A stretch of DNA of 64,000 nucleotides from an uncultured Muribaculaceae bacterium (GCA_964543375.1 CAZIYD010000001.1:6527-70526), one strand, 5' to 3'. Counted from the stretch's first letter, positions 1-64,000 are shown. Numbers and translations: made by a program. The notes: generated by a model from the sequence alone, not told the origin.

Positions 1-333
1 TTGTGAAGCAGCAATTTGTCCTGTAAAATATTCTAAAGATTCGAGGTCTTGTCTAAATCTTTCTTTTAAAGTTTGATCTTTTTCCTCTATATATTTTTGT
101 TTTAAATCCGCTATTTGTTTGTTTAACATTTTTGATAAACTAGAAAATGGAACAGGTACGTGTTTTATTACTGTTTTTACTCCCGGCAAACTAGATAAAG
201 ATGATAAAAACCCTGTTTGAATAATTTTAGGATAAGATATAACTGTTAAAATAGTACAATACTTATCGCTTATCACAAACTCACTAGCTTTAAACTCCAA
301 ATCTTTTGGAGCAATTTCTGCTTTTATATTCAT
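1..333 (-). CDS. VirB4/TrsE-family conjugative ATPase, N-terminal part. Partial: start at 333, continues beyond position 1.
   Basis: Manual translation of revcomp 1..333 gives MNIKAEIAPKDLEFKASEFVISDKYCTILTVISYPKIIQTGFLSSLSSLPGVKTVIKHVPVP... The DKY..IL.V..YP......GWL-type block matches the conserved N-domain motif of Gram-positive VirB4 homologues. ATG at 331..333 overlaps the TGA of the upstream ORF (ATGA). Confidence 0.45.
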   Translation of the reverse strand, partial: MNIKAEIAPKDLEFKASEFVISDKYCTILTVISYPKIIQTGFLSSLSSLPGVKTVIKHVPVPFSSLSKMLNKQIADLKQKYIEEKDQTLKERFRQDLESLEYFTGQIAASQ

Positions 334-941
334 ATAGACATCACCGTCCTAAACTCGCTTTTTGCGCCCCCATTCAAGAAATTATCAAGTATAACCCTCA
401 AATCTTCATTTGTTGTTTGCGCAGAATTAATCTCACAATTTGCCAAATTATTAATTAATGATCTTATCTTTTTATCTATTAATTCAGGATTTTTTTCTTT
501 AAACAAAAGATAGTATTCTGTATCTACAACATTATTATTGATAAAATATTGTCCTTTATCCATATCTTCTAAAATCATTTTTCTTATTTGAGGCTTAATA
601 ACGTCATTATACAAGAGTTGAAGATGACTTAAATAAAGAGTTATATCTACTGGTCTATCTGCAATTATTATCCAAAATTCATATTCTATACTGTTGTAAA
701 ATGTTTTTAAATTCTCTATTATTCTATATTGAGAATCAATATCTAATATAAATATATTTTTGGGGCTTATTTTCACACCCGTTACCTTCTCATTATTGTC
801 TAAAACAATAGTTCCATTAGTAATTGCTTTTATTGGAACAAAACTTTCTGTACTCCTATTAGGTGTATTACCTTTTTTTTGTGAATTCATAAAATCCCCA
901 TCCTTTCCATAAATATTTTCTTTGATTCGTATAAAATCCAA
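330..941 (-). CDS. Conjugation-associated protein, 203 aa. Either a separate ORF or the N-terminal segment of a split VirB4.
   Basis: ORF track. The block ..IVLDNNEKVTGVKISPKNIFILDIDSQYRIIENLKTFYNSIEYEFWIII.. resembles the extreme N-terminal region of Gram-positive VirB4/TrsE proteins. Its 5' end overlaps the PrgI-like ORF, so the real start may be the internal Met at 890. Confidence 0.3.
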   Translation of the reverse strand: MDFIRIKENIYGKDGDFMNSQKKGNTPNRSTESFVPIKAITNGTIVLDNNEKVTGVKISPKNIFILDIDSQYRIIENLKTFYNSIEYEFWIIIADRPVDITLYLSHLQLLYNDVIKPQIRKMILEDMDKGQYFINNNVVDTEYYLLFKEKNPELIDKKIRSLINNLANCEINSAQTTNEDLRVILDNFLNGGAKSEFRTVMSI

Positions 942-1188
942 ACATAGAGAACAAAAAAGAAATTACATTGTGATAGTTTGGAATAGGCATTACTAGTAAT
1001 GCTGTAAATAATGCAGGAATTAGTACAATTATTGTTTGTATTACTGTTGCTGTACCTATTACTAGCAAAAATATAAAAGATGTTAATAAACCAATTCCAA
1101 ATATTCCTAAGTCTATAGGTCTAAATACGTTAAATATTAATTGTCCTTTCTTTGTATTCGCTGGTATCAAATATATGTCTCTTTTCAC
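868..1188 (-). CDS. PrgI/VirB3-like small membrane protein (106 aa, two transmembrane helices)
   Basis: Two hydrophobic helices, a PNYHN motif and a C-terminal ..RKYLWKGW.. Its position between the VirB6-like and VirB4-like genes matches the pCF10 prgH-prgI-prgJ order. RBS GGAGGGAAA lies upstream. Confidence 0.4.
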   Translation of the reverse strand: MKRDIYLIPANTKKGQLIFNVFRPIDLGIFGIGLLTSFIFLLVIGTATVIQTIIVLIPALFTALLVMPIPNYHNVISFLFSMFGFYTNQRKYLWKGWGFYEFTKKR

Positions 1189-1208
1189 TAGTTTCCCTCC
1201 TTATATTT

Positions 1209-3110
1209 TTAAGATAGAGTTTTTCCCATCTTAAACGCCATATCTGTTTTTGCATCTTTAGAATATGCTGGACTTTTTAGAAGTGTTTCCAAACCACCTT
1301 TTGTTTTTTCTAAAGTTTCTGTTTTTTCTGCTATGTTACTATTTACTGACATTAAGTCATTTATAGCAGTATCGTACTCTGTACTTCCAGGAGCAAAGCC
1401 TCTACTAATTACACTATCAAGTTCAGCTTGTTTTAAAATTTTCGTAGATGTTAGTGAAGATATTTCAATTTCAGTATCAAGAATAAAGTTTTTCTTTGAT
1501 GCAATTGTTTCTGAAAAGATTTTATTATTAAAGTCTTTTGCAATTTGTTGTTTGCCCGCAGTTTTAGCATAGCTTTTAAACGCTTCTTTATCAGCGGTAG
1601 TAGCACCAGGTGCTGTTGCTGCTGTTTTTAAAGTACTATAAGTTGCATCTCCAGCATAGTTGGAACTATCGTTAATAAATGTCTCTGTATAACGTTCCAT
1701 TTCTTTCATTAGGTCGGCCCCTTTTACTCTAGCATTATCATATTCTTTTTGTTTTTCCCATCTTTCTGCTTTAGCCTTTTCTCGTGCTTGATCTGCTTGT
1801 TTATAATTTACATCTTTTGGTGTTACCCTAGAACTCATAGGGCCATCTTTGGCACCTTTTTTCATACCTTCATTTGCAGACTTAAGTATATCCGAAGCAC
1901 CTCCGGTTATTGCCCCTCCAACATCGGTAACTTTTTTTAAACCTCTTGCAAATTTTCCTGGAGGTCTATCACCCATTGCCTTGTCCATTCCCCATTTTCC
2001 AAGCTGAGAAGCAACCCCTAAAGTTGCTGTTGCTGCACCAACACCAAAACCAAGTGCCCCTCCAACAATTCCTTTTATAGCTTTTGAATCTTCATTTGGC
2101 TTATATCCAAACAATTCTTCCAACATTTTTGGTGCGCTTTGCATAAAAGCTAAAATAGCTAAAATCAACAATATAGATGGTAATCCCCCTAACTCTCCAC
2201 CAAAATTTGTAACATCAATCTTAGAAAGCAAAGCTGTTAGCAAAAACAATATCGAAAGTCTTATAAACAAAGATAAATATACTTTTATTACTAACGCTAA
2301 CCATTTTGAAAAAATTCCCTTAGAAGCTGATGCCGGATCTATATAAGAAATTACAGCTATAGGGGAAACAATTTCCAAAACGAAAAGTTTCAAAGACCTT
2401 ACAGCAATTTCTACACCCATTTTTAAAAATGACATAAGCATCATTGCCCCAACTAATGTTGAAATTAACATCATATATGATATCTTATAACCAGCCTTTG
2501 TATGTGCTACCATTTGATCATTTTCATTTAAAATTCCTATATTAACACCATCTGTTTGGGATTTAAACTTTTCTATAGCTTCTCTGGATTTGTCATCACT
2601 TTGGTTTGTTTCGTTTATAAAAACAGCAAAAACAGTCCGTGCAAGTTCCGCACCCTCATTACCAGTAGATACCCCCCCATTTGCACTTTCAGAAAAAAGA
2701 CTATTTAAATAACCTTCATTTATTATTAAACTTTGCAAATTATACGTCATTCTAAAAATTGATGGCATTACAACTACCAAAACCAAAGTTATTAAGGAGT
2801 GTGTAAAAAGTTTTCCTAATCCTTTTTGTTTATCCCCTGCATAGTCTGGGTTTGCTATCATTGATATAATTGAAAAGGCAAGCTTAAACACCATGAAAAT
2901 TCCTAAAAATATATATATTTTTGAAACTATTATTGATACAATTTCTTCTTGTTGTATCGCGCCTCTAATATCTGCAAGCTCCAGAGATGCTGCATACAGT
3001 GGTTGAATCAAATTATATATTATTCCATCCAAAAACATGAATAGATATCTAAAAAGGTCTGTTACTATCCAAAATCTAAATGCAAAAATTGTGTTAATTA
3101 GAAAATCCAT
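1209..3110 (-). CDS. VirB6/TrbL-like polytopic membrane protein with a long Gly/Ala/Lys-rich hydrophilic C-terminal extension (633 aa)
   Basis: About 7 predicted transmembrane helices in the first 330 aa, then a charged coiled-coil/low-complexity tail. Own promoter (TGtTATAAT) and RBS GGAGGGG at 3111..3180. Confidence 0.4.
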   Translation of the reverse strand: MDFLINTIFAFRFWIVTDLFRYLFMFLDGIIYNLIQPLYAASLELADIRGAIQQEEIVSIIVSKIYIFLGIFMVFKLAFSIISMIANPDYAGDKQKGLGKLFTHSLITLVLVVVMPSIFRMTYNLQSLIINEGYLNSLFSESANGGVSTGNEGAELARTVFAVFINETNQSDDKSREAIEKFKSQTDGVNIGILNENDQMVAHTKAGYKISYMMLISTLVGAMMLMSFLKMGVEIAVRSLKLFVLEIVSPIAVISYIDPASASKGIFSKWLALVIKVYLSLFIRLSILFLLTALLSKIDVTNFGGELGGLPSILLILAILAFMQSAPKMLEELFGYKPNEDSKAIKGIVGGALGFGVGAATATLGVASQLGKWGMDKAMGDRPPGKFARGLKKVTDVGGAITGGASDILKSANEGMKKGAKDGPMSSRVTPKDVNYKQADQAREKAKAERWEKQKEYDNARVKGADLMKEMERYTETFINDSSNYAGDATYSTLKTAATAPGATTADKEAFKSYAKTAGKQQIAKDFNNKIFSETIASKKNFILDTEIEISSLTSTKILKQAELDSVISRGFAPGSTEYDTAINDLMSVNSNIAEKTETLEKTKGGLETLLKSPAYSKDAKTDMAFKMGKTLS

Positions 3111-3180
3111 ATATAGATAGCCCCTCCATTTACTTATTATATATATATGTTATTATAACACACTATAAATAATTATGCAT

Positions 3181-3207
3181 AAAAAAATTGTTGATTTATT
3201 CAACAAT
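3181..3207 (-). terminator. Rho-independent terminator downstream of the small pilin-like gene
   Basis: attgttga-tttat-tcaacaat hairpin. On the transcribed minus strand it is followed by a U-run (the A7 on the plus strand at 3181..3187). Confidence 0.45.
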
Positions 3208-3220
3208 CTTATATGTGTTT

Positions 3221-3574
3221 TTATCTATCGTTATCTTGACTTGGAGGTGCTTGTTCTTGAGTTCCACCGCCACCAACACTTGCAGTTCCGGCCGCATCCC
3301 AACAAATTGTCCACTCTGTTCCACCAACAATTCTAGTAAGCAACCTTATTATAATAAATAACAAGAATACCGCTACTGCTGCTCCTGCTCTTTTACCAAG
3401 CATTCCAGTTGCTGCCTTTATTGCTTTTTCATCTCCTGATGTTACTGCTTTAAGTAAATCAATTGTTCCCATTATAAGTAACACTATTGGTACAGCAATT
3501 TGTAATATTAAATATGCCAATTTAACATATCCTAATATTGTAAGTAAATCTGCATTGCTACAAACTCCGCTCAT
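3221..3574 (-). CDS. Small Ala/Gly-rich hydrophobic protein (117 aa); candidate pilin-like or VirB2-like subunit
   Basis: Two or three transmembrane helices and a Gly-rich C-terminus (GGGGTQEQAPPSQ). Local GC is noticeably higher than the surroundings. A terminator follows immediately. Confidence 0.3.
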   Translation of the reverse strand: MSGVCSNADLLTILGYVKLAYLILQIAVPIVLLIMGTIDLLKAVTSGDEKAIKAATGMLGKRAGAAVAVFLLFIIIRLLTRIVGGTEWTICWDAAGTASVGGGGTQEQAPPSQDNDR

Positions 3575-3639
3575 ATATGTTTTTCTCCTTCCATAATCTA
3601 TAAGATAATAATACTTTATTTTAATTAATTTGTCAATAA

Positions 3640-4614
3640 TTACGACTTGAAAATCCCAAGCATCTTATCTGAATTATTTTGAGCTTGTTTTGAAAAACCA
3701 AGTCTAGCAAGCAAACTATCTAAATTTCTGCTAAACATCCTATCATTTAAAGGTGGAATGCTGTAGTAAACTTTTGTTTTTGCTTCGTTCTCTAAATCAG
3801 AAACATCTTTTGTATTTAATAAACTTTTATTTAACACTATCTTTTTACCACTCATTTTACTAAACACATCGCCATGTCTTTTTATTAATTTATTAAGTTT
3901 TATAGTTGATGGTTCCATTAAATATAGAACATCGTTACAAAGTGTTTCATCACCACTTGCATTAAGATCAACAAGTATAACATCATACCTTGAACCCATT
4001 TTATTTATTTCATTAAAAAGGTCAGCATTTATAGTTGAATACATATCTCTATCGTTATAATAAATAAAATCTGTTTTATCAACCTCTATTGCCGCTACTC
4101 TGTAATTTAAAGACAATTGTTTTTTTAACATATATACTAATGATGTAGCCCCAGCATGAGCTGTTAAATTCTTTATTCCCAATATTTTAACTTTGTTTTC
4201 TATTACTTTATTTGTAACTTCTTTTGTTAAATTATCTAATTGGTGAATATGTGCAACATCCTTATATGTGTTTGTGTAATTAATTAAATGCAATATACCA
4301 TCTCTGTTTTTAGTGAAATTATAAATTCCTATAGATATCAATTTTGACAAAAACAAGGAAGATGATGCATTAGGGGTATCATCCAAAAGCAATATTACCT
4401 TATTCATATCCATATTTGCAGATAGTTTTTGCAAATTTGATAAATCTGAATAATTTTTTATTGCTGTAATGTCCAAAATCATCTTATTATAAAAAAAGTT
4501 AGAGAACATTTGTATTATTTCTTCAGATTCAAATACTCCGTTAACTTTCTTTATAATTTCAATATTCAATGAACTTATTTTATTATCAAAAAGATTTACT
4601 ACTGCTACGTTCAT
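3640..4614 (-). CDS. TadZ/CpaE-like protein: degenerate ParA/MinD-fold ATPase with a receiver-like N-domain
   Basis: KILGIKNLTAHAGATSLVYMLKKQL occupies the position of the deviant Walker A (KGGxGKT), and DVILVDLNASGDE that of the Walker B region. Lies inside the Tad-like gene set. Confidence 0.4.
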   Translation of the reverse strand: MNVAVVNLFDNKISSLNIEIIKKVNGVFESEEIIQMFSNFFYNKMILDITAIKNYSDLSNLQKLSANMDMNKVILLLDDTPNASSSLFLSKLISIGIYNFTKNRDGILHLINYTNTYKDVAHIHQLDNLTKEVTNKVIENKVKILGIKNLTAHAGATSLVYMLKKQLSLNYRVAAIEVDKTDFIYYNDRDMYSTINADLFNEINKMGSRYDVILVDLNASGDETLCNDVLYLMEPSTIKLNKLIKRHGDVFSKMSGKKIVLNKSLLNTKDVSDLENEAKTKVYYSIPPLNDRMFSRNLDSLLARLGFSKQAQNNSDKMLGIFKS

Positions 4615-4631
4615 TATTCCACCTTCTAAAT

Positions 4632-5051
4632 CTAATTTATTTTTGTTAAATCTTTTAGTACTGAAGTTTCACCACTAACTGGTGATTGCATAAATTTACC
4701 CACTATTGGGAAATCAAAAATAACATACGTTGTTACTACATAATAATACCCGCCGTTTTCAGCAACGACTTCTTTTATACAATAGTTATTAGTTTCATTT
4801 AAACATCCCGAATCCTCTTTTTTTATAGGACTGGAACCTCCATCATAATACTTTATGTTAATCAGATATTTCGCTATCGGTTCCTTTGCTTTGTCATATG
4901 TTTCATATTGTTCAAGGATGTGTACAATTTGATTCTTAGCTCTAAAGGTTGTAGCGTAGTTCATGCCAACTGCCATTATACCAATAAATATTAATATAAA
5001 TATCATTATAATTTGGAAAGTTAACGTTCCACCAATTGCTTCCTTCATCAC
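4632..5051 (-). CDS. TadE-like pseudopilin (139 aa), paralog 1
   Basis: N-terminal MKEAIGGTLTFQ followed by a hydrophobic helix, and a shared GGYYYVVTTYV motif with 5332..5751. Confidence 0.4.
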   Translation of the reverse strand: MMKEAIGGTLTFQIIMIFILIFIGIMAVGMNYATTFRAKNQIVHILEQYETYDKAKEPIAKYLINIKYYDGGSSPIKKEDSGCLNETNNYCIKEVVAENGGYYYVVTTYVIFDFPIVGKFMQSPVSGETSVLKDLTKIN

Positions 5052-5069
5052 TAATCACCCTTTCATAAA

Positions 5070-5240
5070 TTATAAAACTATATGATTTGTTACTCTTTCG
5101 CCAGTCTTTTTTACTCCGCCCCAGTCATCATTGATTTCTTTTTGTCTTCCATTCCACCATACCCAAAAAAATGCCAATACTGCGCCAACCGCAACAATTG
5201 TTATTATAGTTAAAGTTGTTTCTCCACTTGCCGCTTTCAT
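5070..5240 (-). CDS. Flp-like small pilin candidate (56 aa), absent from the ORF track
   Basis: Manual translation: MKAASGETTLTIITIVAVGAVLAFFWVWWNGRQKEINDDWGGVKKTGERVTNHIVL. Strong RBS (AGGAGGTG 5 nt upstream). Leader, then Gly, then a hydrophobic helix. Lies between the two TadE-like genes. Confidence 0.35.
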   Translation of the reverse strand: MKAASGETTLTIITIVAVGAVLAFFWVWWNGRQKEINDDWGGVKKTGERVTNHIVL

Positions 5241-5331
5241 TTGTACACCTCCTTCCTCATATGCTTATATAAATTATACATTAGCAATTTTATTTTTTCA
5301 AGTTTTATGTTACTTAGTTTACGCTTTGTTT

Positions 5332-5751
5332 TTACAAATTATTCAGTCTCCCCATTATTTGAGTTTCGCCTTTTACGGGCAAGTTGGCAATCTTTCCTAT
5401 CATTGGAAAATTTATAGTAACATACGTTGTTACTACATAATAATACCCACCCGTAGTTAATGATTTTTTTTCTATACAATAGTTTGTTGTATTATTTAAA
5501 CAAACACTGCCTCCATTTTTATTTAAATCTGTATTTTTAGAGCCTCCATAATAATTGATTTTTGACAAATATTCTTCTATGTTTTGAGAGGCATCCTCAT
5601 ATATCTCTTTATCTTGCAATATAGTTAATATTTGATTTTTAACTCTGAAAGTTACCGCATAATTTATACCCATCGCCATTAATCCCATATATATAACAAC
5701 AAATAGCATCATTAATTGAAATAAAAGTGTTCCACCAATTGCGGTTTTCAT
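5332..5751 (-). CDS. TadE-like pseudopilin (139 aa), paralog 2
   Basis: Same architecture and GGYYYVVTTYV motif as 4632..5051. Confidence 0.4.
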   Translation of the reverse strand: MKTAIGGTLLFQLMMLFVVIYMGLMAMGINYAVTFRVKNQILTILQDKEIYEDASQNIEEYLSKINYYGGSKNTDLNKNGGSVCLNNTTNYCIEKKSLTTGGYYYVVTTYVTINFPMIGKIANLPVKGETQIMGRLNNL

Positions 5752-5769
5752 TATTAATCACCCTTTCTT

Positions 5770-6561
5770 TTATATGCCCATTCCACCAAAGTTACTCATC
5801 ATAGCAAACATTAATACTGCCATTACCCCTAGACCAACTATGGTCATCATCATCATACCTTTATTTTCCATTTTATCCAAACGCTCTTTATATCTAGTAC
5901 TTCTAGATTTATTTTGTAATGATGATACACTCTTAGAGAACATTATTAATTGTTCGTGTTTATCATCTTGGGAACCAAGAGAAAGTCTATATAGTAATCT
6001 CATCATTCTAATAGAGTCAGAAACGGGATATTTTTTAGCAAAATCCATATATGGCTCTACCGTAGAGTTACCAGCATTTATTTTGGCAATTAACTCTCTT
6101 AAACCTGGTCTAAAGACTTCTGGTGAACTATCTATAGATCTGGCTATCGCAACTGGTATAGTGTAGTGTTGTGATAATATTTCTAAACCCTTTAAGAAAT
6201 ATGGTAATTGTAAGTCTATTTCGTGAAGGTGTCTTTTGTAATAAGATCTAACACTAGAATAACCCTGTTTAAATATTAAATATCCAAGTACAAAAGCAGC
6301 AATTAAATTTATAAAATTCATATTGTTAAGGAATAAGAATACAAAAACTAGTATCGCTATTATTGCGTTTCTTATTCTTTTTCCATATTCTTTATCTACA
6401 TTTACGTTTTCTCCATATTTTGAAATTAAAAAGAACTCGTAATCATCTTCCATTAATCCTTTAAAATACTCTTGGTTATCATCCATGAATTTTTTTCCAC
6501 TAATCAATTTATGACTTTGAAAAACAATAAAAAGTATAATTAATAATATAATAAATTCCAT
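5770..6561 (-). CDS. TadC-like platform protein (GspF-domain family)
   Basis: 263 aa. N-terminal, central and C-terminal transmembrane segments. Paired with the upstream TadB-like gene (4-nt overlap at 6561). Confidence 0.5.
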   Translation of the reverse strand: MEFIILLIILFIVFQSHKLISGKKFMDDNQEYFKGLMEDDYEFFLISKYGENVNVDKEYGKRIRNAIIAILVFVFLFLNNMNFINLIAAFVLGYLIFKQGYSSVRSYYKRHLHEIDLQLPYFLKGLEILSQHYTIPVAIARSIDSSPEVFRPGLRELIAKINAGNSTVEPYMDFAKKYPVSDSIRMMRLLYRLSLGSQDDKHEQLIMFSKSVSSLQNKSRSTRYKERLDKMENKGMMMMTIVGLGVMAVLMFAMMSNFGGMGI

Positions 6562-7457
6562 TACTCAGCACCCACATTCTCGTTATAATATTTTTCTCCA
6601 CTTATAAGAAAATAACTATTCGTCAACACTATAGCATGTAGTATAGCACTAACCATAATATCATCTAAAAGTTCAATATAAGAGTTTACACCTAATAAAT
6701 ATTGAACTAACATGACCATAAAATATAGTGCTACCCCAAGCTTTATAAAAGATTTGTGGAATGTTTTTCTATCAATTCTATCTCTGTAAACAGCCTCAAC
6801 TAGTGTGTCTATATCTACAAGCATAGCATCAAGGGCATCATCTGTATCTAACGATCCCTCTTTTGTTATTTGTAAAAACAATTGATGCATATTTCTAACC
6901 ATATAATAATCATATTTTGAATTCATATATGCTATAGATTCATCTATAGAGCCATTTTCATAAGATAAATCTATCATGTGTTTAACATCTGAAAGAACCG
7001 GATCTTCAAGTATCCCGGATGAGTAAACTCCCTCCAAGGCGTTTACAAAAGATTGAGTAACAGAAAATTCCATTATGGTGTTTGTAGTATAAACTTGAAT
7101 TTGTTCAAATAAATACTCACTATAAATTCTTTTGTATTTTAAATAAGCTAAATAAGGTACTACAAGTACAGCTAAAACCACATATATTATTGATACAAAT
7201 ATACTATAAAAATAAAGATAGGATATTACTGCAGCACCACCACCAAACATTATTACTTGAGAAACATACTCTTTAGTTGAATAATCAAGTCCTAAAGTTT
7301 TTACCTTTTCACTTATTTTTTTAAACGAATACGGACTTATTTTTTCATATAAATCTCCGGCTTGTTTCATTATAAATTTATAAGAGTTTTCGCCTGTGCT
7401 TTGTCTATAGAAAAGAACAAATAAAGCAATAACTATCAAAACTATAAGAACCCACAT
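6561..7457 (-). CDS. TadB-like platform protein (GspF-domain family)
   Basis: 298 aa with the same topology. Sits immediately downstream of the CpaF-like ATPase. Confidence 0.5.
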   Translation of the reverse strand: MWVLIVLIVIALFVLFYRQSTGENSYKFIMKQAGDLYEKISPYSFKKISEKVKTLGLDYSTKEYVSQVIMFGGGAAVISYLYFYSIFVSIIYVVLAVLVVPYLAYLKYKRIYSEYLFEQIQVYTTNTIMEFSVTQSFVNALEGVYSSGILEDPVLSDVKHMIDLSYENGSIDESIAYMNSKYDYYMVRNMHQLFLQITKEGSLDTDDALDAMLVDIDTLVEAVYRDRIDRKTFHKSFIKLGVALYFMVMLVQYLLGVNSYIELLDDIMVSAILHAIVLTNSYFLISGEKYYNENVGAE

Positions 7458-7471
7458 ATAACACCTTCTTT

Positions 7472-8548
7472 CTACAGAATTTCTTCTGTTTCATTATTTA
7501 TAAATATATTACTTTCTAAATTTACCCCTTGTGCCGATAAATAATTAATTAAATATTTTGTTGGATTAGACAAGAAAACTTGACCCTCCATTGTTTTTCT
7601 ATATATTGTATTGTGATTTGCAATATTATTCTCATCAACATAAAATTCACAGACTTCACAAACCTCACGAACAAATCTTTTTGTTTCTTTATCTTGATAA
7701 CCCCTTATATGAACACCAAGTTGCACATATCTATGTATTGATTTTAAAAACTGATCTATATCGATATTGGTTTCTAGTAAACTATACATACGAGATGGTA
7801 TGCTTTCTGCTTTATCAGAGTGAATTGTAGATATTATATTATGTCCTGACGATATAGAGTTACGCACAGCCATTACAGCCTCTGCAGAACGAACTTCAGA
7901 TAAAAGTATCCATCTTGGATTTTGTCTCATACAAGTAACTAAAACTTCACTATAAGAAGCTATATTATTAGTTTTCATAGAAACAATATCTCTTTCCGGA
8001 AATATTCTATCCAAATGAAGTTCTAATGTATCCTCTATTGTTATTAATTTTTCATTTTCCAAAGTATGTGATGCCAAATATTTAAGAAACTCTGTCTTAC
8101 CAGAACCAGTTTCACCACTTACTATTATATTGCAGTGTCCAGAAACACATCTAAGTAAAAAGTCATGAATTTCTTCTGTTATATACTTTTCTTCTAATAT
8201 TTTCTCTTTCTTGAGTCTAATTTTAGCAGGAGTTTTACGCATAAGCATAGCAACTCCATTTCTAGCAATAGAATCATGAATGAAATTCAAACGGAGTTCT
8301 GCACTTTCAGCATCAAGAAAAGGATGAGCCATATTAAATGTCTTGCCCATCATATTAGAACATTGAAACGCCAACTTTTCTATTATTGCATTATTAACAT
8401 CTTGAACTTCAGCTCTATATACACCCTTAGATAATGATTTTAACCATAACTGACCACTATTACTATAAGAAACGTCTGTTATATCATCGTCATCTAAAAA
8501 TCTTGCTAAAGGACCAAAGTCTACGTTATTGAACATATTATTGTCCAT
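7472..8548 (-). CDS. CpaF/TadA-type secretion ATPase (VirB11/GspE superfamily)
   Basis: Walker A IIVSGETGSGKTEFL, Walker B-like ILLSEVR, 358 aa. Confidence 0.75.
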   Translation of the reverse strand: MDNNMFNNVDFGPLARFLDDDDITDVSYSNSGQLWLKSLSKGVYRAEVQDVNNAIIEKLAFQCSNMMGKTFNMAHPFLDAESAELRLNFIHDSIARNGVAMLMRKTPAKIRLKKEKILEEKYITEEIHDFLLRCVSGHCNIIVSGETGSGKTEFLKYLASHTLENEKLITIEDTLELHLDRIFPERDIVSMKTNNIASYSEVLVTCMRQNPRWILLSEVRSAEAVMAVRNSISSGHNIISTIHSDKAESIPSRMYSLLETNIDIDQFLKSIHRYVQLGVHIRGYQDKETKRFVREVCEVCEFYVDENNIANHNTIYRKTMEGQVFLSNPTKYLINYLSAQGVNLESNIFINNETEEIL

Positions 8549-8574
8549 ATACTCATCCCCTTTTTGCTTTTATT

Positions 8575-9396
8575 TTATTCTTCCGTTGTCACATCTGGTA
8601 AATCATCTTCAGATATTAAACTGGTATTAATTTCTATAAATGTTTTAAGTTCTTGATTTCCTATTACTGGTGTTAGGTTAGCATTTGCGTCTTTATAAGA
8701 TCTTGTTGTAGGAACAGGTACCAACTCTGCTGATATCTCTCTTACATTACTTAAATATAGTGCCTTTCTTAACAATAAGTGTATTTCTTCTGGAACCGCA
8801 AATAAAAGAATACTTGGAGTTCTAGAATCTTCAGTATTTTCAAACACATGTTGACCATTACTATCCTTAACTGCTAAAATCTTAATGTCTTGAACTAACT
8901 TTCCATATAAAATTTTGCCATCAGCATCTAGTGCTTTTAAATAAATGTCTACATAATTATTAGGGAATATTGAATTACCATATGTTTTTTCAACATCCAC
9001 CGGTAAGTTAAATGCAGTAAAACCATCTCTAATGTTTATAAATGCAGAATCTGGCAATCTATCTTCTGTTATAATATTATCCTCAAAAAACAAACTACCA
9101 TATGGTATGTATGCATTATAACTAGACCATTTACCAATTATAAGATTTGGATTTGTTATTATTTTCCCTTTTATCATTGCTGGTGGAACCTTCATCAAAC
9201 CTATCTTATCTTCTGTTATTCTTTCTCTAGGTTGAATTGGTACCTTAGCAAAAGGCACATCTATTGGATTTATTGCTTGATTTACTCTAAAATTATAACC
9301 AAAGTATATTACAAGTACTCCAAGTACAACACCAAGAATAGTGACTGTGTTCTTATTTTGAAAGAACTTTTTTAATTTAAAACTTAAATTTCCCAT
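8575..9396 (-). CDS. CpaB/RcpC-like Flp pilus assembly protein
   Basis: N-terminal transmembrane segment (TVTILGVVLGVLVIYFG), a SAF-like middle region and an RcpC-like C-terminus (ILAVKDSNG...LLFAVPEE..LLLRKAL). Confidence 0.4.
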   Translation of the reverse strand: MGNLSFKLKKFFQNKNTVTILGVVLGVLVIYFGYNFRVNQAINPIDVPFAKVPIQPRERITEDKIGLMKVPPAMIKGKIITNPNLIIGKWSSYNAYIPYGSLFFEDNIITEDRLPDSAFINIRDGFTAFNLPVDVEKTYGNSIFPNNYVDIYLKALDADGKILYGKLVQDIKILAVKDSNGQHVFENTEDSRTPSILLFAVPEEIHLLLRKALYLSNVREISAELVPVPTTRSYKDANANLTPVIGNQELKTFIEINTSLISEDDLPDVTTEE

Positions 9397-9475
9397 TTTA
9401 TTCTCCTTCTATGCTATTATGTAATAATAGTATCATAAAATTATAAAAGTTTCTACTAATTTTATTAAAATTTAT

Positions 9476-9513
9476 AAAAAAGAGTTAACTGTTTCTAGTT
9501 AACTCTTAATTTT
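9476..9513. terminator. Bidirectional rho-independent terminator between trmL and the start of the Tad-like gene set
   Basis: Perfect 11-bp inverted repeat aagagttaact-gtttct-agttaactctt, flanked by an A-run and a T-run. Confidence 0.6.
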
Positions 9514-9557
9514 TGATTTATTAAATATTGCTCTTAATGTCATATCGTCTAAATCCA

Positions 9558-10052
9558 CTATAAAAAATCTCCCTTATGTGGTTCACTTTTTAACAAATTC
9601 TTATAGTTGTTTTGTCTTAAAATCTCATATGTTACTATTGCGACACTATTTGATAAGTTTAACGCTCTAACATTTTCACTCATTGGTATTCTTGAACAAC
9701 TATCTATATATTCTTTTAATAATTCTCTTGGAATACCCGTTGATTCCTTTCCAAAAATTATATATATATTATCGTTTATATCGTAATCATATTCAGAATG
9801 CGCTTTGTTTCCATATCTAGTAAAAAAATAATATTTTCCAACATTATTCTCTTTAAAATGACCAAAGTCATCATATATTTGATACTCTAGTTTATCTATA
9901 TAATTTACTCCACTTCTTTTTATTGCGTTATTATCCAGACTAAAACCTAGTGGTCTAATTAAATGTAGTTTTGAATTGGTAGCAACACAAGTTCTCATTA
10001 TATTTCCGGTATTTTGTGGTATTTCTGGTTCATATAAAACAATATTTATCAC
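9558..10052 (-). CDS. trmL: tRNA (cytidine/uridine-2'-O)-methyltransferase, SpoU/TrmL family
   Basis: LYEPEIPQNTGNIMRTCVATNSKLHLIRPLGF...KRSGVNY motif block. Confidence 0.8.
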   Translation of the reverse strand: MINIVLYEPEIPQNTGNIMRTCVATNSKLHLIRPLGFSLDNNAIKRSGVNYIDKLEYQIYDDFGHFKENNVGKYYFFTRYGNKAHSEYDYDINDNIYIIFGKESTGIPRELLKEYIDSCSRIPMSENVRALNLSNSVAIVTYEILRQNNYKNLLKSEPHKGDFL

Positions 10053-10516
10053 AAATCACCATATGTTCTAAAAAAGTTTATTATAGTTTTTTTTGTCATT
10101 TTGTTATTATCATAATTAATGTAGTCTAAAAGTTTGCCGTTTTCAAAATAAATTATTACAGGGGTTATTAAACTTTCTTTAAATATATTTAGGTTAACGT
10201 TATTTGCATTAACATATACAACTTTATCTTTTAAGTGATATGCGTTTATTGTTCCTCTAAACTCCTTCTCAAAAGTTCTTGTTTTATCATCTTCCGGTAT
10301 ACCAAAATACACAAATATATTGGGGTTTTCTATCATATATGAATCTAATTCTTCTGAAGAAACCTCAGATATATTTTCTGTTATTATAGGTTTATTTATG
10401 TTATGTTCTTGATATACATTGTGCCAACTTATAATATAACTACAAATTAAAACAGTGATAGATAACATTATCACTAAAAGTAAATCTTTACTTGTAAAAT
10501 TGTATTTTCTATTCAT
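10049..10516 (-). CDS. Membrane-anchored hypothetical protein, possibly a thioredoxin-like fold without a CxxC motif
   Basis: ORF track. N-terminal transmembrane segment. 4-nt overlap with trmL. Confidence 0.35.
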   Translation of the reverse strand: MNRKYNFTSKDLLLVIMLSITVLICSYIISWHNVYQEHNINKPIITENISEVSSEELDSYMIENPNIFVYFGIPEDDKTRTFEKEFRGTINAYHLKDKVVYVNANNVNLNIFKESLITPVIIYFENGKLLDYINYDNNKMTKKTIINFFRTYGDL

Positions 10517-10548
10517 ACTTACACCTATTGTAATTCTAACATACTTTT

Positions 10549-10585
10549 AATATAAAAAAAAGAACTAATTTTTTAGTTCTTTTTC
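10549..10585 (-). terminator. Rho-independent terminator overlapping the stop of the 10573..11295 gene
   Basis: aagaactaa-tttt-ttagttctt hairpin with flanking A-run and T-run. Confidence 0.5.
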
Positions 10586-11295
10586 TTCTTGTTTGTTACT
10601 TTTTTAGGTTTTTCAGTTTTAAATATCATATATAGTCCAAATAAGAATGCAAGCACTAATGCTGATATTATACCAATCTTTGTATAGTCTCTCTTTGTTT
10701 CACTTTTAAAAGTTTCTAATTTTGTTTTTGCTTCATTAAAATCATCTAATAAGTTTTGTTTTACACTTTTTCTTACTTCTTCATTCTTTAACATTATGTC
10801 TATTTTGTTTATTGCTTTTTCTATTGCTTCAACGTTTTTTTCATCTATCTTTTTTACTTCACCTATTAAAGATTCTATTTCTCTTACTACTTCTTCTTTA
10901 TATCTAGTTTCAGTCATTGTTTTATTTTCTATCTTAACAGTAACTGTTTTAGTAATGGTTCCAGATTTAGCAGTTACTCTAAATGTAGATTCTAATTCAT
11001 TAGAGTTTTTAACTTCTAAAACAATTGTTCCCACTGATTTATTGGTTTTATCACCTGATTTTAATGTTGCTACTACTCCTTTTTGAACCCCAGATATAGT
11101 CCAGCTTATGTCTTTTACTTCAACATCATTTGGAACTAATTCATAGTCTATTTCAAGATTTCCTTCAAATGGCGCAAGTTCATAGTTGGTTAACTTAATG
11201 TCTTTTAATGTTACTTTTTCATTTATATTGTCAGAAGCAAGTGCTGACATGGTAAAAGCAAAAACCAAAGTAAGAAATAAAATTATTTTTTTCAT
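10573..11295 (-). CDS. Secreted or surface protein with a signal peptide and a C-terminal transmembrane anchor
   Basis: Likely start MKKIILFLTLVFAFTMSALA at 11295 with RBS GGGGGATT. C-terminal hydrophobic helix plus KKKKN tail. Confidence 0.5.
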   Translation of the reverse strand: MKKIILFLTLVFAFTMSALASDNINEKVTLKDIKLTNYELAPFEGNLEIDYELVPNDVEVKDISWTISGVQKGVVATLKSGDKTNKSVGTIVLEVKNSNELESTFRVTAKSGTITKTVTVKIENKTMTETRYKEEVVREIESLIGEVKKIDEKNVEAIEKAINKIDIMLKNEEVRKSVKQNLLDDFNEAKTKLETFKSETKRDYTKIGIISALVLAFLFGLYMIFKTEKPKKVTNKKKKN

Positions 11296-11377
11296 ATAAT
11301 CCCCCTGAATAAATAATACTGCACTTATTATAAGTATAAAATATAATTTGTCAATATAAAAAAGCAAAAATTGCTTT

Positions 11378-12883
11378 TTATATTTTTTTATCTAAAATTG
11401 TAAGACCGTCTAACTTTGAAAGTTCTTCTTTTGTTTTAGGAGTTATTGTAAAACCTTTACTTCCTAATTCTGCTACTAATATTTCATCATTTTCTTTTCC
11501 TACAACAAAATAGGCATGTCCAACAGAAGCACTATCACTAGGATTAAGTGGTTTTTTAAAAAATATATCTCCAGCACTTACATTAGGAATTTGTTCCTTC
11601 ATGTTGTTGCCTTGTAAGAAAGTTCCACTTAAATTTGTATTATTTTTTAATCTTAAATTTGCATTTTTCTCTCCAGTCACATCATATATTAGCATTTGTA
11701 TCCAACTTGCACTATTTGGAGCATTTTTACCTTGTTTTAAATTTGTATCTAAACCCTCCATATATAAATCATGTCTCCCAGACGAACTAAAAGGGGCTCT
11801 TAAATTATTTTCAAAGTAGAAATTAAGCGCCGAGGTCAATCCGCCCTTTACTCCTCCTGTTCTTTTTCCTTCTTCTATTGCTTCTAAGTATTGACTGTTA
11901 AGTTTTGTTTTTTCTAAATCCGATAATTGTTGATATTCTTTACTACCAACAATTAAAGCACTAGATCCATCATAGTTAGAATAATTAAGATTTGTTGCTA
12001 AACTTTGATTTTCTGCATGAGTTATTTTGGGTGTTGGTTCTATTACCGGAATATTATTTAAAGTTGTAAAACTATCTTTTGAAGTTTCTGTTGGTGATGG
12101 TGTTGGTGCTTGGGTTGGTGCTGGTGTTGGCGCTTGGGTTGGCGCTTGGGTTGGTGCTGGAGTTGGCGCTTGGGTTGGCGCTTGGGTTGGTGCTGGTGTT
12201 GGCGCTTGGGTTGGTGCTGGTGTTGGCGCTTGGGTTGGTGTTGAGGTAACATTTGGTTTAGATGTTTGTTCTGAATTTTTATCATCTAAACTAAGTTTAC
12301 CACCTCTTCCACCATACTCAAAGCCATCACTTGACAGAAAAGTATTATCAGAAATAAATTTACCACCTCTTCCGCCATATTCAAAACCACTACTTGATAG
12401 AAAGGTATTATCAGAAAGTCTAGAAAATGTTATTGATTGTATTTGTGATATTAAAGAGTCTATTTCCGCTACTAAACCATTTAATTTGTTTTTGTTAGAT
12501 TGATCTAAATCATAAGCTTGTTTTTGACGTTTATAAGTTTTTGTTTGTTCTTCTGTTGCACCTTCTCCCATTTTTTTTGGGATACTTAAATTTTTTATAC
12601 TTCCATAAACTTTATTATATTCCTCTATTTTTAATTTCAAATCCTCAATTTTTGATACCATGTTATTTAAATTTGTTTGTTCAGAAGTAATTATACTGAA
12701 TTTATTTTTTAAATCATTTATTTTTTCATCTACTACTTCTTTTACTGAACTTTCCCAATTAACATTAAAATCTAAAAAATTCAAATTTACACTCGATAGA
12801 TTTTTAGCTATATTTGTAAGTGTTTGTAAATTTGAATACTTTATTGCGTCTAAATATTTATCGTATGCTGCTTTATTATCCAT
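11378..12883 (-). CDS. T7SS-associated polymorphic protein, family 1 paralog A (501 aa)
   Basis: N-terminal ~170 aa is about 60% identical to 27793..29214 (..NWESSVKE.., IITSEQTNLNN..). Internal FLSSxGFEYGGRGGK duplicated repeat, (PTQA/PTPA)n linker, and a C-terminus with GDIFF....VGHAYFVVG (NlpC/P60-like His block, no Cys). Confidence 0.55.
   Translation of the reverse strand: MDNKAAYDKYLDAIKYSNLQTLTNIAKNLSSVNLNFLDFNVNWESSVKEVVDEKINDLKNKFSIITSEQTNLNNMVSKIEDLKLKIEEYNKVYGSIKNLSIPKKMGEGATEEQTKTYKRQKQAYDLDQSNKNKLNGLVAEIDSLISQIQSITFSRLSDNTFLSSSGFEYGGRGGKFISDNTFLSSDGFEYGGRGGKLSLDDKNSEQTSKPNVTSTPTQAPTPAPTQAPTPAPTQAPTQAPTPAPTQAPTQAPTPAPTQAPTPSPTETSKDSFTTLNNIPVIEPTPKITHAENQSLATNLNYSNYDGSSALIVGSKEYQQLSDLEKTKLNSQYLEAIEEGKRTGGVKGGLTSALNFYFENNLRAPFSSSGRHDLYMEGLDTNLKQGKNAPNSASWIQMLIYDVTGEKNANLRLKNNTNLSGTFLQGNNMKEQIPNVSAGDIFFKKPLNPSDSASVGHAYFVVGKENDEILVAELGSKGFTITPKTKEELSKLDGLTILDKKI
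12058..12285 (-). repeat. Near-perfect tandem 12/24-nt repeats encoding the (APTQ/APTP)n linker
   Basis: Repeated ggtgctggtgttggcgcttgggtt units visible directly in the sequence. Confidence 0.8.
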
Positions 12884-12917
12884 TGTTCCTCCATATCTTA
12901 TATATATGATAAGGCCT

Positions 12918-15311
12918 TTAGTCTGAAATTACAATATTAATTATCTTGTTTTTTATAATTATTACTTTTATTATACTCTTATTTTGAATATGTTTAGATA
13001 CATTAATGTTATTCTTGGCTACTTCTTCCATTTCTTCTTTACTGGAATTCAAACTCATTATTTCTTTCCCTCTTACTTTACCATTTACTTGAATAATCAT
13101 TTCGTATGTGTCTTCTTTTAATTTTGAATTATCAAATTTTGGCCAAGGAGAATATACCAATTCTTCATTAGAAAACATTTCATTTAATTCTTCTGTAATG
13201 TGAGGAGAAAATGGATTTAATAACTTTAATAAAGTCACATAATCTTTTCTAGTTATATTATCTAAATTTAAATACTCATTTGAAAGAATCATCAATTCTG
13301 ATATTGCTGTATTATATTTCATAGAATCAATATCTTCTGATACTTTTTTTATTACCTTATTTATCTTTACTTCTAAAGATGGGGTATATTCATTGCCTTC
13401 TATCACTTTATCCTTTAGGTTGTAAATTTTATCTAAAAATCTAATTATTCCTTTTATAGATTCATCATTCCAACTTGAATCTAAAGAATAATCTCCTAAA
13501 AACAATATAAACAATCTAATAGCGTCTGCTCCATAGTTTTCAACTATGCTCATAGGGTCTACTACATTACCTCTAGACTTACTCATTTTTTCGCCATCAT
13601 TACCCAATATCAATCCTTGATTTGTTCTTTTTTTATAAGGTTCTTTTGTTGGAACATAACCAATATCATATAAAAATCTGTGCCAAAATCTGGAATATAT
13701 AAGGTGTCTTGTAACGTGTTCCATTCCACCATTATACCAATCAACTTCTAACCAATATTTTAATTTTGATTTGTCTGCAAACGATTTTTCATTATTTGGG
13801 TCTAAATATCTTAGATAATACCAGGAAGATCCAGCCCATTGTGGCATTGTGTCAGTTTCTCTTTTGGCATCTTTCCCACATTTAGGACATTTACAATTTA
13901 CAAAAGATGGAATACTTGCAAGAGGGCTTTCACCGTTTTTACCAGGTTCAAAATTATCAATATCGGGAAGTGTTACTGGAAGATCTTCGTATGGAACAGG
14001 TACATGACCACAGTCTTTACAATGTATTATTGGAATTGGTTCTCCCCAATATCTTTGTCTATTAAATGCCCAATCTTTTATTTTATATTGTGTTCCTGTT
14101 TCTCCAAGATTGTTTTCTTTTATATATTCTATCATCTTATTTATAGCGTCTTCTTCGTTTAATCCATTTAAAAACTCAGAATTTATATGAATTCCGTCAC
14201 CTTCATAATAATCTTTAGATATGTCAGAACCTGATATAACTTCTATAATATCTATATTAAATTTCTTAGCAAATTCATAGTCTCTTTTGTCATGAGCTGG
14301 AACAGCCATTATAGCTCCTGTTCCATAATTCATCATTACATAGTCTGAGATATATACCGGTATTTCCTTTTTGTTTACAGGATTAATAGCGGTTATTCCT
14401 TCTATTTTTACTCCTGTTTTTTCTTTATTTATGTTTATTCTTTCAAATTCTGTCTTTTTATTAGTTAATTCTCTATATTTATTAATTTCATCTATATTAG
14501 TTATATTATCTTTGTTTTTATCTATTATTGGATGCTCAGGCGCTAAAACCATAAAAGTTACACCAAATAAAGTATCTGGTCTTGTTGTATAAACTTTTAA
14601 AATATCACCAGCAAATTTAAAAGATACATATGCACCAACACTTTTTCCAATCCAATTTTCTTGTTGAAGTCTTATGTTTTCTGGAGATTCAATTTCATCT
14701 AAGCCTTCTAATAATTTATCTGCATATTCAGTAATCTTTAAATACCATACATCTTTTTCTTTTTGAACAACTCCATTATGACATATATCACATTTTCCAC
14801 CTTGACTATCTTCATTAGATAGTACAACTTTACAACTGGGACAATAATTAACATATGTCTTATCTCTAAAAACAAGATTATTTTCAAACATCTTTAGAAA
14901 TATCCATTGAGTCCATTTATAATAAGCTTCATCTGATGTATTTATTAATCTGCTATAATCAAAGGAATATCCAATCCTTTTGATTTGAGATAAAAATTTG
15001 TTTATATTATCTTCTGTTACTTTTTTTGGATGAAGATTGTTTTTTATTGCATAGTTTTCTGTTGGAAGACCAAAAGCATCAAAACCCATAGGAAAAAGAA
15101 CATTATATCCTTCCATTCTCTTTTTTCTAGATAAAACCTCAAGTCCTGTATATGCCTTTATATGGCCAACATGTAGACCTTGCCCACTAGGATATGGAAA
15201 CTCTACTAAAAGATAATATTTTTCTTTACTAATATCCTCTGTTGTATTAAATGTTTTATTCTCTTCCCATCTTTTTTGCCACTTCTTTTCTATCTTATTA
15301 AAATTATACAT
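12918..15311 (-). CDS. leuS: Leucine--tRNA ligase
   Basis: HVGH (GHIKAYTGLE) and KMSKS motifs, zinc-finger cysteines, 797 aa. Confidence 0.95.
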   Translation of the reverse strand: MYNFNKIEKKWQKRWEENKTFNTTEDISKEKYYLLVEFPYPSGQGLHVGHIKAYTGLEVLSRKKRMEGYNVLFPMGFDAFGLPTENYAIKNNLHPKKVTEDNINKFLSQIKRIGYSFDYSRLINTSDEAYYKWTQWIFLKMFENNLVFRDKTYVNYCPSCKVVLSNEDSQGGKCDICHNGVVQKEKDVWYLKITEYADKLLEGLDEIESPENIRLQQENWIGKSVGAYVSFKFAGDILKVYTTRPDTLFGVTFMVLAPEHPIIDKNKDNITNIDEINKYRELTNKKTEFERININKEKTGVKIEGITAINPVNKKEIPVYISDYVMMNYGTGAIMAVPAHDKRDYEFAKKFNIDIIEVISGSDISKDYYEGDGIHINSEFLNGLNEEDAINKMIEYIKENNLGETGTQYKIKDWAFNRQRYWGEPIPIIHCKDCGHVPVPYEDLPVTLPDIDNFEPGKNGESPLASIPSFVNCKCPKCGKDAKRETDTMPQWAGSSWYYLRYLDPNNEKSFADKSKLKYWLEVDWYNGGMEHVTRHLIYSRFWHRFLYDIGYVPTKEPYKKRTNQGLILGNDGEKMSKSRGNVVDPMSIVENYGADAIRLFILFLGDYSLDSSWNDESIKGIIRFLDKIYNLKDKVIEGNEYTPSLEVKINKVIKKVSEDIDSMKYNTAISELMILSNEYLNLDNITRKDYVTLLKLLNPFSPHITEELNEMFSNEELVYSPWPKFDNSKLKEDTYEMIIQVNGKVRGKEIMSLNSSKEEMEEVAKNNINVSKHIQNKSIIKVIIIKNKIINIVISD

Positions 15312-15321
15312 AACTCCTCCT

Positions 15322-15570
15322 TATAAAAAAACACTATAAATCTAAGGACGATTATTCGCGGTACCACCTTAGTTCATAGTGTTCTATGCTCTCTTTATTA
15401 TAACGGAATAACCGGTTAAACTCCAAAGTAAGTTCATAATATCTATATATTAGTTTTCACCAAACACTAACTCTCTAAAATATAAAATATTTACTAATAC
15501 TCTTTTTCCCTGTTTAAATACATATTAATTATAATAAAAATTATAGAAATTATCAATAGAAAGATATGTT
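15322..15570 (-). promoter_or_regulatory. T-box leader upstream of leuS
   Basis: Minus-strand AAGGTGGTACCGCG (T-box consensus AGGGTGGnACCGCG) at 15357..15371, followed by the terminator stem CTAAGG...CCTTAG, a U-run, and the RBS AAGGAGG. Confidence 0.55.
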
Positions 15571-15592
15571 ATAATTTTATAGAGGTGTTTTT

Positions 15593-16276
15593 ATGAAAAA
15601 AAATATTATGCTTGGGATAACTTTATTATTAATATCTATAGTATTAATAATTATTAAAAATAATGATAACTATGTAGAGGGAAGAGTAATAGATATATCT
15701 GATAATAAAAGTATTTTAATACACAAAAATAATGAACCTATACTTATTAACTTTAAAGACAATATAAATAATATAGTGTTAAATGATATAGTAAAAGTTA
15801 AAACAGATGGTATAGTTAGAGAAAGTTTTCCCGTACAAATGACTGGAATTTCTATTAAGAAAGTAAGAAATGAATATAAAAAATTAAACGAAAATATAGA
15901 ATCCATCTCATTTAAAACTGATTATTATCAAGAAAGTCTAGTTTATAAAAACAAATTCAAAACTACAGTATTTAAAAATAAAGAAGGGTTTAAGGATTAT
16001 GTTGAAAAAAGTAGAATTGCCTTATCCGATTCAGTAGATAATATATATAAAGAATATTTTGCGGTTGTATCAACTACATCTATGAGTAGTGGTGGCATAT
16101 TATCCTTTGAGGGTTTATATCAAAAAAGTAACAATATATCTATAAATTTAAAATTAAACATAAGAGAAGTACAAACAACAGATATAGTAACCAGAGGAAA
16201 TATAATATTGGTAAGTAAAAAATATATAGATTATAATTTTGAAACATTATCCGAAACAAAAAAAGATGAACATTAA
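15593..16276 (+). CDS. Hypothetical membrane-anchored protein
   Basis: ORF track. N-terminal signal/anchor MKKNIMLGITLLLISIVLIII. Confidence 0.45.
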   Translation: MKKNIMLGITLLLISIVLIIIKNNDNYVEGRVIDISDNKSILIHKNNEPILINFKDNINNIVLNDIVKVKTDGIVRESFPVQMTGISIKKVRNEYKKLNENIESISFKTDYYQESLVYKNKFKTTVFKNKEGFKDYVEKSRIALSDSVDNIYKEYFAVVSTTSMSSGGILSFEGLYQKSNNISINLKLNIREVQTTDIVTRGNIILVSKKYIDYNFETLSETKKDEH

Positions 16277-17859
16277 TTGTTCATCTTTTCTAAATATTCA
16301 CTATATTTAAGCATCTTATCAATGTATTTCCCATCTTCTTTAAACTCTATTATTCTATTTGCAGAAGTTTCAATAAATTCATGATCGTGAGTTCTAAATA
16401 GCACAGCACCTTTAAATTCGATTATTCCTTCATTTAAAGATGTTATGGTTTCAATATCTAAGTGATTAGTTGGTTCATCTAATATTAATACATTACCAAA
16501 ACTAAGCATCATTTTAGATAACATGCATCTTACCTTCTCGCCACCACTTAAAACTTTTACTTTCTTCAATGATTCTTCTCCAGAAAATAACATTCTGCCT
16601 AAAAAACCCCTTACGTATTGTTCATCTTTTTCTTCAGAAAAATCTTGTAACCACTCTACTATGTTTTTATCTCCTTTAAAAAAGTCATCATGATTTTTAG
16701 GAAAGTACGTTGGTATCGCACTTGAACCCCAAATTATCTCTCCAGTATAATCAATCTCTCCAACTAAAGCTTTAAAAAGAGAAGTTATTGCTAGTTCATT
16801 ATTACCTATAAATGCAACCTTATCGGTATTATTAATCGTTAGATTTAAATTGTTTATAATTTTTTTACCATCTAATTCAATACATAAATTCTTTGTTGTT
16901 AGCACTTCTTTTCCTAATTGTTTTTCAAATTTGAAATTAATATAGGGGTATTTTCTACTAGATGGCTTTATATCATCTAGTATTATTTTTTCCAAAGTTT
17001 TTTTTCTAGAAGTTGCTTGTTTTGATTTTGAAGCATTCGCAGAGAATCTCGCTATAAAATCTTGCAATTCTTTTATTTGTTTTTCCTTCTTAACATTTGA
17101 GTCTTTCATTTGCTTTTGAATTAATTCACTAGATTGTCTCCAAAAATCATAATTTCCAACAAACATAGTTAATCTTTGATAATCAATATCCACAATATGT
17201 GTACATACCTTGTTTAAAAAATGTCTATCATGAGATACAACTATAACAGTATTTTTAAATTCAATTAAAAATTCTTCTAACCATAGTTTAGCCTCTATAT
17301 CAAGTCCATTAGTAGGTTCATCTAAAACCAATATATCTGGTTCTCCAAATAAAGCTTGTGCAAGTAATATCTTTATTTTATTTGGTGTATCTATTTCTTC
17401 CATATTAAGTTCATAAAGACTCTCAGGAACCCCTAAACCATTTAATAATATAGATGCATCACTTTCAGCTTGCCAACCATTTAATTCCGCAAATTCTGCT
17501 TCTAAATCTCCTAACTTTATACCATCACTATCAGTAAAATCCTCTTTCGAATAAAGTTCTTCTTTTTCTTTTGTTATGTCATATAATCTCTTATTACCCA
17601 TTATTACTACATCTAATGCTCTTTTATCAGGGTATAAATTATGATCTTGTTTTAAAGTAGATAGTCTTTCTTTATTTCCTATTATAACTTCACCTTTAGT
17701 TTGCTCTATTTCGCCAGATAAAATCTTTAAAAAAGTAGATTTCCCACTTCCATTTGCCCCTATTAAACCATAGCAATTTCCTTCTGTAAACTTTATATTT
17801 ACATTCTCAAAAAGAATCCTTCCACCGAATCTTAATGTTAAATCTTTTGTACTTATCAT
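16273..17859 (-). CDS. ABC-F family ATPase (two ABC domains, no transmembrane domain)
   Basis: Two Walker A motifs (GANGSGKST; second domain degenerate GNNELAITS), two LSGGE signatures (LSGGEK; second degenerate), and two Walker B motifs (LVLDEPTN, LILDEPTN). Likely start MISTKDL at 17859 with a GAGGT RBS. Confidence 0.8.
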   Translation of the reverse strand: MISTKDLTLRFGGRILFENVNIKFTEGNCYGLIGANGSGKSTFLKILSGEIEQTKGEVIIGNKERLSTLKQDHNLYPDKRALDVVIMGNKRLYDITKEKEELYSKEDFTDSDGIKLGDLEAEFAELNGWQAESDASILLNGLGVPESLYELNMEEIDTPNKIKILLAQALFGEPDILVLDEPTNGLDIEAKLWLEEFLIEFKNTVIVVSHDRHFLNKVCTHIVDIDYQRLTMFVGNYDFWRQSSELIQKQMKDSNVKKEKQIKELQDFIARFSANASKSKQATSRKKTLEKIILDDIKPSSRKYPYINFKFEKQLGKEVLTTKNLCIELDGKKIINNLNLTINNTDKVAFIGNNELAITSLFKALVGEIDYTGEIIWGSSAIPTYFPKNHDDFFKGDKNIVEWLQDFSEEKDEQYVRGFLGRMLFSGEESLKKVKVLSGGEKVRCMLSKMMLSFGNVLILDEPTNHLDIETITSLNEGIIEFKGAVLFRTHDHEFIETSANRIIEFKEDGKYIDKMLKYSEYLEKMNN

Positions 17860-17971
17860 AAAAACCTCACAAACAAATAAAAGTATACTCAAAATGTTAA
17901 AAAAAGTAAAGTTTTAATATTATAAAACTAATAAATATAGTTGACCTTCATTATTTTTTGTTTTAAAAACA

Positions 17972-17980
17972 TGCTATAAT
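17972..17980 (+). promoter_or_regulatory. Extended -10 promoter (TGcTATAAT) for 18006..19265
   Basis: TGNTATAAT followed by the strong RBS AAGAGGTGA. Duplicated at 19496..19504. Confidence 0.4.
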
Positions 17981-18005
17981 ATAAAATATAGTAAGAGGTG
18001 ATTCT

Positions 18006-19265
18006 ATGGGACAAATATTAATAAAAAAAGAAAGTTTAGTTACACTAAAGGGTACTTTAGAGACTTTAAAAGGTGAATTTAATACCTCTATAACTGATAT
18101 TAAAACAAATTTATTAAATATTTCTAATAACTGGGAAGGAAAAAAAGCAGATGAAACATTATATGTTATAGAAACTTTAAACAAAACTAATTCTGATTTA
18201 TTAATAAGAATAAATGAAAACATAGAATATATAGAAAGTGTAATATCAACTTTAGATAAAGTTGAAAGTGTTGAGGTGGAAACAAAACCGGTTGAAACCC
18301 CTTTACCAACGGCATCTCCAACCCCCACACCAACTATGGTGCCAACCGCAATTCCAACAGCAAGTCCTAGTGACACAGCAACCATAGATAATATTCCTGT
18401 TATATCTCCAACACAACCACCGCCTTCTTCTATTGATTCAAATCAAAAATTAATTAACAATATAAAAGATTTGGAAACTACGGGTAACTATAGTAGATTA
18501 ATAAATTATCAAGGAGCAAACTGGAACTTTTTTACTATGAAAGATCCCGAATGGGCTAATCTTCCATATAGCAGGGGTAATAGTCACGGGTGGAAGACAA
18601 TTGCAACAAACGGAACACATCCATTTGCCGGTATTAACGCATTAACAAACTCTGGAAATTATTATGTTGGAGATAAGAAAACAGTTATGATGGACATTGC
18701 CGCTGGATTTGGAAACATAAAGGATATAGATCCTACCACCGGAAGAACAAAACTATATACTAACGGTTTTAAGGAAATACAAAATACAGGAGGAAAAACA
18801 GGTGGATTAGGTTCAAATAGAAAATTTCACTCATTAATTAAAGATGCGGGAATTCAAACCTATGATTTAGGTTCAAATATTCAAAATGCGGCCAAAGAAT
18901 TAGAAAGTGGAAATCTAGTTCACTGTATAAGTCAAAACAATAGCAGTATAGCGCCTTCTGGACATTATATGGTAATGACAGGAATTGAAAAAGATAATAA
19001 AGGTAATACAACTGGTTTTTATTTGTTAGATAGCTTATCTCGAACTCAAGAAGACTACAATAATATGAAAAATCAAAATAAATCTCCTATATCTTCAAAT
19101 TGGTTGGGAACAATAGATGTAATTGAACCAGGATTAATAAGAATAGAAAACACCCCCGAAGCATTAGCCGGTGCAAAACTAGCGTCATTTAGATCTGGCG
19201 AAGGATTAAAGAGTAATACAAAAACGATTTTTTCTTATGAAGAATACATATCAAAAAAGAAATAA
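18006..19265 (+). CDS. WXG100-domain fusion protein, family 2 paralog 1 (419 aa): N-terminal WxG helical domain, PT-rich linker, C-terminal Cys/His putative peptidase-like domain
   Basis: NNWEGKKADE WxG motif at aa ~40. Linker PTASPTPTPTMVPTAIPTASP. C-terminal ..LVHCISQN...SGHYMVMTG. Confidence 0.55.
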   Translation: MGQILIKKESLVTLKGTLETLKGEFNTSITDIKTNLLNISNNWEGKKADETLYVIETLNKTNSDLLIRINENIEYIESVISTLDKVESVEVETKPVETPLPTASPTPTPTMVPTAIPTASPSDTATIDNIPVISPTQPPPSSIDSNQKLINNIKDLETTGNYSRLINYQGANWNFFTMKDPEWANLPYSRGNSHGWKTIATNGTHPFAGINALTNSGNYYVGDKKTVMMDIAAGFGNIKDIDPTTGRTKLYTNGFKEIQNTGGKTGGLGSNRKFHSLIKDAGIQTYDLGSNIQNAAKELESGNLVHCISQNNSSIAPSGHYMVMTGIEKDNKGNTTGFYLLDSLSRTQEDYNNMKNQNKSPISSNWLGTIDVIEPGLIRIENTPEALAGAKLASFRSGEGLKSNTKTIFSYEEYISKKK

Positions 19266-19306
19266 TTATTGACATAACATCAAAAAATGTTATAATTATT
19301 TTACTT

Positions 19307-19380
19307 GCGGATGTAGTTCAATGGTAGAATTTCAGCCTTCCAAGCTGACTACGTGGGTTCGATTCCCATCATCCGCTCCA
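19307..19380 (+). tRNA. tRNA-Gly (anticodon UCC)
   Basis: Cloverleaf: acceptor GCGGATG/CATCCGC, anticodon stem TCAGC/GCTGA, loop CTTCCAA, T-loop TTCGATT, encoded CCA. Confidence 0.9.
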
Positions 19381-19393
19381 TATATAAAATTTT

Positions 19394-19418
19394 AACAACT
19401 TTTAAAGTTGTTTTTTAT
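19394..19418 (+). terminator. Rho-independent terminator after tRNA-Gly
   Basis: aacaactt-tta-aagttgtt hairpin followed by tttttt. Confidence 0.55.
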
Positions 19419-19495
19419 TGTTTAAAAAAGTAAAGTTTTAATATTATAAAACTAATAAATATAATTGAACTTCATTATTTTTTGTTTTAAAAACA

Positions 19496-19504
19496 TGCTA
19501 TAAT
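19496..19504 (+). promoter_or_regulatory. Extended -10 promoter (TGcTATAAT) for 19530..20696, a duplicate of 17972..17980
   Basis: Nearly identical ~110-nt upstream region repeated. Confidence 0.4.
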
Positions 19505-19529
19505 ATAAAATATAGTAAGAGGTGATTCT

Positions 19530-20696
19530 ATGGGACAAATATTAATAAAAAAAGAAAGTTTAGGTACACTAAAGAGTGATTTAGAGACTTTAAAAGGTGA
19601 ATTTAATACTTCTATAACTGATATTAAAACTAATTTATTAAATATCTCTAATAATTGGAAAGGAAAAAAGGCAGATGAAACATTATCTGTTATAGAAACT
19701 TTAAATAAAACTAATTCTGATTTGTTAATAAGAATAGATGAAAACATAGAATATATACAAGAAGTAATAACAACTATAGATAAAGTTGAAAGTGTTGAAG
19801 TGGAGGTTAAACCAAAACCAACACAAGAACCAAAGATTAATTCCAATGGGTTAGACTCTATTCCATTAGTTAATCCAGTAATTGCCAAACCACTCGTTAA
19901 TGAAAATAGTTCTCAAATAAATCCTTCAAGTTATACAACTAAATATATGGATCACGTAATTGATAATCTTAAAAATGGTATTAGTCCTTTTACAAACGAA
20001 AATATGACTGAATTATCAAAGAATTATAATCAAACAGGAACCATAAGGGATAGAGGCACAGAATTCTTTAAAGAATCAGAACAAGCATTAAAACAGTTAC
20101 AAGATAGATTAAGAAGTGAAAAAGGAAACGACGGCAAACCTCTTTGGGGAACTCCAGCAGCAACAGAAGCAATAGTGCATTTCATGTTAAAAACAGGAAT
20201 TAAAATTCCTTCATATCCTACAAAAAAACAAGATACTGTCGGGAATTATAGATATCTAGGTTTAAATACGGGTTGGTTGGATAACAATAATGGTTTGGAT
20301 TGTAATAATCTTTCTGTTTGGCTTAATATTAACTCGGGAAGAATGCCAGAGGGGAAACACTTTTATGTGCCCAATCCTAATCAAAGTTCAATAAAATTAT
20401 ACCGCCCATCTCAAATAAGTCTACCTACGGGCGGAGAAGCAGGAGATCTAGTATCAAGAGAAAATCATGTTGGAACATACGTATTTGAAGATGAAGAATA
20501 CGTATATGTTATTGAGGCAGCAAATATAAGACAAAATGCTACTCCAGGAAGTCTTATTACTATGCTTCCTAAAGATGGTAAAAGTAGAGGATTGGGACCA
20601 AATTATGTGTTATATCCTAAAGCACACTTTAATTTTATTGTAAAAGAAGACGATATTTTTCTTGTAAATAATCCAGCATCTATACCAAGACCATAA
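19530..20696 (+). CDS. WXG100-domain fusion protein, family 2 paralog 2 (388 aa), with an NlpC/P60-like C-terminal domain
   Basis: N-terminal 95 aa ~90% identical to 18006..19265 (NNWKGKKADE). C-terminal GLDCNN...(55 aa)...GDLVSRENHVGTYV matches the NlpC/P60 Cys...His spacing and motifs. Confidence 0.55.
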   Translation: MGQILIKKESLGTLKSDLETLKGEFNTSITDIKTNLLNISNNWKGKKADETLSVIETLNKTNSDLLIRIDENIEYIQEVITTIDKVESVEVEVKPKPTQEPKINSNGLDSIPLVNPVIAKPLVNENSSQINPSSYTTKYMDHVIDNLKNGISPFTNENMTELSKNYNQTGTIRDRGTEFFKESEQALKQLQDRLRSEKGNDGKPLWGTPAATEAIVHFMLKTGIKIPSYPTKKQDTVGNYRYLGLNTGWLDNNNGLDCNNLSVWLNINSGRMPEGKHFYVPNPNQSSIKLYRPSQISLPTGGEAGDLVSRENHVGTYVFEDEEYVYVIEAANIRQNATPGSLITMLPKDGKSRGLGPNYVLYPKAHFNFIVKEDDIFLVNNPASIPRP

Positions 20697-20736
20697 AAAA
20701 AACAGGCTAGTTATATTAATTAACAAATCTGTTTTT

Positions 20737-21126
20737 TTATTTTATTTCTTTATATATATCAGTCTTTTCTATATAATTCTTATTTAAAGCATCTTTTATT
20801 TCTTTTTTCATGTCTTCACTAAAGCCCGCAAATACATGTTTACCTATTACTAGATATGGTACATATTTAGGTGTGTCATTTAAAAAACTTGTAAAGCGTC
20901 CTAATAATCCTGCATTTTCAACATTATACCAAACTTCAAATGTATATAAATTTATTTTTGATTTATATGTCTCTTCCAAACTATCAAAGAACTCTTTCAT
21001 GTGGTGACAATGTGGGCAACCATTTCCCCAAAACATATATATATTGATTTTATCATTTTCAAACTTTATATCATTTTTATTCATATCTTCTAACATATTT
21101 ACCTCCTTATATTTATATGTTATCAC
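20737..21126 (-). CDS. Thioredoxin-fold protein (CPHC)
   Basis: WGNGCPHCHHMKEFF redox motif. Confidence 0.6.
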   Translation of the reverse strand: MITYKYKEVNMLEDMNKNDIKFENDKINIYMFWGNGCPHCHHMKEFFDSLEETYKSKINLYTFEVWYNVENAGLLGRFTSFLNDTPKYVPYLVIGKHVFAGFSEDMKKEIKDALNKNYIEKTDIYKEIK

Positions 21127-21269
21127 ATAATCTTTGCTTTTTAAATATATTTATTATTATACAGATTTATTTATATTAATAAAAATTAGTTTTACCAACA
21201 CTTTTTTACTAACTACTAAAAGGTTTGTGTTTTTTTTCTAATGTGTTATTATATGAACAAGGAGGAAGA

Positions 21270-22163
21270 ATGAAAAAAACATTACTTATATTAGCGGGTG
21301 GTATGGGAAGCAGGTTTGGAGGATTAAAACAAATAGAACCTATAGGTCCTAATGGAGAGTTTATACTTCATTACTCAGTTTATGACGCTATAAAGTCTGG
21401 CTTTAATAAAATTATATTTATAATAAAAGAAGAAAACTTTGAACTATTCAAGGAAAAGGTCGGTAACGATATAGAAAAACTCGTAGAGGTTCACTATGTG
21501 TTTCAAAAAAATGACAATATAACAAATCAAGTGGATATTCCAGAGAGCAGAGAAAAACCTTTAGGAACAGGTCATGCAATATACTGTGCAAAAGATATAA
21601 TAAATGAGAATTTTGTAATTATAAATGCTGATGATTTTTATGGTAGAGAATCTTATGAGATATTAAGCAAGTTTATGGATGATTCAAAAGATAACTTTGC
21701 AATTGCGGGTTATGTATTAGGAAATACAATAACCGAGAGTGGTTCTGTAAAAAGAGGTGTCTGTGTAAGAGATAACGAAAAACTTATAGAATTAATTGAA
21801 AGTAAAATTGAGAAAGTAGAAAATGGTTATAAAGCTAATGCTTTAGTTGATAATAGAGAAATCAACGTTGATTTTGATACTCTAGTTTCTATGAATATGA
21901 TATCTTTCACACCTAAAATATTAGATTATATGGAAAAAAATATAAGAAATTTCTTTAAAAACAATATGAATAAAATTGATACCGTAGAATATCTTATACC
22001 AGAAGTAATGAATGAAATGCTGCAAAAAGGAGATATCAATATATCTGTATTAAGAACAAATGCAAAATGGATCGGAATGACTTATAAAGAAGATAAAGAA
22101 ATTGTTGTTAATGAAATAAAGAAATTAATAGAAGATGGAGTATATCCAGAGAAAATATTTTAA
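21270..22163 (+). CDS. NTP_transferase-family sugar-phosphate nucleotidyltransferase
   Basis: LILAGGMGSRFGGLK signature. Start MKKTLLIL with RBS AAGGAGGAAG. Confidence 0.65.
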   Translation: MKKTLLILAGGMGSRFGGLKQIEPIGPNGEFILHYSVYDAIKSGFNKIIFIIKEENFELFKEKVGNDIEKLVEVHYVFQKNDNITNQVDIPESREKPLGTGHAIYCAKDIINENFVIINADDFYGRESYEILSKFMDDSKDNFAIAGYVLGNTITESGSVKRGVCVRDNEKLIELIESKIEKVENGYKANALVDNREINVDFDTLVSMNMISFTPKILDYMEKNIRNFFKNNMNKIDTVEYLIPEVMNEMLQKGDINISVLRTNAKWIGMTYKEDKEIVVNEIKKLIEDGVYPEKIF

Positions 22164-22196
22164 AAGAAGTTTATATTATTAAACTTCTTTTTTTAA
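22164..22196. terminator. Bidirectional terminator between convergent genes
   Basis: aaagaagttt-atattatt-aaacttcttt hairpin plus a T-run. Confidence 0.5.
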
Positions 22197-24158
22197 ACTT
22201 ATATATCCATAATTTTTGGTTTTGTATTTATTTATAATTTTGATTATTTCATCTATAGATAAATCTCCAACATCTATTTCAAAAAAATACCCACCATTAA
22301 ATATCTCTTGATAGTTTTCATTACTAAATTCAATATCATAAAAATCCTTATGTGTAACATTTTTTATATCACCATATATTGTTCTATCTAAATCAAGAAA
22401 TTTCTTTGATACATTCTTATCAGGTCCCATTAAAACAAAATTAATGCTCTTTTCTTTTTTATAACCATTTAATTTATCTAAAATAATATTATATATTTCT
22501 TTTTCACTAATATTTATTAATTTAGAACACTCCTTTAAACCAATTAAAGCAATTCCATAAACACCATTTTTAATTGACTTTTTTACTTTTTCTAAAGGCT
22601 TAAATCCTTTAGAATCCATATATAAACTCTCCCCCATTATAAAAGGAAATTCATTAGTTTTTTTATTTGCTTGTATATCAAATCTTTCATATAGCTGCTC
22701 TATTGTTAAATCAACTAAAGTAGATAAATCTTTTAAAAAATCTTCTTTTGTTTCTTCTTGTTTAACATTTTTTATAGCTATCCTTGTAAGATTTAAATAT
22801 GTTTTAGAGTTTAATCCTCTTCCAACAGGATCAACAAAATCCTGATTAATGTTTTCTAAAATTCTTGTACCATCTTTAAAATAAAATACGTCTTCTTGTT
22901 TTGAATTATTAAATGTTGAATTTAGAAATGAAAACGAGATATTGTTTCCTTCATATATTTTGCTAATTGCTAAATCAAGCAAATCAAAATTAGGATCTTT
23001 TTCTGCTGCATTTATTCCGTCTTTTATTTTAAATACAGTATCATAACAAATATTCTTGTCTATAGAATTTAAATAAGATTGTGTGATTATTTTTCCTTCT
23101 AACGACGTATCTGTTCCAATGTTTACTGTTATAATTCTTTTTTTATTTCCTATTTTATAATTTGATGTATGTAAAAAATTATATATGTTTTTATAAACTA
23201 TCTCTTTTGTGGAACTAACAGCTTTAGAATATGCTTTATCTAAAATGCTTTTTATTTGTTCAACATCTTTAGAATACTTATATAGAAGGTCCATATCAAA
23301 GTTCATAGATTCTATTTTGTTTATTTCTTTTGATATAGAATCAAAATCCAAGAAATTTGAAAAACCACTTAAATCTAAAAAGTCTAATATTTTATTTTTA
23401 AATTCATCCTTAAATGTATTTGTCACAAATGGAGATAAATAATTATCAAAATTAGGAAGACCTAGATTTCCACTTATATCTTCCAAGGATTTTCTTATTA
23501 TTAAAGACATAAAAGATAATGATGACGATACGTCATATGACTGTTTATACTCTATTTCATCTAAATAAAATCCCTTTTCTAAAACTTTATTAAATGGAAT
23601 TACAAAAGATTCAATTGTTCCCATAGGAACATACTCCAAATCATTTATATATATTTGACCACTTTCATTTAAGCCATTAAATTTACTATCTATAAAATAG
23701 GCGTTAGCTATTTCTTCTGATATGGTTTTTCCATAATTGAACATTGTATCCATTTTTGTTTCTTTTGTTTTTTTTACCCAGTCCTGTTTTAAAGTTATTT
23801 TTTCTATTGCTTTTAATAGTTTATGCTGTTTGGGTTCTGATAAAAACATCCTTCTTGATTCTGTTCTTTTATCTCTATAATTAGAAAAAGACTCATAAAC
23901 ATCTTGATATTCCAACCTTAATAATTGCTTTTCTATAATATCTTGTATATCTTCTACTTTTATATATGGTTTTTCAAAATAATTATCGAAAATATCATCA
24001 AGTACTGTCATATATACTTTGTTTATATCTTCTTCACTATATTTTTCTATAAATTCTTCTCTACTATCAAAAGATTTCTTTATTGCGATGGCTATTTTTT
24101 CGCCATTAAAATCAACTTTCTTGTTGTCTCTTTTTAATACTTTTAAACCATCGTTCAT
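22179..24158 (-). CDS. ATP-cone domain protein with an RNR-like large domain. No glycyl-radical or catalytic-Cys motifs are recognisable.
   Basis: N-terminal VLKRDNKKVDFNGEKIAIAIKKSF...VEDIQDIIEKQL matches the ATP-cone. The remaining ~560 aa contain only 2 Cys and no RVCGY-type motif. Confidence 0.35.
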   Translation of the reverse strand: MNDGLKVLKRDNKKVDFNGEKIAIAIKKSFDSREEFIEKYSEEDINKVYMTVLDDIFDNYFEKPYIKVEDIQDIIEKQLLRLEYQDVYESFSNYRDKRTESRRMFLSEPKQHKLLKAIEKITLKQDWVKKTKETKMDTMFNYGKTISEEIANAYFIDSKFNGLNESGQIYINDLEYVPMGTIESFVIPFNKVLEKGFYLDEIEYKQSYDVSSSLSFMSLIIRKSLEDISGNLGLPNFDNYLSPFVTNTFKDEFKNKILDFLDLSGFSNFLDFDSISKEINKIESMNFDMDLLYKYSKDVEQIKSILDKAYSKAVSSTKEIVYKNIYNFLHTSNYKIGNKKRIITVNIGTDTSLEGKIITQSYLNSIDKNICYDTVFKIKDGINAAEKDPNFDLLDLAISKIYEGNNISFSFLNSTFNNSKQEDVFYFKDGTRILENINQDFVDPVGRGLNSKTYLNLTRIAIKNVKQEETKEDFLKDLSTLVDLTIEQLYERFDIQANKKTNEFPFIMGESLYMDSKGFKPLEKVKKSIKNGVYGIALIGLKECSKLINISEKEIYNIILDKLNGYKKEKSINFVLMGPDKNVSKKFLDLDRTIYGDIKNVTHKDFYDIEFSNENYQEIFNGGYFFEIDVGDLSIDEIIKIINKYKTKNYGYISLKKEV

Positions 24159-24179
24159 AATACCTCCTCCCCAAACAAA

Positions 24180-25265
24180 CTAGTTACTATTTTCTAAAGT
24201 TAAAGTATAATCTTTTATTTTGTTATCTCTGAAAATAGATATTGTAAGTTTATCTCCTGGTTTATATTTGTATAGCTCATATCTTAACTCAGCTTTATTC
24301 GATATTTCATTCTTTCCAACCCTTAATATAACATCTCCTCTTTTTAGTTCCACTTTTTCTGCTGGAGAGTTCTTACTTATATTTACTATTACAACGCCCT
24401 TTTCTATATTTTCGTCAAGAATTATACCTTGTAAAAATAAAGCATACGTTTCTGAAACATCTAACATCTCTATTCCTATAAAAGGCCTAGAAATCTTTTT
24501 GCCCATTTCTAAATCTTCCACATAATGCATTGCGTCTTCTATTGGAATTGCAAATCCCATACCTTCAACTTCACTTTTAACCAACTTTAAAGAAGTAATT
24601 CCAATTACTTGGCCAGCAACGTTTATTAAAGGTCCTCCACTATTTCCAGGATTTATTGCAGCATCCGTTTGTAAAACTCTAACTATATAGTCACTAGTTC
24701 CTGTTCCGCTCAAGCTGACAGAAAGCATTCTATCTTTACCAGATAATATACCCCTTGTTACGGTTCCACTATAATCACTACCCATAGGTGCTCCAATTGT
24801 TATAACTGTATTCCCTAATTTTGAATCTTTACTATTTCCTAGTTCTGCTACCTTTTTTACATATTTTAAATCAATTGATAAAACTGCAATGTCCGATAAA
24901 TCATCTTTACCTAATATTTTTGCATCTATTGATTTATTATCAGAAAGAATTACTTTTACACTATTTCCAGTACTTATTACATGACTGTTAGTCATTATGT
25001 AACCTTTATCATTATCTTTTTTATAAATAAAACCTGTTCCTGTTCCAACTTTTTTTCCATTGTTAAAAGATTCAACAACCACAACAGCATCATAAACTTT
25101 ATCTATTGCAAGTTCTATAGCTGTATCTTCTATTTTATAATTATTCATAGTTTCTGTTATGGTTTTTGTTTTTAATGGGTAATTTACTACAATTATATAC
25201 ATAGTTAGTATACCCAAAAAGAACACTATAATTGGTAATATTATTCTTGATATTTTATTATTCAT
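24180..25265 (-). CDS. htrA: HtrA/DegP-family serine protease with a PDZ domain
   Basis: Active-site blocks around TNSHVI (His), the D of DIAVL, and GNSGGPL (Ser). N-terminal transmembrane anchor. Start MNNKISR with RBS AGGAGGA. Confidence 0.85.
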   Translation of the reverse strand: MNNKISRIILPIIVFFLGILTMYIIVVNYPLKTKTITETMNNYKIEDTAIELAIDKVYDAVVVVESFNNGKKVGTGTGFIYKKDNDKGYIMTNSHVISTGNSVKVILSDNKSIDAKILGKDDLSDIAVLSIDLKYVKKVAELGNSKDSKLGNTVITIGAPMGSDYSGTVTRGILSGKDRMLSVSLSGTGTSDYIVRVLQTDAAINPGNSGGPLINVAGQVIGITSLKLVKSEVEGMGFAIPIEDAMHYVEDLEMGKKISRPFIGIEMLDVSETYALFLQGIILDENIEKGVVIVNISKNSPAEKVELKRGDVILRVGKNEISNKAELRYELYKYKPGDKLTISIFRDNKIKDYTLTLENSN

Positions 25266-25273
25266 ATTTCCTC

Positions 25274-26206
25274 CTAATCTTCTAAAAGATCTCTCCAATT
25301 GTCTACAAAGCCAATTCTATGTAATATTTTTGAAAGTGGAATAGATGATACCTTTCCATCTAATAAGTCTATCTCATAACCAAGCTCATATAACAATAAT
25401 CTAAATTCTTCTTCAGTAAGTAAATGTTTCATTACTATAATTATAGAGAAAAAATCGTTTTTTCCATATACATACTTATCATCAACTTTAGGAATGTTTA
25501 AAAATTCATGATACTTTGTATCTGGAATATCCCTTTGTGTCTTGTGATCGTATAATATATCCTCATGAGCACATAAATTTCTATAATTTGCGGTTACTGA
25601 TAGAAAAATATCCAAAACATCAGGTTTTATTCCATAGTAATTTGCAATTTCAGTCTTATCCTCATCTTTTAATATAGAAAAAAGTTCACTTATTATACCA
25701 AAAGATAAAACTTTAACCAGTATCCACATCGGTATATAGCCATAGTTGGTTATATAGTGTAAGGTAGCACTGTGTTGCTTACTATTAATTTTTATTTGTC
25801 TTTTCATTTTTCCAAGAACATCGTTAACCCTTTTTGATTTTAATGAATCTCTATTGAAATTAGTAAATCTTAAGTAGTCTTTCTCTTTTATCCCATATTT
25901 TTTAGACAATATATAACTCATTACTGACTTTATATTGTTTTCTACTATAAGAATGTTCTTAAACATTATATTTCTAATATTCCTATCAAATAAGAAAAAT
26001 CCATATAGTTCTTCAAAAGTTGTTCCATCTATAAAAGTTCTATCTTCTTGAGATTTAAAAAAAATATATCTATAACCATTTATAAAAAAATAGTTTTCTC
26101 TAAATAGTATCTTTTTTACTTTTTCTTCGTTTGATATAATTAAACCCTTGCTCTTTAGTATATCTATTTGTTGTTCTAAAGTCTTAAATTCTTTTTTAAA
26201 TGCCAT
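25274..26206 (-). CDS. Abi_2 (AbiD/AbiF-like) abortive-infection family protein
   Basis: 310 aa with the ..TANYRNLCAHEDILYD.. block typical of Abi_2. Basic, AT-rich ORF. Confidence 0.5.
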   Translation of the reverse strand: MAFKKEFKTLEQQIDILKSKGLIISNEEKVKKILFRENYFFINGYRYIFFKSQEDRTFIDGTTFEELYGFFLFDRNIRNIMFKNILIVENNIKSVMSYILSKKYGIKEKDYLRFTNFNRDSLKSKRVNDVLGKMKRQIKINSKQHSATLHYITNYGYIPMWILVKVLSFGIISELFSILKDEDKTEIANYYGIKPDVLDIFLSVTANYRNLCAHEDILYDHKTQRDIPDTKYHEFLNIPKVDDKYVYGKNDFFSIIIVMKHLLTEEEFRLLLYELGYEIDLLDGKVSSIPLSKILHRIGFVDNWRDLLED

Positions 26207-26301
26207 ATTATCACCATTAAAATTATATCATAAAAATTAGTTTTTTAGTATAGAAGACATTTTATTTTTATGTGATGACAAAAAGATTTATTTATATTTA
26301 A

Positions 26302-26334
26302 AAAAATTAAAACTGATTGTATAATCAGTTTTAT
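26302..26334 (-). terminator. Rho-independent terminator after rpsI
   Basis: aaaactgatt-gtat-aatcagtttt hairpin with flanking A-run and T-run. Confidence 0.6.
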
Positions 26335-26336
26335 TA

Positions 26337-26753
26337 TTAACGTTTACTAAATTGTGGTGCTTTACGAGCTTTTTTCAATCCGTATTTCTTACGTTCTTTT
26401 TTTCTAGAATCTCTTGTTACAAAACCATTTGCTTTTAATATTCTTCTAAATGAGGTTTCACTTTTTGGATCAGTATTTTTATCATATTCTAAAAGTGCTC
26501 TTGTTATACCCAAACGAATTGCACCAGTTTGACCAGAGAAACCACCACCTTGTGCATTTACTTCTATATCAAACTTATCTCTAGTATTTGTTACATCCAA
26601 AGGTTGACACAAATCTAAAACCAAAGTTGGGAATGGTAAATATTCATTCATATCCTTACCATTTATCGTAATTTTTCCTTTTCCAGAAGTCATTCTTACT
26701 CTAGCTACTGATGATTTACGACGTCCAGTTCCTAAATATACTACATCTTTCAT
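26337..26753 (-). CDS. rpsI: 30S ribosomal protein S9
   Basis: [12 protein letters not shown]...[12 protein letters not shown]. Confidence 0.9.
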
Positions 26754-26756
26754 ATA

Positions 26757-27197
26757 TTATTCTCCTTGTTCAACTTTCAATTCTTTTGGTTGTTGTGCTT
26801 GGTGTTTATGTTCATTTCCTTCGTAAACAAATAGTTTATCTAACATTTGTCTACCAAGTCTTCCTTTAGGAAGCATTCCTCTAACCGCGATTTCTATCAT
26901 TTCTATTGGGTATCTGTCTCTCATTGTTCTAGCATTTCTAGTTCTAAGGCCTCCTGGATAACCACTGTGATTATAATATAATTTATCATCAAGTTTTTTT
27001 CCTGTTAATTCAACTTTTGAAGCATTTAAAACTATTACATTATCTCCACCATCTATATGTGGAGTATATGTTGGTTTGTTTTTACCACTTAGTATGATTG
27101 CGATTTTGCTAGCTAGTCTTCCTAAAGGAATACCACTTGCATCCACTACATACCAAGATCTTTTAACGTCTTCTTTTCTTTGCATAAAAGTTTTCAT
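26757..27197 (-). CDS. rplM: 50S ribosomal protein L13
   Basis: [11 protein letters not shown]...[10 protein letters not shown] block. ATG at 27197 preferred over TTG at 27218. Confidence 0.9.
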
Positions 27198-27316
27198 AAT
27201 ATTTTTCCCTTTCTTCAAATTAAGTTTCTTCGGAAAACTTAAAATGGGATTTAAATGTACCGAGTATGATTTTACTAAAAAAGATGATAAATGTCAACAT
27301 TAATCACCTTTTTTTA

Positions 27317-27757
27317 CTATTTTGGTTGCGCTATCTCATCGTTAGATTTAAATGCATTCAAGCTTGAAAAGTCTATTATGTCAACTTCATCATCAAGTTT
27401 TTCTTTATTGAGTACTACATGTTCTCCAAAATCTAAGGTCTCTGCAGGCTTATTTTCTAATACGACTTCGAAGTTTTCTGTTGCTTGAATAGCCTGAGTT
27501 AAGTCTATAGGTTCTTTAACAACACCTTCTATTGGTTCTACTGTAATTGTGTTTGCGTTTGTCTCAATAGGAGCAACTACAAAATTATCATAATTATTAT
27601 TCGTTATTTCTTCTGATTCTGTTTTTTTAGCATCTTCTTTTTTTGTTTTGTTTTTTCCATTTTTTGAAAGAAAACCAATTAAGACTACTATAAAGAAACC
27701 AGAAATTCCGGCTACATATAAATAATTATCTACTAAAAAATCTAAAATTTTTGTCAT
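27317..27757 (-). CDS. Membrane-anchored acidic hypothetical protein (146 aa)
   Basis: N-terminal transmembrane segment (YVAGISGFFIVVLIGFL), then an acidic Glu/Asp-rich region. Last gene of the T7SS-like gene block. Confidence 0.4.
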   Translation of the reverse strand: MTKILDFLVDNYLYVAGISGFFIVVLIGFLSKNGKNKTKKEDAKKTESEEITNNNYDNFVVAPIETNANTITVEPIEGVVKEPIDLTQAIQATENFEVVLENKPAETLDFGEHVVLNKEKLDDEVDIIDFSSLNAFKSNDEIAQPK

Positions 27758-27792
27758 ATCACACTTCCCAACATTATATTAATATTTTTAAA

Positions 27793-29214
27793 CTACTGTT
27801 TTGGATCTAATTCCACTCTGTATGTTCCTGATTCTCCTTCTGGTAAGTAAAGATTGTATACTTCATATCCGTTAGGACCATTAAAACTCGATAATGTATA
27901 TCCCATTAAGTTACCGTCGCTACTCTTTATTTCTGTTAAATTTGTTCCAACTACAGGAAATGCACCCGGGGTTTCTTTTGCGTGTATTGCTTGTGCAAAC
28001 AGAGAATATGCAACGGTTTCTCTAGACTCTTTAGAAGGTTCAGTAAAGACCTCCGATCCTTCAAATATACCAACTTGTTGCGGATTCAAAGCATAAGGAT
28101 TCAAAAGGTTGTTATTAATACTTAAATCCAGCCCATCTATTTCTGAATTTATTTTTTCTATTGTTGCTATTGTTTCAGCATCATATTTTGCGCCTATTGT
28201 TTCTGCTGTATTTTCATAATCAATATAAGATTGTGTTTGTTTAGCAATTTCATCCAAATCTGTAGTTGATCTAGTTCCGGGTTGAACAGTAGGTGGTTTT
28301 TTTGCATTAAGTTCTTGCAATTTTCTATATGCAATTAACCTTAGTTCGCCATCCATATTATTGGAATCGTTATTATTACCATTATGATTAGAGCCTTTGT
28401 ATATATCATAAAGTTTTTGATATTGGTCTACTTGCTCTAAGTTTGAGGCTTGCATTTGATAAAGACCACCTTCTTTAGTAAGCGCTATTTGTGCCAGGTT
28501 TTTTGCAAGGTCGCTATCTGAGTTTTCTATTATTGACTTTGATATTTCAATGCTTGATTCAGTGTGTTGATTACTCATTTCAAGAATTGTTAATTTATTA
28601 CTTATAGGTTTTTCTAAATTGTTGCTCCAATAAGAATTGTAGGCGTTTACATCTTTTAAAGCTAAAATTTCTTCTGCTTTAATATGTGCATTTTCATTAT
28701 TAGAAGAAGTTGAAATTGTGTCAGGTGAGGTTTCTCCAGAAGTAGTTGCCGTAGAACCAAAATTAATAGATTTTATAAAACTAATTAGTACTTCTATTTC
28801 TGAAACCAAATTATTTAATTCTGTTTTATATTGCTCGTTCTTATTATATTCTCTTACTTTATTATTATATTCAACTTTTTGTTCTTCTGTTGCGTTCTTT
28901 TGAAGCACCGGGCGAGATAAATTTCTTATATTTGAATAGACTTTATTATATGATTCTATCTTGGTCTTTAGTTCTTTCGACTTTGATACAATATTATTTA
29001 AATTAGTTTGTTCTGAAGTTATTATTGAAATTTTAATTTTTAAATCATTGATTTTTGAATCAACCGCCTCTTTTACAGAACTATCCCAATTTGCACTAAC
29101 ATCCAAATTTTGCAAATTTACACTTGATAAATTTGCAGCAAGTGTTGTAAGTAGTGTTAAATCCGATGCAATTATCGCTTCTAAATATTTATCATATATT
29201 ATCTTTTTATCCAT
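27793..29214 (-). CDS. T7SS-associated polymorphic protein, family 1 paralog B (473 aa)
   Basis: N-terminal ~170 aa homologous to 11378..12883 (NWDSSVKE, IITSEQTNLNN). Divergent C-terminus. Confidence 0.55.
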   Translation of the reverse strand: MDKKIIYDKYLEAIIASDLTLLTTLAANLSSVNLQNLDVSANWDSSVKEAVDSKINDLKIKISIITSEQTNLNNIVSKSKELKTKIESYNKVYSNIRNLSRPVLQKNATEEQKVEYNNKVREYNKNEQYKTELNNLVSEIEVLISFIKSINFGSTATTSGETSPDTISTSSNNENAHIKAEEILALKDVNAYNSYWSNNLEKPISNKLTILEMSNQHTESSIEISKSIIENSDSDLAKNLAQIALTKEGGLYQMQASNLEQVDQYQKLYDIYKGSNHNGNNNDSNNMDGELRLIAYRKLQELNAKKPPTVQPGTRSTTDLDEIAKQTQSYIDYENTAETIGAKYDAETIATIEKINSEIDGLDLSINNNLLNPYALNPQQVGIFEGSEVFTEPSKESRETVAYSLFAQAIHAKETPGAFPVVGTNLTEIKSSDGNLMGYTLSSFNGPNGYEVYNLYLPEGESGTYRVELDPKQ

Positions 29215-29222
29215 GATTACTC

Positions 29223-29531
29223 CTAAAAATCTATACTTCTTATAATTGTTTCTCCGCTGTCTTCGTTATTTTTATATATTTGCATTGAGGTTTCAATAAG
29301 CTCTGATAAGGTCAAAAGTTCTATCGCTCCGTTTTCAAGATCTTTCGCAAGATTAAATGATGAATCTTTATATAAATCATAAGAATTACTTATAGAATCC
29401 TTCCAGTCTTCACCAAGACCGGTAACTAAACTTTCCAAATTCCCCTTTTTCTCCTTAATCTTTGTAATATTTTCATTTATCACTTTTAATGCGTTTTCAA
29501 TCTCAACAAAGTTAACTATAACTGGTTTCAT
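29223..29531 (-). CDS. Small alpha-helical protein (102 aa); candidate WXG100-like/Lap-like partner of the upstream large protein
   Basis: ..LVTGLGEDWKDSISNSYDL.. hairpin-like W motif. ATGA overlap with the 1231-aa gene stop. Confidence 0.35.
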   Translation of the reverse strand: MKPVIVNFVEIENALKVINENITKIKEKKGNLESLVTGLGEDWKDSISNSYDLYKDSSFNLAKDLENGAIELLTLSELIETSMQIYKNNEDSGETIIRSIDF

Positions 29532-32500
29532 TACAACACCTCTTCTTTATTTGATAAATATAAAGTAATTAGCAACATTATTAATATTTTTAATAATAGC
29601 ATCCATGTGTTTTTCAAGTTATTGCTTTCATTTAAATAATCTTCCATAGATTTTTGTACTGGGCGTTTTAAATGAGAGTCAATATACTCAAAAATTTCTT
29701 TTAAATTTGTATTTTGTTTTATCAAATTTAACTCTTTTATAATTTTTGAATATGATTCATCTTCTAAGTTAATTAGAACTTCCAATGTATAAAGAATGTT
29801 TTTCTCTTTTATTATACTTTCGACAATAAAATTAGTTCCTTTTAAAGAAAGTAACTCTTCTATATTTAAATTATTTTTGCTTGCAAGTTCGGTTAATTTG
29901 CTATTTATTTCAAAAGATATAGAAGACTGACTTAAAAGATTGTTATAAAGCAATGATACGAGATTTGAATTTTCAAAGTTAATAGTTATAAAGTTTGAAA
30001 ATTCTTTACTATCTAAATAATCATCTGTAGATAAGTTTGTATCTCTTCCCAATATTGAAATATATTTTATGATTTTGCTTTTTAATTCTGGAATGAAGTT
30101 TTGAGAAAATCTCGATCTAATTTCGGCAATTATGTTTTGATTATTGTTTTGTAAATTAATAGAAGAAATATTATTTTGTGAGTTTTGTTTTGTTACTTTC
30201 TCATCTTCTCCTTCGCCTTTAAAATTTAAATAGATTATGTTTCCTATTAAACTATCTAAAAGTTTTCTTAATGTTTTTATACTGTTAATGTCTAATAACG
30301 AATTTAAACCCATTTTCATTTTATCTGCAGATGATGATAAATAATCTTTTAATAGATTAATTGTTATCTTATCAATTCCAAAAACACTTGGATCTTCAGT
30401 AAATAACAATTTATTTATCTCATCATTTAAAGAATCATCATCTTTTTTACTTAAAGCATATATTTTTATTACAGATGTTTTTAAATTGGTTAATGACTCT
30501 TTTATTAAATTTGTATAACTCGGAGTGGTAAGCAGTGCATCTATTGTTGTGTTTTCTGATTTTGCTAAATATGTTAGATGTTTGAATAAGAACAACAAAA
30601 ATTTATTATTTTCTTCTTTGTTTAATTTATATAAATATTGTTGTAATTTAGAAGAATCAAAATTGAGTAATAATATTAAAAGAATTACTATATTAGGGAC
30701 TTTCTCTACCAAAACATCTAAAACATCTTCTCTACTACCATTAAACAAGTCTTCTTTGTTTATATTATATCTTTTAAGAATTTTGTCAATTGCCTTATAT
30801 ATTTGATCTTCTGTTGAATTAAATAAAAGTTCTAAATACCCAGAAGTCTCAATAATCATATTGTTGTTCAAGTTTTCATTACCATAATTTGATTTATCAT
30901 CATTCAACATTTCTATTAAATTTGCAAATCCCAAAGAATAGCTGTTATTTCCATCTCCAAAATTAATAATTGAAAATATTTTCAATTTACTTTCATTATT
31001 AGAATTTGCCTCTAAATAAGAACTTAAGTTTAGTTTTTCGTTTTTTGAATTTGTCTCTAAATAAGACTTTAGTAGATTTAAATATTCTTCTGGAATTATT
31101 ATGGTTTTATTCAAAATGTTGTTTATAAAGGTAACAAAACCACCACTATATTTTATGTCCTCTTCAAATTTTTGATAAGACCTTGATAAATCAATCATTG
31201 AACTTTTTACCCATACAACATAATTTGTATTTGCTAAAAGATTTTCTATCTCTAGATTTTGTTTTTTACCAGTTTCTACTAAGGAATTAAATATTACCTT
31301 TAAAACCATAGAGTTTTTGCTCCATATGTGCTCATATTTTAAACTATAAATTTCATATAAATAAGATTGTAATACCTCATCCTTAATTGTTGAAAAAATA
31401 TTTAATACTAGTTGTAAGCTGTCTAATTTACTTAAATACATAGTAAGAACTTCGAAATTAGCACCACTTAATAAATCTTCTTCTGTTAAACTGTTTGATA
31501 TTGCAAAGTTAGAAAAATCTTCATTTACTATTATTTTAGTTATTTTAGGTTCAGTATCATAATATATTTCTTCTCTATCATTTTCTTTTTCTTTTTTGTT
31601 TTTTAAAGCACTATATAGAGGAACAATTCCAATACCTGCGATTGGCAATAAAGCAAGCCAACCTAAAGAATTATTGTTTTTTACAGTTTCCTTTATTTGT
31701 GGAGCATACTTACTATCTTGTAGTATCTCTTTTACTGTATCATCTACTATTATTGGTTTTTCTTCCACATTGTTGTCTTCTAAGTTTTCTTCTGTGGGGA
31801 TTTCTATTTCTTCTACTATTGGTTTTTCTAAAGGTTTTATTTCGTTCTTAGAATTATCAAATAAAGATGGTGTTCTTATTATCTCTTTATTTATTACAAT
31901 TGTTTTTATTATTTCTTTTATAACTGGTTTTTCAATTATTGTCGGATGTTTATTTTCTACGATTTCCTCTATATAGTCTTGAAGAGCTTCATCGTCCATG
32001 TTTTTTACTATTTCTACAACTTTACTGTCTTCTGTATTCTCTATTATATCAGTTAAAGTATCGTTTTCTTTTCCGGACAAAATATCTTCTACTGTAGTTC
32101 CTTTATCATCTAGTATTGGTTGGACCTCTTTTATTATTTCTGCAAAGGGAATATCTGTATCCTCCCCGTATAAAATTTTATTTACAAAACTCTCTAAAGC
32201 CTTTTTTGACAATTCTGCATATTTTTCATCAGTTAACATTTCTTTTAAACTTAAATTGTTTTCTTGAGAAACAACCTTTAAATAGTCTGATAACATTTCT
32301 TTAGTAACTGGATCTATATCTTTTTGTGGTTTATTTGTTCCATAAATAATGTTGTTTAGTTCAGTTTGAATATCTTTATCGTTTGTTAATGATAAATCAT
32401 TTAATATAATTAAAGAATCTTTATGTTTTATTAGAGAATCTTTTATTTCAATCGCATAGTTAGTGTCTGTTAAAAGCGCACTAAACGGTATTCCCTTGCT

Positions 32501-33226
32501 ACTGGCTAAATATTTCAAAAACAACTCAGCGTTAGGATATAGTGGCGGCTTTGCGACATAACTAGATAACTCTCTTAAATAACCTTGAAGCACGATTGCT
32601 TCCATTTGAGTAATCGTTGAAATAAGAACACTTAAATTTGGAGATTGGGCAATAATATCTGTCATTGTAGGATTAAATTTACCAGATAATAGATCTGGTA
32701 AAGTAATACCAAATTTACTTAATATGTTTTGTAAAACAACATTTAATTCCGGCAAAGTCGTATATATTGGTAATTTTCCATATCCAGATTCTAAAATTAT
32801 GTATGCCGGAATTCTAATTTGCGTTATTGTTGCTCCTCCAGTTTCACCATTTACAGAAACATTTCCTGAATTGGTAATAATTATGTTTTCTGGGGTATAA
32901 CTTGTTTTCTCTGGGTTTTTATCAAGTTGTACAGTTTCTTCGCTTGCATCTTGAATTCTAACATAACCTTCTATATCTGATAAATTAGTATGGTACTTCA
33001 TTATTCCGTCGGATAAATTATTCATAAAAGTTTTTATTTTTTCAAAATAATTAGAATAATCAGAAAAATAATTAGGAACCAGACCACTATTTATCAAACT
33101 TGAAAATGAAGAGGTCAAATTTCCATTATTATTTAAATCAGAATTAAAACTTTCAGCCTTAGTTTTTAGTCCTCCTGCATAACTTTCCACACTAGCAAAA
33201 TCAACTGTTATTTTATCTTTAGCCAT
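29531..33226 (-). CDS. Large (1231 aa) protein with an LXG-like N-terminal domain, a central transmembrane segment and a C-terminal transmembrane anchor; candidate T7SS substrate or structural protein
   Basis: N-terminal MAKDKITVDFASVESYAGGLKTKAESF...SSFSSLINSG... resembles LXG-domain N-termini. Transmembrane segments at ~aa 523-545 (LGWLALLPIAGIGIVPLYSAL) and aa ~1205-1225. Confidence 0.45.
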   Translation of the reverse strand: MAKDKITVDFASVESYAGGLKTKAESFNSDLNNNGNLTSSFSSLINSGLVPNYFSDYSNYFEKIKTFMNNLSDGIMKYHTNLSDIEGYVRIQDASEETVQLDKNPEKTSYTPENIIITNSGNVSVNGETGGATITQIRIPAYIILESGYGKLPIYTTLPELNVVLQNILSKFGITLPDLLSGKFNPTMTDIIAQSPNLSVLISTITQMEAIVLQGYLRELSSYVAKPPLYPNAELFLKYLASSKGIPFSALLTDTNYAIEIKDSLIKHKDSLIILNDLSLTNDKDIQTELNNIIYGTNKPQKDIDPVTKEMLSDYLKVVSQENNLSLKEMLTDEKYAELSKKALESFVNKILYGEDTDIPFAEIIKEVQPILDDKGTTVEDILSGKENDTLTDIIENTEDSKVVEIVKNMDDEALQDYIEEIVENKHPTIIEKPVIKEIIKTIVINKEIIRTPSLFDNSKNEIKPLEKPIVEEIEIPTEENLEDNNVEEKPIIVDDTVKEILQDSKYAPQIKETVKNNNSLGWLALLPIAGIGIVPLYSALKNKKEKENDREEIYYDTEPKITKIIVNEDFSNFAISNSLTEEDLLSGANFEVLTMYLSKLDSLQLVLNIFSTIKDEVLQSYLYEIYSLKYEHIWSKNSMVLKVIFNSLVETGKKQNLEIENLLANTNYVVWVKSSMIDLSRSYQKFEEDIKYSGGFVTFINNILNKTIIIPEEYLNLLKSYLETNSKNEKLNLSSYLEANSNNESKLKIFSIINFGDGNNSYSLGFANLIEMLNDDKSNYGNENLNNNMIIETSGYLELLFNSTEDQIYKAIDKILKRYNINKEDLFNGSREDVLDVLVEKVPNIVILLILLLNFDSSKLQQYLYKLNKEENNKFLLFLFKHLTYLAKSENTTIDALLTTPSYTNLIKESLTNLKTSVIKIYALSKKDDDSLNDEINKLLFTEDPSVFGIDKITINLLKDYLSSSADKMKMGLNSLLDINSIKTLRKLLDSLIGNIIYLNFKGEGEDEKVTKQNSQNNISSINLQNNNQNIIAEIRSRFSQNFIPELKSKIIKYISILGRDTNLSTDDYLDSKEFSNFITINFENSNLVSLLYNNLLSQSSISFEINSKLTELASKNNLNIEELLSLKGTNFIVESIIKEKNILYTLEVLINLEDESYSKIIKELNLIKQNTNLKEIFEYIDSHLKRPVQKSMEDYLNESNNLKNTWMLLLKILIMLLITLYLSNKEEVL

Positions 33227-33249
33227 TATATCACCCTTTCATAAAAACC

Positions 33250-33303
33250 ATTTCTAATTAAACAATGTTTTGTTTAATTAGAAATAGTCTCTATATAGAG
33301 ACT
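33250..33303 (-). terminator. Strong hairpin/attenuator between the esx-like genes and the downstream large gene
   Basis: Perfect 16-bp inverted repeat atttctaattaaacaa-tgtt-ttgtttaattagaaat, then the palindrome agtctctatatagagact, then a minus-strand U-run. Confidence 0.5.
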
Positions 33304-33307
33304 TATT

Positions 33308-33625
33308 TTAACTAATTCCTGTATCTGCTTTGAAGTATGCTTCTGCAACGCTATCTATATAATTTTTGTATGAATCTATAGCAGCAATTACCTTTGTTTT
33401 GCTTTCTTGCATAACCTCTGTACTTTTTTGTCTTATATTGTTAGCACTAGTACTAACAACACCTGTTGTTTGTTCTATATTTGAACTCATTCTTTCCATA
33501 GCTGTTTTTAACTCTGATTGTAATGAGTCAACTTTAGAAACTGACTGTTTTATTAACTCTGGATTAACTTCAATTTTTAAAGAAGCACCTCCACCATCAG
33601 ACATTGCAGTTGGTCTATTATCCAT
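33308..33625 (-). CDS. WXG100-like small helical protein (105 aa), no canonical WxG
   Basis: Size, helical low-complexity composition and position next to the esxA-like gene and essC. Confidence 0.4.
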   Translation of the reverse strand: MDNRPTAMSDGGGASLKIEVNPELIKQSVSKVDSLQSELKTAMERMSSNIEQTTGVVSTSANNIRQKSTEVMQESKTKVIAAIDSYKNYIDSVAEAYFKADTGIS

Positions 33626-33644
33626 TATAAAATCTCCTTTCTAA

Positions 33645-33935
33645 TTAATATGGAACATTTCTTGCATTTGTAGAACTTGCTTGCATTATGTTTTGTGATG
33701 CAGTTGCAAAAGCATTTTTTGTTTCAACTTTAATTTCTTCTGTTTTTGCAAGCATTTCTGAAGCTTTAGCTTTTAATGACTCTGATAAGCCTTTTGCTTC
33801 TGGTGCATTCAACCCGTTTTGAATCATGTTATTCGTTTCTGTTTCAATTTCAGAAACAATACGCGCTATGTTTTTTTGATCGTTTTCTATTTGAGTCATT
33901 TCACTATCAAATTTTGCTGTGTCTAAACTTAACAT
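33645..33935 (-). CDS. EsxA/WXG100-like small secreted helical protein (96 aa), WxG not conserved
   Basis: ~100 aa helix-turn-helix-like composition immediately downstream of esaB. RBS AGGAG. Confidence 0.45.
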   Translation of the reverse strand: MLSLDTAKFDSEMTQIENDQKNIARIVSEIETETNNMIQNGLNAPEAKGLSESLKAKASEMLAKTEEIKVETKNAFATASQNIMQASSTNARNVPY

Positions 33936-33953
33936 ATATGTTTCACCTCCTTA

Positions 33954-34202
33954 CTATATTAAAATTATCTCAGAACCATTTCTAATGTTTGATTCTTTTA
34001 ACGTGATGTTTAAATCATACATGTTGCCCGTTTCTCTATCATATAGGAGAGAGTCTTTTATGGGAAACGAACCATCAGATAGTTCATTTATTGATTTGGT
34101 TAATAACTTTGAAATTACACCTATTTTTTTACTTATTGGTAGAAACATTTCATATCTCTCGCCAATCTGTGGCACGAATAATATTATATAAACTTTGTTC
34201 AT
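33954..34202 (-). CDS. esaB: EsaB/YukD-like ubiquitin-fold T7SS protein
   Basis: 82 aa with the beta-grasp pattern (YIILFVP.IGERYEMFLP...SGSFPIKDSLLYD...). 4-nt overlap with essC. Confidence 0.6.
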   Translation of the reverse strand: MNKVYIILFVPQIGERYEMFLPISKKIGVISKLLTKSINELSDGSFPIKDSLLYDRETGNMYDLNITLKESNIRNGSEIILI

Positions 34203-37200
34203 AATATTTCTACCTCACTATCGTCATCATCTATTAGTTTTACAAGAGTTGGAATGCCTCTTTTGACATTGTATCCAAAACCACTTCCAATATCTTGGTA
34301 TAACTCTTTTCCGACTTTGACTAATTTTAAAGTAAATTGATCTGCAATTCCATTACCCAACCAAATTCCTTGGTTAGCATTAACTATACTCCTATACCAA
34401 TTATCGTATTCTAATTTTTTGAATTTGTCAACGTTATCTACAAAAATATACATTTGTTTTTGCATCTCTTGTGACTTTTCAAAAAATTTGTCTAACTCTT
34501 TTTGATTATCATCAGATAATCTATTTTTAAATTTTTCTATCCCTATTATTATTATAAGTTTGTTTTTATAATCTTTAAGTGCATTTTTACTATAGTTGCT
34601 TGATAAATAGGTCTCATATTGTTCGTTTACATCTTTACTTATATCCATAAAGAATTGATTAGAGTCAGCATTATAATACTTTATTTCAGATTTTTCATTT
34701 ATTTCAACGATGTCTTCGTTGTCTAATATAATCAGATCAGCATCTTTATTCTTTTTAAGTGCATATATTAAAGTATTTATAAAATTATGTGATGCTGAGA
34801 AATCTTGAGAAACTATCAATGTAGTTAGATTCTGTTTGAAATTATATGTTGAAATATCCAAACTTTCTTTTTCCACTCCTATTGGAACAGAGTTTAAATC
34901 CTCTAAATTGCTTCCAACCAAATTTAAAGTTACCCTTTCTGGTAAGATCATAACTTTTTTAGCAGAAATTTTATATTTTTCTTTTAACTCTCTGCTTATT
35001 TGTAATATGTGTTTGTTTATATCTTCTTCATCTATTATATATGAGGTTTGAAATTCATGTAATCCATTGACTTCTACTAAACCTCTTCCATATACTTTGG
35101 ATGGCAATTTGTCTTTTACCCTATCAAATATATTTGAATAATCATTATCATCGTTAAGTTGTAAAGAAACTTTTTGTCTAAAGTTTTTAGCAAGTTTATA
35201 TCTTATTGAGTTGGCAGTATTAACACTAAATATAAAAACAATACCATATTTTAATCCCTCTCTTGTAAGCTGTAATATTTCTTCTTCAAAGTTGGGATAT
35301 GTTTCTTGAAATACCTCAAAGTTGTTTATAATAACAATAATTGTAGGTATTATTTTACCACTATTTTTTATATAATATTGATAATCGCCATAGTAGTCAA
35401 CAAATAATCTTTTTCTATTATTTATTTCCTTTCTAATCATCTTAAATATATTATTAACTTTTTCTGTATCTTCTGCAAAAAGTATATCTCCAACTTGGGG
35501 GGCTTCAGAAAAAACTCTAAGAGATTCTGTACCAAAATCTAATATATATATATTAACTTCATCTACAGAGTGATTTGTAATTGTAGAGTATATTAAACTG
35601 TTTAATAACAACTCTTTCCCACTATCTGCAGAACCATATATTATGGCATTTCCCTCGTTAGATAAAGGGAGTGTCAACAATCCTTGTGCTTGATTAAATG
35701 GGTCATCATATTCTCCAATTATAGGATTAATTACACCATGCTCTGCTTTATAATTATATTTTTTCACAAGTTTATCTATAAAGATTTTATCCGCAATTCT
35801 ATCTAACCAAAGTTGTCTAACATTTATGCTTTCTTTTTTAGCTAAAGCAGATAAATATTTTACTATAGAAGATATTTGTTCACCTTCAGATAAAGTTTGA
35901 TTATTTCTTGGTTCTTCCACTTCTTTAATTATGGTTCCTGTATTATTTATAAAATCTATTGATGTATCCACTTCTTTTTTTATTTTATCCGATGGTATAT
36001 ATGCTGCCCCAGTCCAAGCTGATTGACCCAAAGAAAAATATTCATTATATCCAACTTGAAGATAATACCTTCCAACATGCTTTAAACTCGCAGCTTCTGG
36101 AGACTTTATTACATCCATACTATCTGATTTTTCTTGTACTTTTAAACATATTTCAAATCTACTATTACTCCAGATTTGATCGTTTACTATACCAGATGGT
36201 TTTTGAGTGGAAAGTATTAAGTGCACTCCCAAACTACGTCCAATACGTGCAGTACTTATAAGTTGATCCATAAATTCAGATTGTTGGGTTTTTAACTCTG
36301 CAAATTCATCAGATATAATAAGTAAATGAGGCATAGGTTCCTTTACTAATCCCTCATGATAAAGTTTTTGATATTTATATATATCAATTGTACTTTCATT
36401 TAACTCTTCTCTAACATCATTAAACATCCTTTGTCTTCTTTTTAATTCACTTTGTATAGATAATAAAGATCTATTCATTTCAACTGTATCTAAGTTTGTT
36501 ATTGAACCCGCCAGATGAGGTAGTTTTATACCAAGTTCGTTATTTTGTAGTGCTCCAACTAAAAAACCACCTTTATAGTCTATTAAGACAAACGAAACAT
36601 CATCCGGATGATAATTAACCGCTAGAGATAATATATATGAAAGTATTAATTCACTTTTTCCAGAACCTGTCATACCTGCTATTAAACCGTGAGGTCCGTG
36701 CGCTTTTTCGTGAATATCTAATACAGATATCATTCCATGACTATCTATTCCTATTGGTGTCTGAAGAGAAACTATTGAATCATTGGTCTTCCACCTATAT
36801 AAAGCATTTAGTTGTTCAACTTTTCCAACAGAAAACATTTCTAAAAAAGTATACGTTTTAGGTAAGGCATACATTTCTTTAGATAATTTTAATGGTGTAT
36901 TTGCAATAACTTTAAAACTTTGTTTCAAATTGTTTAAAGGTGCTTTATCTAAGAAGAATTCCTTTTGTTTTGTAGAAACAAGTTCACTTTCAAACACTCC
37001 ACCTTTATTACTATCTATACTTATAAATGTTGTTGTTTCGTTAGGTAAATTTGATAGCGTTTCATTAATTACTATTACACTGTAACCAATATTAATTTTT
37101 TGCTTTAATACCTTGGAGAAAAGTTGAATATTTTTTGATATCTTATAATTATTTGTAATTAAAACATAATATGGATAAAAAGATTTATAATCTTTATTCC

Positions 37201-38809
37201 CACTGTTCTCACTTTCCAAACGTTCTTGTAGTTCTTGTTCCAAATATGTAGAAAGTTCTTTCATTTCTTCATAACCTGTTGCAAAATATCTAATTGACTT
37301 ATCATCTGACCAAACGTGTGGCAAAACCTTTAGATATTCAAAATCAGATTCATAATCTGGATCCATAAAGAAAACCAATTTTAAATCTTCATAACTATGA
37401 AAAGTAACCATTTGTAAAATTATTTCTTTTAAAAATTCATTTGTTATTTGTCTTTTCCCAACTATTGCTGAATAATTCTTTTCTACAAAAGATATACTTA
37501 TTGGAACATCTTTTATTTCTTTAGATACATTTACTACCCTGTTTAATTCGTCTTTTAAGTTGTCTTCATCCATAGAAAAATGTGTTTCCGGGTATTTTAT
37601 ATCTATTTCAAGAGGAACGTTCCCTATCCCTAAACGTATAGATAGAAAATCTGGTTGTTCTATCTTTCTTTCCCATAATTGTCTGTTTTTATTCAAAATT
37701 ATTGTTTCACATGCTGGCGCTGGTAAATAGTTTTCAATTAAAATTTGCTTTTGTTTTTTTGATATTAATTCTAATTGATCCCTTCTCGAATCAATATATC
37801 CACCATATTTTTTTTGACGTTCTCTTTCGTATTCTACTTTTTTCTTTTTTTGATAATTTTTGTTTAATAGGGGCCACAATATCATGCTTAACATCATCGC
37901 AAAACCCACTATTAAAGATGGTAATACCGTTTTAAACTCAGCCTCTCCAGATAAATATCTATTTAGTGATGTGAACACAGTCATTAATGACATCATACTC
38001 ATTGTAAGCATAGGTCCAATTATATACATTAAAGGCATCTCTTCTGTTGACTGCTTTGATGGTGGAGAATCTATTATTAAAACTTCTTTTTCTATTAAAG
38101 TTTTAAATCTTGGAGATCTTGAAAAATAGTCTTCTTCTCTATATAGTTCTATACTTTCATCTTCTTCAATATAAGAATCAAAAACCTTAGGAGATTGTTT
38201 TGAAATGTTGAATAAATCTTGATTGTAAGAAACCGCGTTAAAGGGATTATTTATTAATAAACAATTTCCAATTATAATTATTTTTAAACCCATTATAAAA
38301 ATAACATCCCCATTTAATAGTTCTTGTTCTTTTATTGCCACTCCATTAATATATGTCCCAAATTTACTATCTAAATCTTTAACAACCCACTTATTATTTA
38401 AAAATAAAAGTTTAGTGTTTTTTTTACCAACAACTTGCAAATTATAAACAATTTCATTTGAGGGGCCACTACCAATATTTATCTCATTTAAATTTTTAAA
38501 ATCTAATTTTATAGTACTTTTGTCATATATAGGAGAAGAATATAAAATATATACTTCTTTTTCTTTAGTTTGTATATAGTAAAAACTGTATTCTGTTAAT
38601 ATTGCAGAATCAACTACAGTTCCATTGCTCTCTATTATTTTATTCTCTTCGTTACTTATTATTTTCCAATTTCCAGATTCTTCTATTACGTTAATTAAGT
38701 TGGTATCTTTTTTATAATTATTTTTGTCTACAATCCAATAACTACCAAAAACGTTTGATGGTAATTTTATAGTATCAATTTTATCCTTTTTTATTAATAA
38801 TAGTTGCAA
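34199..38809 (-). CDS. essC: T7SS ATPase EssC/YukB (FtsK/SpoIIIE family)
   Basis: 1536 aa. Two N-terminal FHA-like domains, two transmembrane helices, and three P-loop domains: D1 Walker A GMTGSGKSE; D2 and D3 degenerate (GSADSGKE; a degenerate Walker A-like block). Confidence 0.85.
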   Translation of the reverse strand: MQLLLIKKDKIDTIKLPSNVFGSYWIVDKNNYKKDTNLINVIEESGNWKIISNEENKIIESNGTVVDSAILTEYSFYYIQTKEKEVYILYSSPIYDKSTIKLDFKNLNEINIGSGPSNEIVYNLQVVGKKNTKLLFLNNKWVVKDLDSKFGTYINGVAIKEQELLNGDVIFIMGLKIIIIGNCLLINNPFNAVSYNQDLFNISKQSPKVFDSYIEEDESIELYREEDYFSRSPRFKTLIEKEVLIIDSPPSKQSTEEMPLMYIIGPMLTMSMMSLMTVFTSLNRYLSGEAEFKTVLPSLIVGFAMMLSMILWPLLNKNYQKKKKVEYERERQKKYGGYIDSRRDQLELISKKQKQILIENYLPAPACETIILNKNRQLWERKIEQPDFLSIRLGIGNVPLEIDIKYPETHFSMDEDNLKDELNRVVNVSKEIKDVPISISFVEKNYSAIVGKRQITNEFLKEIILQMVTFHSYEDLKLVFFMDPDYESDFEYLKVLPHVWSDDKSIRYFATGYEEMKELSTYLEQELQERLESENSGNKDYKSFYPYYVLITNNYKISKNIQLFSKVLKQKINIGYSVIVINETLSNLPNETTTFISIDSNKGGVFESELVSTKQKEFFLDKAPLNNLKQSFKVIANTPLKLSKEMYALPKTYTFLEMFSVGKVEQLNALYRWKTNDSIVSLQTPIGIDSHGMISVLDIHEKAHGPHGLIAGMTGSGKSELILSYILSLAVNYHPDDVSFVLIDYKGGFLVGALQNNELGIKLPHLAGSITNLDTVEMNRSLLSIQSELKRRQRMFNDVREELNESTIDIYKYQKLYHEGLVKEPMPHLLIISDEFAELKTQQSEFMDQLISTARIGRSLGVHLILSTQKPSGIVNDQIWSNSRFEICLKVQEKSDSMDVIKSPEAASLKHVGRYYLQVGYNEYFSLGQSAWTGAAYIPSDKIKKEVDTSIDFINNTGTIIKEVEEPRNNQTLSEGEQISSIVKYLSALAKKESINVRQLWLDRIADKIFIDKLVKKYNYKAEHGVINPIIGEYDDPFNQAQGLLTLPLSNEGNAIIYGSADSGKELLLNSLIYSTITNHSVDEVNIYILDFGTESLRVFSEAPQVGDILFAEDTEKVNNIFKMIRKEINNRKRLFVDYYGDYQYYIKNSGKIIPTIIVIINNFEVFQETYPNFEEEILQLTREGLKYGIVFIFSVNTANSIRYKLAKNFRQKVSLQLNDDNDYSNIFDRVKDKLPSKVYGRGLVEVNGLHEFQTSYIIDEEDINKHILQISRELKEKYKISAKKVMILPERVTLNLVGSNLEDLNSVPIGVEKESLDISTYNFKQNLTTLIVSQDFSASHNFINTLIYALKKNKDADLIILDNEDIVEINEKSEIKYYNADSNQFFMDISKDVNEQYETYLSSNYSKNALKDYKNKLIIIIGIEKFKNRLSDDNQKELDKFFEKSQEMQKQMYIFVDNVDKFKKLEYDNWYRSIVNANQGIWLGNGIADQFTLKLVKVGKELYQDIGSGFGYNVKRGIPTLVKLIDDDDSEVEIL

Positions 38810-38898
38810 AATACCACTCCTTAGATAAACCCCTCTATCTTAAACAATTATATATTAAATATGAAAAAAATGCAACAAAATAAAAACGAGTATTTCAA

Positions 38899-39333
38899 TT
38901 AAAATGCCCCGTTTTTTCTAATTTCTCTTTCAATATCTCTTTTCTTTATACTTTCTCTTTTATCGTAGTCTTTTTTTCCCTTAGTGATACCAATTAATAC
39001 TTTTGCTAATCCTTTTTTGAAATAGATTTTTAATGGTATTAAAGTATATCCTTCTACATCCAATTTTGTTCTTAATTTTAATATCTCTTTTTTATTAAGC
39101 AAAAGTTTTCTGGTTCTAGTTTCTTCGTGATTAAATAAGTTTCCCTTATCATATGAGGAAATGTGAGCATTCAATAAAAAAACCTCATTATTTCTTATTA
39201 TTGCATAACTATCTTTAAGATTACACTTTCCTTCTCTTATTGATTTTATTTCAGTGCCCTTTAAAACTATACCCGCTTCATAAGTGTCTTCAATAAAATA
39301 ATCAAATTTAGCTTTTCTATTTTCTATTTCCAT
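38899..39333 (-). CDS. smpB: SsrA-binding protein
   Basis: [27 protein letters not shown]...[11 protein letters not shown] block. Confidence 0.85.
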
Positions 39334-39339
39334 ATAAAC

Positions 39340-40479
39340 CTACTTTTTTACCACAACATCTATTTTTGACTTAAGTACATTGGAATATTTTTCATAATAA
39401 TCATTATAATTTTTTAATATAGATTCATTTAGTGAACCATATTTATTGATTTTAAAATTTGTTTCATTTTTACCACTAGTATAAAGCATGTAAGAAGTTA
39501 TATCATTGAAAGTTAGTTTGTTTACAACACCTTTTTCTTTTTTGAAATTTATGTTTAACTTTGTTGCAATTGAAGTGTCACTATCTACGACAGAGAAATT
39601 CGAAAGTAAGTTACCAGATGAATAAATTACTAACATGTTATTAATTTTATCTATTGGTTGTATAGAATATAGTCCGTTTCCAATTAAAATATCTACCCCT
39701 AATGATGATAAATAATTTGCTACATCTATTTGTTCTTTTGTAACTTCTCCATTTTTTAAATTGTCCCAAGATATAGAAACTATTAATAAATCTACATCTT
39801 TCCTGACTCTTTCTATGTCTTTTTTTACAATTTCTTTATCATACAAACTTATTAAGTATTCTTTGTCTTTTGTTAATTTGTTTTGAGTGTTCATAGTATA
39901 AGATAACATAGTATACTTTAAACCTTTTATTGTTTTTATTGATATATCTTTTATTTCACTTTTGTTTTGACCACTATATAATATATTCTTTGTTTTAAAA
40001 TAGTCTAAAGAATTTTTTATTCCAGATTCTCTTTTATCAAAAGAATGATAATTCGCTAAAGAAATCAAATTAAATCCCCGAGAAATCATTGCGTCACCAA
40101 TTTCTTTTGGTGAATTATACAAATTATTTAAACTATAACCTAAATCTTGTCCCCCTATTATACTTTCTTGATTATAATATTTTAGATCATAATTATTTTC
40201 TAAGACATCTATATCTTTAAATAAATAATCAAATTTATATGTATTACCTTGTATTAAAGCATCTTTTATCATATTTTGATTTAAAACTATGTTGCCCGCA
40301 ACCAACATTGAAAGCGATATTGTATCATCTTTTTCCAATGTTTTTGGGGTTTCTACCTTTTTAATAAAACTATCTTTAAAAACTAAAAATAAAGTTATAA
40401 GTAATATTAAACTTATAAAAACAATCAAAATTATTATAGGTTTTTTCTTTAATTTTCTCTTTTGCTTCATCTTATTCAA
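39340..40479 (-). CDS. CapA/PgsA-family metallophosphatase-like protein
   Basis: N-terminal transmembrane segment, and CapA blocks (SLANYHSFD, DILIGNGLYSIQPID, VIYSSGNLLSNF). Confidence 0.5.
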   Translation of the reverse strand: MNKMKQKRKLKKKPIIILIVFISLILLITLFLVFKDSFIKKVETPKTLEKDDTISLSMLVAGNIVLNQNMIKDALIQGNTYKFDYLFKDIDVLENNYDLKYYNQESIIGGQDLGYSLNNLYNSPKEIGDAMISRGFNLISLANYHSFDKRESGIKNSLDYFKTKNILYSGQNKSEIKDISIKTIKGLKYTMLSYTMNTQNKLTKDKEYLISLYDKEIVKKDIERVRKDVDLLIVSISWDNLKNGEVTKEQIDVANYLSSLGVDILIGNGLYSIQPIDKINNMLVIYSSGNLLSNFSVVDSDTSIATKLNINFKKEKGVVNKLTFNDITSYMLYTSGKNETNFKINKYGSLNESILKNYNDYYEKYSNVLKSKIDVVVKK

Positions 40480-42538
40480 TACTTAGATCAAAATCTATTG
40501 TCCTTTCTTCTTTATTTGCATCTTTTACTACTATTTTAATTTTATCTCCTAATCTATATTTTTTTCCTTTGTCTTTTCCTATAAACATATGACTATCTTG
40601 ATTTAAGACAAAATAATCATCTCCCAGTTCAGACACATGAACAAAACCCTCTATTAAGTTTGGTAGTCTAATAAACATACCATTAGGAATTAAACCCGAT
40701 ATTATTCCGGTATATTCTTCTCCAATGTGATCTTTCATATATTCAGCCATCTTCATATCGTTAACATCTCTTTCACACTCTATAGCTGTTCTTTCGTTTG
40801 TAGAAGAAAGTTCGGCAATATATGATAAGTCTCCAAGTTTATTAGTAAAGTCGTTTTTTAAATATCCCTTTAACAAATTATGAATAGTTAAGTCTGGATA
40901 TCTCCTAATAGGACTTGTAAAGTGAGTATATATTTTACTAGCCAAACCAAAGTGTCCTATGTTTTCGGTACTATATATTGCTTTTTGCATAGATCTTAAA
41001 GCAAGTTCCGCTAATATTTCATAATTTTCTTCATTTTTTAAAGAATCCAATATTTGTTGAACAAATTTTGAAGTTATATTTTTTGCATTTCCTTTTACCT
41101 TATATCCAAGACTACTAACCATAGAAATAAAACTTTCTATTTTTTCTTCTCTAGGAGTCCCGTGAACTCTATATATAAAAGGATAATTTAACCCAAAAAC
41201 ATAACTTGCAACCGTTTCATTGGTAATTATCATAAAGTCTTCTATTAACTTTTCTCCAACACCATGTTCTCTAAGCATTATATTCACGGGTTTTCCAGTT
41301 TCATCAACTATTATATGTGGTTCTTCAATTTCAAAATCTATATATCCATTTTTTACTTTTGATTTTCTAATTATTTTAGATAAATCTAACATTAGATTTA
41401 ATTTTTCTATAAAATCTTCATAACCCTCTATGTGTTCATTATTTTCTAATATTTTATTAACATTTTTATAAGTCATTCTCTTTTTAGAATTTATTACAGA
41501 TTCATATATATCATAATTTACTACATTTCCATTTATATCTATTTCCATATCACAACTTAAAGCTAATCTATCAACACCTTCATTTAAAGAACAGATTCCG
41601 TTTGATAATTTATGTGGTAACATTGGTATAACTCTATCAATTAAATAAACACTTGTTCCCCTATTTAATGCCTCATCATTTAATTTAGAATTAGGTTTAA
41701 CATAATGACTTACATCCGCTATATGTACTCCAAGTTTATAATTTCCATTATCTAATTTTTCTATTGATATAGCATCATCAAAATCTTTCGCGTCATCTCC
41801 ATCAATCGTAAAAATTATATCTTTTCTTAAATCTATTCTTCCTTCATATTCTTTTTCCAATACTTTATCTGGGATATTATTTACTTCTTCTAATACTTCT
41901 TCTGGAAAAACATCTCTTATATTGTGCTCATAAACTATTTGAAGTATATCTATTCCGGGATCGTTTTTATGACCTAATATTTTTATTACTTTACCTTTGT
42001 ATTTGTTTCCAATAACTTGTTCATAAGGTTCTACTAATACTATATTTCCTGGAACTGCATTCAACATTTTTTCTTTATCTATTATTATGTTTAATCTTAT
42101 TTTGTCGGTATCAACATTTATAATATATTCTTTGTTATTAAAAGTTAATTCTCCAACAACATTACTTAATTCTCTATTTATTACTTTTACAACTTTTCCT
42201 TCTTCTTTATTTATCTTTTCTACTGCGACTAGGTCGTTATGAATTGCATCTTTCATATTAGAAGCACCTATATATATGTCGGGGGCATCCTCTAATATTA
42301 AAAATCCGAAACCCTTTCTATTTACTGATAGCCTTCCAGAAAATAAATGAGTATATTTAAAAAGAGTATACTTTCCGCTGTTAGTTTTATATATTTCTCC
42401 ATTTGATTCCATGTTTCTAACTATATTACAAACTTCTGTTAAAGAAGAAATACCATCTAACTTTAATTCATCATATATTTCATTTTCATCCAAAGGTCTC
42501 TTTATCTCATCTAATAATTTTATAATGTATTCTTTCAT
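40472..42538 (-). CDS. rnr: Ribonuclease R (RNB family 3'-5' exoribonuclease)
   Basis: Cold-shock/OB N-terminus, RNB domain (DGDDAKDFDDAIS), C-terminal S1 domain. Confidence 0.85.
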   Translation of the reverse strand: MKEYIIKLLDEIKRPLDENEIYDELKLDGISSLTEVCNIVRNMESNGEIYKTNSGKYTLFKYTHLFSGRLSVNRKGFGFLILEDAPDIYIGASNMKDAIHNDLVAVEKINKEEGKVVKVINRELSNVVGELTFNNKEYIINVDTDKIRLNIIIDKEKMLNAVPGNIVLVEPYEQVIGNKYKGKVIKILGHKNDPGIDILQIVYEHNIRDVFPEEVLEEVNNIPDKVLEKEYEGRIDLRKDIIFTIDGDDAKDFDDAISIEKLDNGNYKLGVHIADVSHYVKPNSKLNDEALNRGTSVYLIDRVIPMLPHKLSNGICSLNEGVDRLALSCDMEIDINGNVVNYDIYESVINSKKRMTYKNVNKILENNEHIEGYEDFIEKLNLMLDLSKIIRKSKVKNGYIDFEIEEPHIIVDETGKPVNIMLREHGVGEKLIEDFMIITNETVASYVFGLNYPFIYRVHGTPREEKIESFISMVSSLGYKVKGNAKNITSKFVQQILDSLKNEENYEILAELALRSMQKAIYSTENIGHFGLASKIYTHFTSPIRRYPDLTIHNLLKGYLKNDFTNKLGDLSYIAELSSTNERTAIECERDVNDMKMAEYMKDHIGEEYTGIISGLIPNGMFIRLPNLIEGFVHVSELGDDYFVLNQDSHMFIGKDKGKKYRLGDKIKIVVKDANKEERTIDFDLSIE

Positions 42539-42555
42539 AAGTCCTCCATATTTTT

Positions 42556-43398
42556 TTATTTTATTATGGTGTTTTCTATTTCCCTTAAATATTCTGTAGT
42601 AAAATTAAAATATGTTTCTATTTCTAATTGTTTTCCAGGTAATTCAATATTACCTTCCTTCCAACTATCATATATTTCAGTAACTTCATTTGAAGTTCTT
42701 CTAACGAACCCGCCTTCTTCATATTTATACTCTATATTACTACAAGGTCTAAGGTCCATAAATGTTTTTTTATCATATTCATCAAACTTAATAGATTCTG
42801 TTTCTAGCGTATCTTTATATGCATCATATATGTCAATTACATTTCCATCAACATTTCTTATAGTTAGTAATTTAAAATCTTTAGTTTTTTCAATAGATTC
42901 GTTTATTTCTTCACTAGATGGAGTAATGTTAAGATCGTTAAGCAAAGCAATCGCATCATTCGTCTGAGATAAATACGCATCTACCTCTTGAGCATATAAA
43001 TAATAGTTATCTTCATAATAGTTTGGAATTACATTTTTTAAATATAAGTCTTTTTCCATAAAAGAATTTCCTAAACTTACTTTATTAAAGTCTCTTTTTT
43101 GATGAAAGTGCTTAAATTCATGAGCAATTGTTTCAAATAAAGTTAGAGCTTTTCCTTCTTTAAAATCTTCAATTCCTTTCTTGTTGATATCAAAATCAAT
43201 TAATCCATTATAAACCCCTGAGTAATCTGCGCCTTCTGTAATATTTATTTGATGTGGGGTTGTTCCAAACAAATCAGAAAACAGTAATCCCACATACTCG
43301 CTAAATAAGTTTTCCAAACCAGCATCACCAATAAAAAGTTCTTTATGATAAACGCTACTTAATTTTTTTTTAACTTCCAAAAACCTATTATTTTCCAT
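42556..43398 (-). CDS. Hypothetical protein with an HExxH zinc-peptidase-like motif
   Basis: IAHEFKHFHQ. Likely start MENNRFLE at 43398 with RBS GGAGGA. Confidence 0.4.
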   Translation of the reverse strand: MENNRFLEVKKKLSSVYHKELFIGDAGLENLFSEYVGLLFSDLFGTTPHQINITEGADYSGVYNGLIDFDINKKGIEDFKEGKALTLFETIAHEFKHFHQKRDFNKVSLGNSFMEKDLYLKNVIPNYYEDNYYLYAQEVDAYLSQTNDAIALLNDLNITPSSEEINESIEKTKDFKLLTIRNVDGNVIDIYDAYKDTLETESIKFDEYDKKTFMDLRPCSNIEYKYEEGGFVRRTSNEVTEIYDSWKEGNIELPGKQLEIETYFNFTTEYLREIENTIIK

Positions 43399-43460
43399 AA
43401 GTCCTCCATATACATTATAAAATAAAAAAGAACTAATATCTAGTTCTTTATATTTTATTT

Positions 43461-43676
43461 TTATTTTAATGACATTATTAAACATATTACAAAAAACGAT
43501 ACCCCAAGTACTAAGGTCAATCTTGTAATAAATAGTTCACTACCACGTTCTTTTCTGTTTGAAAATAAATCTAAATTACCACCTTGTATAACTTGTGACA
43601 CTCCTTCTGCTTTAGAACTTTGTAATATAACAATTGTTATTAGTAGTATCGATATTATTAATAATATTGTTTCCAT
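43461..43676 (-). CDS. secG: Preprotein translocase subunit SecG
   Basis: METILLIISILLITIVILQSSKAEG...LFITRLTLVLGVSFF, two transmembrane helices, ~71 aa. Confidence 0.65.
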   Translation of the reverse strand: METILLIISILLITIVILQSSKAEGVSQVIQGGNLDLFSNRKERGSELFITRLTLVLGVSFFVICLIMSLK

Positions 43677-43727
43677 TATTTCACTTCCTCTGTTAAGTAC
43701 TTTATCATAAAACACCCCAAAAATCTA

Positions 43728-44325
43728 CTATTTCTTTAACACTTTTATATCTTTATACCAAAAGACAAATTCATCTATGGCGGATGTATGATTATCTTTT
43801 CTATTTTGTCTTTCTATATCGGTCATTTCAGATAATGTTTTTGTTTCGTTTTTGGGAATAAAAACGTACCATAAATCAGACCATTTTTTATCACTATCAA
43901 CATTCCTTATTTCTTCTGATAAATATCCTTCTGATACACCATAAAAATATTTAACTTCTATACCATCAAAATATGCTGCAACTTCCTTAAAATAACAATA
44001 TCTATCACCAACATCTTTCATATTATCAATTAAACCATCTAACCCTATTTTATCTAAAAGTTCTCTTTTAGGAAAAGCCCCAGGGAAATTTGGTTTACCC
44101 GGATAATTTGGTATATAAAAACCAGCATCTAATGCAATACATGGTTTTTGCAATTTTGAATAAGCATATAAAACTTTTTCTCTTGCAATATATTCTATAT
44201 CGTTTATATTTGGTTCCTCAAATTTGAAATCTGCAGTTTCAACAATTACATCACTTCCCTCAAACTTGCTTTGAAATGATGCTTTTTTTTCCTTTATTAC
44301 CTGTTATAAAAAATATTTGTTTCAT
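43728..44325 (-). pseudogene. rdgB: Ham1/RdgB-family non-canonical purine NTP pyrophosphatase, interrupted by a +1 frameshift in a T8/A8 homopolymer
   Basis: ATG at 44325 (RBS GGGGATT) encodes MKQIFFITGNKGKK and then stops. The downstream frame continues ASFQSKFEGSDVIVETADFKFEEPNINDIEYIAREKVLYAYSKLQKPCIALDAGFYIPNYPGKP... (Ham1 motifs TGNxGK, EExxxTFxENA, ALDAGF..PG). A7 instead of A8 at 44283..44290 restores a single ~198-aa ORF. Confidence 0.5.
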
Positions 44326-44352
44326 AATCCCCCTAACAAAAACAGAATATTT

Positions 44353-44568
44353 CTATTCTGTAAATGGTACTAATGCCATATAACGTGATCTTTTTATTTC
44401 AGATGCGATTTCTCTTTGGTGTTTTGCACAAGCACCAGTTGCTCTTCTAGGTAATATTTTACCTTTTTCATTTATATATTTTTTTATAATTTCAACATCT
44501 TTATAATTTATAGTTTTACCTTGGCATAATTGACATACTTTTTTTCTTCTTTTAAAAAACTCTGCCAT
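44353..44568 (-). CDS. rpsR: 30S ribosomal protein S18
   Basis: [10 protein letters not shown]...[15 protein letters not shown]. Confidence 0.9.
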
Positions 44569-44579
44569 GTTTCCTCCTT

Positions 44580-45029
44580 CTAGAACGCTATGTCGTCATC
44601 GCTTAGTTCTACTGTTTGACCAAAATCGATATATGGTTCATCACCAACATCTGTAGTAGGAATGTCATCCATAGGTTGATAACTATTGTTATCTCCCATA
44701 GTTCTTTGTCCTTTTGGTTCTAAAAATTGAACATTATCAGCGACCACTTCTGTTACATAAACTTTCTTTCCTTCTTTATCTTCATAATTTCTTGTTTGTA
44801 TTCTTCCTTCAACTGCAATTAAACTTCCTTTTGTTATGTATTTTTTAACATTTTCTGCTTGTTTTCTCCATACAATAACATTTATAAAATCTGCTTCTCT
44901 TGCCCCACTTTGGTTAGTAAATGGTCTATTTACCGCTAAAGTAAAATTTACAGTAGGTATATTACTTGTTGTATACCTTAAATCTGGATCTTTAGTTAAA
45001 CGACCTATCAAAACTACTTTATTTAACAT
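44580..45029 (-). CDS. ssb: Single-stranded DNA-binding protein
   Basis: OB-fold [20 protein letters not shown] and an acidic C-terminal tail DDDIAF. Confidence 0.9.
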
Positions 45030-45040
45030 ATTCCCTCCTA

Positions 45041-45328
45041 CTACCTACTTAAATTTATTATCATATGACGAATTACATCTTCGCTTAAATTAGCGATACG
45101 ATCAAATTCTTTTTGTGCATTTGCAGTTTTTCCTGATATTTCATAAAGAAAATAAAAACCACTCTTGTGCTTATCTATTTCATATGCTAATTCTTTTTGT
45201 CCTAGTTCCTTGAATGAATCTATTTTTGCTCCATTATCTTTTAAAATCTTATCAAAAGATTTTATTAGATCTTTTTGTGCATTTTCCTCCATATCAGGTC
45301 TAACTATGAACATAATTTCATAATTCAT
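45041..45328 (-). CDS. rpsF: 30S ribosomal protein S6
   Basis: [12 protein letters not shown]... in the conserved rpsF-ssb-rpsR arrangement. Confidence 0.9.
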
Positions 45329-45435
45329 ATTTACCTCCTTTCGGTCTTACGGTCTTTCACTTTAGAAAGACAAGGAGTAATTAATACTCGGTAATCATTA
45401 TAGCAAAAAAAAAACTATAAGTAAATGTTTTTTCT

Positions 45436-46074
45436 CTATAGTTTTTTTATTAATATAACATGATAACTTTTACCTATATAATTACCGTTTGAGTCAAAGT
45501 CATCTGGTGTATCATATGTAAACAACTTTATTTTTATAGAGGATTTTATATTATCTATTAATTCGCCACTTGTTATTTTTATGGATGTAAAAACTGTGTT
45601 TTCCTTAAAATCTTTGTCTTCTAAATGCGAAATCCATTTAGCAGTATTATTATATCCGTCGTATAAGTATATTTCTAAATATTTAAAGAATGTATTATCA
45701 CTTTGTTTTAACATTGTAAATTCAATTTTTTCATTAGTAATTTCATATGATACCTCTAAACCAAATTTATAATTATTATTTAAATTTTCTTTCCAAAGAT
45801 TATTCCATATAACATTACTATTTTCTTTTGATAAATTGGATTCTTTTGTAGGAAATATACTAAGCCATACTATATCTTTTTTCTTAACCCAAGATCCTAC
45901 ATATTCATCTATAAGTTTTCTTTCATTATCATATGTTCCTAAAACAACAGGGTTTTTATCTTCATAAACATTTTCTTCAATAACAGGTTCTTGCTTGTTT
46001 TCTATAATAGGTTCTTCTTTTTTATAGCACCCTAAAAGTGTTAAAACCATAAATATTAAAAGTATTTTTTTCAT
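45436..46074 (-). CDS. Putative lipoprotein
   Basis: [16 protein letters not shown] lipobox, then a hydrophilic ~190-aa domain. Confidence 0.5.
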   Translation of the reverse strand: MKKILLIFMVLTLLGCYKKEEPIIENKQEPVIEENVYEDKNPVVLGTYDNERKLIDEYVGSWVKKKDIVWLSIFPTKESNLSKENSNVIWNNLWKENLNNNYKFGLEVSYEITNEKIEFTMLKQSDNTFFKYLEIYLYDGYNNTAKWISHLEDKDFKENTVFTSIKITSGELIDNIKSSIKIKLFTYDTPDDFDSNGNYIGKSYHVILIKKL

Positions 46075-47168
46075 ACGTTAAACCTAAAATGACAAATATC
46101 GCCATCTTGCATTAAATATTCTTTACCTTCTAATCTTGCTTTACCAGCTTCTTTTACTTTTAATTCACTACCAAAATTTATTAAATCCTCATAACTCATT
46201 ACTTCTGCTCTAATAAATCCTCTTTCAAAATCGGTATGAATTATTCCGGCACATTCTGGAGCCTTCATTCCAACTTTATATGTCCAAGCTCTAACCTCAT
46301 CAGCTCCAACAGTAAAATAAGTGGCAAGACCTAACAGTCTATATGTTGCTTTAATTAACTTATCTAATCCACTTTCAGGTATACCGAGCTCTATCAAGAA
46401 CGACGCTTTGTCATCCTCGTTTAATTCACTTAATTCACTTTCTATTTTTGCACACATTACAACACATTCCGAATTATTATTTAGTGCATGTTCTTTTACT
46501 AATTCAATATATTTATTTCCAGTAATCAAATCTTCTTCTCTTATATTGGCAACATATATAACAGGTTTTAAGGATAGTAAACCAAATGATTTTAAAATTA
46601 GTTTTTCATCTTTTGAAAACTCTAATTTTCTAGCAGGGATTCCATTATCTAAAGACTCTTTTATCTTTTTAAAAAGTTCAACTTCTAATATTGAATCTTT
46701 ATCTTTGGTAGTCATCGCTTTTTTCTCTATCTTCTCTAATCTGGATTCTACTATTTCTAAATCGGAAATCATAAGTTCCATTTCTAAAATTTCTATATCT
46801 CTAATTGGATCTATAGAATTTTCAACATGAATTATTTTATCATCATCAAAACATCTAACAACTTCACAAATAGCATCAACCTCTCTTATGTTTGTTAGAA
46901 ATTTATTACCAAGACCTTCTCCTTTTGATGCTCCTTTAATTAAACCCGCTATATCTATGAATTCATATGTTGCTGGTATTGTTTTTTCTGGCATATACAT
47001 CTCTTCTAATTTTAATAATCTTTTATCAGGTACAATAACAACTCCAACATTAGGATCTATTGTTGCAAAAGGATAATTAGCCGCTAAAATATTTTTCTTT
47101 GTAATCGCATTAAATAAAGTAGATTTCCCCACATTTGGTAAACCTACTATTCCTGCTTTTAAACTCAT
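46071..47168 (-). CDS. ychF: Ribosome-binding ATPase YchF
   Basis: [17 protein letters not shown]-loop and C-terminal TGS domain. Confidence 0.9.
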
Positions 47169-47177
47169 ATAAACCTC

Positions 47178-48725
47178 CTATAATGTTGGGTATATTCCTG
47201 GACCCATTGGAATGTTTATTATATACCAACATAGTATAAAAATCATCCAAAATAATGTAATTCCAACAAAATAAGGTATTAAACTCATATAAACCTCTTT
47301 TATTTTTAACTCGTCGTTCTTTTTTCCATATATTAATATCATTCCCAAGAAAACAACAAAGTGTGGAAATATTGGAGTAATTATATCCGATGTAGAACCC
47401 GCTAATTTATATATTATTTGTAAAAATTCAGGAGTTACATTTGCTTTCATAAACTCAGGAGTTACAATTGGTCCTAAAATTGAAACTTTAGTAAGTGCCG
47501 ATGGTTCTAGTATATTTACAAGTAAAATCAATATAAAGAAAATGAACATAAGTGGAATAGCAGAAAGATTTAAACTTTCTATAAAATTTGATATCCAAAT
47601 AGTAAATACTGATCCGATATTGCTCTTTTGAAATAAAGCAATTAGTTGTGATGCTAGGAAAAGTAAAATTAAAACACCACCTATGTTATTTAAAGAGTTA
47701 TACAAATAATTAGGTAATCCTTTAGATGACTTTAGAGTTCCAACAACATTTCCATAAATCCAACCACATATTAAAAGCATTGAAAGTATTACAAACGATA
47801 ATCCTTCTGCAACATATGAGTTAGGGCTGAATATTCTTGCCATAGAGTCTTTAACTTCATAATCAAGAAGAAGCCCAGACAATGGTGCACCTGTAGGTAT
47901 TAACATATATATAAAGAAAGATACTAGTAATAAAGAAACTAAAAAACAATATAATAATGCTCTTCTTTTTTTCTTTTTTGGTATTTCTTCTTCTGATAAA
48001 ACTTCATCAACTTTATATTTTGAAAGTTTTTTTGTCGTAAATTTTTCTGTTATATATGTTATTAGAAATGCAAGTCCAATTGTTCCAACTATTTCAAAAA
48101 TTATATTACCTGACAAATTCATTTTATATGTAGGATCAATTAACTTTGCTCCTAATAAAAGATTATTTAAAGTATCAAAATTAGTTTGTGATGTAATAAA
48201 ATTTATACCAGATCCAGCGGTTATTCCAACAAAGGATGCTAAAATAGCTACCATAGGATTTCTATTATTTATTAAAAAAAGTATAGCAGATATAGGTATT
48301 ATTACAGTAAAAGCAACCTCTCCAATTATATTTGAAAGAATAGATATTAACACTACTATAAAAGTTAACCAAAACTTATTTATCCTTTTTTGCCAAGAAT
48401 CAAATATAGCAGAAAATAAACCAGTTTTTTCAGCAAAACCAATTCCAATCATTGTAAATAAAAATATTGCAAGAGGCTTAAAATTAATAAAATTTGAAAC
48501 TACGTTCCCTATCATGTACCTAATACCTTCTCTAGAAAACAAAGATTCAACTGATATTAATTTAGAGTCTAGAGTTCCTGTAATAGAATTTTTTACTAAA
48601 TATGTCCCTTCCCAATTTAATGCAGACCCTATAATACTAATTATAAACGTAAAAACAATCAATATTATAAAAAAGAATATTGCGCTATTAAACCATCTTT
48701 TATTCTTATTTTGAACTTCTTCCAT
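47178..48725 (-). CDS. Polytopic membrane transporter (AbgT-like?)
   Basis: ~12 hydrophobic segments. Family assignment is weak. ATG at 48725 preferred over TTG at 48734. Confidence 0.4.
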   Translation of the reverse strand: MEEVQNKNKRWFNSAIFFFIILIVFTFIISIIGSALNWEGTYLVKNSITGTLDSKLISVESLFSREGIRYMIGNVVSNFINFKPLAIFLFTMIGIGFAEKTGLFSAIFDSWQKRINKFWLTFIVVLISILSNIIGEVAFTVIIPISAILFLINNRNPMVAILASFVGITAGSGINFITSQTNFDTLNNLLLGAKLIDPTYKMNLSGNIIFEIVGTIGLAFLITYITEKFTTKKLSKYKVDEVLSEEEIPKKKKRRALLYCFLVSLLLVSFFIYMLIPTGAPLSGLLLDYEVKDSMARIFSPNSYVAEGLSFVILSMLLICGWIYGNVVGTLKSSKGLPNYLYNSLNNIGGVLILLFLASQLIALFQKSNIGSVFTIWISNFIESLNLSAIPLMFIFFILILLVNILEPSALTKVSILGPIVTPEFMKANVTPEFLQIIYKLAGSTSDIITPIFPHFVVFLGMILIYGKKNDELKIKEVYMSLIPYFVGITLFWMIFILCWYIINIPMGPGIYPTL

Positions 48726-48726
48726 A

Positions 48727-48906
48727 TTATTCAACTACCTTCTTTAATCTTTTTTCAAAGTCTATTCTAGGTATCATAACTACTCTATCACACTTTGTAC
48801 ATCTTAGTTTTATATCTATTCCAGTTCTAATTACTTCCCATTTGTTTTCTCCACAAGGATGTATTTTTTTCATTATTACTAATGAACCTTCTTTATATTC
48901 TTTCAT
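48727..48906 (-). CDS. DUF951-family small protein (59 aa), absent from the ORF track
   Basis: Manual translation: MKEYKEGSLVIMKKIHPCGENKWEVIRTGIDIKLRCTKCDRVVMIPRIDFEKRLKKVVE, with the HPCG...C.KC pattern. Typical position between ychF and parB. Confidence 0.5.
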   Translation of the reverse strand: MKEYKEGSLVIMKKIHPCGENKWEVIRTGIDIKLRCTKCDRVVMIPRIDFEKRLKKVVE

Positions 48907-48912
48907 ATATCC

Positions 48913-49788
48913 TCAATCAATTTTTATTTCTAAAATTTCTAAAATTCTATTTAAATCTTCTTTAGAAACATAACTAATTTGTATTTTATTGTTAGAAATT
49001 GAAACTTTTGTATCTAATTTTTCTTTTAATATCTCTTCAACATACTTATATTCTATACTTTTAGGTTTTCTAACAATAGGTGCTTTCCTTTTATAATTAA
49101 CATCTATTAAAGATTCTAGATTTCTTACACTTAAACCTTCATCTATTACTTTTTTTGCTAAAGCTTCTATTTGAATGTGATCTTCTAATTTGCTCAAAAC
49201 TCTAGCGTGTCCCATAGATATATTTCTTTTTAATAACATATCTTGAACAGAAAAAGGTAAATTTAAAAGACCTAATATATTAGTTATATGACTTCTACTT
49301 TTACCTAATCTTGTAGATAATTCTTCTTGAGTTATTTTAAGTGCATTTATTAAATCTTTATATGCATTTGCTTCTTCTATTGCAGTTAAATCTTCTCTTT
49401 GTAAGTTTTCTAAAAGAGCAATTTGCATCATTTGTTCATCAGTAAAATCTCTAACAATAGCAGGTACGGTTAAAAGTCCAGCCATTTTACTTGCCTTAAC
49501 TCTTCTTTCTCCTGCAATTATTTCATAACCACGTATACTTTTTTTTACTATTATGGGTTGAACGACCCCATACGTCTTTATAGATTCTGATAATTCTTTT
49601 AGTGCTTCTTCATCAAAAACCTTTCTCGGTTGATAAGGGTTTTTTCTTAATTCTTCTAAACCTATTTCTACTACTTCATCATTTGTTGCCGTTTCTCTTA
49701 TTCTTTCTTCTAGTTTTTCTATTTCTAAACTTTCAGAATTAAATAGTTCTTCCAATCCCTTACCTAAAGCTCTTCTTTTAGTTTCCAT
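48913..49788 (-). CDS. parB: Chromosome partitioning protein ParB/Spo0J
   Basis: ParB box GERRVKAS, HTH, 291 aa. Confidence 0.85.
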   Translation of the reverse strand: METKRRALGKGLEELFNSESLEIEKLEERIRETATNDEVVEIGLEELRKNPYQPRKVFDEEALKELSESIKTYGVVQPIIVKKSIRGYEIIAGERRVKASKMAGLLTVPAIVRDFTDEQMMQIALLENLQREDLTAIEEANAYKDLINALKITQEELSTRLGKSRSHITNILGLLNLPFSVQDMLLKRNISMGHARVLSKLEDHIQIEALAKKVIDEGLSVRNLESLIDVNYKRKAPIVRKPKSIEYKYVEEILKEKLDTKVSISNNKIQISYVSKEDLNRILEILEIKID

Positions 49789-50563
49789 TTCTAACTATCA
49801 CTTCCTTCGCTAAGTTTAAATAGGCTTCTGTTCCTCTACTAGTTGGGTCATAGACATGTATTGGTTTTCCGTGTGATGGTGCTTCTGATAATCTAACTAG
49901 TCTAGGTATAAGTGTATCATAAACTCTCTCTTTAAAATACCTTTTTATCTCAGTTACTACTTCTGATCCTAATTTTGTTCTACTATCGTACATTGTAAGA
50001 AGCACACCCTCTATATCTAATTTAGGATTTAAATTTTTTTGTACTAACATTACAGTGTTTAATAATTGCATTATTCCTTCTAAAGCAAAGAATTCACATT
50101 GAACTGGTATAATCACAGAATCTGATGCGACTAAGGAGTTTGTTGTTAAAAGTCCTAAAGATGGAGGACAGTCTATAATTATGTAATCATAATGCTCTTT
50201 TAAATTAAATATGTGTCTTTTTAATTGAGATGTTTTTATAAAGTTTTGATCTCTTGCACTTCTATTTAAGAGTTCTATATCCATACCAGCAAGATTTATA
50301 GTGGCAGGTATTACATCTAGATTTTTAAATTTTGTTCTGACTATTGCTTTATGTACTTCAATTTTATCTAACATTACATCATATATACTAAATATTGCAT
50401 CACCTTTATTTATACCAACACCAGTTGAAGCATTTCCTTGTGGATCAAAATCTATAAGCAAAGTTTTTTTACCTAAGTAACCTAAACACGCTGATAGATT
50501 TATACTAGTAGTAGTTTTACCAACACCACCTTTTTGATTTACTATAGATATTATTTTGCCCAT
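49778..50563 (-). CDS. parA: Chromosome partitioning ATPase ParA/Soj
   Basis: Deviant Walker A KGGVGKTT, 261 aa. Confidence 0.9.
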   Translation of the reverse strand: MGKIISIVNQKGGVGKTTTSINLSACLGYLGKKTLLIDFDPQGNASTGVGINKGDAIFSIYDVMLDKIEVHKAIVRTKFKNLDVIPATINLAGMDIELLNRSARDQNFIKTSQLKRHIFNLKEHYDYIIIDCPPSLGLLTTNSLVASDSVIIPVQCEFFALEGIMQLLNTVMLVQKNLNPKLDIEGVLLTMYDSRTKLGSEVVTEIKRYFKERVYDTLIPRLVRLSEAPSHGKPIHVYDPTSRGTEAYLNLAKEVIVRNGN

Positions 50564-50634
50564 GTCATCCTCCCATCAACTCTAGATATATTTTATCAAA
50601 AAAAAAGACTTTTGAAAATGTTTTATGACTATTA

Positions 50635-51573
50635 TCATTTACTTTCGTGTCCTCTTAATTTATCTGCAATCTCTTTTAATTTTCTAAATCTATGATTTAT
50701 TCCGGATTTAGTAACTTTTTTGTTTGTTTCTTTCGTTATTATTTCGCTTAATTCAAGAAGTGATGCTTCATTATACTTTTTTCTATATTTCATAATTTCA
50801 ATCAATTTCGAATCTAGCATATCTTTTGTCATGTGTTTTTCTATTATTTCTATATCCTTTAGTTGACGATTTGCAGTATTAAATGTTTTTTCAACATTTG
50901 CTTGTTCACAATTATTAAGTCTATTTACCATATTCATATAATCTTTATATATTCTAATATCTTCAAAATACATAACCGATTTGTTAACTTTTAGTATTCT
51001 AAGAAAATCTCCTATCTTTTCTCCTTCTTTTATATATACCAAGAAACTATTTTTTCTTTCTATTATTTTACTGTTTAAAGAGTAACTATCTAAAAGCTCT
51101 AATACAAAAACAGCATAGTCATAATCATCCAAAGAAAATTCTAAATGGTATGTTTTCGATTTTGGATCGCTTATTGAAGCTTTGGAAAGAAATAACCCTT
51201 TTAAATATGCCACTTTTTCTTCATCGCCTTGATAAATGTATTCTTTTGGTATGTTTATAAAATATCCAGAACTATTTGTCAAAGACAAACTATTTAATAT
51301 TTCTTCTTTTTTTAATGTTATTTCTAATATATATGTATAGTCTTCTTTAAAATTGTATTTTCTCCTAACCGTTATTTTAGCTCTCACGTTATATATGTCA
51401 TATATTAAGTTAAAAATAAAATTAGATATATTTTGATTCTCTGTTTCTATTATTATAGAATCTTTTGTAACTATTGCATTATTTCTAAGGTATGCAGAAA
51501 GAAAAGATATTTGTTCTATCTTTGACATATCATTGCTTAATACTTCTTCTTTTACACTCTTAGAAAAAGACAT
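50635..51573 (-). CDS. whiA: DNA-binding protein WhiA
   Basis: N-terminal MSFSKSVKEEV, LAGLIDADG-like middle region, C-terminal HTH (KSGINHRFRKL). Confidence 0.7.
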   Translation of the reverse strand: MSFSKSVKEEVLSNDMSKIEQISFLSAYLRNNAIVTKDSIIIETENQNISNFIFNLIYDIYNVRAKITVRRKYNFKEDYTYILEITLKKEEILNSLSLTNSSGYFINIPKEYIYQGDEEKVAYLKGLFLSKASISDPKSKTYHLEFSLDDYDYAVFVLELLDSYSLNSKIIERKNSFLVYIKEGEKIGDFLRILKVNKSVMYFEDIRIYKDYMNMVNRLNNCEQANVEKTFNTANRQLKDIEIIEKHMTKDMLDSKLIEIMKYRKKYNEASLLELSEIITKETNKKVTKSGINHRFRKLKEIADKLRGHESK

Positions 51574-51574
51574 A

Positions 51575-52438
51575 TTATTTCCTTTCATTTAAATAAGATA
51601 TTGCACTATTTGCCGCAACTGCTCCTTCTCCAACCGCATTTGAAACTTGATATAAACTTTTATATATTACATCTCCGCACGCAAATATACCCTCTATATT
51701 TGTTTTCATATTTTTATCAACTAATATATAATCATTTTGTTTTTCTACATCTATAATATCTGTGGATGGATAACTACCCAAAATAACAAATAAAGCATCT
51801 ACTTCTAAAGTTAAATTATTTATAGTTATACTCTTTAGTTTGCCTTCGCTTTCATGTATGTCATCTATTTTAGAGTTATAGAACTCGATATTATCGAAAT
51901 CTTCTAAATTCATACCGACAACATAAACTTTATTGCATATTTTTGATAAGTATTTTGCTTCACTTAATCCGTTATCATTGTTTGTATAAACACAAACATC
52001 TTTATCTTTATATAAAGCACCATCACAAATAGCACAATAACTAATACCACTTCCAATTAATTTTTTTTCTATATCTATACCAGTTTCAATAGGTTTTCTT
52101 CCAGTTGCTATTATAACTGACTTTGTTTCATATTCTTCTTTATCCGTTATAACTATCTTTTTACTACCATTATCAATTACTTTTAAAACTTTTCCATATA
52201 TATACGGTACGTTTAATTCTTGCATTTGACTAAATATATTAAACGCTAAAGATGGACCATCTATTCCTATAACTCCCGGATAATTATCTATTTTATTAAC
52301 TCTATTAAGCTGTCCACCTGGTGCTGTATCCTCGATTATAGCAACATTTACATTACCTCTTTTCAAATAAATTGAGGCGGTCATTCCAGAAACACCAGAT
52401 CCAATAACTATTACATCAAAACTTGATTTCACTAGCAT
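51575..52438 (-). CDS. trxB: Thioredoxin-disulfide reductase
   Basis: FAD GxGxxG, redox-active CAICDG, NADPH-binding block. Confidence 0.85.
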   Translation of the reverse strand: MLVKSSFDVIVIGSGVSGMTASIYLKRGNVNVAIIEDTAPGGQLNRVNKIDNYPGVIGIDGPSLAFNIFSQMQELNVPYIYGKVLKVIDNGSKKIVITDKEEYETKSVIIATGRKPIETGIDIEKKLIGSGISYCAICDGALYKDKDVCVYTNNDNGLSEAKYLSKICNKVYVVGMNLEDFDNIEFYNSKIDDIHESEGKLKSITINNLTLEVDALFVILGSYPSTDIIDVEKQNDYILVDKNMKTNIEGIFACGDVIYKSLYQVSNAVGEGAVAANSAISYLNERK

Positions 52439-53231
52439 ACTCCTCTTCATATAGGTTTTCAAATTTAGAACCAAACATCTTTTTAATAAAGACTATTAAA
52501 CCAATAACTATTAATAAAATCGAGACTATTTGTGCTACTTTTATATTGTTAATCATTAAACTATCTGTTCTAAGTGCTTCAATAAAAAATCTGCCAATTC
52601 CATACCATATAAAATAAATAGATGTAAGTTGACCTAATTTTAAATATTTATAAAATTTTCTTACTAAAACAAGTATTATAAAGCCTAACACACACCATAA
52701 GAATTCATAATAAAAAGTTGGGTGATAATACATATTGTTTATTTTCATACCATCTATTATAAATTCAGGAATTATTTTTAATGATTCTAAAACTTTTCTA
52801 GACACTTCTAAACCATGTGCTTCTTTATTAAAAAAATTCCCCCATCTTCCTAATGCTTGACCTAAAATTAGACCAACTACTAATATATCGAATGTTTTTA
52901 TTATACTAATATCATATTTTTTACAATATATAACTGCAGTAATTAATCCAAATATTATTGCACCGTGTATTGCAAGTCCACCATTCCATATCTTATATAT
53001 TTCGCTTGGATTTGCTTTATAATAATCTAAATTAAAAGCAACATAGTAAAGTCTAGCACCAATTATACCAAAAATTATTACCCAAAAAATTAAATTTCCT
53101 AAAAACTCTTTATCATATGCATATTTTTTTGCCTCTATAAGTATTGCAATATAAGCGAATAAAACACCAATTAATATAATGATTGCATAGTAACTAATCT
53201 TAATAAAACCCAAATCTAAAAAACTATTCAT
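52416..53231 (-). CDS. lgt: Phosphatidylglycerol--prolipoprotein diacylglyceryl transferase
   Basis: Lgt signature GQALGRWGNFFNKEAHG. 7 transmembrane helices. Confidence 0.85.
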   Translation of the reverse strand: MNSFLDLGFIKISYYAIIILIGVLFAYIAILIEAKKYAYDKEFLGNLIFWVIIFGIIGARLYYVAFNLDYYKANPSEIYKIWNGGLAIHGAIIFGLITAVIYCKKYDISIIKTFDILVVGLILGQALGRWGNFFNKEAHGLEVSRKVLESLKIIPEFIIDGMKINNMYYHPTFYYEFLWCVLGFIILVLVRKFYKYLKLGQLTSIYFIWYGIGRFFIEALRTDSLMINNIKVAQIVSILLIVIGLIVFIKKMFGSKFENLYEEEYASEIKF

Positions 53232-53290
53232 ATATACCTCTATATTATTATACACTACTTTTTATAACTATTTAAATATTAAAATACAAA

Positions 53291-56101
53291 CTAAAAAATA
53301 ACTCTCTTTAAATATTCACCAGTGTATGATTCTTTTATTTTTATTATATCTTCAGGAGTTCCTTCTCCAATTATATAGCCTCCTAAATCTCCTCCTTCAG
53401 GACCCAAATCTATTATGTGATCTGAAACCTTTATAACATCTAAGTTATGCTCTATCACTATAACAGTATCACCATTATCAACTATATTATTTAGGATTAT
53501 TAAGAGCTTCTTTATATCATCAACGTGTAACCCCGTTGTTGGTTCATCAAGTATAAACAGACTCTTTCCTGTTGGCTTTTTTTGCAATTCTTTTGCCAGC
53601 TTTACTCTACTTGCTTCTCCTCCACTTAAAGTGACTGCATTTTGACCCAATTTTAAATATCCTAGTCCAACATTATATAGTGTTTGTAATTTGTTTTTGG
53701 CTTTTGGTACGTTTTCAAAGAATACGAGAGCTTCTTCTACAGTCATATCTAGTACATCTGCTATATTTTTATCTTTGAACTTTATTTCTAATGTTTCTTT
53801 ATTATATCTAGTCCCTCCACACACTTCACAAGGTACATATACATCTGGTAAAAAATGCATTTCTATTTTCTTTACACCGTCTCCATAACAAGCCTCACAT
53901 CTTCCACCTTTTACATTAAATGAAAATCTTCCTTTTTTATATCCTCTAATTTTTGCTTCTTTTGTGTTTTCAAAAACAGTTCTTATATTATCAAACAAAC
54001 CAACATAGGTTGCAGGATTGCTTCTTGGAGTTCGTCCAATTGGATCTTGTGATATTTCTATAACTTTATCTATATGTTCTAAGCCCTTTATACTTTTATA
54101 TTCTCCTGGTTTTACTTTACTAGAATATAAATTTGATGAAATTATTCTGTATAGAGTTTCATTTATTAAAGAACTTTTTCCACTTCCAGAAACACCAGTT
54201 ATACATACAAACTTACCAAGTGGTATTTTGACATCTATATTCTTTAAATTATTGTGTTTACAACCTTTAAGTTCTATATATTTTCCATTTCCTTTTCTTC
54301 TTTTCTTTGGAACGTCTATCTTTTCTTTACCACTTAAATATTTACCCGTTAAACTTTTTTCGTTTTGCATTACCTCTTTAGGTGTTCCCTCTGCTACTAC
54401 ATAACCTCCTAATATACCTGCTTTTGGACCTATATCGATTAAATAATCGGCTTGTAACATTGTTTCTTCGTCGTGTTCTACTACTATAAGTGTATTTCCT
54501 AGATCTCTCATCTCAAATAATGAATTTATTAATTTTTGATTGTCTCTTTGATGAAGACCAATACTTGGTTCATCTAGAACATATATCATTCCAGATAATC
54601 TAGAACCAATTTGGGTTGCAAGTCTTATTCTTTGAGACTCTCCACCACTTAATGAACCTGCCATTCTATTTAAATTTAAATATTCTAATCCAACATTAAT
54701 TAAAAAATTCAATCTATCTTTTATTTCTTTAAGTAGTAATTCTGATATTTCTTTTTGTTCTTTTTCTAATTTTAAATTATTTAAAAATTCATAAGTTTTA
54801 CCTATACTCATGTTTCCTAATTCATATATATTTTTTTTGTTTATATATACTGATAAAGAAGAATGTTTTAATCTAGAGCCATTACATACTTCACAAGTAA
54901 GCTCTGTCATATATCCCTCTAACCAACTTCTTATAAATTCACTATTCGTTTCTATATATCTTCTTTCTAAATTATTACACAAACCTTCGTATTTTTCTTC
55001 TTTATTTATTCTATTACCACTTCTAGTAGAAAAACTAAACTTTATTTTATCTAAGGATCCATATAATATAATATTCATATCTTTTTTTGATAAATCTTTT
55101 ATTTTCTTGTTCATATCTATATTATAATGTTTGCAAACAATTTCTAGCATTTGTTTATATATATTAACTTCGTCCATATTATTAAATGGTAATATTCCAT
55201 TATTTAAAGTTTTTTCCTTATCTGGAATTATTAAGTCTTCACTTACTTTAAGTTTAAAACCAAGTCCTTTACATTCGGGGCAAGCACCATATGGAGAGTT
55301 AAAAGAAAAGATTCTAGGTTCTAACTCTCCAATAGAAAAATCACAATGAGGACAGGCAAAGTGTTCGCTCATTAATACTTCTTTATCCCCAACTACATCT
55401 ATTATTACTTTACCTTTAGATAATTTAGAAGCATTTTCTATAGATTCAAACAGTCTACTTCTTATATCTTCTTTTATTATAAGTCTATCTATTATTACCT
55501 CTATATTAGATCTTTTATTTTTATCTATTATTATTTCTTCACTCAAGTCTTTCTGTTCTTTATTTATTCTTACTTTCGTATAACCACTCTTTCTAAGTTC
55601 ATCTAACAAATCCTTATGTGTTCCTTTTTCTCCATTTATTATTGGAGATATTATTATTATCTTTGTTCCAATGTCATAATTTAAAACTCTGTTTACCATT
55701 TCTTCTATGCTTTGCCTTTTTATTGGAATATTATGATTAGGACAATACGGAATACCTATTCTAGCATAAAGCAATCTCAAATAATCATATATTTCTGTTA
55801 CTGTTCCAACAGTACTTCTAGGATTATTGTTAGTTGTTTTTTGATCTATACTTATAGCAGGACTTAATCCTTCAATAGAATCTACATCAGGTTTATCTGA
55901 GACTCCAAGGAATTGTCTAGCATAAGAACTTAAGCTCTCTACATACCTTCTTTGACCTTCAGCATATATTGTATCAAACGCTAAAGAACTCTTACCACTT
56001 CCAGAAACACCAGTCATTACAACTAGTTTATTCCTTGGTATTTCTATATTTATATTTTTTAAATTGTTTTCTCTAGCACCTTTTATTACTATTTTATCCA
56101 C
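53291..56101 (-). CDS. uvrA: Excinuclease ABC subunit A
   Basis: Two ABC cassettes (GVSGSGKSSL twice), Zn-finger CxxC pairs, 936 aa. Confidence 0.95.
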   Translation of the reverse strand: MDKIVIKGARENNLKNINIEIPRNKLVVMTGVSGSGKSSLAFDTIYAEGQRRYVESLSSYARQFLGVSDKPDVDSIEGLSPAISIDQKTTNNNPRSTVGTVTEIYDYLRLLYARIGIPYCPNHNIPIKRQSIEEMVNRVLNYDIGTKIIIISPIINGEKGTHKDLLDELRKSGYTKVRINKEQKDLSEEIIIDKNKRSNIEVIIDRLIIKEDIRSRLFESIENASKLSKGKVIIDVVGDKEVLMSEHFACPHCDFSIGELEPRIFSFNSPYGACPECKGLGFKLKVSEDLIIPDKEKTLNNGILPFNNMDEVNIYKQMLEIVCKHYNIDMNKKIKDLSKKDMNIILYGSLDKIKFSFSTRSGNRINKEEKYEGLCNNLERRYIETNSEFIRSWLEGYMTELTCEVCNGSRLKHSSLSVYINKKNIYELGNMSIGKTYEFLNNLKLEKEQKEISELLLKEIKDRLNFLINVGLEYLNLNRMAGSLSGGESQRIRLATQIGSRLSGMIYVLDEPSIGLHQRDNQKLINSLFEMRDLGNTLIVVEHDEETMLQADYLIDIGPKAGILGGYVVAEGTPKEVMQNEKSLTGKYLSGKEKIDVPKKRRKGNGKYIELKGCKHNNLKNIDVKIPLGKFVCITGVSGSGKSSLINETLYRIISSNLYSSKVKPGEYKSIKGLEHIDKVIEISQDPIGRTPRSNPATYVGLFDNIRTVFENTKEAKIRGYKKGRFSFNVKGGRCEACYGDGVKKIEMHFLPDVYVPCEVCGGTRYNKETLEIKFKDKNIADVLDMTVEEALVFFENVPKAKNKLQTLYNVGLGYLKLGQNAVTLSGGEASRVKLAKELQKKPTGKSLFILDEPTTGLHVDDIKKLLIILNNIVDNGDTVIVIEHNLDVIKVSDHIIDLGPEGGDLGGYIIGEGTPEDIIKIKESYTGEYLKRVIF

Positions 56102-56174
56102 ATTATCTCCTTAATTCATATACTTTTTTATTACCTATTAGTTTTATCTAAATTAAAAGTTTTATATCCCTTTA

Positions 56175-58121
56175 TCATTTTAATCTCATTTCAAATAATA
56201 TATCTCTAAGTTCTGCTGCTTTTTCAAAATCTAAATCCTTAGCAGCATCTAACATTTCTTTTTCTAAATCTTCAAGTATTTTTTCTTTCTTTTTATTATT
56301 TTTTATTGTTTCTAATTTTTCTACATCAGAAGAATTAGATATTAAATCCCTTACTTCTTTTATTATAGTTTTAGGAGATATATTGTTTTTTATATTATAC
56401 TCTTCTTGAATGTTTCTTCTTCTAACAGTTTCATCAATTGCAGTTTTCATAGCATCACTTATAGAGTCAGCGTACATTATTACGTGTCCACTTGCGTTTC
56501 TAGAACACCTTCCTATAGTTTGGATTAAACTCCTATCGCTTCTTAAAAAACCTTGCTTATCGGCATCTAAAATAGCAACTAGACTTACTTCAGGAATATC
56601 TAATCCTTCTCTAAGTAAGTTTATTCCCACTAAAACATCATAAACTCCTAATCTTAAATCTCTTATTATCTTTACTCTTTCTAAAGTTTTAATCTCGCTG
56701 TGAAGATATGCCACTTTTATATCTAAATCTTTTAAATAGTTTGTCAACTCTTCAGACATCCTTATAGTTAATGTTGTTATTAAAACCCTTTCTTTTAAAT
56801 TTATTCTTTTATTTATCTCTTTTATCAAATCATCTATTTGATTTTTGCTTGGTCTTACTTCTATTGTTGGATCTAATAAACCTGTAGGTCTAATAATCTG
56901 TTCTATAACTTTATTTTTTACTAATTCTAATTCATAATCTCCAGGAGTTGCCGAAACATATATAGCTTGATTAATTTTGTTTTCAAATTCATCAAATTTT
57001 AAAGGCCTATTGTCTAATGCACTGGGCAATCTAAACCCATAATCAACCAACACTTGTTTTCTAGATCTATCTCCATTATACATCCCCCTAACTTGTGGAA
57101 GAGTAACATGTGACTCATCTACAACAATAAGAAAATCACTAGGAAAAAAGTCCATAAGCGTTGTTGGTGTTTCCCCTTCACCCCTTAACGCTAAATGCCT
57201 AGAATAGTTTTCTATACCAGAACAAAAACCCGTTTCTAACATCATTTCAATGTCATAATTTGTTCTTTGTTCTAATCTTTGATATTCTAACAATTTGTTT
57301 TCTTCTTTTAATACACTTAATCTTTCTTTTAATTCTTCTTTTATTCTTTCTACGCTTATCTTTAGTTTTTCATAATCAGTAACAAAGTGGCTAGCAGGAT
57401 AAATACTTACTGTTTTTTTATCTTTTAAGACTAAACCCGTTAAAACTTCAAATTCTGTAATTCTCTCTATTTCATCTCCAAAGAATTCTACTCTTATACC
57501 ATTTGATCTTTCATTACTAGGAATGACTTCTAATACATCTCCTTTTGCCCTAAATGTTCCTCTTTTAAAATCAATATCATTTCTTTCATAAAGCATTTCT
57601 ACGAGTCTTAATAACACTTGATTTCTATCTATCACATCTCCTACATTTAATATAAGTATATGATTTCTATATTCTTCAACCTCTCCAATTCCATATATAC
57701 AAGAAACACTAGAAACAACTATTACATCTCTTCTATCCAGTAATGACGATGTGGCACTGTGCCTTAATTGATCTATTTCATCATTTATTGATGCATCTTT
57801 TTCTATATAAGTATCTGTACTTGGGACATAAGCTTCTGGTTGATAATAATCGTAATATGAAACAAAATATTCAACTCTATTGTTTGGGAACAATTCTTTA
57901 AATTCTAAATAAAGTTGTCCCGCTAAAGTTTTGTTGTGAGCTAAAACTAAAGTAGGCTTTTGAACTTCTTCAATTATATTTGCAATAGTAAAAGTTTTAC
58001 CTGTTCCCGTTGCTCCTAAAAGAACTTGATTTTTTTCTTTATTATTTAATCCGTTTACAAGTTCATCAATAGCTTTTGGTTGGTCCCCAGAAGGTTTATA
58101 ATTAGAAATTAACTCAAACAT
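56175..58121 (-). CDS. uvrB: Excinuclease ABC subunit B
   Basis: [18 protein letters not shown] start, helicase motifs GATGTGKT / DESH, C-terminal UVR domain. Confidence 0.95.
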
Positions 58122-58195
58122 AATTTCACCTACTTTAATCGTTTTTTTAGATTTATTACACAAAAATAACTTATGATATTATATCATATTAGTTC

Positions 58196-58227
58196 TTAAA
58201 AAAGACCCTTCAATTGAAGAGCCTTTA
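58196..58227 (-). terminator. Rho-independent terminator after ybbR
   Basis: aaagacccttc-aatt-gaagagccttt stem (with GU wobbles in RNA) and a minus-strand U6. Confidence 0.45.
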
Positions 58228-58228
58228 A

Positions 58229-59572
58229 TTATTTGTTTTCTATTCTAATTTTTACTGTTTTTACTTTTGGAGTATAGGTAACTCTAATGTCTGAACCGGT
58301 TAGTTTTATAGGTAACTCGTGTTCCCCAATACCATAGCCCGTTAAATCTACAACTGCCTTTATAGTAGAAACATCTATATTGTTTACTACTGTATCAACA
58401 CCTTTTAATATAATCGTAATTTCTGAATCTTCTTTAGTAAGAGCTGTTGCTTTATACTTCTCTGATAAACCGTCTATGTTTATTCTAACTCCATTTAATT
58501 CTTTTGTTGTTTCTTCTCCTATAACTAAATTTACTACGGTACTATTTTTACTCACATACTTAACCCCACTAGGTTTTTCTATAGTTGCTGTAATTTTCCT
58601 ATCTTCATTTAATTTATCTACATTAACTTCTATAGGTATAAATGTTATATTATCTAAAGCTGTTTGGTCTCCATATATTGTAACTTCTTTTATTTCACTC
58701 GTTATAGAACTAATTGCTTTACCAAAAGCGATAGTTCCTTTAGGCACTAACTTTATTGGTACAACCTTATTTGGAGATGCTATTTTTATTTTTGCAGTTA
58801 CTTTTGATGGCACGGTTTCTGTTTCTACTATATTCCCTTTGTTGTCATAGGCAACAAGCGGGATATCCGTTAATTCTAGTTCTCCAACATCTGGATTAAT
58901 TAAGTTATTTATATCGACTAAAGCCTTTACGCTTGCTATGTTTTTTAATTTATGTTCAGCATCTTTTATTATAACTTCTTCTCTATCTATTTTAACTTCA
59001 CTAACAACTAATCTTGAGTTAAGTTTATCTTGATTAACTACATCTACATCAATAGATCTAACCTCGGATACTTTAGTATATATTACAACAGACGCGATTG
59101 AGGGATCTAATTTATAGTTTATATTATCTATAGCGCCTTTATATTTTAAGGTCACTTTATGTGATCCGGGTTTTAAATCTTTCAAATCAATTGAAACATC
59201 GTGTGTTGGAAGTTGTTTTGCTAAATATAAATCTGATCTTCTACCAATCAAAGTTATATCTACTGTCGTTGGAAGACCCTCTATTACATAAGCCTCTTCA
59301 TTATAAATGGTATTTACCTTTTGAGCATATAATACTTCTGCTGTTGTTTCAGCTAGTGTTAATGACTTAGTATCTACAAAAAAGAAAAACGCTAGTGCTA
59401 TAAGCAAAGAAATTATAACTAAACTGCTCTTGTTAGTAAACAATCTTTCAAAGCCTTTTAATTTCTCTTTAAAAAAATCAAATATTTTAACAAAGAATTT
59501 TGTTATAGGAAAAATTATTACTTTATCTAAAAATTTAAAAACAACTTTAAAAAAGTGTTTTATATTCATCAT
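58229..59572 (-). CDS. cdaR: YbbR-domain protein (CdaR-like regulator of CdaA)
   Basis: N-terminal transmembrane segment, repeated YbbR-like beta domains. 4-nt overlap with cdaA. Confidence 0.6.
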   Translation of the reverse strand: MMNIKHFFKVVFKFLDKVIIFPITKFFVKIFDFFKEKLKGFERLFTNKSSLVIISLLIALAFFFFVDTKSLTLAETTAEVLYAQKVNTIYNEEAYVIEGLPTTVDITLIGRRSDLYLAKQLPTHDVSIDLKDLKPGSHKVTLKYKGAIDNINYKLDPSIASVVIYTKVSEVRSIDVDVVNQDKLNSRLVVSEVKIDREEVIIKDAEHKLKNIASVKALVDINNLINPDVGELELTDIPLVAYDNKGNIVETETVPSKVTAKIKIASPNKVVPIKLVPKGTIAFGKAISSITSEIKEVTIYGDQTALDNITFIPIEVNVDKLNEDRKITATIEKPSGVKYVSKNSTVVNLVIGEETTKELNGVRINIDGLSEKYKATALTKEDSEITIILKGVDTVVNNIDVSTIKAVVDLTGYGIGEHELPIKLTGSDIRVTYTPKVKTVKIRIENK

Positions 59573-60387
59573 AAATCTTCACCCTCTTTTTCTATAGTTT
59601 CTATCTCATCAAAACTTTCTGTTTTTGGTTCTAATTCATCAATTAAAATGGTTTTTGTTTCATCTAGTGTTAAATTATAGTTTAGTTCTCCATTTATTGC
59701 TATAGAAACTCTTCCGGTTTCCTCAGAAACAATTATAGCAATACAATCTGATTCCTCACTTATTCCAAGAGCTGCTCTATGCCTTGTTCCAAGTCTTTTA
59801 CCAATTCTCATATCAATGCTTGTTGGGAATATTGCTCCCGCAGACGATATTTTATCCCCTTGTATAATGACGCCTCCATCATGAAGTGGATTATTTGGAA
59901 AAAATATTGAAATTAAGAGTTCACTAGATATCTTAGCATATATTTTTTTAGATCTCTCTATATAGTCTCTTAAACTAACATCTCTTTCAAGCACTATTAA
60001 AGCCCCAATTTTGGCTTTCTTTAAATAGTCTACCGCTTGTACTATCTCAAACACTAACTCTTCTCTTTCACCTATTGTAAGTGTTTTATGGCGTCCTAAA
60101 AGCTGTGTTCTCCCAATTTGTTCTAAAGCACCTCTAATTTCTGGTTGAAAAATTATTATCAAAGCAAGAGGTCCCCACATTATTAAATATTCAAATATTA
60201 AACCAACAGTTACCAAACCAAGAGTATTACTTAATAATTTGATTAATAACAGCGCCAATATACCTTTAAATAATAATGTCATTTTTACATTATTTCTAAT
60301 ACTTTTTAATATAAAGTAAAATACAAACCAAACAAGTATTACATCTATTATCTTTTTTACTACAGTCCAAACTATTTCAATTGTCAT
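59569..60387 (-). CDS. cdaA: Diadenylate cyclase CdaA (DisA_N domain)
   Basis: Three N-terminal transmembrane helices, and DAC motifs DGGVII, RHRAALGISEESD. Confidence 0.8.
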   Translation of the reverse strand: MTIEIVWTVVKKIIDVILVWFVFYFILKSIRNNVKMTLLFKGILALLLIKLLSNTLGLVTVGLIFEYLIMWGPLALIIIFQPEIRGALEQIGRTQLLGRHKTLTIGEREELVFEIVQAVDYLKKAKIGALIVLERDVSLRDYIERSKKIYAKISSELLISIFFPNNPLHDGGVIIQGDKISSAGAIFPTSIDMRIGKRLGTRHRAALGISEESDCIAIIVSEETGRVSIAINGELNYNLTLDETKTILIDELEPKTESFDEIETIEKEGEDL

Positions 60388-60395
60388 ATATCCTC

Positions 60396-61091
60396 CTAGA
60401 TCCTATTATTAGATCTATATCTATAATAAGCATATCCAACTAAAGCAAGTATAATTATAACAAATCCAGAAAGAAAATATAACCCCTGTTCTGTTTTTCC
60501 TATTTTTGCTTTACTAATATCAAACTCTATATTTATATCTTTTATGTTTCCATCTTTAGTATATTTCCAAGTGTAAACACCAGAATTTGTATCTACACTA
60601 TCAGCATTATTACTCATAACTCTAAAAGGTAGCTTTATATTAACTTTTAAATCTTCAAATAAACTCGAATATAATTCATCATCCATAAAAATATTTATAT
60701 CTTCTTTAGGTTTAGCTTTATATCCGAATCTATATATATTATTATCATTTAAAATATTAAAAGCACTAAATAATTCGTTTATTATTACACTATCTTTTTT
60801 ATAACTTAAAAAATCTAAATATGTAGTACTTGCAATCACACTTGCGTGACTACTATCAATCTTTTTTTCATAAACATACAATGAATAGTCTTTATTAGAT
60901 GAGTACCTTTCAATATTTGAATCAACAAAAAAATCAACGTTTAATTCTTGCTTTCTTACTTCAAATATAGATTCTTTTATAGTAAGTGATTCTTCTACTA
61001 AAAGATCTTTGCCTATATTCAAGTTATATTCTGCTGTACATCCAACAGTCAGTATAATAAAGGTAATTATTAAAATTGTTTTTTTAATCAT
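60396..61091 (-). CDS. Putative lipoprotein with a C-terminal transmembrane segment
   Basis: MIKKTILIITFIILTVGC lipobox. C-terminal hydrophobic segment plus RYRSNNRI. Confidence 0.45.
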   Translation of the reverse strand: MIKKTILIITFIILTVGCTAEYNLNIGKDLLVEESLTIKESIFEVRKQELNVDFFVDSNIERYSSNKDYSLYVYEKKIDSSHASVIASTTYLDFLSYKKDSVIINELFSAFNILNDNNIYRFGYKAKPKEDINIFMDDELYSSLFEDLKVNIKLPFRVMSNNADSVDTNSGVYTWKYTKDGNIKDINIEFDISKAKIGKTEQGLYFLSGFVIIILALVGYAYYRYRSNNRI

Positions 61092-61173
61092 AATTTATTC
61101 CCTCTTTATCATATTGATTATAACATAAAAAGAAAACTATTAACAAATTAATGTTAATAGTTTTTAAACCTTT

Positions 61174-64000
61174 TTATTGATACATAGTTCTAGGATTTCT
61201 GTCAGCCCAACACGTTACTGTTGGAACCATTTTTATTTTCGCATTACAATCCATAGTTGCAGAAGATCCCGAAGTATATGTATAACCAGATTTTTGTGTT
61301 GCTCCAGTAAATGTATCTTTGTATTCATAAGCATATTTATAACTAGTATTAGATTGAGAAACACAAAGAGATGGATTACTGAACGCTGTTGGATTTGCTG
61401 CTTTACAAGCACTTATTGCATAGTCCTTTGTTGTATAAGAATACTGACTATAATTATTTGAATTAAATACATATCTATACATTGTTGATGATGTATTTAA
61501 AACTCTACAAGTTCCACTAGCTACTCTTTCTTTAGCTTTATCTGTGTCATTACATTTATTAGTTGCTGCCTCTGGTGTAGCAAATATCCAGTCGCTATAA
61601 GCATTTGAACCCGTATAATTATTTGTCATTCCATATCTATATCTTGATACCGCAACCGGATCTGCTTTCGTTACAGTTATTCTACACGGTGCTCCAACCT
61701 TTAATACTTCTGTTGTTCCATTCAAAGGAATACCTCTAACTGTTGTATCAACAAATGTCTCTCCAACTTTTTTAGCTGTTACGGTTCCATCAGCTGATAC
61801 TGTTGCTATTGCTGTATTTAGAGAATTATATGAATATTTAGGTGCTGGAGACGTTTTAAATCCCGAAACACTTATACTCATTTTTCCAGTTTGACCAACC
61901 TTTAATCCAATCGGACAACCACTCACGTTCACAATAGGATTTGCAGGGGTTGTTGGTGTTGTTGGTGTAATTGGTCCTCCAGTTCCTCCAGATGTAACCG
62001 TGAATTTAGTTTCACCAAAATTTAAACTCTTATTTCCTGCTTTATCATAACTCCAAGCTCTCATAGTATAAGAACCTTGTGAGGTAAATGATACAGGCGT
62101 TGATTCATCGGTTTTTGTTATTCCAGCATTATTATTTGTGAAATATTCATATTTTCCAAATCCACTCATTTTAGGACTTGTTCCATCCTTGAATGTAAAA
62201 TGAACTTTTACATTAGTTGTATTGTTATTTTCAACTCTCAATCCCGGAGGAAGAGGAGGAACAGTATCCATATTTAAATAAGATGGTTTTGCTGTCCAAG
62301 CCCCTAGATTTCCTAATTTATCAACTGCACGAACATAAACAAATTTGTTTAAATTGCTTTCTAAGAAAGTCATTTCAACTTCTTTTGTTGTTCCTTCAAT
62401 TTTTATATCTTTTACAGCTTTTGCTTTTACGTCATCATGTGTATATTCATACTTTTCAACACCTATACCAGAATCTTTTGAATCGTATATTACTTTAACG
62501 CTTGGTTGACTTACCCATTTGTTAGGATCCTCTATCCAAGATTTGAAAGTCGTTGTCGGACCAGTATTATCTAATTTTACAACTACTGGTTTAGTTTTTG
62601 AACTTTTCAAATTTACGCTGTTTATAGCGGCAAACGTTAAGTTTTCAACGCGATCTTCTTTAATAGTGAAAATTGCTATATATATTGTTTCACTACCCAC
62701 ACATTTTATACCCTTTGGCAGAGTTTCATTAGGGTTATTGCACCTTGATACAAGGGTTTCTGCTCCAATAGTTTGCAATACTTTTCCGCTCGAATCATAC
62801 ATTTCAAATTTTGTTACTGGAGATTCAGGATCTTTTGCATAAACACTGATTTTTATTTCTTTACCTAAATTTCCTCCCATCCATTTTCCAGATACGTTGT
62901 ATGGATCTTCTAAATTTGCGTTATTATGATATACAACAACATCTGTCGGCGCTGTTGTATCTGTAGTTGGAACTTTTTCACTTACAACTACCTTACAATC
63001 TTTTGTCTTGTTTCCGTCTGATGTTGAAACTTTTATAATACTTTCGCCAATCGCGATTGCTTTTACAACTCCATCAGCAGTTATAGTAGCTACCGAAGTT
63101 TTTGCGCTTGTCCAATTAATAGCTTTGTTTGATGCATTAGATGGTAACACAGTTGCTGACAATGTTTTTGAAGCACCTACTTGTAAATTTAATGTTCCAC
63201 CGTCACATCCTACGATATTTACTCCCGTTACAGAAACTACTTGAGTTCTTTCTTTTACTATTATTTTACACGTTGCTTTGTGACCACCAACAGCTGTTGT
63301 TACTGTAACGTCTGTTGATCCAGGAGCTAATGCTGTTATTAGACCAGAATCTGTTACTGTTGCATAACTTGGTGAAACAGATTTCCATGTCACTGTTTTA
63401 TCTTTTGCATTTATTGGATATACATGAGAAACTAGATTTAATTTGTCTCCAACAAACATTAATGTTTCTTTATTTGTACCACAGTTTCCTATTACTACTC
63501 CTGTAGCATCTCCACCTTCTCCATCTACAACATAAACTTTTATTTTCTTAACAGTTGTATTTCCACTATCATCTTTTGCTGTTATTGTTATTTCAAATCC
63601 ATTTGTGTCCACTTTACACATTTTGTTTTCACCACCAGTTATTGTAACAACTGGTTTTACTTGATTTGGTGCGTCTGATATTACTAATCCTGCTGATATT
63701 AAATCTTGTTCTGTTATGTTGCAATTACTCGTTCTTACAGGTAAGAACATAGGGTCTGGCGCTGTTATTTTAGGTTTAACATCATCATATATTGTGACTG
63801 TTCTACTACATTGTTGCTCTACACCATTTGCTGGTTTAGCAAAATATTCTGTTGTATATACGCCGATTCTATAATAATTAATATTGCCAACTACTGCACC
63901 TGAAGAATCTTTTAAAACCGTTCTAACTGGTACGTCTGCACCTCTACTATCTTTTGCTGTTGGTGTTGGTACTGCTTGTTCATTTCCTAAAGGAATTCTT
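61174..64000 (-). CDS. Large surface protein with repeated bacterial Ig-like (Big_2) domains and a Cys/Tyr-rich C-terminal domain. Partial: extends beyond 64000.
   Basis: Repeated ATVT..G.VTA...G...VT motifs. The reading frame stays open upstream of the annotated Met at 63750 (..TVTIYDDVKPKITAPDP-MFLP..). Confidence 0.55.
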   Translation of the reverse strand, partial: RIPLGNEQAVPTPTAKDSRGADVPVRTVLKDSSGAVVGNINYYRIGVYTTEYFAKPANGVEQQCSRTVTIYDDVKPKITAPDPMFLPVRTSNCNITEQDLISAGLVISDAPNQVKPVVTITGGENKMCKVDTNGFEITITAKDDSGNTTVKKIKVYVVDGEGGDATGVVIGNCGTNKETLMFVGDKLNLVSHVYPINAKDKTVTWKSVSPSYATVTDSGLITALAPGSTDVTVTTAVGGHKATCKIIVKERTQVVSVTGVNIVGCDGGTLNLQVGASKTLSATVLPSNASNKAINWTSAKTSVATITADGVVKAIAIGESIIKVSTSDGNKTKDCKVVVSEKVPTTDTTAPTDVVVYHNNANLEDPYNVSGKWMGGNLGKEIKISVYAKDPESPVTKFEMYDSSGKVLQTIGAETLVSRCNNPNETLPKGIKCVGSETIYIAIFTIKEDRVENLTFAAINSVNLKSSKTKPVVVKLDNTGPTTTFKSWIEDPNKWVSQPSVKVIYDSKDSGIGVEKYEYTHDDVKAKAVKDIKIEGTTKEVEMTFLESNLNKFVYVRAVDKLGNLGAWTAKPSYLNMDTVPPLPPGLRVENNNTTNVKVHFTFKDGTSPKMSGFGKYEYFTNNNAGITKTDESTPVSFTSQGSYTMRAWSYDKAGNKSLNFGETKFTVTSGGTGGPITPTTPTTPANPIVNVSGCPIGLKVGQTGKMSISVSGFKTSPAPKYSYNSLNTAIATVSADGTVTAKKVGETFVDTTVRGIPLNGTTEVLKVGAPCRITVTKADPVAVSRYRYGMTNNYTGSNAYSDWIFATPEAATNKCNDTDKAKERVASGTCRVLNTSSTMYRYVFNSNNYSQYSYTTKDYAISACKAANPTAFSNPSLCVSQSNTSYKYAYEYKDTFTGATQKSGYTYTSGSSATMDCNAKIKMVPTVTCWADRNPRTMYQ

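Follow-up and report, generated by a model that had tools for sequence, protein, structure and literature searches.

The T7SSb subtype has LXG effectors, such as TelA-C and YxiD, with WXG100-like targeting partners termed Lap (PMC11217815). Large accessory membrane proteins span the envelope in T7SSb (EsaA/YueB) and in T7SSd/e/j (TsdI/TseI/TsjI) (PMC11217815). TspA of S. aureus is a membrane-depolarising T7SS substrate (PMC7456083), and T7SSg, termed the 'simple' subtype by Garrett et al. (2024), has two WXG100 proteins, TsgB, TsgC and TsgL. Here, we analysed a stretch of 64,000 nucleotides (the window), in which a stripped-down T7SS cluster includes the gene of a 1231-aa protein, hereinafter designated BIG; the DNA is from an uncultured gut bacterium of low GC content. 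BIG is a giant, membrane-anchored member of a previously unannotated protein family, designated R.

The cluster is an eight-gene module with the order EssC, 82 aa, 96 aa, 105 aa, ~1230 aa, 102 aa, ~475 aa and ~145 aa. The module is identical in every orthologous locus, with BIG as the fifth gene, in single copy and at a fixed position, and a more distant locus, L010, has the same gene layout. The EssC ATPase (1536 aa; 34199..38809, minus strand, as for all features of the module given below) contains an FHA domain and matches TIGR03928 (T7_EssCb_Firm) with E 1.6e-299 and 996.7 bits, above the cut-off of 778.4; Pfam FtsK_SpoIIIE and FHA match as well. The BIG gene lies downstream of EssC, and synteny with EssC holds across the loci of the BIG lineage, L010 and L011. 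The 82-aa protein (33954..34202) has no Pfam, NCBIfam or PDB profile match and is called YukD/EsaB-like only from its position, its size and its C-terminal NGSEIILI; it is 79–95% identical between loci. A WXG100-like pair follows (33308..33935), consisting of a 96-aa protein (33645..33935) and a 105-aa protein with a C-terminal YFKAD (33308..33625). The 105-aa protein matches WXG100 with E 0.0017 and ESAT6_2 with E 5.7e-6, both below the curated cut-offs. The two members of the pair co-vary, with a partial Mantel r of 0.94 (p 0.0004).

Downstream of BIG are a 102-aa WXG100-like protein (29223..29531), an effector-like 473-aa protein (27793..29214) and a 146-aa protein (27317..27757). The 473-aa protein has no Pfam match; its helical N-terminal domain of ~160 aa carries a W-[DES]-[DS]-S-V motif, its middle is variable and its C-terminal domain is conserved. 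The 146-aa protein is single-pass; its membrane segment is N-terminal and has a Lys-rich flank on the C-terminal side. The EsaA, EssA and EssB models (TIGR03929, TIGR03927, TIGR03926 and their Pfam counterparts) match neither BIG nor the 473-aa and 146-aa proteins, and no EsaA, EssA or EssB was found in the module, in the scanned ORFs of the window or in related loci. In this respect the cluster resembles T7SSg, which is likewise minimal, with EssC, a ubiquitin-like protein (in the present cluster the 82-aa candidate), two WXG proteins and no EsaA/EssA/EssB. Tad-type pilus genes are also present in the window, as a further likeness to T7SSg. Differences from T7SSg are the FHA domain of the EssC, its score as the T7SSb equivalog and the lack of a DUF5050 propeller. 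The R, 102-aa, 473-aa and 146-aa proteins belong to none of the described T7SS subtypes c–j.

BIG (29531..33226) starts with ATG, and a Shine-Dalgarno-like sequence, GAAAGGGTG, lies 5 nt upstream of it. The frame is intact in all of the orthologues P0001–P0006, which are 50–100% identical. Because 1231 codons in 28% GC DNA stay unbroken in every orthologue, at 50–76% identity, BIG is not a chance ORF, and the 1231-aa protein proposed in the preliminary description is real. More distant relatives are P0017, P0018 and P0023. Only one Cys occurs in the ~11,500 residues of nine proteins of the BIG clade, compared with a background of 0.66%, and soluble R proteins show no Cys depletion; an argument from Cys for the explanation preferred below is weak, because EssC is also Cys-poor. 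Neither PDB profile searches nor Foldseek gave a match.

The N-terminus of BIG (aa 1–90; 32957..33226) is a helix-turn-helix resembling the WXG100 superfamily. AlphaFold2 (AF2) places helices at residues 10–33, 37–46 and 52–84, with low pLDDT at 36–53, and the pattern is kept across 24 N-termini of the R family, in the ~100 aa size class. The hairpin ends with an invariant IEGY followed by acidic residues and stops at about aa 88, where a variable, unstructured linker begins. In hhalign comparisons, aa 1–90 align end to end with the family of the 105-aa protein (probability 83%, E 9e-6) and with the WXG proteins of R cassettes (probability 77%, E 2e-5), while helical controls reach 4% or less; with the BIG clade alone, the probability is only 50%. 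The hairpin resembles EsxA/EsxB in its helix-turn-helix size, in its colinear profile-profile alignment with the WXG-like proteins of the same loci and in its proposed pairing with a second hairpin protein. It differs in that W-x-G is absent (the turn is SGLVPNYF, with no Trp), in that PF06013, TIGR03930 and PDB profiles give no significant score on the BIG N-terminus, and in that it is fused to >1100 further residues. The design recurs elsewhere in the window: two paralogues (18006-19265 and 19530-20696), in which a Pro/Thr linker joins a true WXG hairpin to differing C-terminal domains, are clearer WXG fusions than BIG. On these alignments, the BIG N-terminus is read as a secretion-type helical hairpin akin to the WXG100-like proteins of these loci.

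The N-terminus had been labelled LXG-like in the preliminary description. PF04740 has no match at E<=1 on full-length BIG or on the 24 family N-termini, NCBIfam and PDB sequences likewise, and none of the curated models for LXG, WXG100, T7SS_signal and Lap families is significant on either set, so the label fell by the very search proposed for it. The idea behind it mostly holds, in that BIG has a T7SS-type hairpin, its gene lies directly downstream of EssC, both membrane segments are real and the 102-aa protein is WXG100-like. The sequence speaks against a true LXG domain: besides the missing profile match, the helical region is ~90 aa rather than ~200, and the candidate LxG position varies among orthologues (LINSG, LIGSG, LEPN and LIDVG). 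That BIG is a canonical LXG polymorphic toxin, for which only the location beside EssC and the helical N-terminus speak, is thus extremely improbable, as BIG also lacks a toxin domain and a variable C-terminus; at the level of sequence profiles this reading is already refuted. Compared with LXG–Lap systems, BIG similarly carries a helical N-terminal targeting region on a large protein, next to small WXG100-like genes and with EssC nearby. The payload is different: it is a scaffold of repeated helical modules that carries two membrane segments and no toxin, and BIG is conserved instead of polymorphic.

The gene of the 102-aa protein is tightly coupled to BIG. The junction reads ...GTG TTG TAA TG AAA..., namely TAATG with a 1-nt overlap, so that the translational coupling described before is real although the sequence is not ATGA. 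The 102-aa gene ends 8 nt ahead of the 473-aa gene. The 102-aa protein contains a central W-x-D and a conserved C-terminal S-[IV]-x-F; its match to Pfam WXG100 has E 0.066, and hhalign against the WXG proteins of R cassettes gives a probability of 90%. DUF3130 and DUF3958 gave no match for it at E<=1 in Pfam, NCBIfam and PDB sequences. The identity matrices of BIG aa 1–90 and the 102-aa protein are correlated, with a partial Mantel r of 0.81 (p 0.002) given the YukD-like protein, 0.86 when the rest of BIG is controlled for and 0.89 when the neighbouring 105-aa gene is, in a test of 7 loci and short sequences in which co-evolution and shared recombination history are not separable. For the hairpin and the 96/105 pair, r is about 0.3 and not significant, despite the genes being only ~100 bp apart. 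The Lap-like partner suggested earlier is retained as a candidate, a WXG100-like protein that co-varies specifically with the hairpin, as would be expected of a Lap-like partner, and has no match to the DUF3130/DUF3958 models; also unlike in LXG–Lap systems, its gene lies downstream. The coupling and the co-variation suggest that BIG probably works together with the 102-aa protein encoded directly after it.

The two hydrophobic helices noted previously at ~523–545 and ~1205–1225 are confirmed, with adjusted limits. The sequence WLALLPIAGIGIVPLYSAL sits within a 22-residue uncharged stretch at aa 520–541 (TM1; 31604..31669), and TWMLLLKILIMLLITLYLS, with one Lys inside, corresponds to aa 1207–1225 (29552..29608). 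The evidence for membrane segments consists of hydropathy, conservation and modelled helices: AF2 models both segments as helices, and both are among the best-conserved parts of BIG in six orthologue clusters and two more distant relatives. Specifically, aa 489–545 (31592..31762), comprising a juxtamembrane half-module, TM1 and the Lys-rich flank KNKKEK, is the most conserved block, with 30 of 57 positions invariant, and the W..L.P.AG.G..PL pattern is retained in P0017 and P0018. The C-terminal segment contains an invariant K1213, is followed by a conserved KEEVL tail and is also present in P0017, P0018, P0019 and P0023. A third Kyte-Doolittle peak, at aa 835–853, contains D, E and K and was rejected as a membrane segment, because in the alignment it corresponds to a helix that is buried within the repeated module.

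The remainder of BIG is built from repeated helical modules on both sides of TM1. The N-terminal modules (aa 143–433, '..YL..VA.EN.ISL..LL.D..YA.L.K..L'; 31928..32800) arose with the C-terminal ones (aa 567–1000; 30227..31528) by internal duplication, in that aa 143–353 resemble aa 791–1000 (hhalign probability 97%, E 1e-10 to 1e-11) and a ~60-aa unit recurs at 158–220, 359–433, 567–637 and 808–868. AF2 models aa 567–1000 as all-helical, with pLDDT 70–92 in parts, and gives pLDDT 80–91 for aa 200–350. Finding one and the same module before and after TM1 is awkward for any two-segment topology.

These features bear on the possibility of a membrane-inserting or pore-forming T7SS toxin resembling TspA or TelE, with the segments of BIG entering the target membrane, the 102-aa protein as Lap and the 146-aa membrane protein as immunity factor. 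BIG shares with such toxins a T7SS-type hairpin with a coupled small helical partner, two hydrophobic segments and a small membrane protein encoded downstream, and TspA is a precedent for a membrane-active T7SS substrate with a helical N-terminus (PMC7456083). The toxic C-terminus of TspA is polymorphic and its immunity proteins are polytopic, and BIG has no counterpart of either: conservation is even over its full length (hairpin 49–79% identical, remainder 52–78%), the C-terminus is not polymorphic, and the 146-aa gene is two genes away and encodes a single-pass protein. Moreover, no toxin domain was matched in Pfam, NCBIfam, PDB profile and Foldseek searches, >1000 residues are repeated scaffold-like modules, and the segments, with their Lys-rich flanks and KEEVL tail, resemble classical single-pass anchors rather than glycine zippers or amphipathic hairpins. 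We therefore consider a toxin improbable. Among the roles offered in the preliminary description, a pore-forming toxin with an immunity partner is the least supported, and a membrane-embedded component and a tethered or contact-dependent substrate are both better supported.

An exhaustive HMMER search returned 46 proteins, with ~45 relatives of BIG, all metagenomic and none annotated. Approximately 35 of them are soluble proteins of 350–650 aa, which consist of the hairpin, a Gly/Pro linker and 2–4 repeated helical modules of the type found at aa 143–433 of BIG. We define the R family by an N-terminal hairpin and at least two '..YL..[IV]A..N.[IV][TS]...L[LF]....Y...[LIV]K..L' modules, beside WXG-like genes; BIG has all three. 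R proteins are composed of a WXG100-type hairpin, a linker and tandem all-alpha modules. In uncultured low-GC Firmicutes, they head T7SS effector cassettes of compact loci with EssC and a YukD-like protein. The soluble members head cassettes of the order R / WXG / WXG / effector, in which proteins of 321–624 aa occupy the position of the 473-aa protein. The R cassette of L011 adjoins EssC, that of L013 is on a 7-kb contig where no EssC is visible, and two tandem R cassettes are distant from EssC (L014 and L015).

A serious though still unlikely alternative is that a new T7SS subtype uses BIG as a core structural membrane subunit in place of EsaA/EssB/EssA. A cytoplasmic region made of the first 520 aa would dock on EssC or WXG proteins, aa 546–1206 would form an extracellular, envelope-spanning helical domain flanked, like that of EsaA, by two membrane segments, and the 146-aa protein would serve as a partner of the EssA/TsdH type. 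Consistent with such a subunit, EsaA/EssA/EssB matches are absent, BIG is single-copy at a fixed position in all loci of its lineage, the juxtamembrane block with TM1 and the second segment with its invariant Lys are most conserved, and a motif scan of all loci found the 146-aa protein only where the R protein has membrane segments. TsdI, a large repeat protein with a C-terminal TM, is proposed to be envelope-spanning in T7SSd/e/j (PMC11217815). Like EsaA/YueB and TsdI/TseI/TsjI, BIG is very large, fast-evolving, repeat- or stalk-like and membrane-anchored within a T7SS cluster, and P0023 mirrors the TsdI layout of an N-terminal export signal, a passenger and a single C-terminal TM. Several observations argue against a core subunit. 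In L011, a soluble R protein accompanies EssC and a YukD-like protein, with no TM-bearing partner, and therefore a membrane-anchored R protein is not generally required. R homologues are duplicated and head cassettes away from EssC, which is the behaviour of an accessory or substrate rather than of a machine part, and the central TM is missing from P0023. Divergence is much faster in BIG than in EssC or the YukD-like protein (52%, 81% and 80% identity, respectively, between the window and L003). The K/R residues around TM1, 2–3 before and 4–6 after, lean against a cytoplasmic N-terminus. In addition, BIG is not similar in sequence to TIGR03929 or related models; of the features of TsdI-like proteins it has the C-terminal TM only, lacking a Sec signal peptide or N-terminal hydrophobic segment and Ig-like domains and being modelled as all-alpha; and, unlike this whole group, it has a WXG-type hairpin and soluble, cassette-associated homologues.

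Taken from sequence and models, the best explanation, to which we assign a probability of roughly 45%, is that BIG is a membrane-tethered T7SS substrate or adaptor and not a toxin. Within the cytoplasm, the hairpin would pair with the 102-aa protein, whose gene is translationally coupled to BIG; the 473-aa protein would probably join through its helical N-terminal domain. Together they would form a helical-bundle composite signal, like the LXG–Lap and EsxA–EsxB complexes, and the 102-aa protein would dock this signal on EssC by its conserved tail at the C-terminus. In the BIG lineage, an R protein would have gained two membrane segments via internal module duplication, and would therefore stay tethered in the membrane of the producer. 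The N-terminal half of BIG may then be exported and displayed on the surface; alternatively, BIG may be a docking platform in the membrane through which the 102/473 effector pair reaches EssC. To our knowledge, no T7SS has been described that exports an N-terminal domain of 520 residues and then releases a membrane segment laterally.

In T6SS, VgrG and adaptors head effector cassettes. R proteins similarly head each of their cassettes and may be cassette-specific carriers, by functional analogy only, because the secretion system, the fold and the sequence are all unrelated and the likeness is purely organisational. It is conceivable, though rather doubtful as a whole, that R proteins are such carriers in a minimal, EssC-only T7SS and that BIG is exported hairpin-first through EssC and arrested by a stop-transfer TM, with the 473-aa effector presented on the surface. 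If this is true, a T7SS would insert or display a membrane protein, and a non-covalently bound 473-aa effector would act by contact from the cell surface. This would be the first T7SS-dependent route of membrane-protein biogenesis or surface display, and would bring a VgrG-like logic to T7SS.

The window has a GC content of about 28%, and its minus strand carries most of the genes. BIG, a protein of 1231 codons, is encoded from 33226 down to 29531 (−), with its ATG start located 5 nt past GAAAGGGTG. The ORF of the 102-aa protein (29223..29531, −) begins at the final base of the BIG stop codon, TAA. The junction reads TAATG, a 1-nt overlap, rather than the ATGA given in the preliminary description, and 8 nt separate the end of the 102-aa ORF from the next gene. 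Upstream, the interval between the 105-aa gene and BIG (33227-33307, −) contains a perfect palindrome, AGTCTCTATATAGAGACT (33303-33286), which is terminator-like but weak, and a second perfect one, TTTCTAATTAAACAA-AACA-TTGTTTAATTAGAAA. They may constitute an attenuator after the gene pair for the 96-aa and 105-aa WXG-like proteins, or an operator. Terminator and promoter scans of the region gave no excess over shuffled expectation.

Kyte-Doolittle analysis defines two hydrophobic segments in BIG. TM1 (aa 520-541, SLGWLALLPIAGIGIVPLYSAL) is a run of 22 residues without charge, while TM2 (aa 1207-1225, TWMLLLKILIMLLITLYLS) has one Lys inside. A third peak (aa 835-853) contains Asp, Glu, and Lys and corresponds to a normal helix in the repeated module. 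TM1 lies within the best conserved stretch of BIG, residues 489-545, where 30 positions are invariant; the Lys in TM2 is invariant, and the KEEVL tail after TM2 is conserved. Both segments are helical in the AlphaFold2 models. Hydropathy, conservation, and modelled helices thus confirm the central and C-terminal segments reported from the sequence, and the earlier physical description of BIG is right except for the overlap motif. The LPIAG motif within TM1 might suggest a sorting signal of the sortase or CTERM type, but this reading was rejected because the motif lies inside the hydrophobic stretch, in the middle of the protein, and shows no LPxTG conservation. A pore-forming toxin is an unlikely reading of BIG, because conservation is even, there is no toxin domain and no polymorphic end, and the segments are anchor-like.

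In all eight proteins having TM1, the 15 residues before it contain 2–3 Lys or Arg, and those after it 4–6. This bias leans towards a topology with the N-terminal half outside; the same region is also rich in acidic residues, however, and TM2 gives no information. Nine BIG-clade proteins contain a single Cys in ~11,500 residues, compared with 0.66% in other ORFs of the window. EssC is likewise Cys-poor, and soluble members of the family show no Cys depletion. The scarcity is compatible with, and points weakly to, extracytoplasmic exposure of the BIG clade. The 473-aa and 146-aa proteins likewise lack Cys, as do all the small WXG-like proteins of the window.

The N-terminus of BIG had been described as LXG-like. 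A conserved helix-turn-helix of ~90 residues is indeed present (hereafter the hairpin, aa 1-90; AlphaFold2 places helices there at low pLDDT), but its LXG identity is not supported by Pfam, NCBIfam, or PDB profiles. Specifically, BIG has no LXG match in Pfam or NCBIfam at E<=1, and the 102-aa protein matches neither DUF3130 nor DUF3958, the models named alongside LXG in the preliminary description, at the same threshold. No LXG, Lap, EsaA, EssA, or EssB match came from Pfam and NCBIfam scans of BIG, the proteins of its module, and the N-termini of 24 family members; in these N-termini (first 105 residues), the sole related hint is a YwqH-like match in two members (E 0.03-0.08). PDB sequence-profile searches with both halves of BIG, the hairpin, and the 82-aa family returned chance-level matches only (ACP, E 0.12; syntaxin, 9e-4; HP0062, 0.3). 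The ACP-like resemblance of the repeated module was dropped because the phosphopantetheine serine is missing. By the criterion set in the preliminary description, the LXG label is refuted, and with it, at the profile level, the interpretation of BIG as a canonical LXG toxin.

Using profile-profile comparison of alignments built from the loci, we found that the hairpin aligns end-to-end with the 105-aa WXG-like family (probability 83%, E 9e-6) and with cassette WXG100 proteins, several of which match PF06013 (77%, E 2e-5). Four helical regions of BIG used as controls gave <=4%. The W-x-G motif is missing from the BIG N-terminus. At the profile level the N-terminus is related to WXG-like hairpins, and the comparison lends moderate support to its being WXG100-superfamily-like.

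By sequence, the 102-aa protein is also WXG100-like. It matches the cassette WXG proteins (hhalign 90%) and Pfam WXG100 at E 0.066; it has W-x-D at its centre and a conserved S-[IV]-x-F at the C-terminus. We compared pairwise identity matrices over seven loci using partial Mantel tests. The hairpin co-varies with the 102-aa protein (r 0.96); the partial correlation is 0.81 when the YukD-like protein is controlled for (p 0.002), 0.86 when the remainder of BIG is, and 0.89 when the 105-aa protein is. It also co-varies with the N-terminal part of the 473-aa protein (r 0.97). Its partial r with the 96/105 pair is ~0.3, not significant, while the 96-aa and 105-aa proteins co-vary with each other (partial r 0.94, p 0.0004). 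Yet the 96/105 genes are much the closer to the DNA coding for the hairpin, at ~100 bp, compared with 3.6 kb for the 102-aa gene. This pattern, from seven taxa, is suggestive of one complex in which the hairpin is joined by the 102-aa protein and the N-terminus of the effector. The hairpin would then pair with the 102-aa protein, and probably also with the N-terminal domain of the 473-aa protein. By analogy with LXG-Lap and EsxA-EsxB complexes, these partners would together present a composite EssC-targeting signal.

The remainder of BIG is built from repeats. In hhalign comparisons of sliding sub-alignments with the whole BIG alignment, residues 143-353 are homologous to residues 791-1000 (probability 97%, E 1e-10 to 1e-11 per 100-residue window), and a shorter unit recurs at aa 158-220, 359-433, 567-637, and 808-868. 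The internal duplication therefore places the same module on either side of TM1. BLASTP self-comparison of BIG did not show the repeats that hhalign detected. AlphaFold2 models from six-sequence alignments are partly confident (pLDDT 57 and 59.5); both halves are predicted to be all-helical, with good confidence restricted to aa 200-350 and some stretches of the C-terminal half. Foldseek searches of the models against the PDB gave nothing significant. In one orthologue, P0004 (L008 1702-5892, 1396 aa), the last ~217 residues are duplicated, including a second C-terminal membrane segment. Two proteins of the same cluster, P0014 and P0015, have 1180 aa and no duplicated end; the extra copy either arose by tandem duplication in recent times or is an artefact of assembly.

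BIG is a real, membrane-anchored gene product encoded within a conserved EssC module. EssC (34199..38809, −) has FHA and FtsK domains and matches the equivalog TIGR03928 at 1.6e-299. Upstream of BIG are also encoded an 82-aa protein, YukD/EsaB-like by position and size only, and the 96-aa and 105-aa WXG-like proteins, whose WXG100 and ESAT6_2 matches are sub-threshold. Downstream come the 102-aa protein, the 473-aa protein, whose N-terminal domain is helical, and the 146-aa protein, which has a membrane segment at its N-terminus; rplM and rpsI follow. At the other end, smpB and RNase R are located past EssC. No EsaA, EssA, or EssB model matched in the module or in the other scanned ORFs of the window. 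In a word-indexed database of 5.8 billion proteins, BIG orthologues form only six clusters (50-100% identity), all metagenomic and unnamed, and the eight-gene module lies beside rplM and rpsI on every orthologue contig. BIG evolves faster than its neighbours: identity to the most distant orthologous locus is 52% for BIG, 81% for EssC, and 80% for the YukD-like protein. An Abi_2 (abortive-infection-like) gene between rpsI and htrA (25274-26206, −) keeps its position in L005-L008. One related contig, CAYXGK010000007.1 (GCA_964464565.1; loci L003 and L004), combines 26.5% GC with genes for an EssC of Firmicute type, for Tex, and for an ABC transporter of the FtsX type. Its assembly label, 'uncultured Muribaculaceae bacterium', is implausible because the contigs have 26-28% GC and encode EssC, and the assembly is probably mis-binned or mislabelled.

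When a profile of BIG residues 1-1200 was run exhaustively with HMMER against 1.84 billion representatives, 46 proteins were found. Three long relatives occupy the position of BIG in modules of this kind: both the central and the C-terminal membrane segments are present in P0017 (1662 aa) and P0018 (1376 aa), and only the C-terminal one in P0023 (992 aa). About 35 of the 46, here called R proteins, are soluble and 350-650 aa long, with an N-terminal hairpin of the BIG kind, a Gly/Pro-rich linker, and 2-4 helical modules. The module has the signature '..YL..IAKENxITxEELL.D..Y..LLK..L'; its profile gave zero matches in the 5.8-billion-protein index, and the relatives found with another member, P0027, are all unnamed metagenomic proteins. 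L011 encodes, in order, EssC, an 86-aa protein, R (522 aa), WXG proteins of 95 and 105 aa, a 624-aa protein (N-terminus helical, C-terminus rich in Gly/Ala), DUF4176, and further WXG proteins. L013 has the order WXG, WXG, R (1150 aa), WXG, WXG, 321 aa, and 155 aa. L014 (5177-13490) and L015 (554-8869) each contain two tandem cassettes of R (366/361 aa), WXG-like (125/120 aa), WXG-like (105 aa), and effector-like (595/505 aa) proteins. These gene contexts indicate that R proteins head effector cassettes; BIG belongs to a family whose soluble members do so. The effector-like proteins of L014 and L015 are Thr/Glu-rich, and two small proteins after the first cassette could be immunity proteins. 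EssC was not found in the 16-kb stretch examined of L014/L015, and EsaA, EssA, and EssB are encoded in none of the R-family loci examined.

The main alternative is that BIG is a core structural subunit in place of EsaA/EssB. Its position is fixed, its membrane parts are conserved, and the motif of the 146-aa membrane protein is confined to loci with membrane-segment R proteins and missing in the soluble-R loci L011-L015. On the other hand, L011 has a soluble R protein only, and R genes are duplicated cassette by cassette. In the 146-aa protein itself (27317-27757, −), the N-terminal membrane segment, DFL[VI]xNYxxVAGIS..., is strongly conserved (L003, L005-L008, and L010). A flank rich in Lys comes next, then an acidic middle that varies, and the C-terminus is again conserved. 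We favour a role for BIG as a substrate or adaptor tethered to the membrane. The N-terminal half would be exported and held back by TM1, or else BIG would serve as a docking platform at the cytoplasmic face.

The same genome uses a design of WXG hairpin, linker, and payload elsewhere, in two paralogues that flank tRNA-Gly (19307-19380), at 18006-19265 (+, 419 aa) and 19530-20696 (+, 388 aa). Their N-terminal hairpins of ~95 aa are nearly identical, have a true W-E-G or W-K-G motif, and are followed by a Pro/Thr-rich linker. Their C-terminal domains differ, the first being Peptidase_C39_2 (E 2.4e-5) and the second having no Pfam match, and the two look like polymorphic WXG-fused effectors of the window's T7SS. 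In L003, a 300-aa WXG and Peptidase_C39_2 protein resembling them is encoded directly upstream of EssC. The window also carries a Tad/Flp-type pilus or conjugation-like gene set (~1200-11400, −), including a TrbL_4-like membrane protein (1209-3110), a TadA/VirB11-like ATPase (7472-8548), and RcpC/CpaB (8575-9396). Tad genes neighbour T7SSg and T7SSh as well (Garrett et al. 2024, PMC11217815).

BIG, a giant member of the R family with membrane anchors, is a genuine feature of moderate interest. What is known of type VII secretion in Firmicutes comes almost wholly from T7SSb, which depends on EsaA, EssA, and EssB. The window locus and its relatives, from uncultured gut bacteria, have an EssC and YukD-like core without these three proteins. 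Their component set also fits none of the published T7SSa-j, of which subtypes c-j were defined by Garrett, Higginson and Palmer (2024, PMC11217815), and no further subtype is named in the later literature searched. New within type VII secretion are thus the undescribed cluster composition and an unannotated accessory or substrate family heading effector cassettes. Because every family member is metagenomic or uncultured, experiments need heterologous reconstitution. With its WXG-type targeting hairpin and membrane anchors, BIG is a test case for how composite helical signals bring large cargo to EssC, for whether T7SS handles membrane proteins, and for the replacement of envelope-spanning parts in minimal systems.
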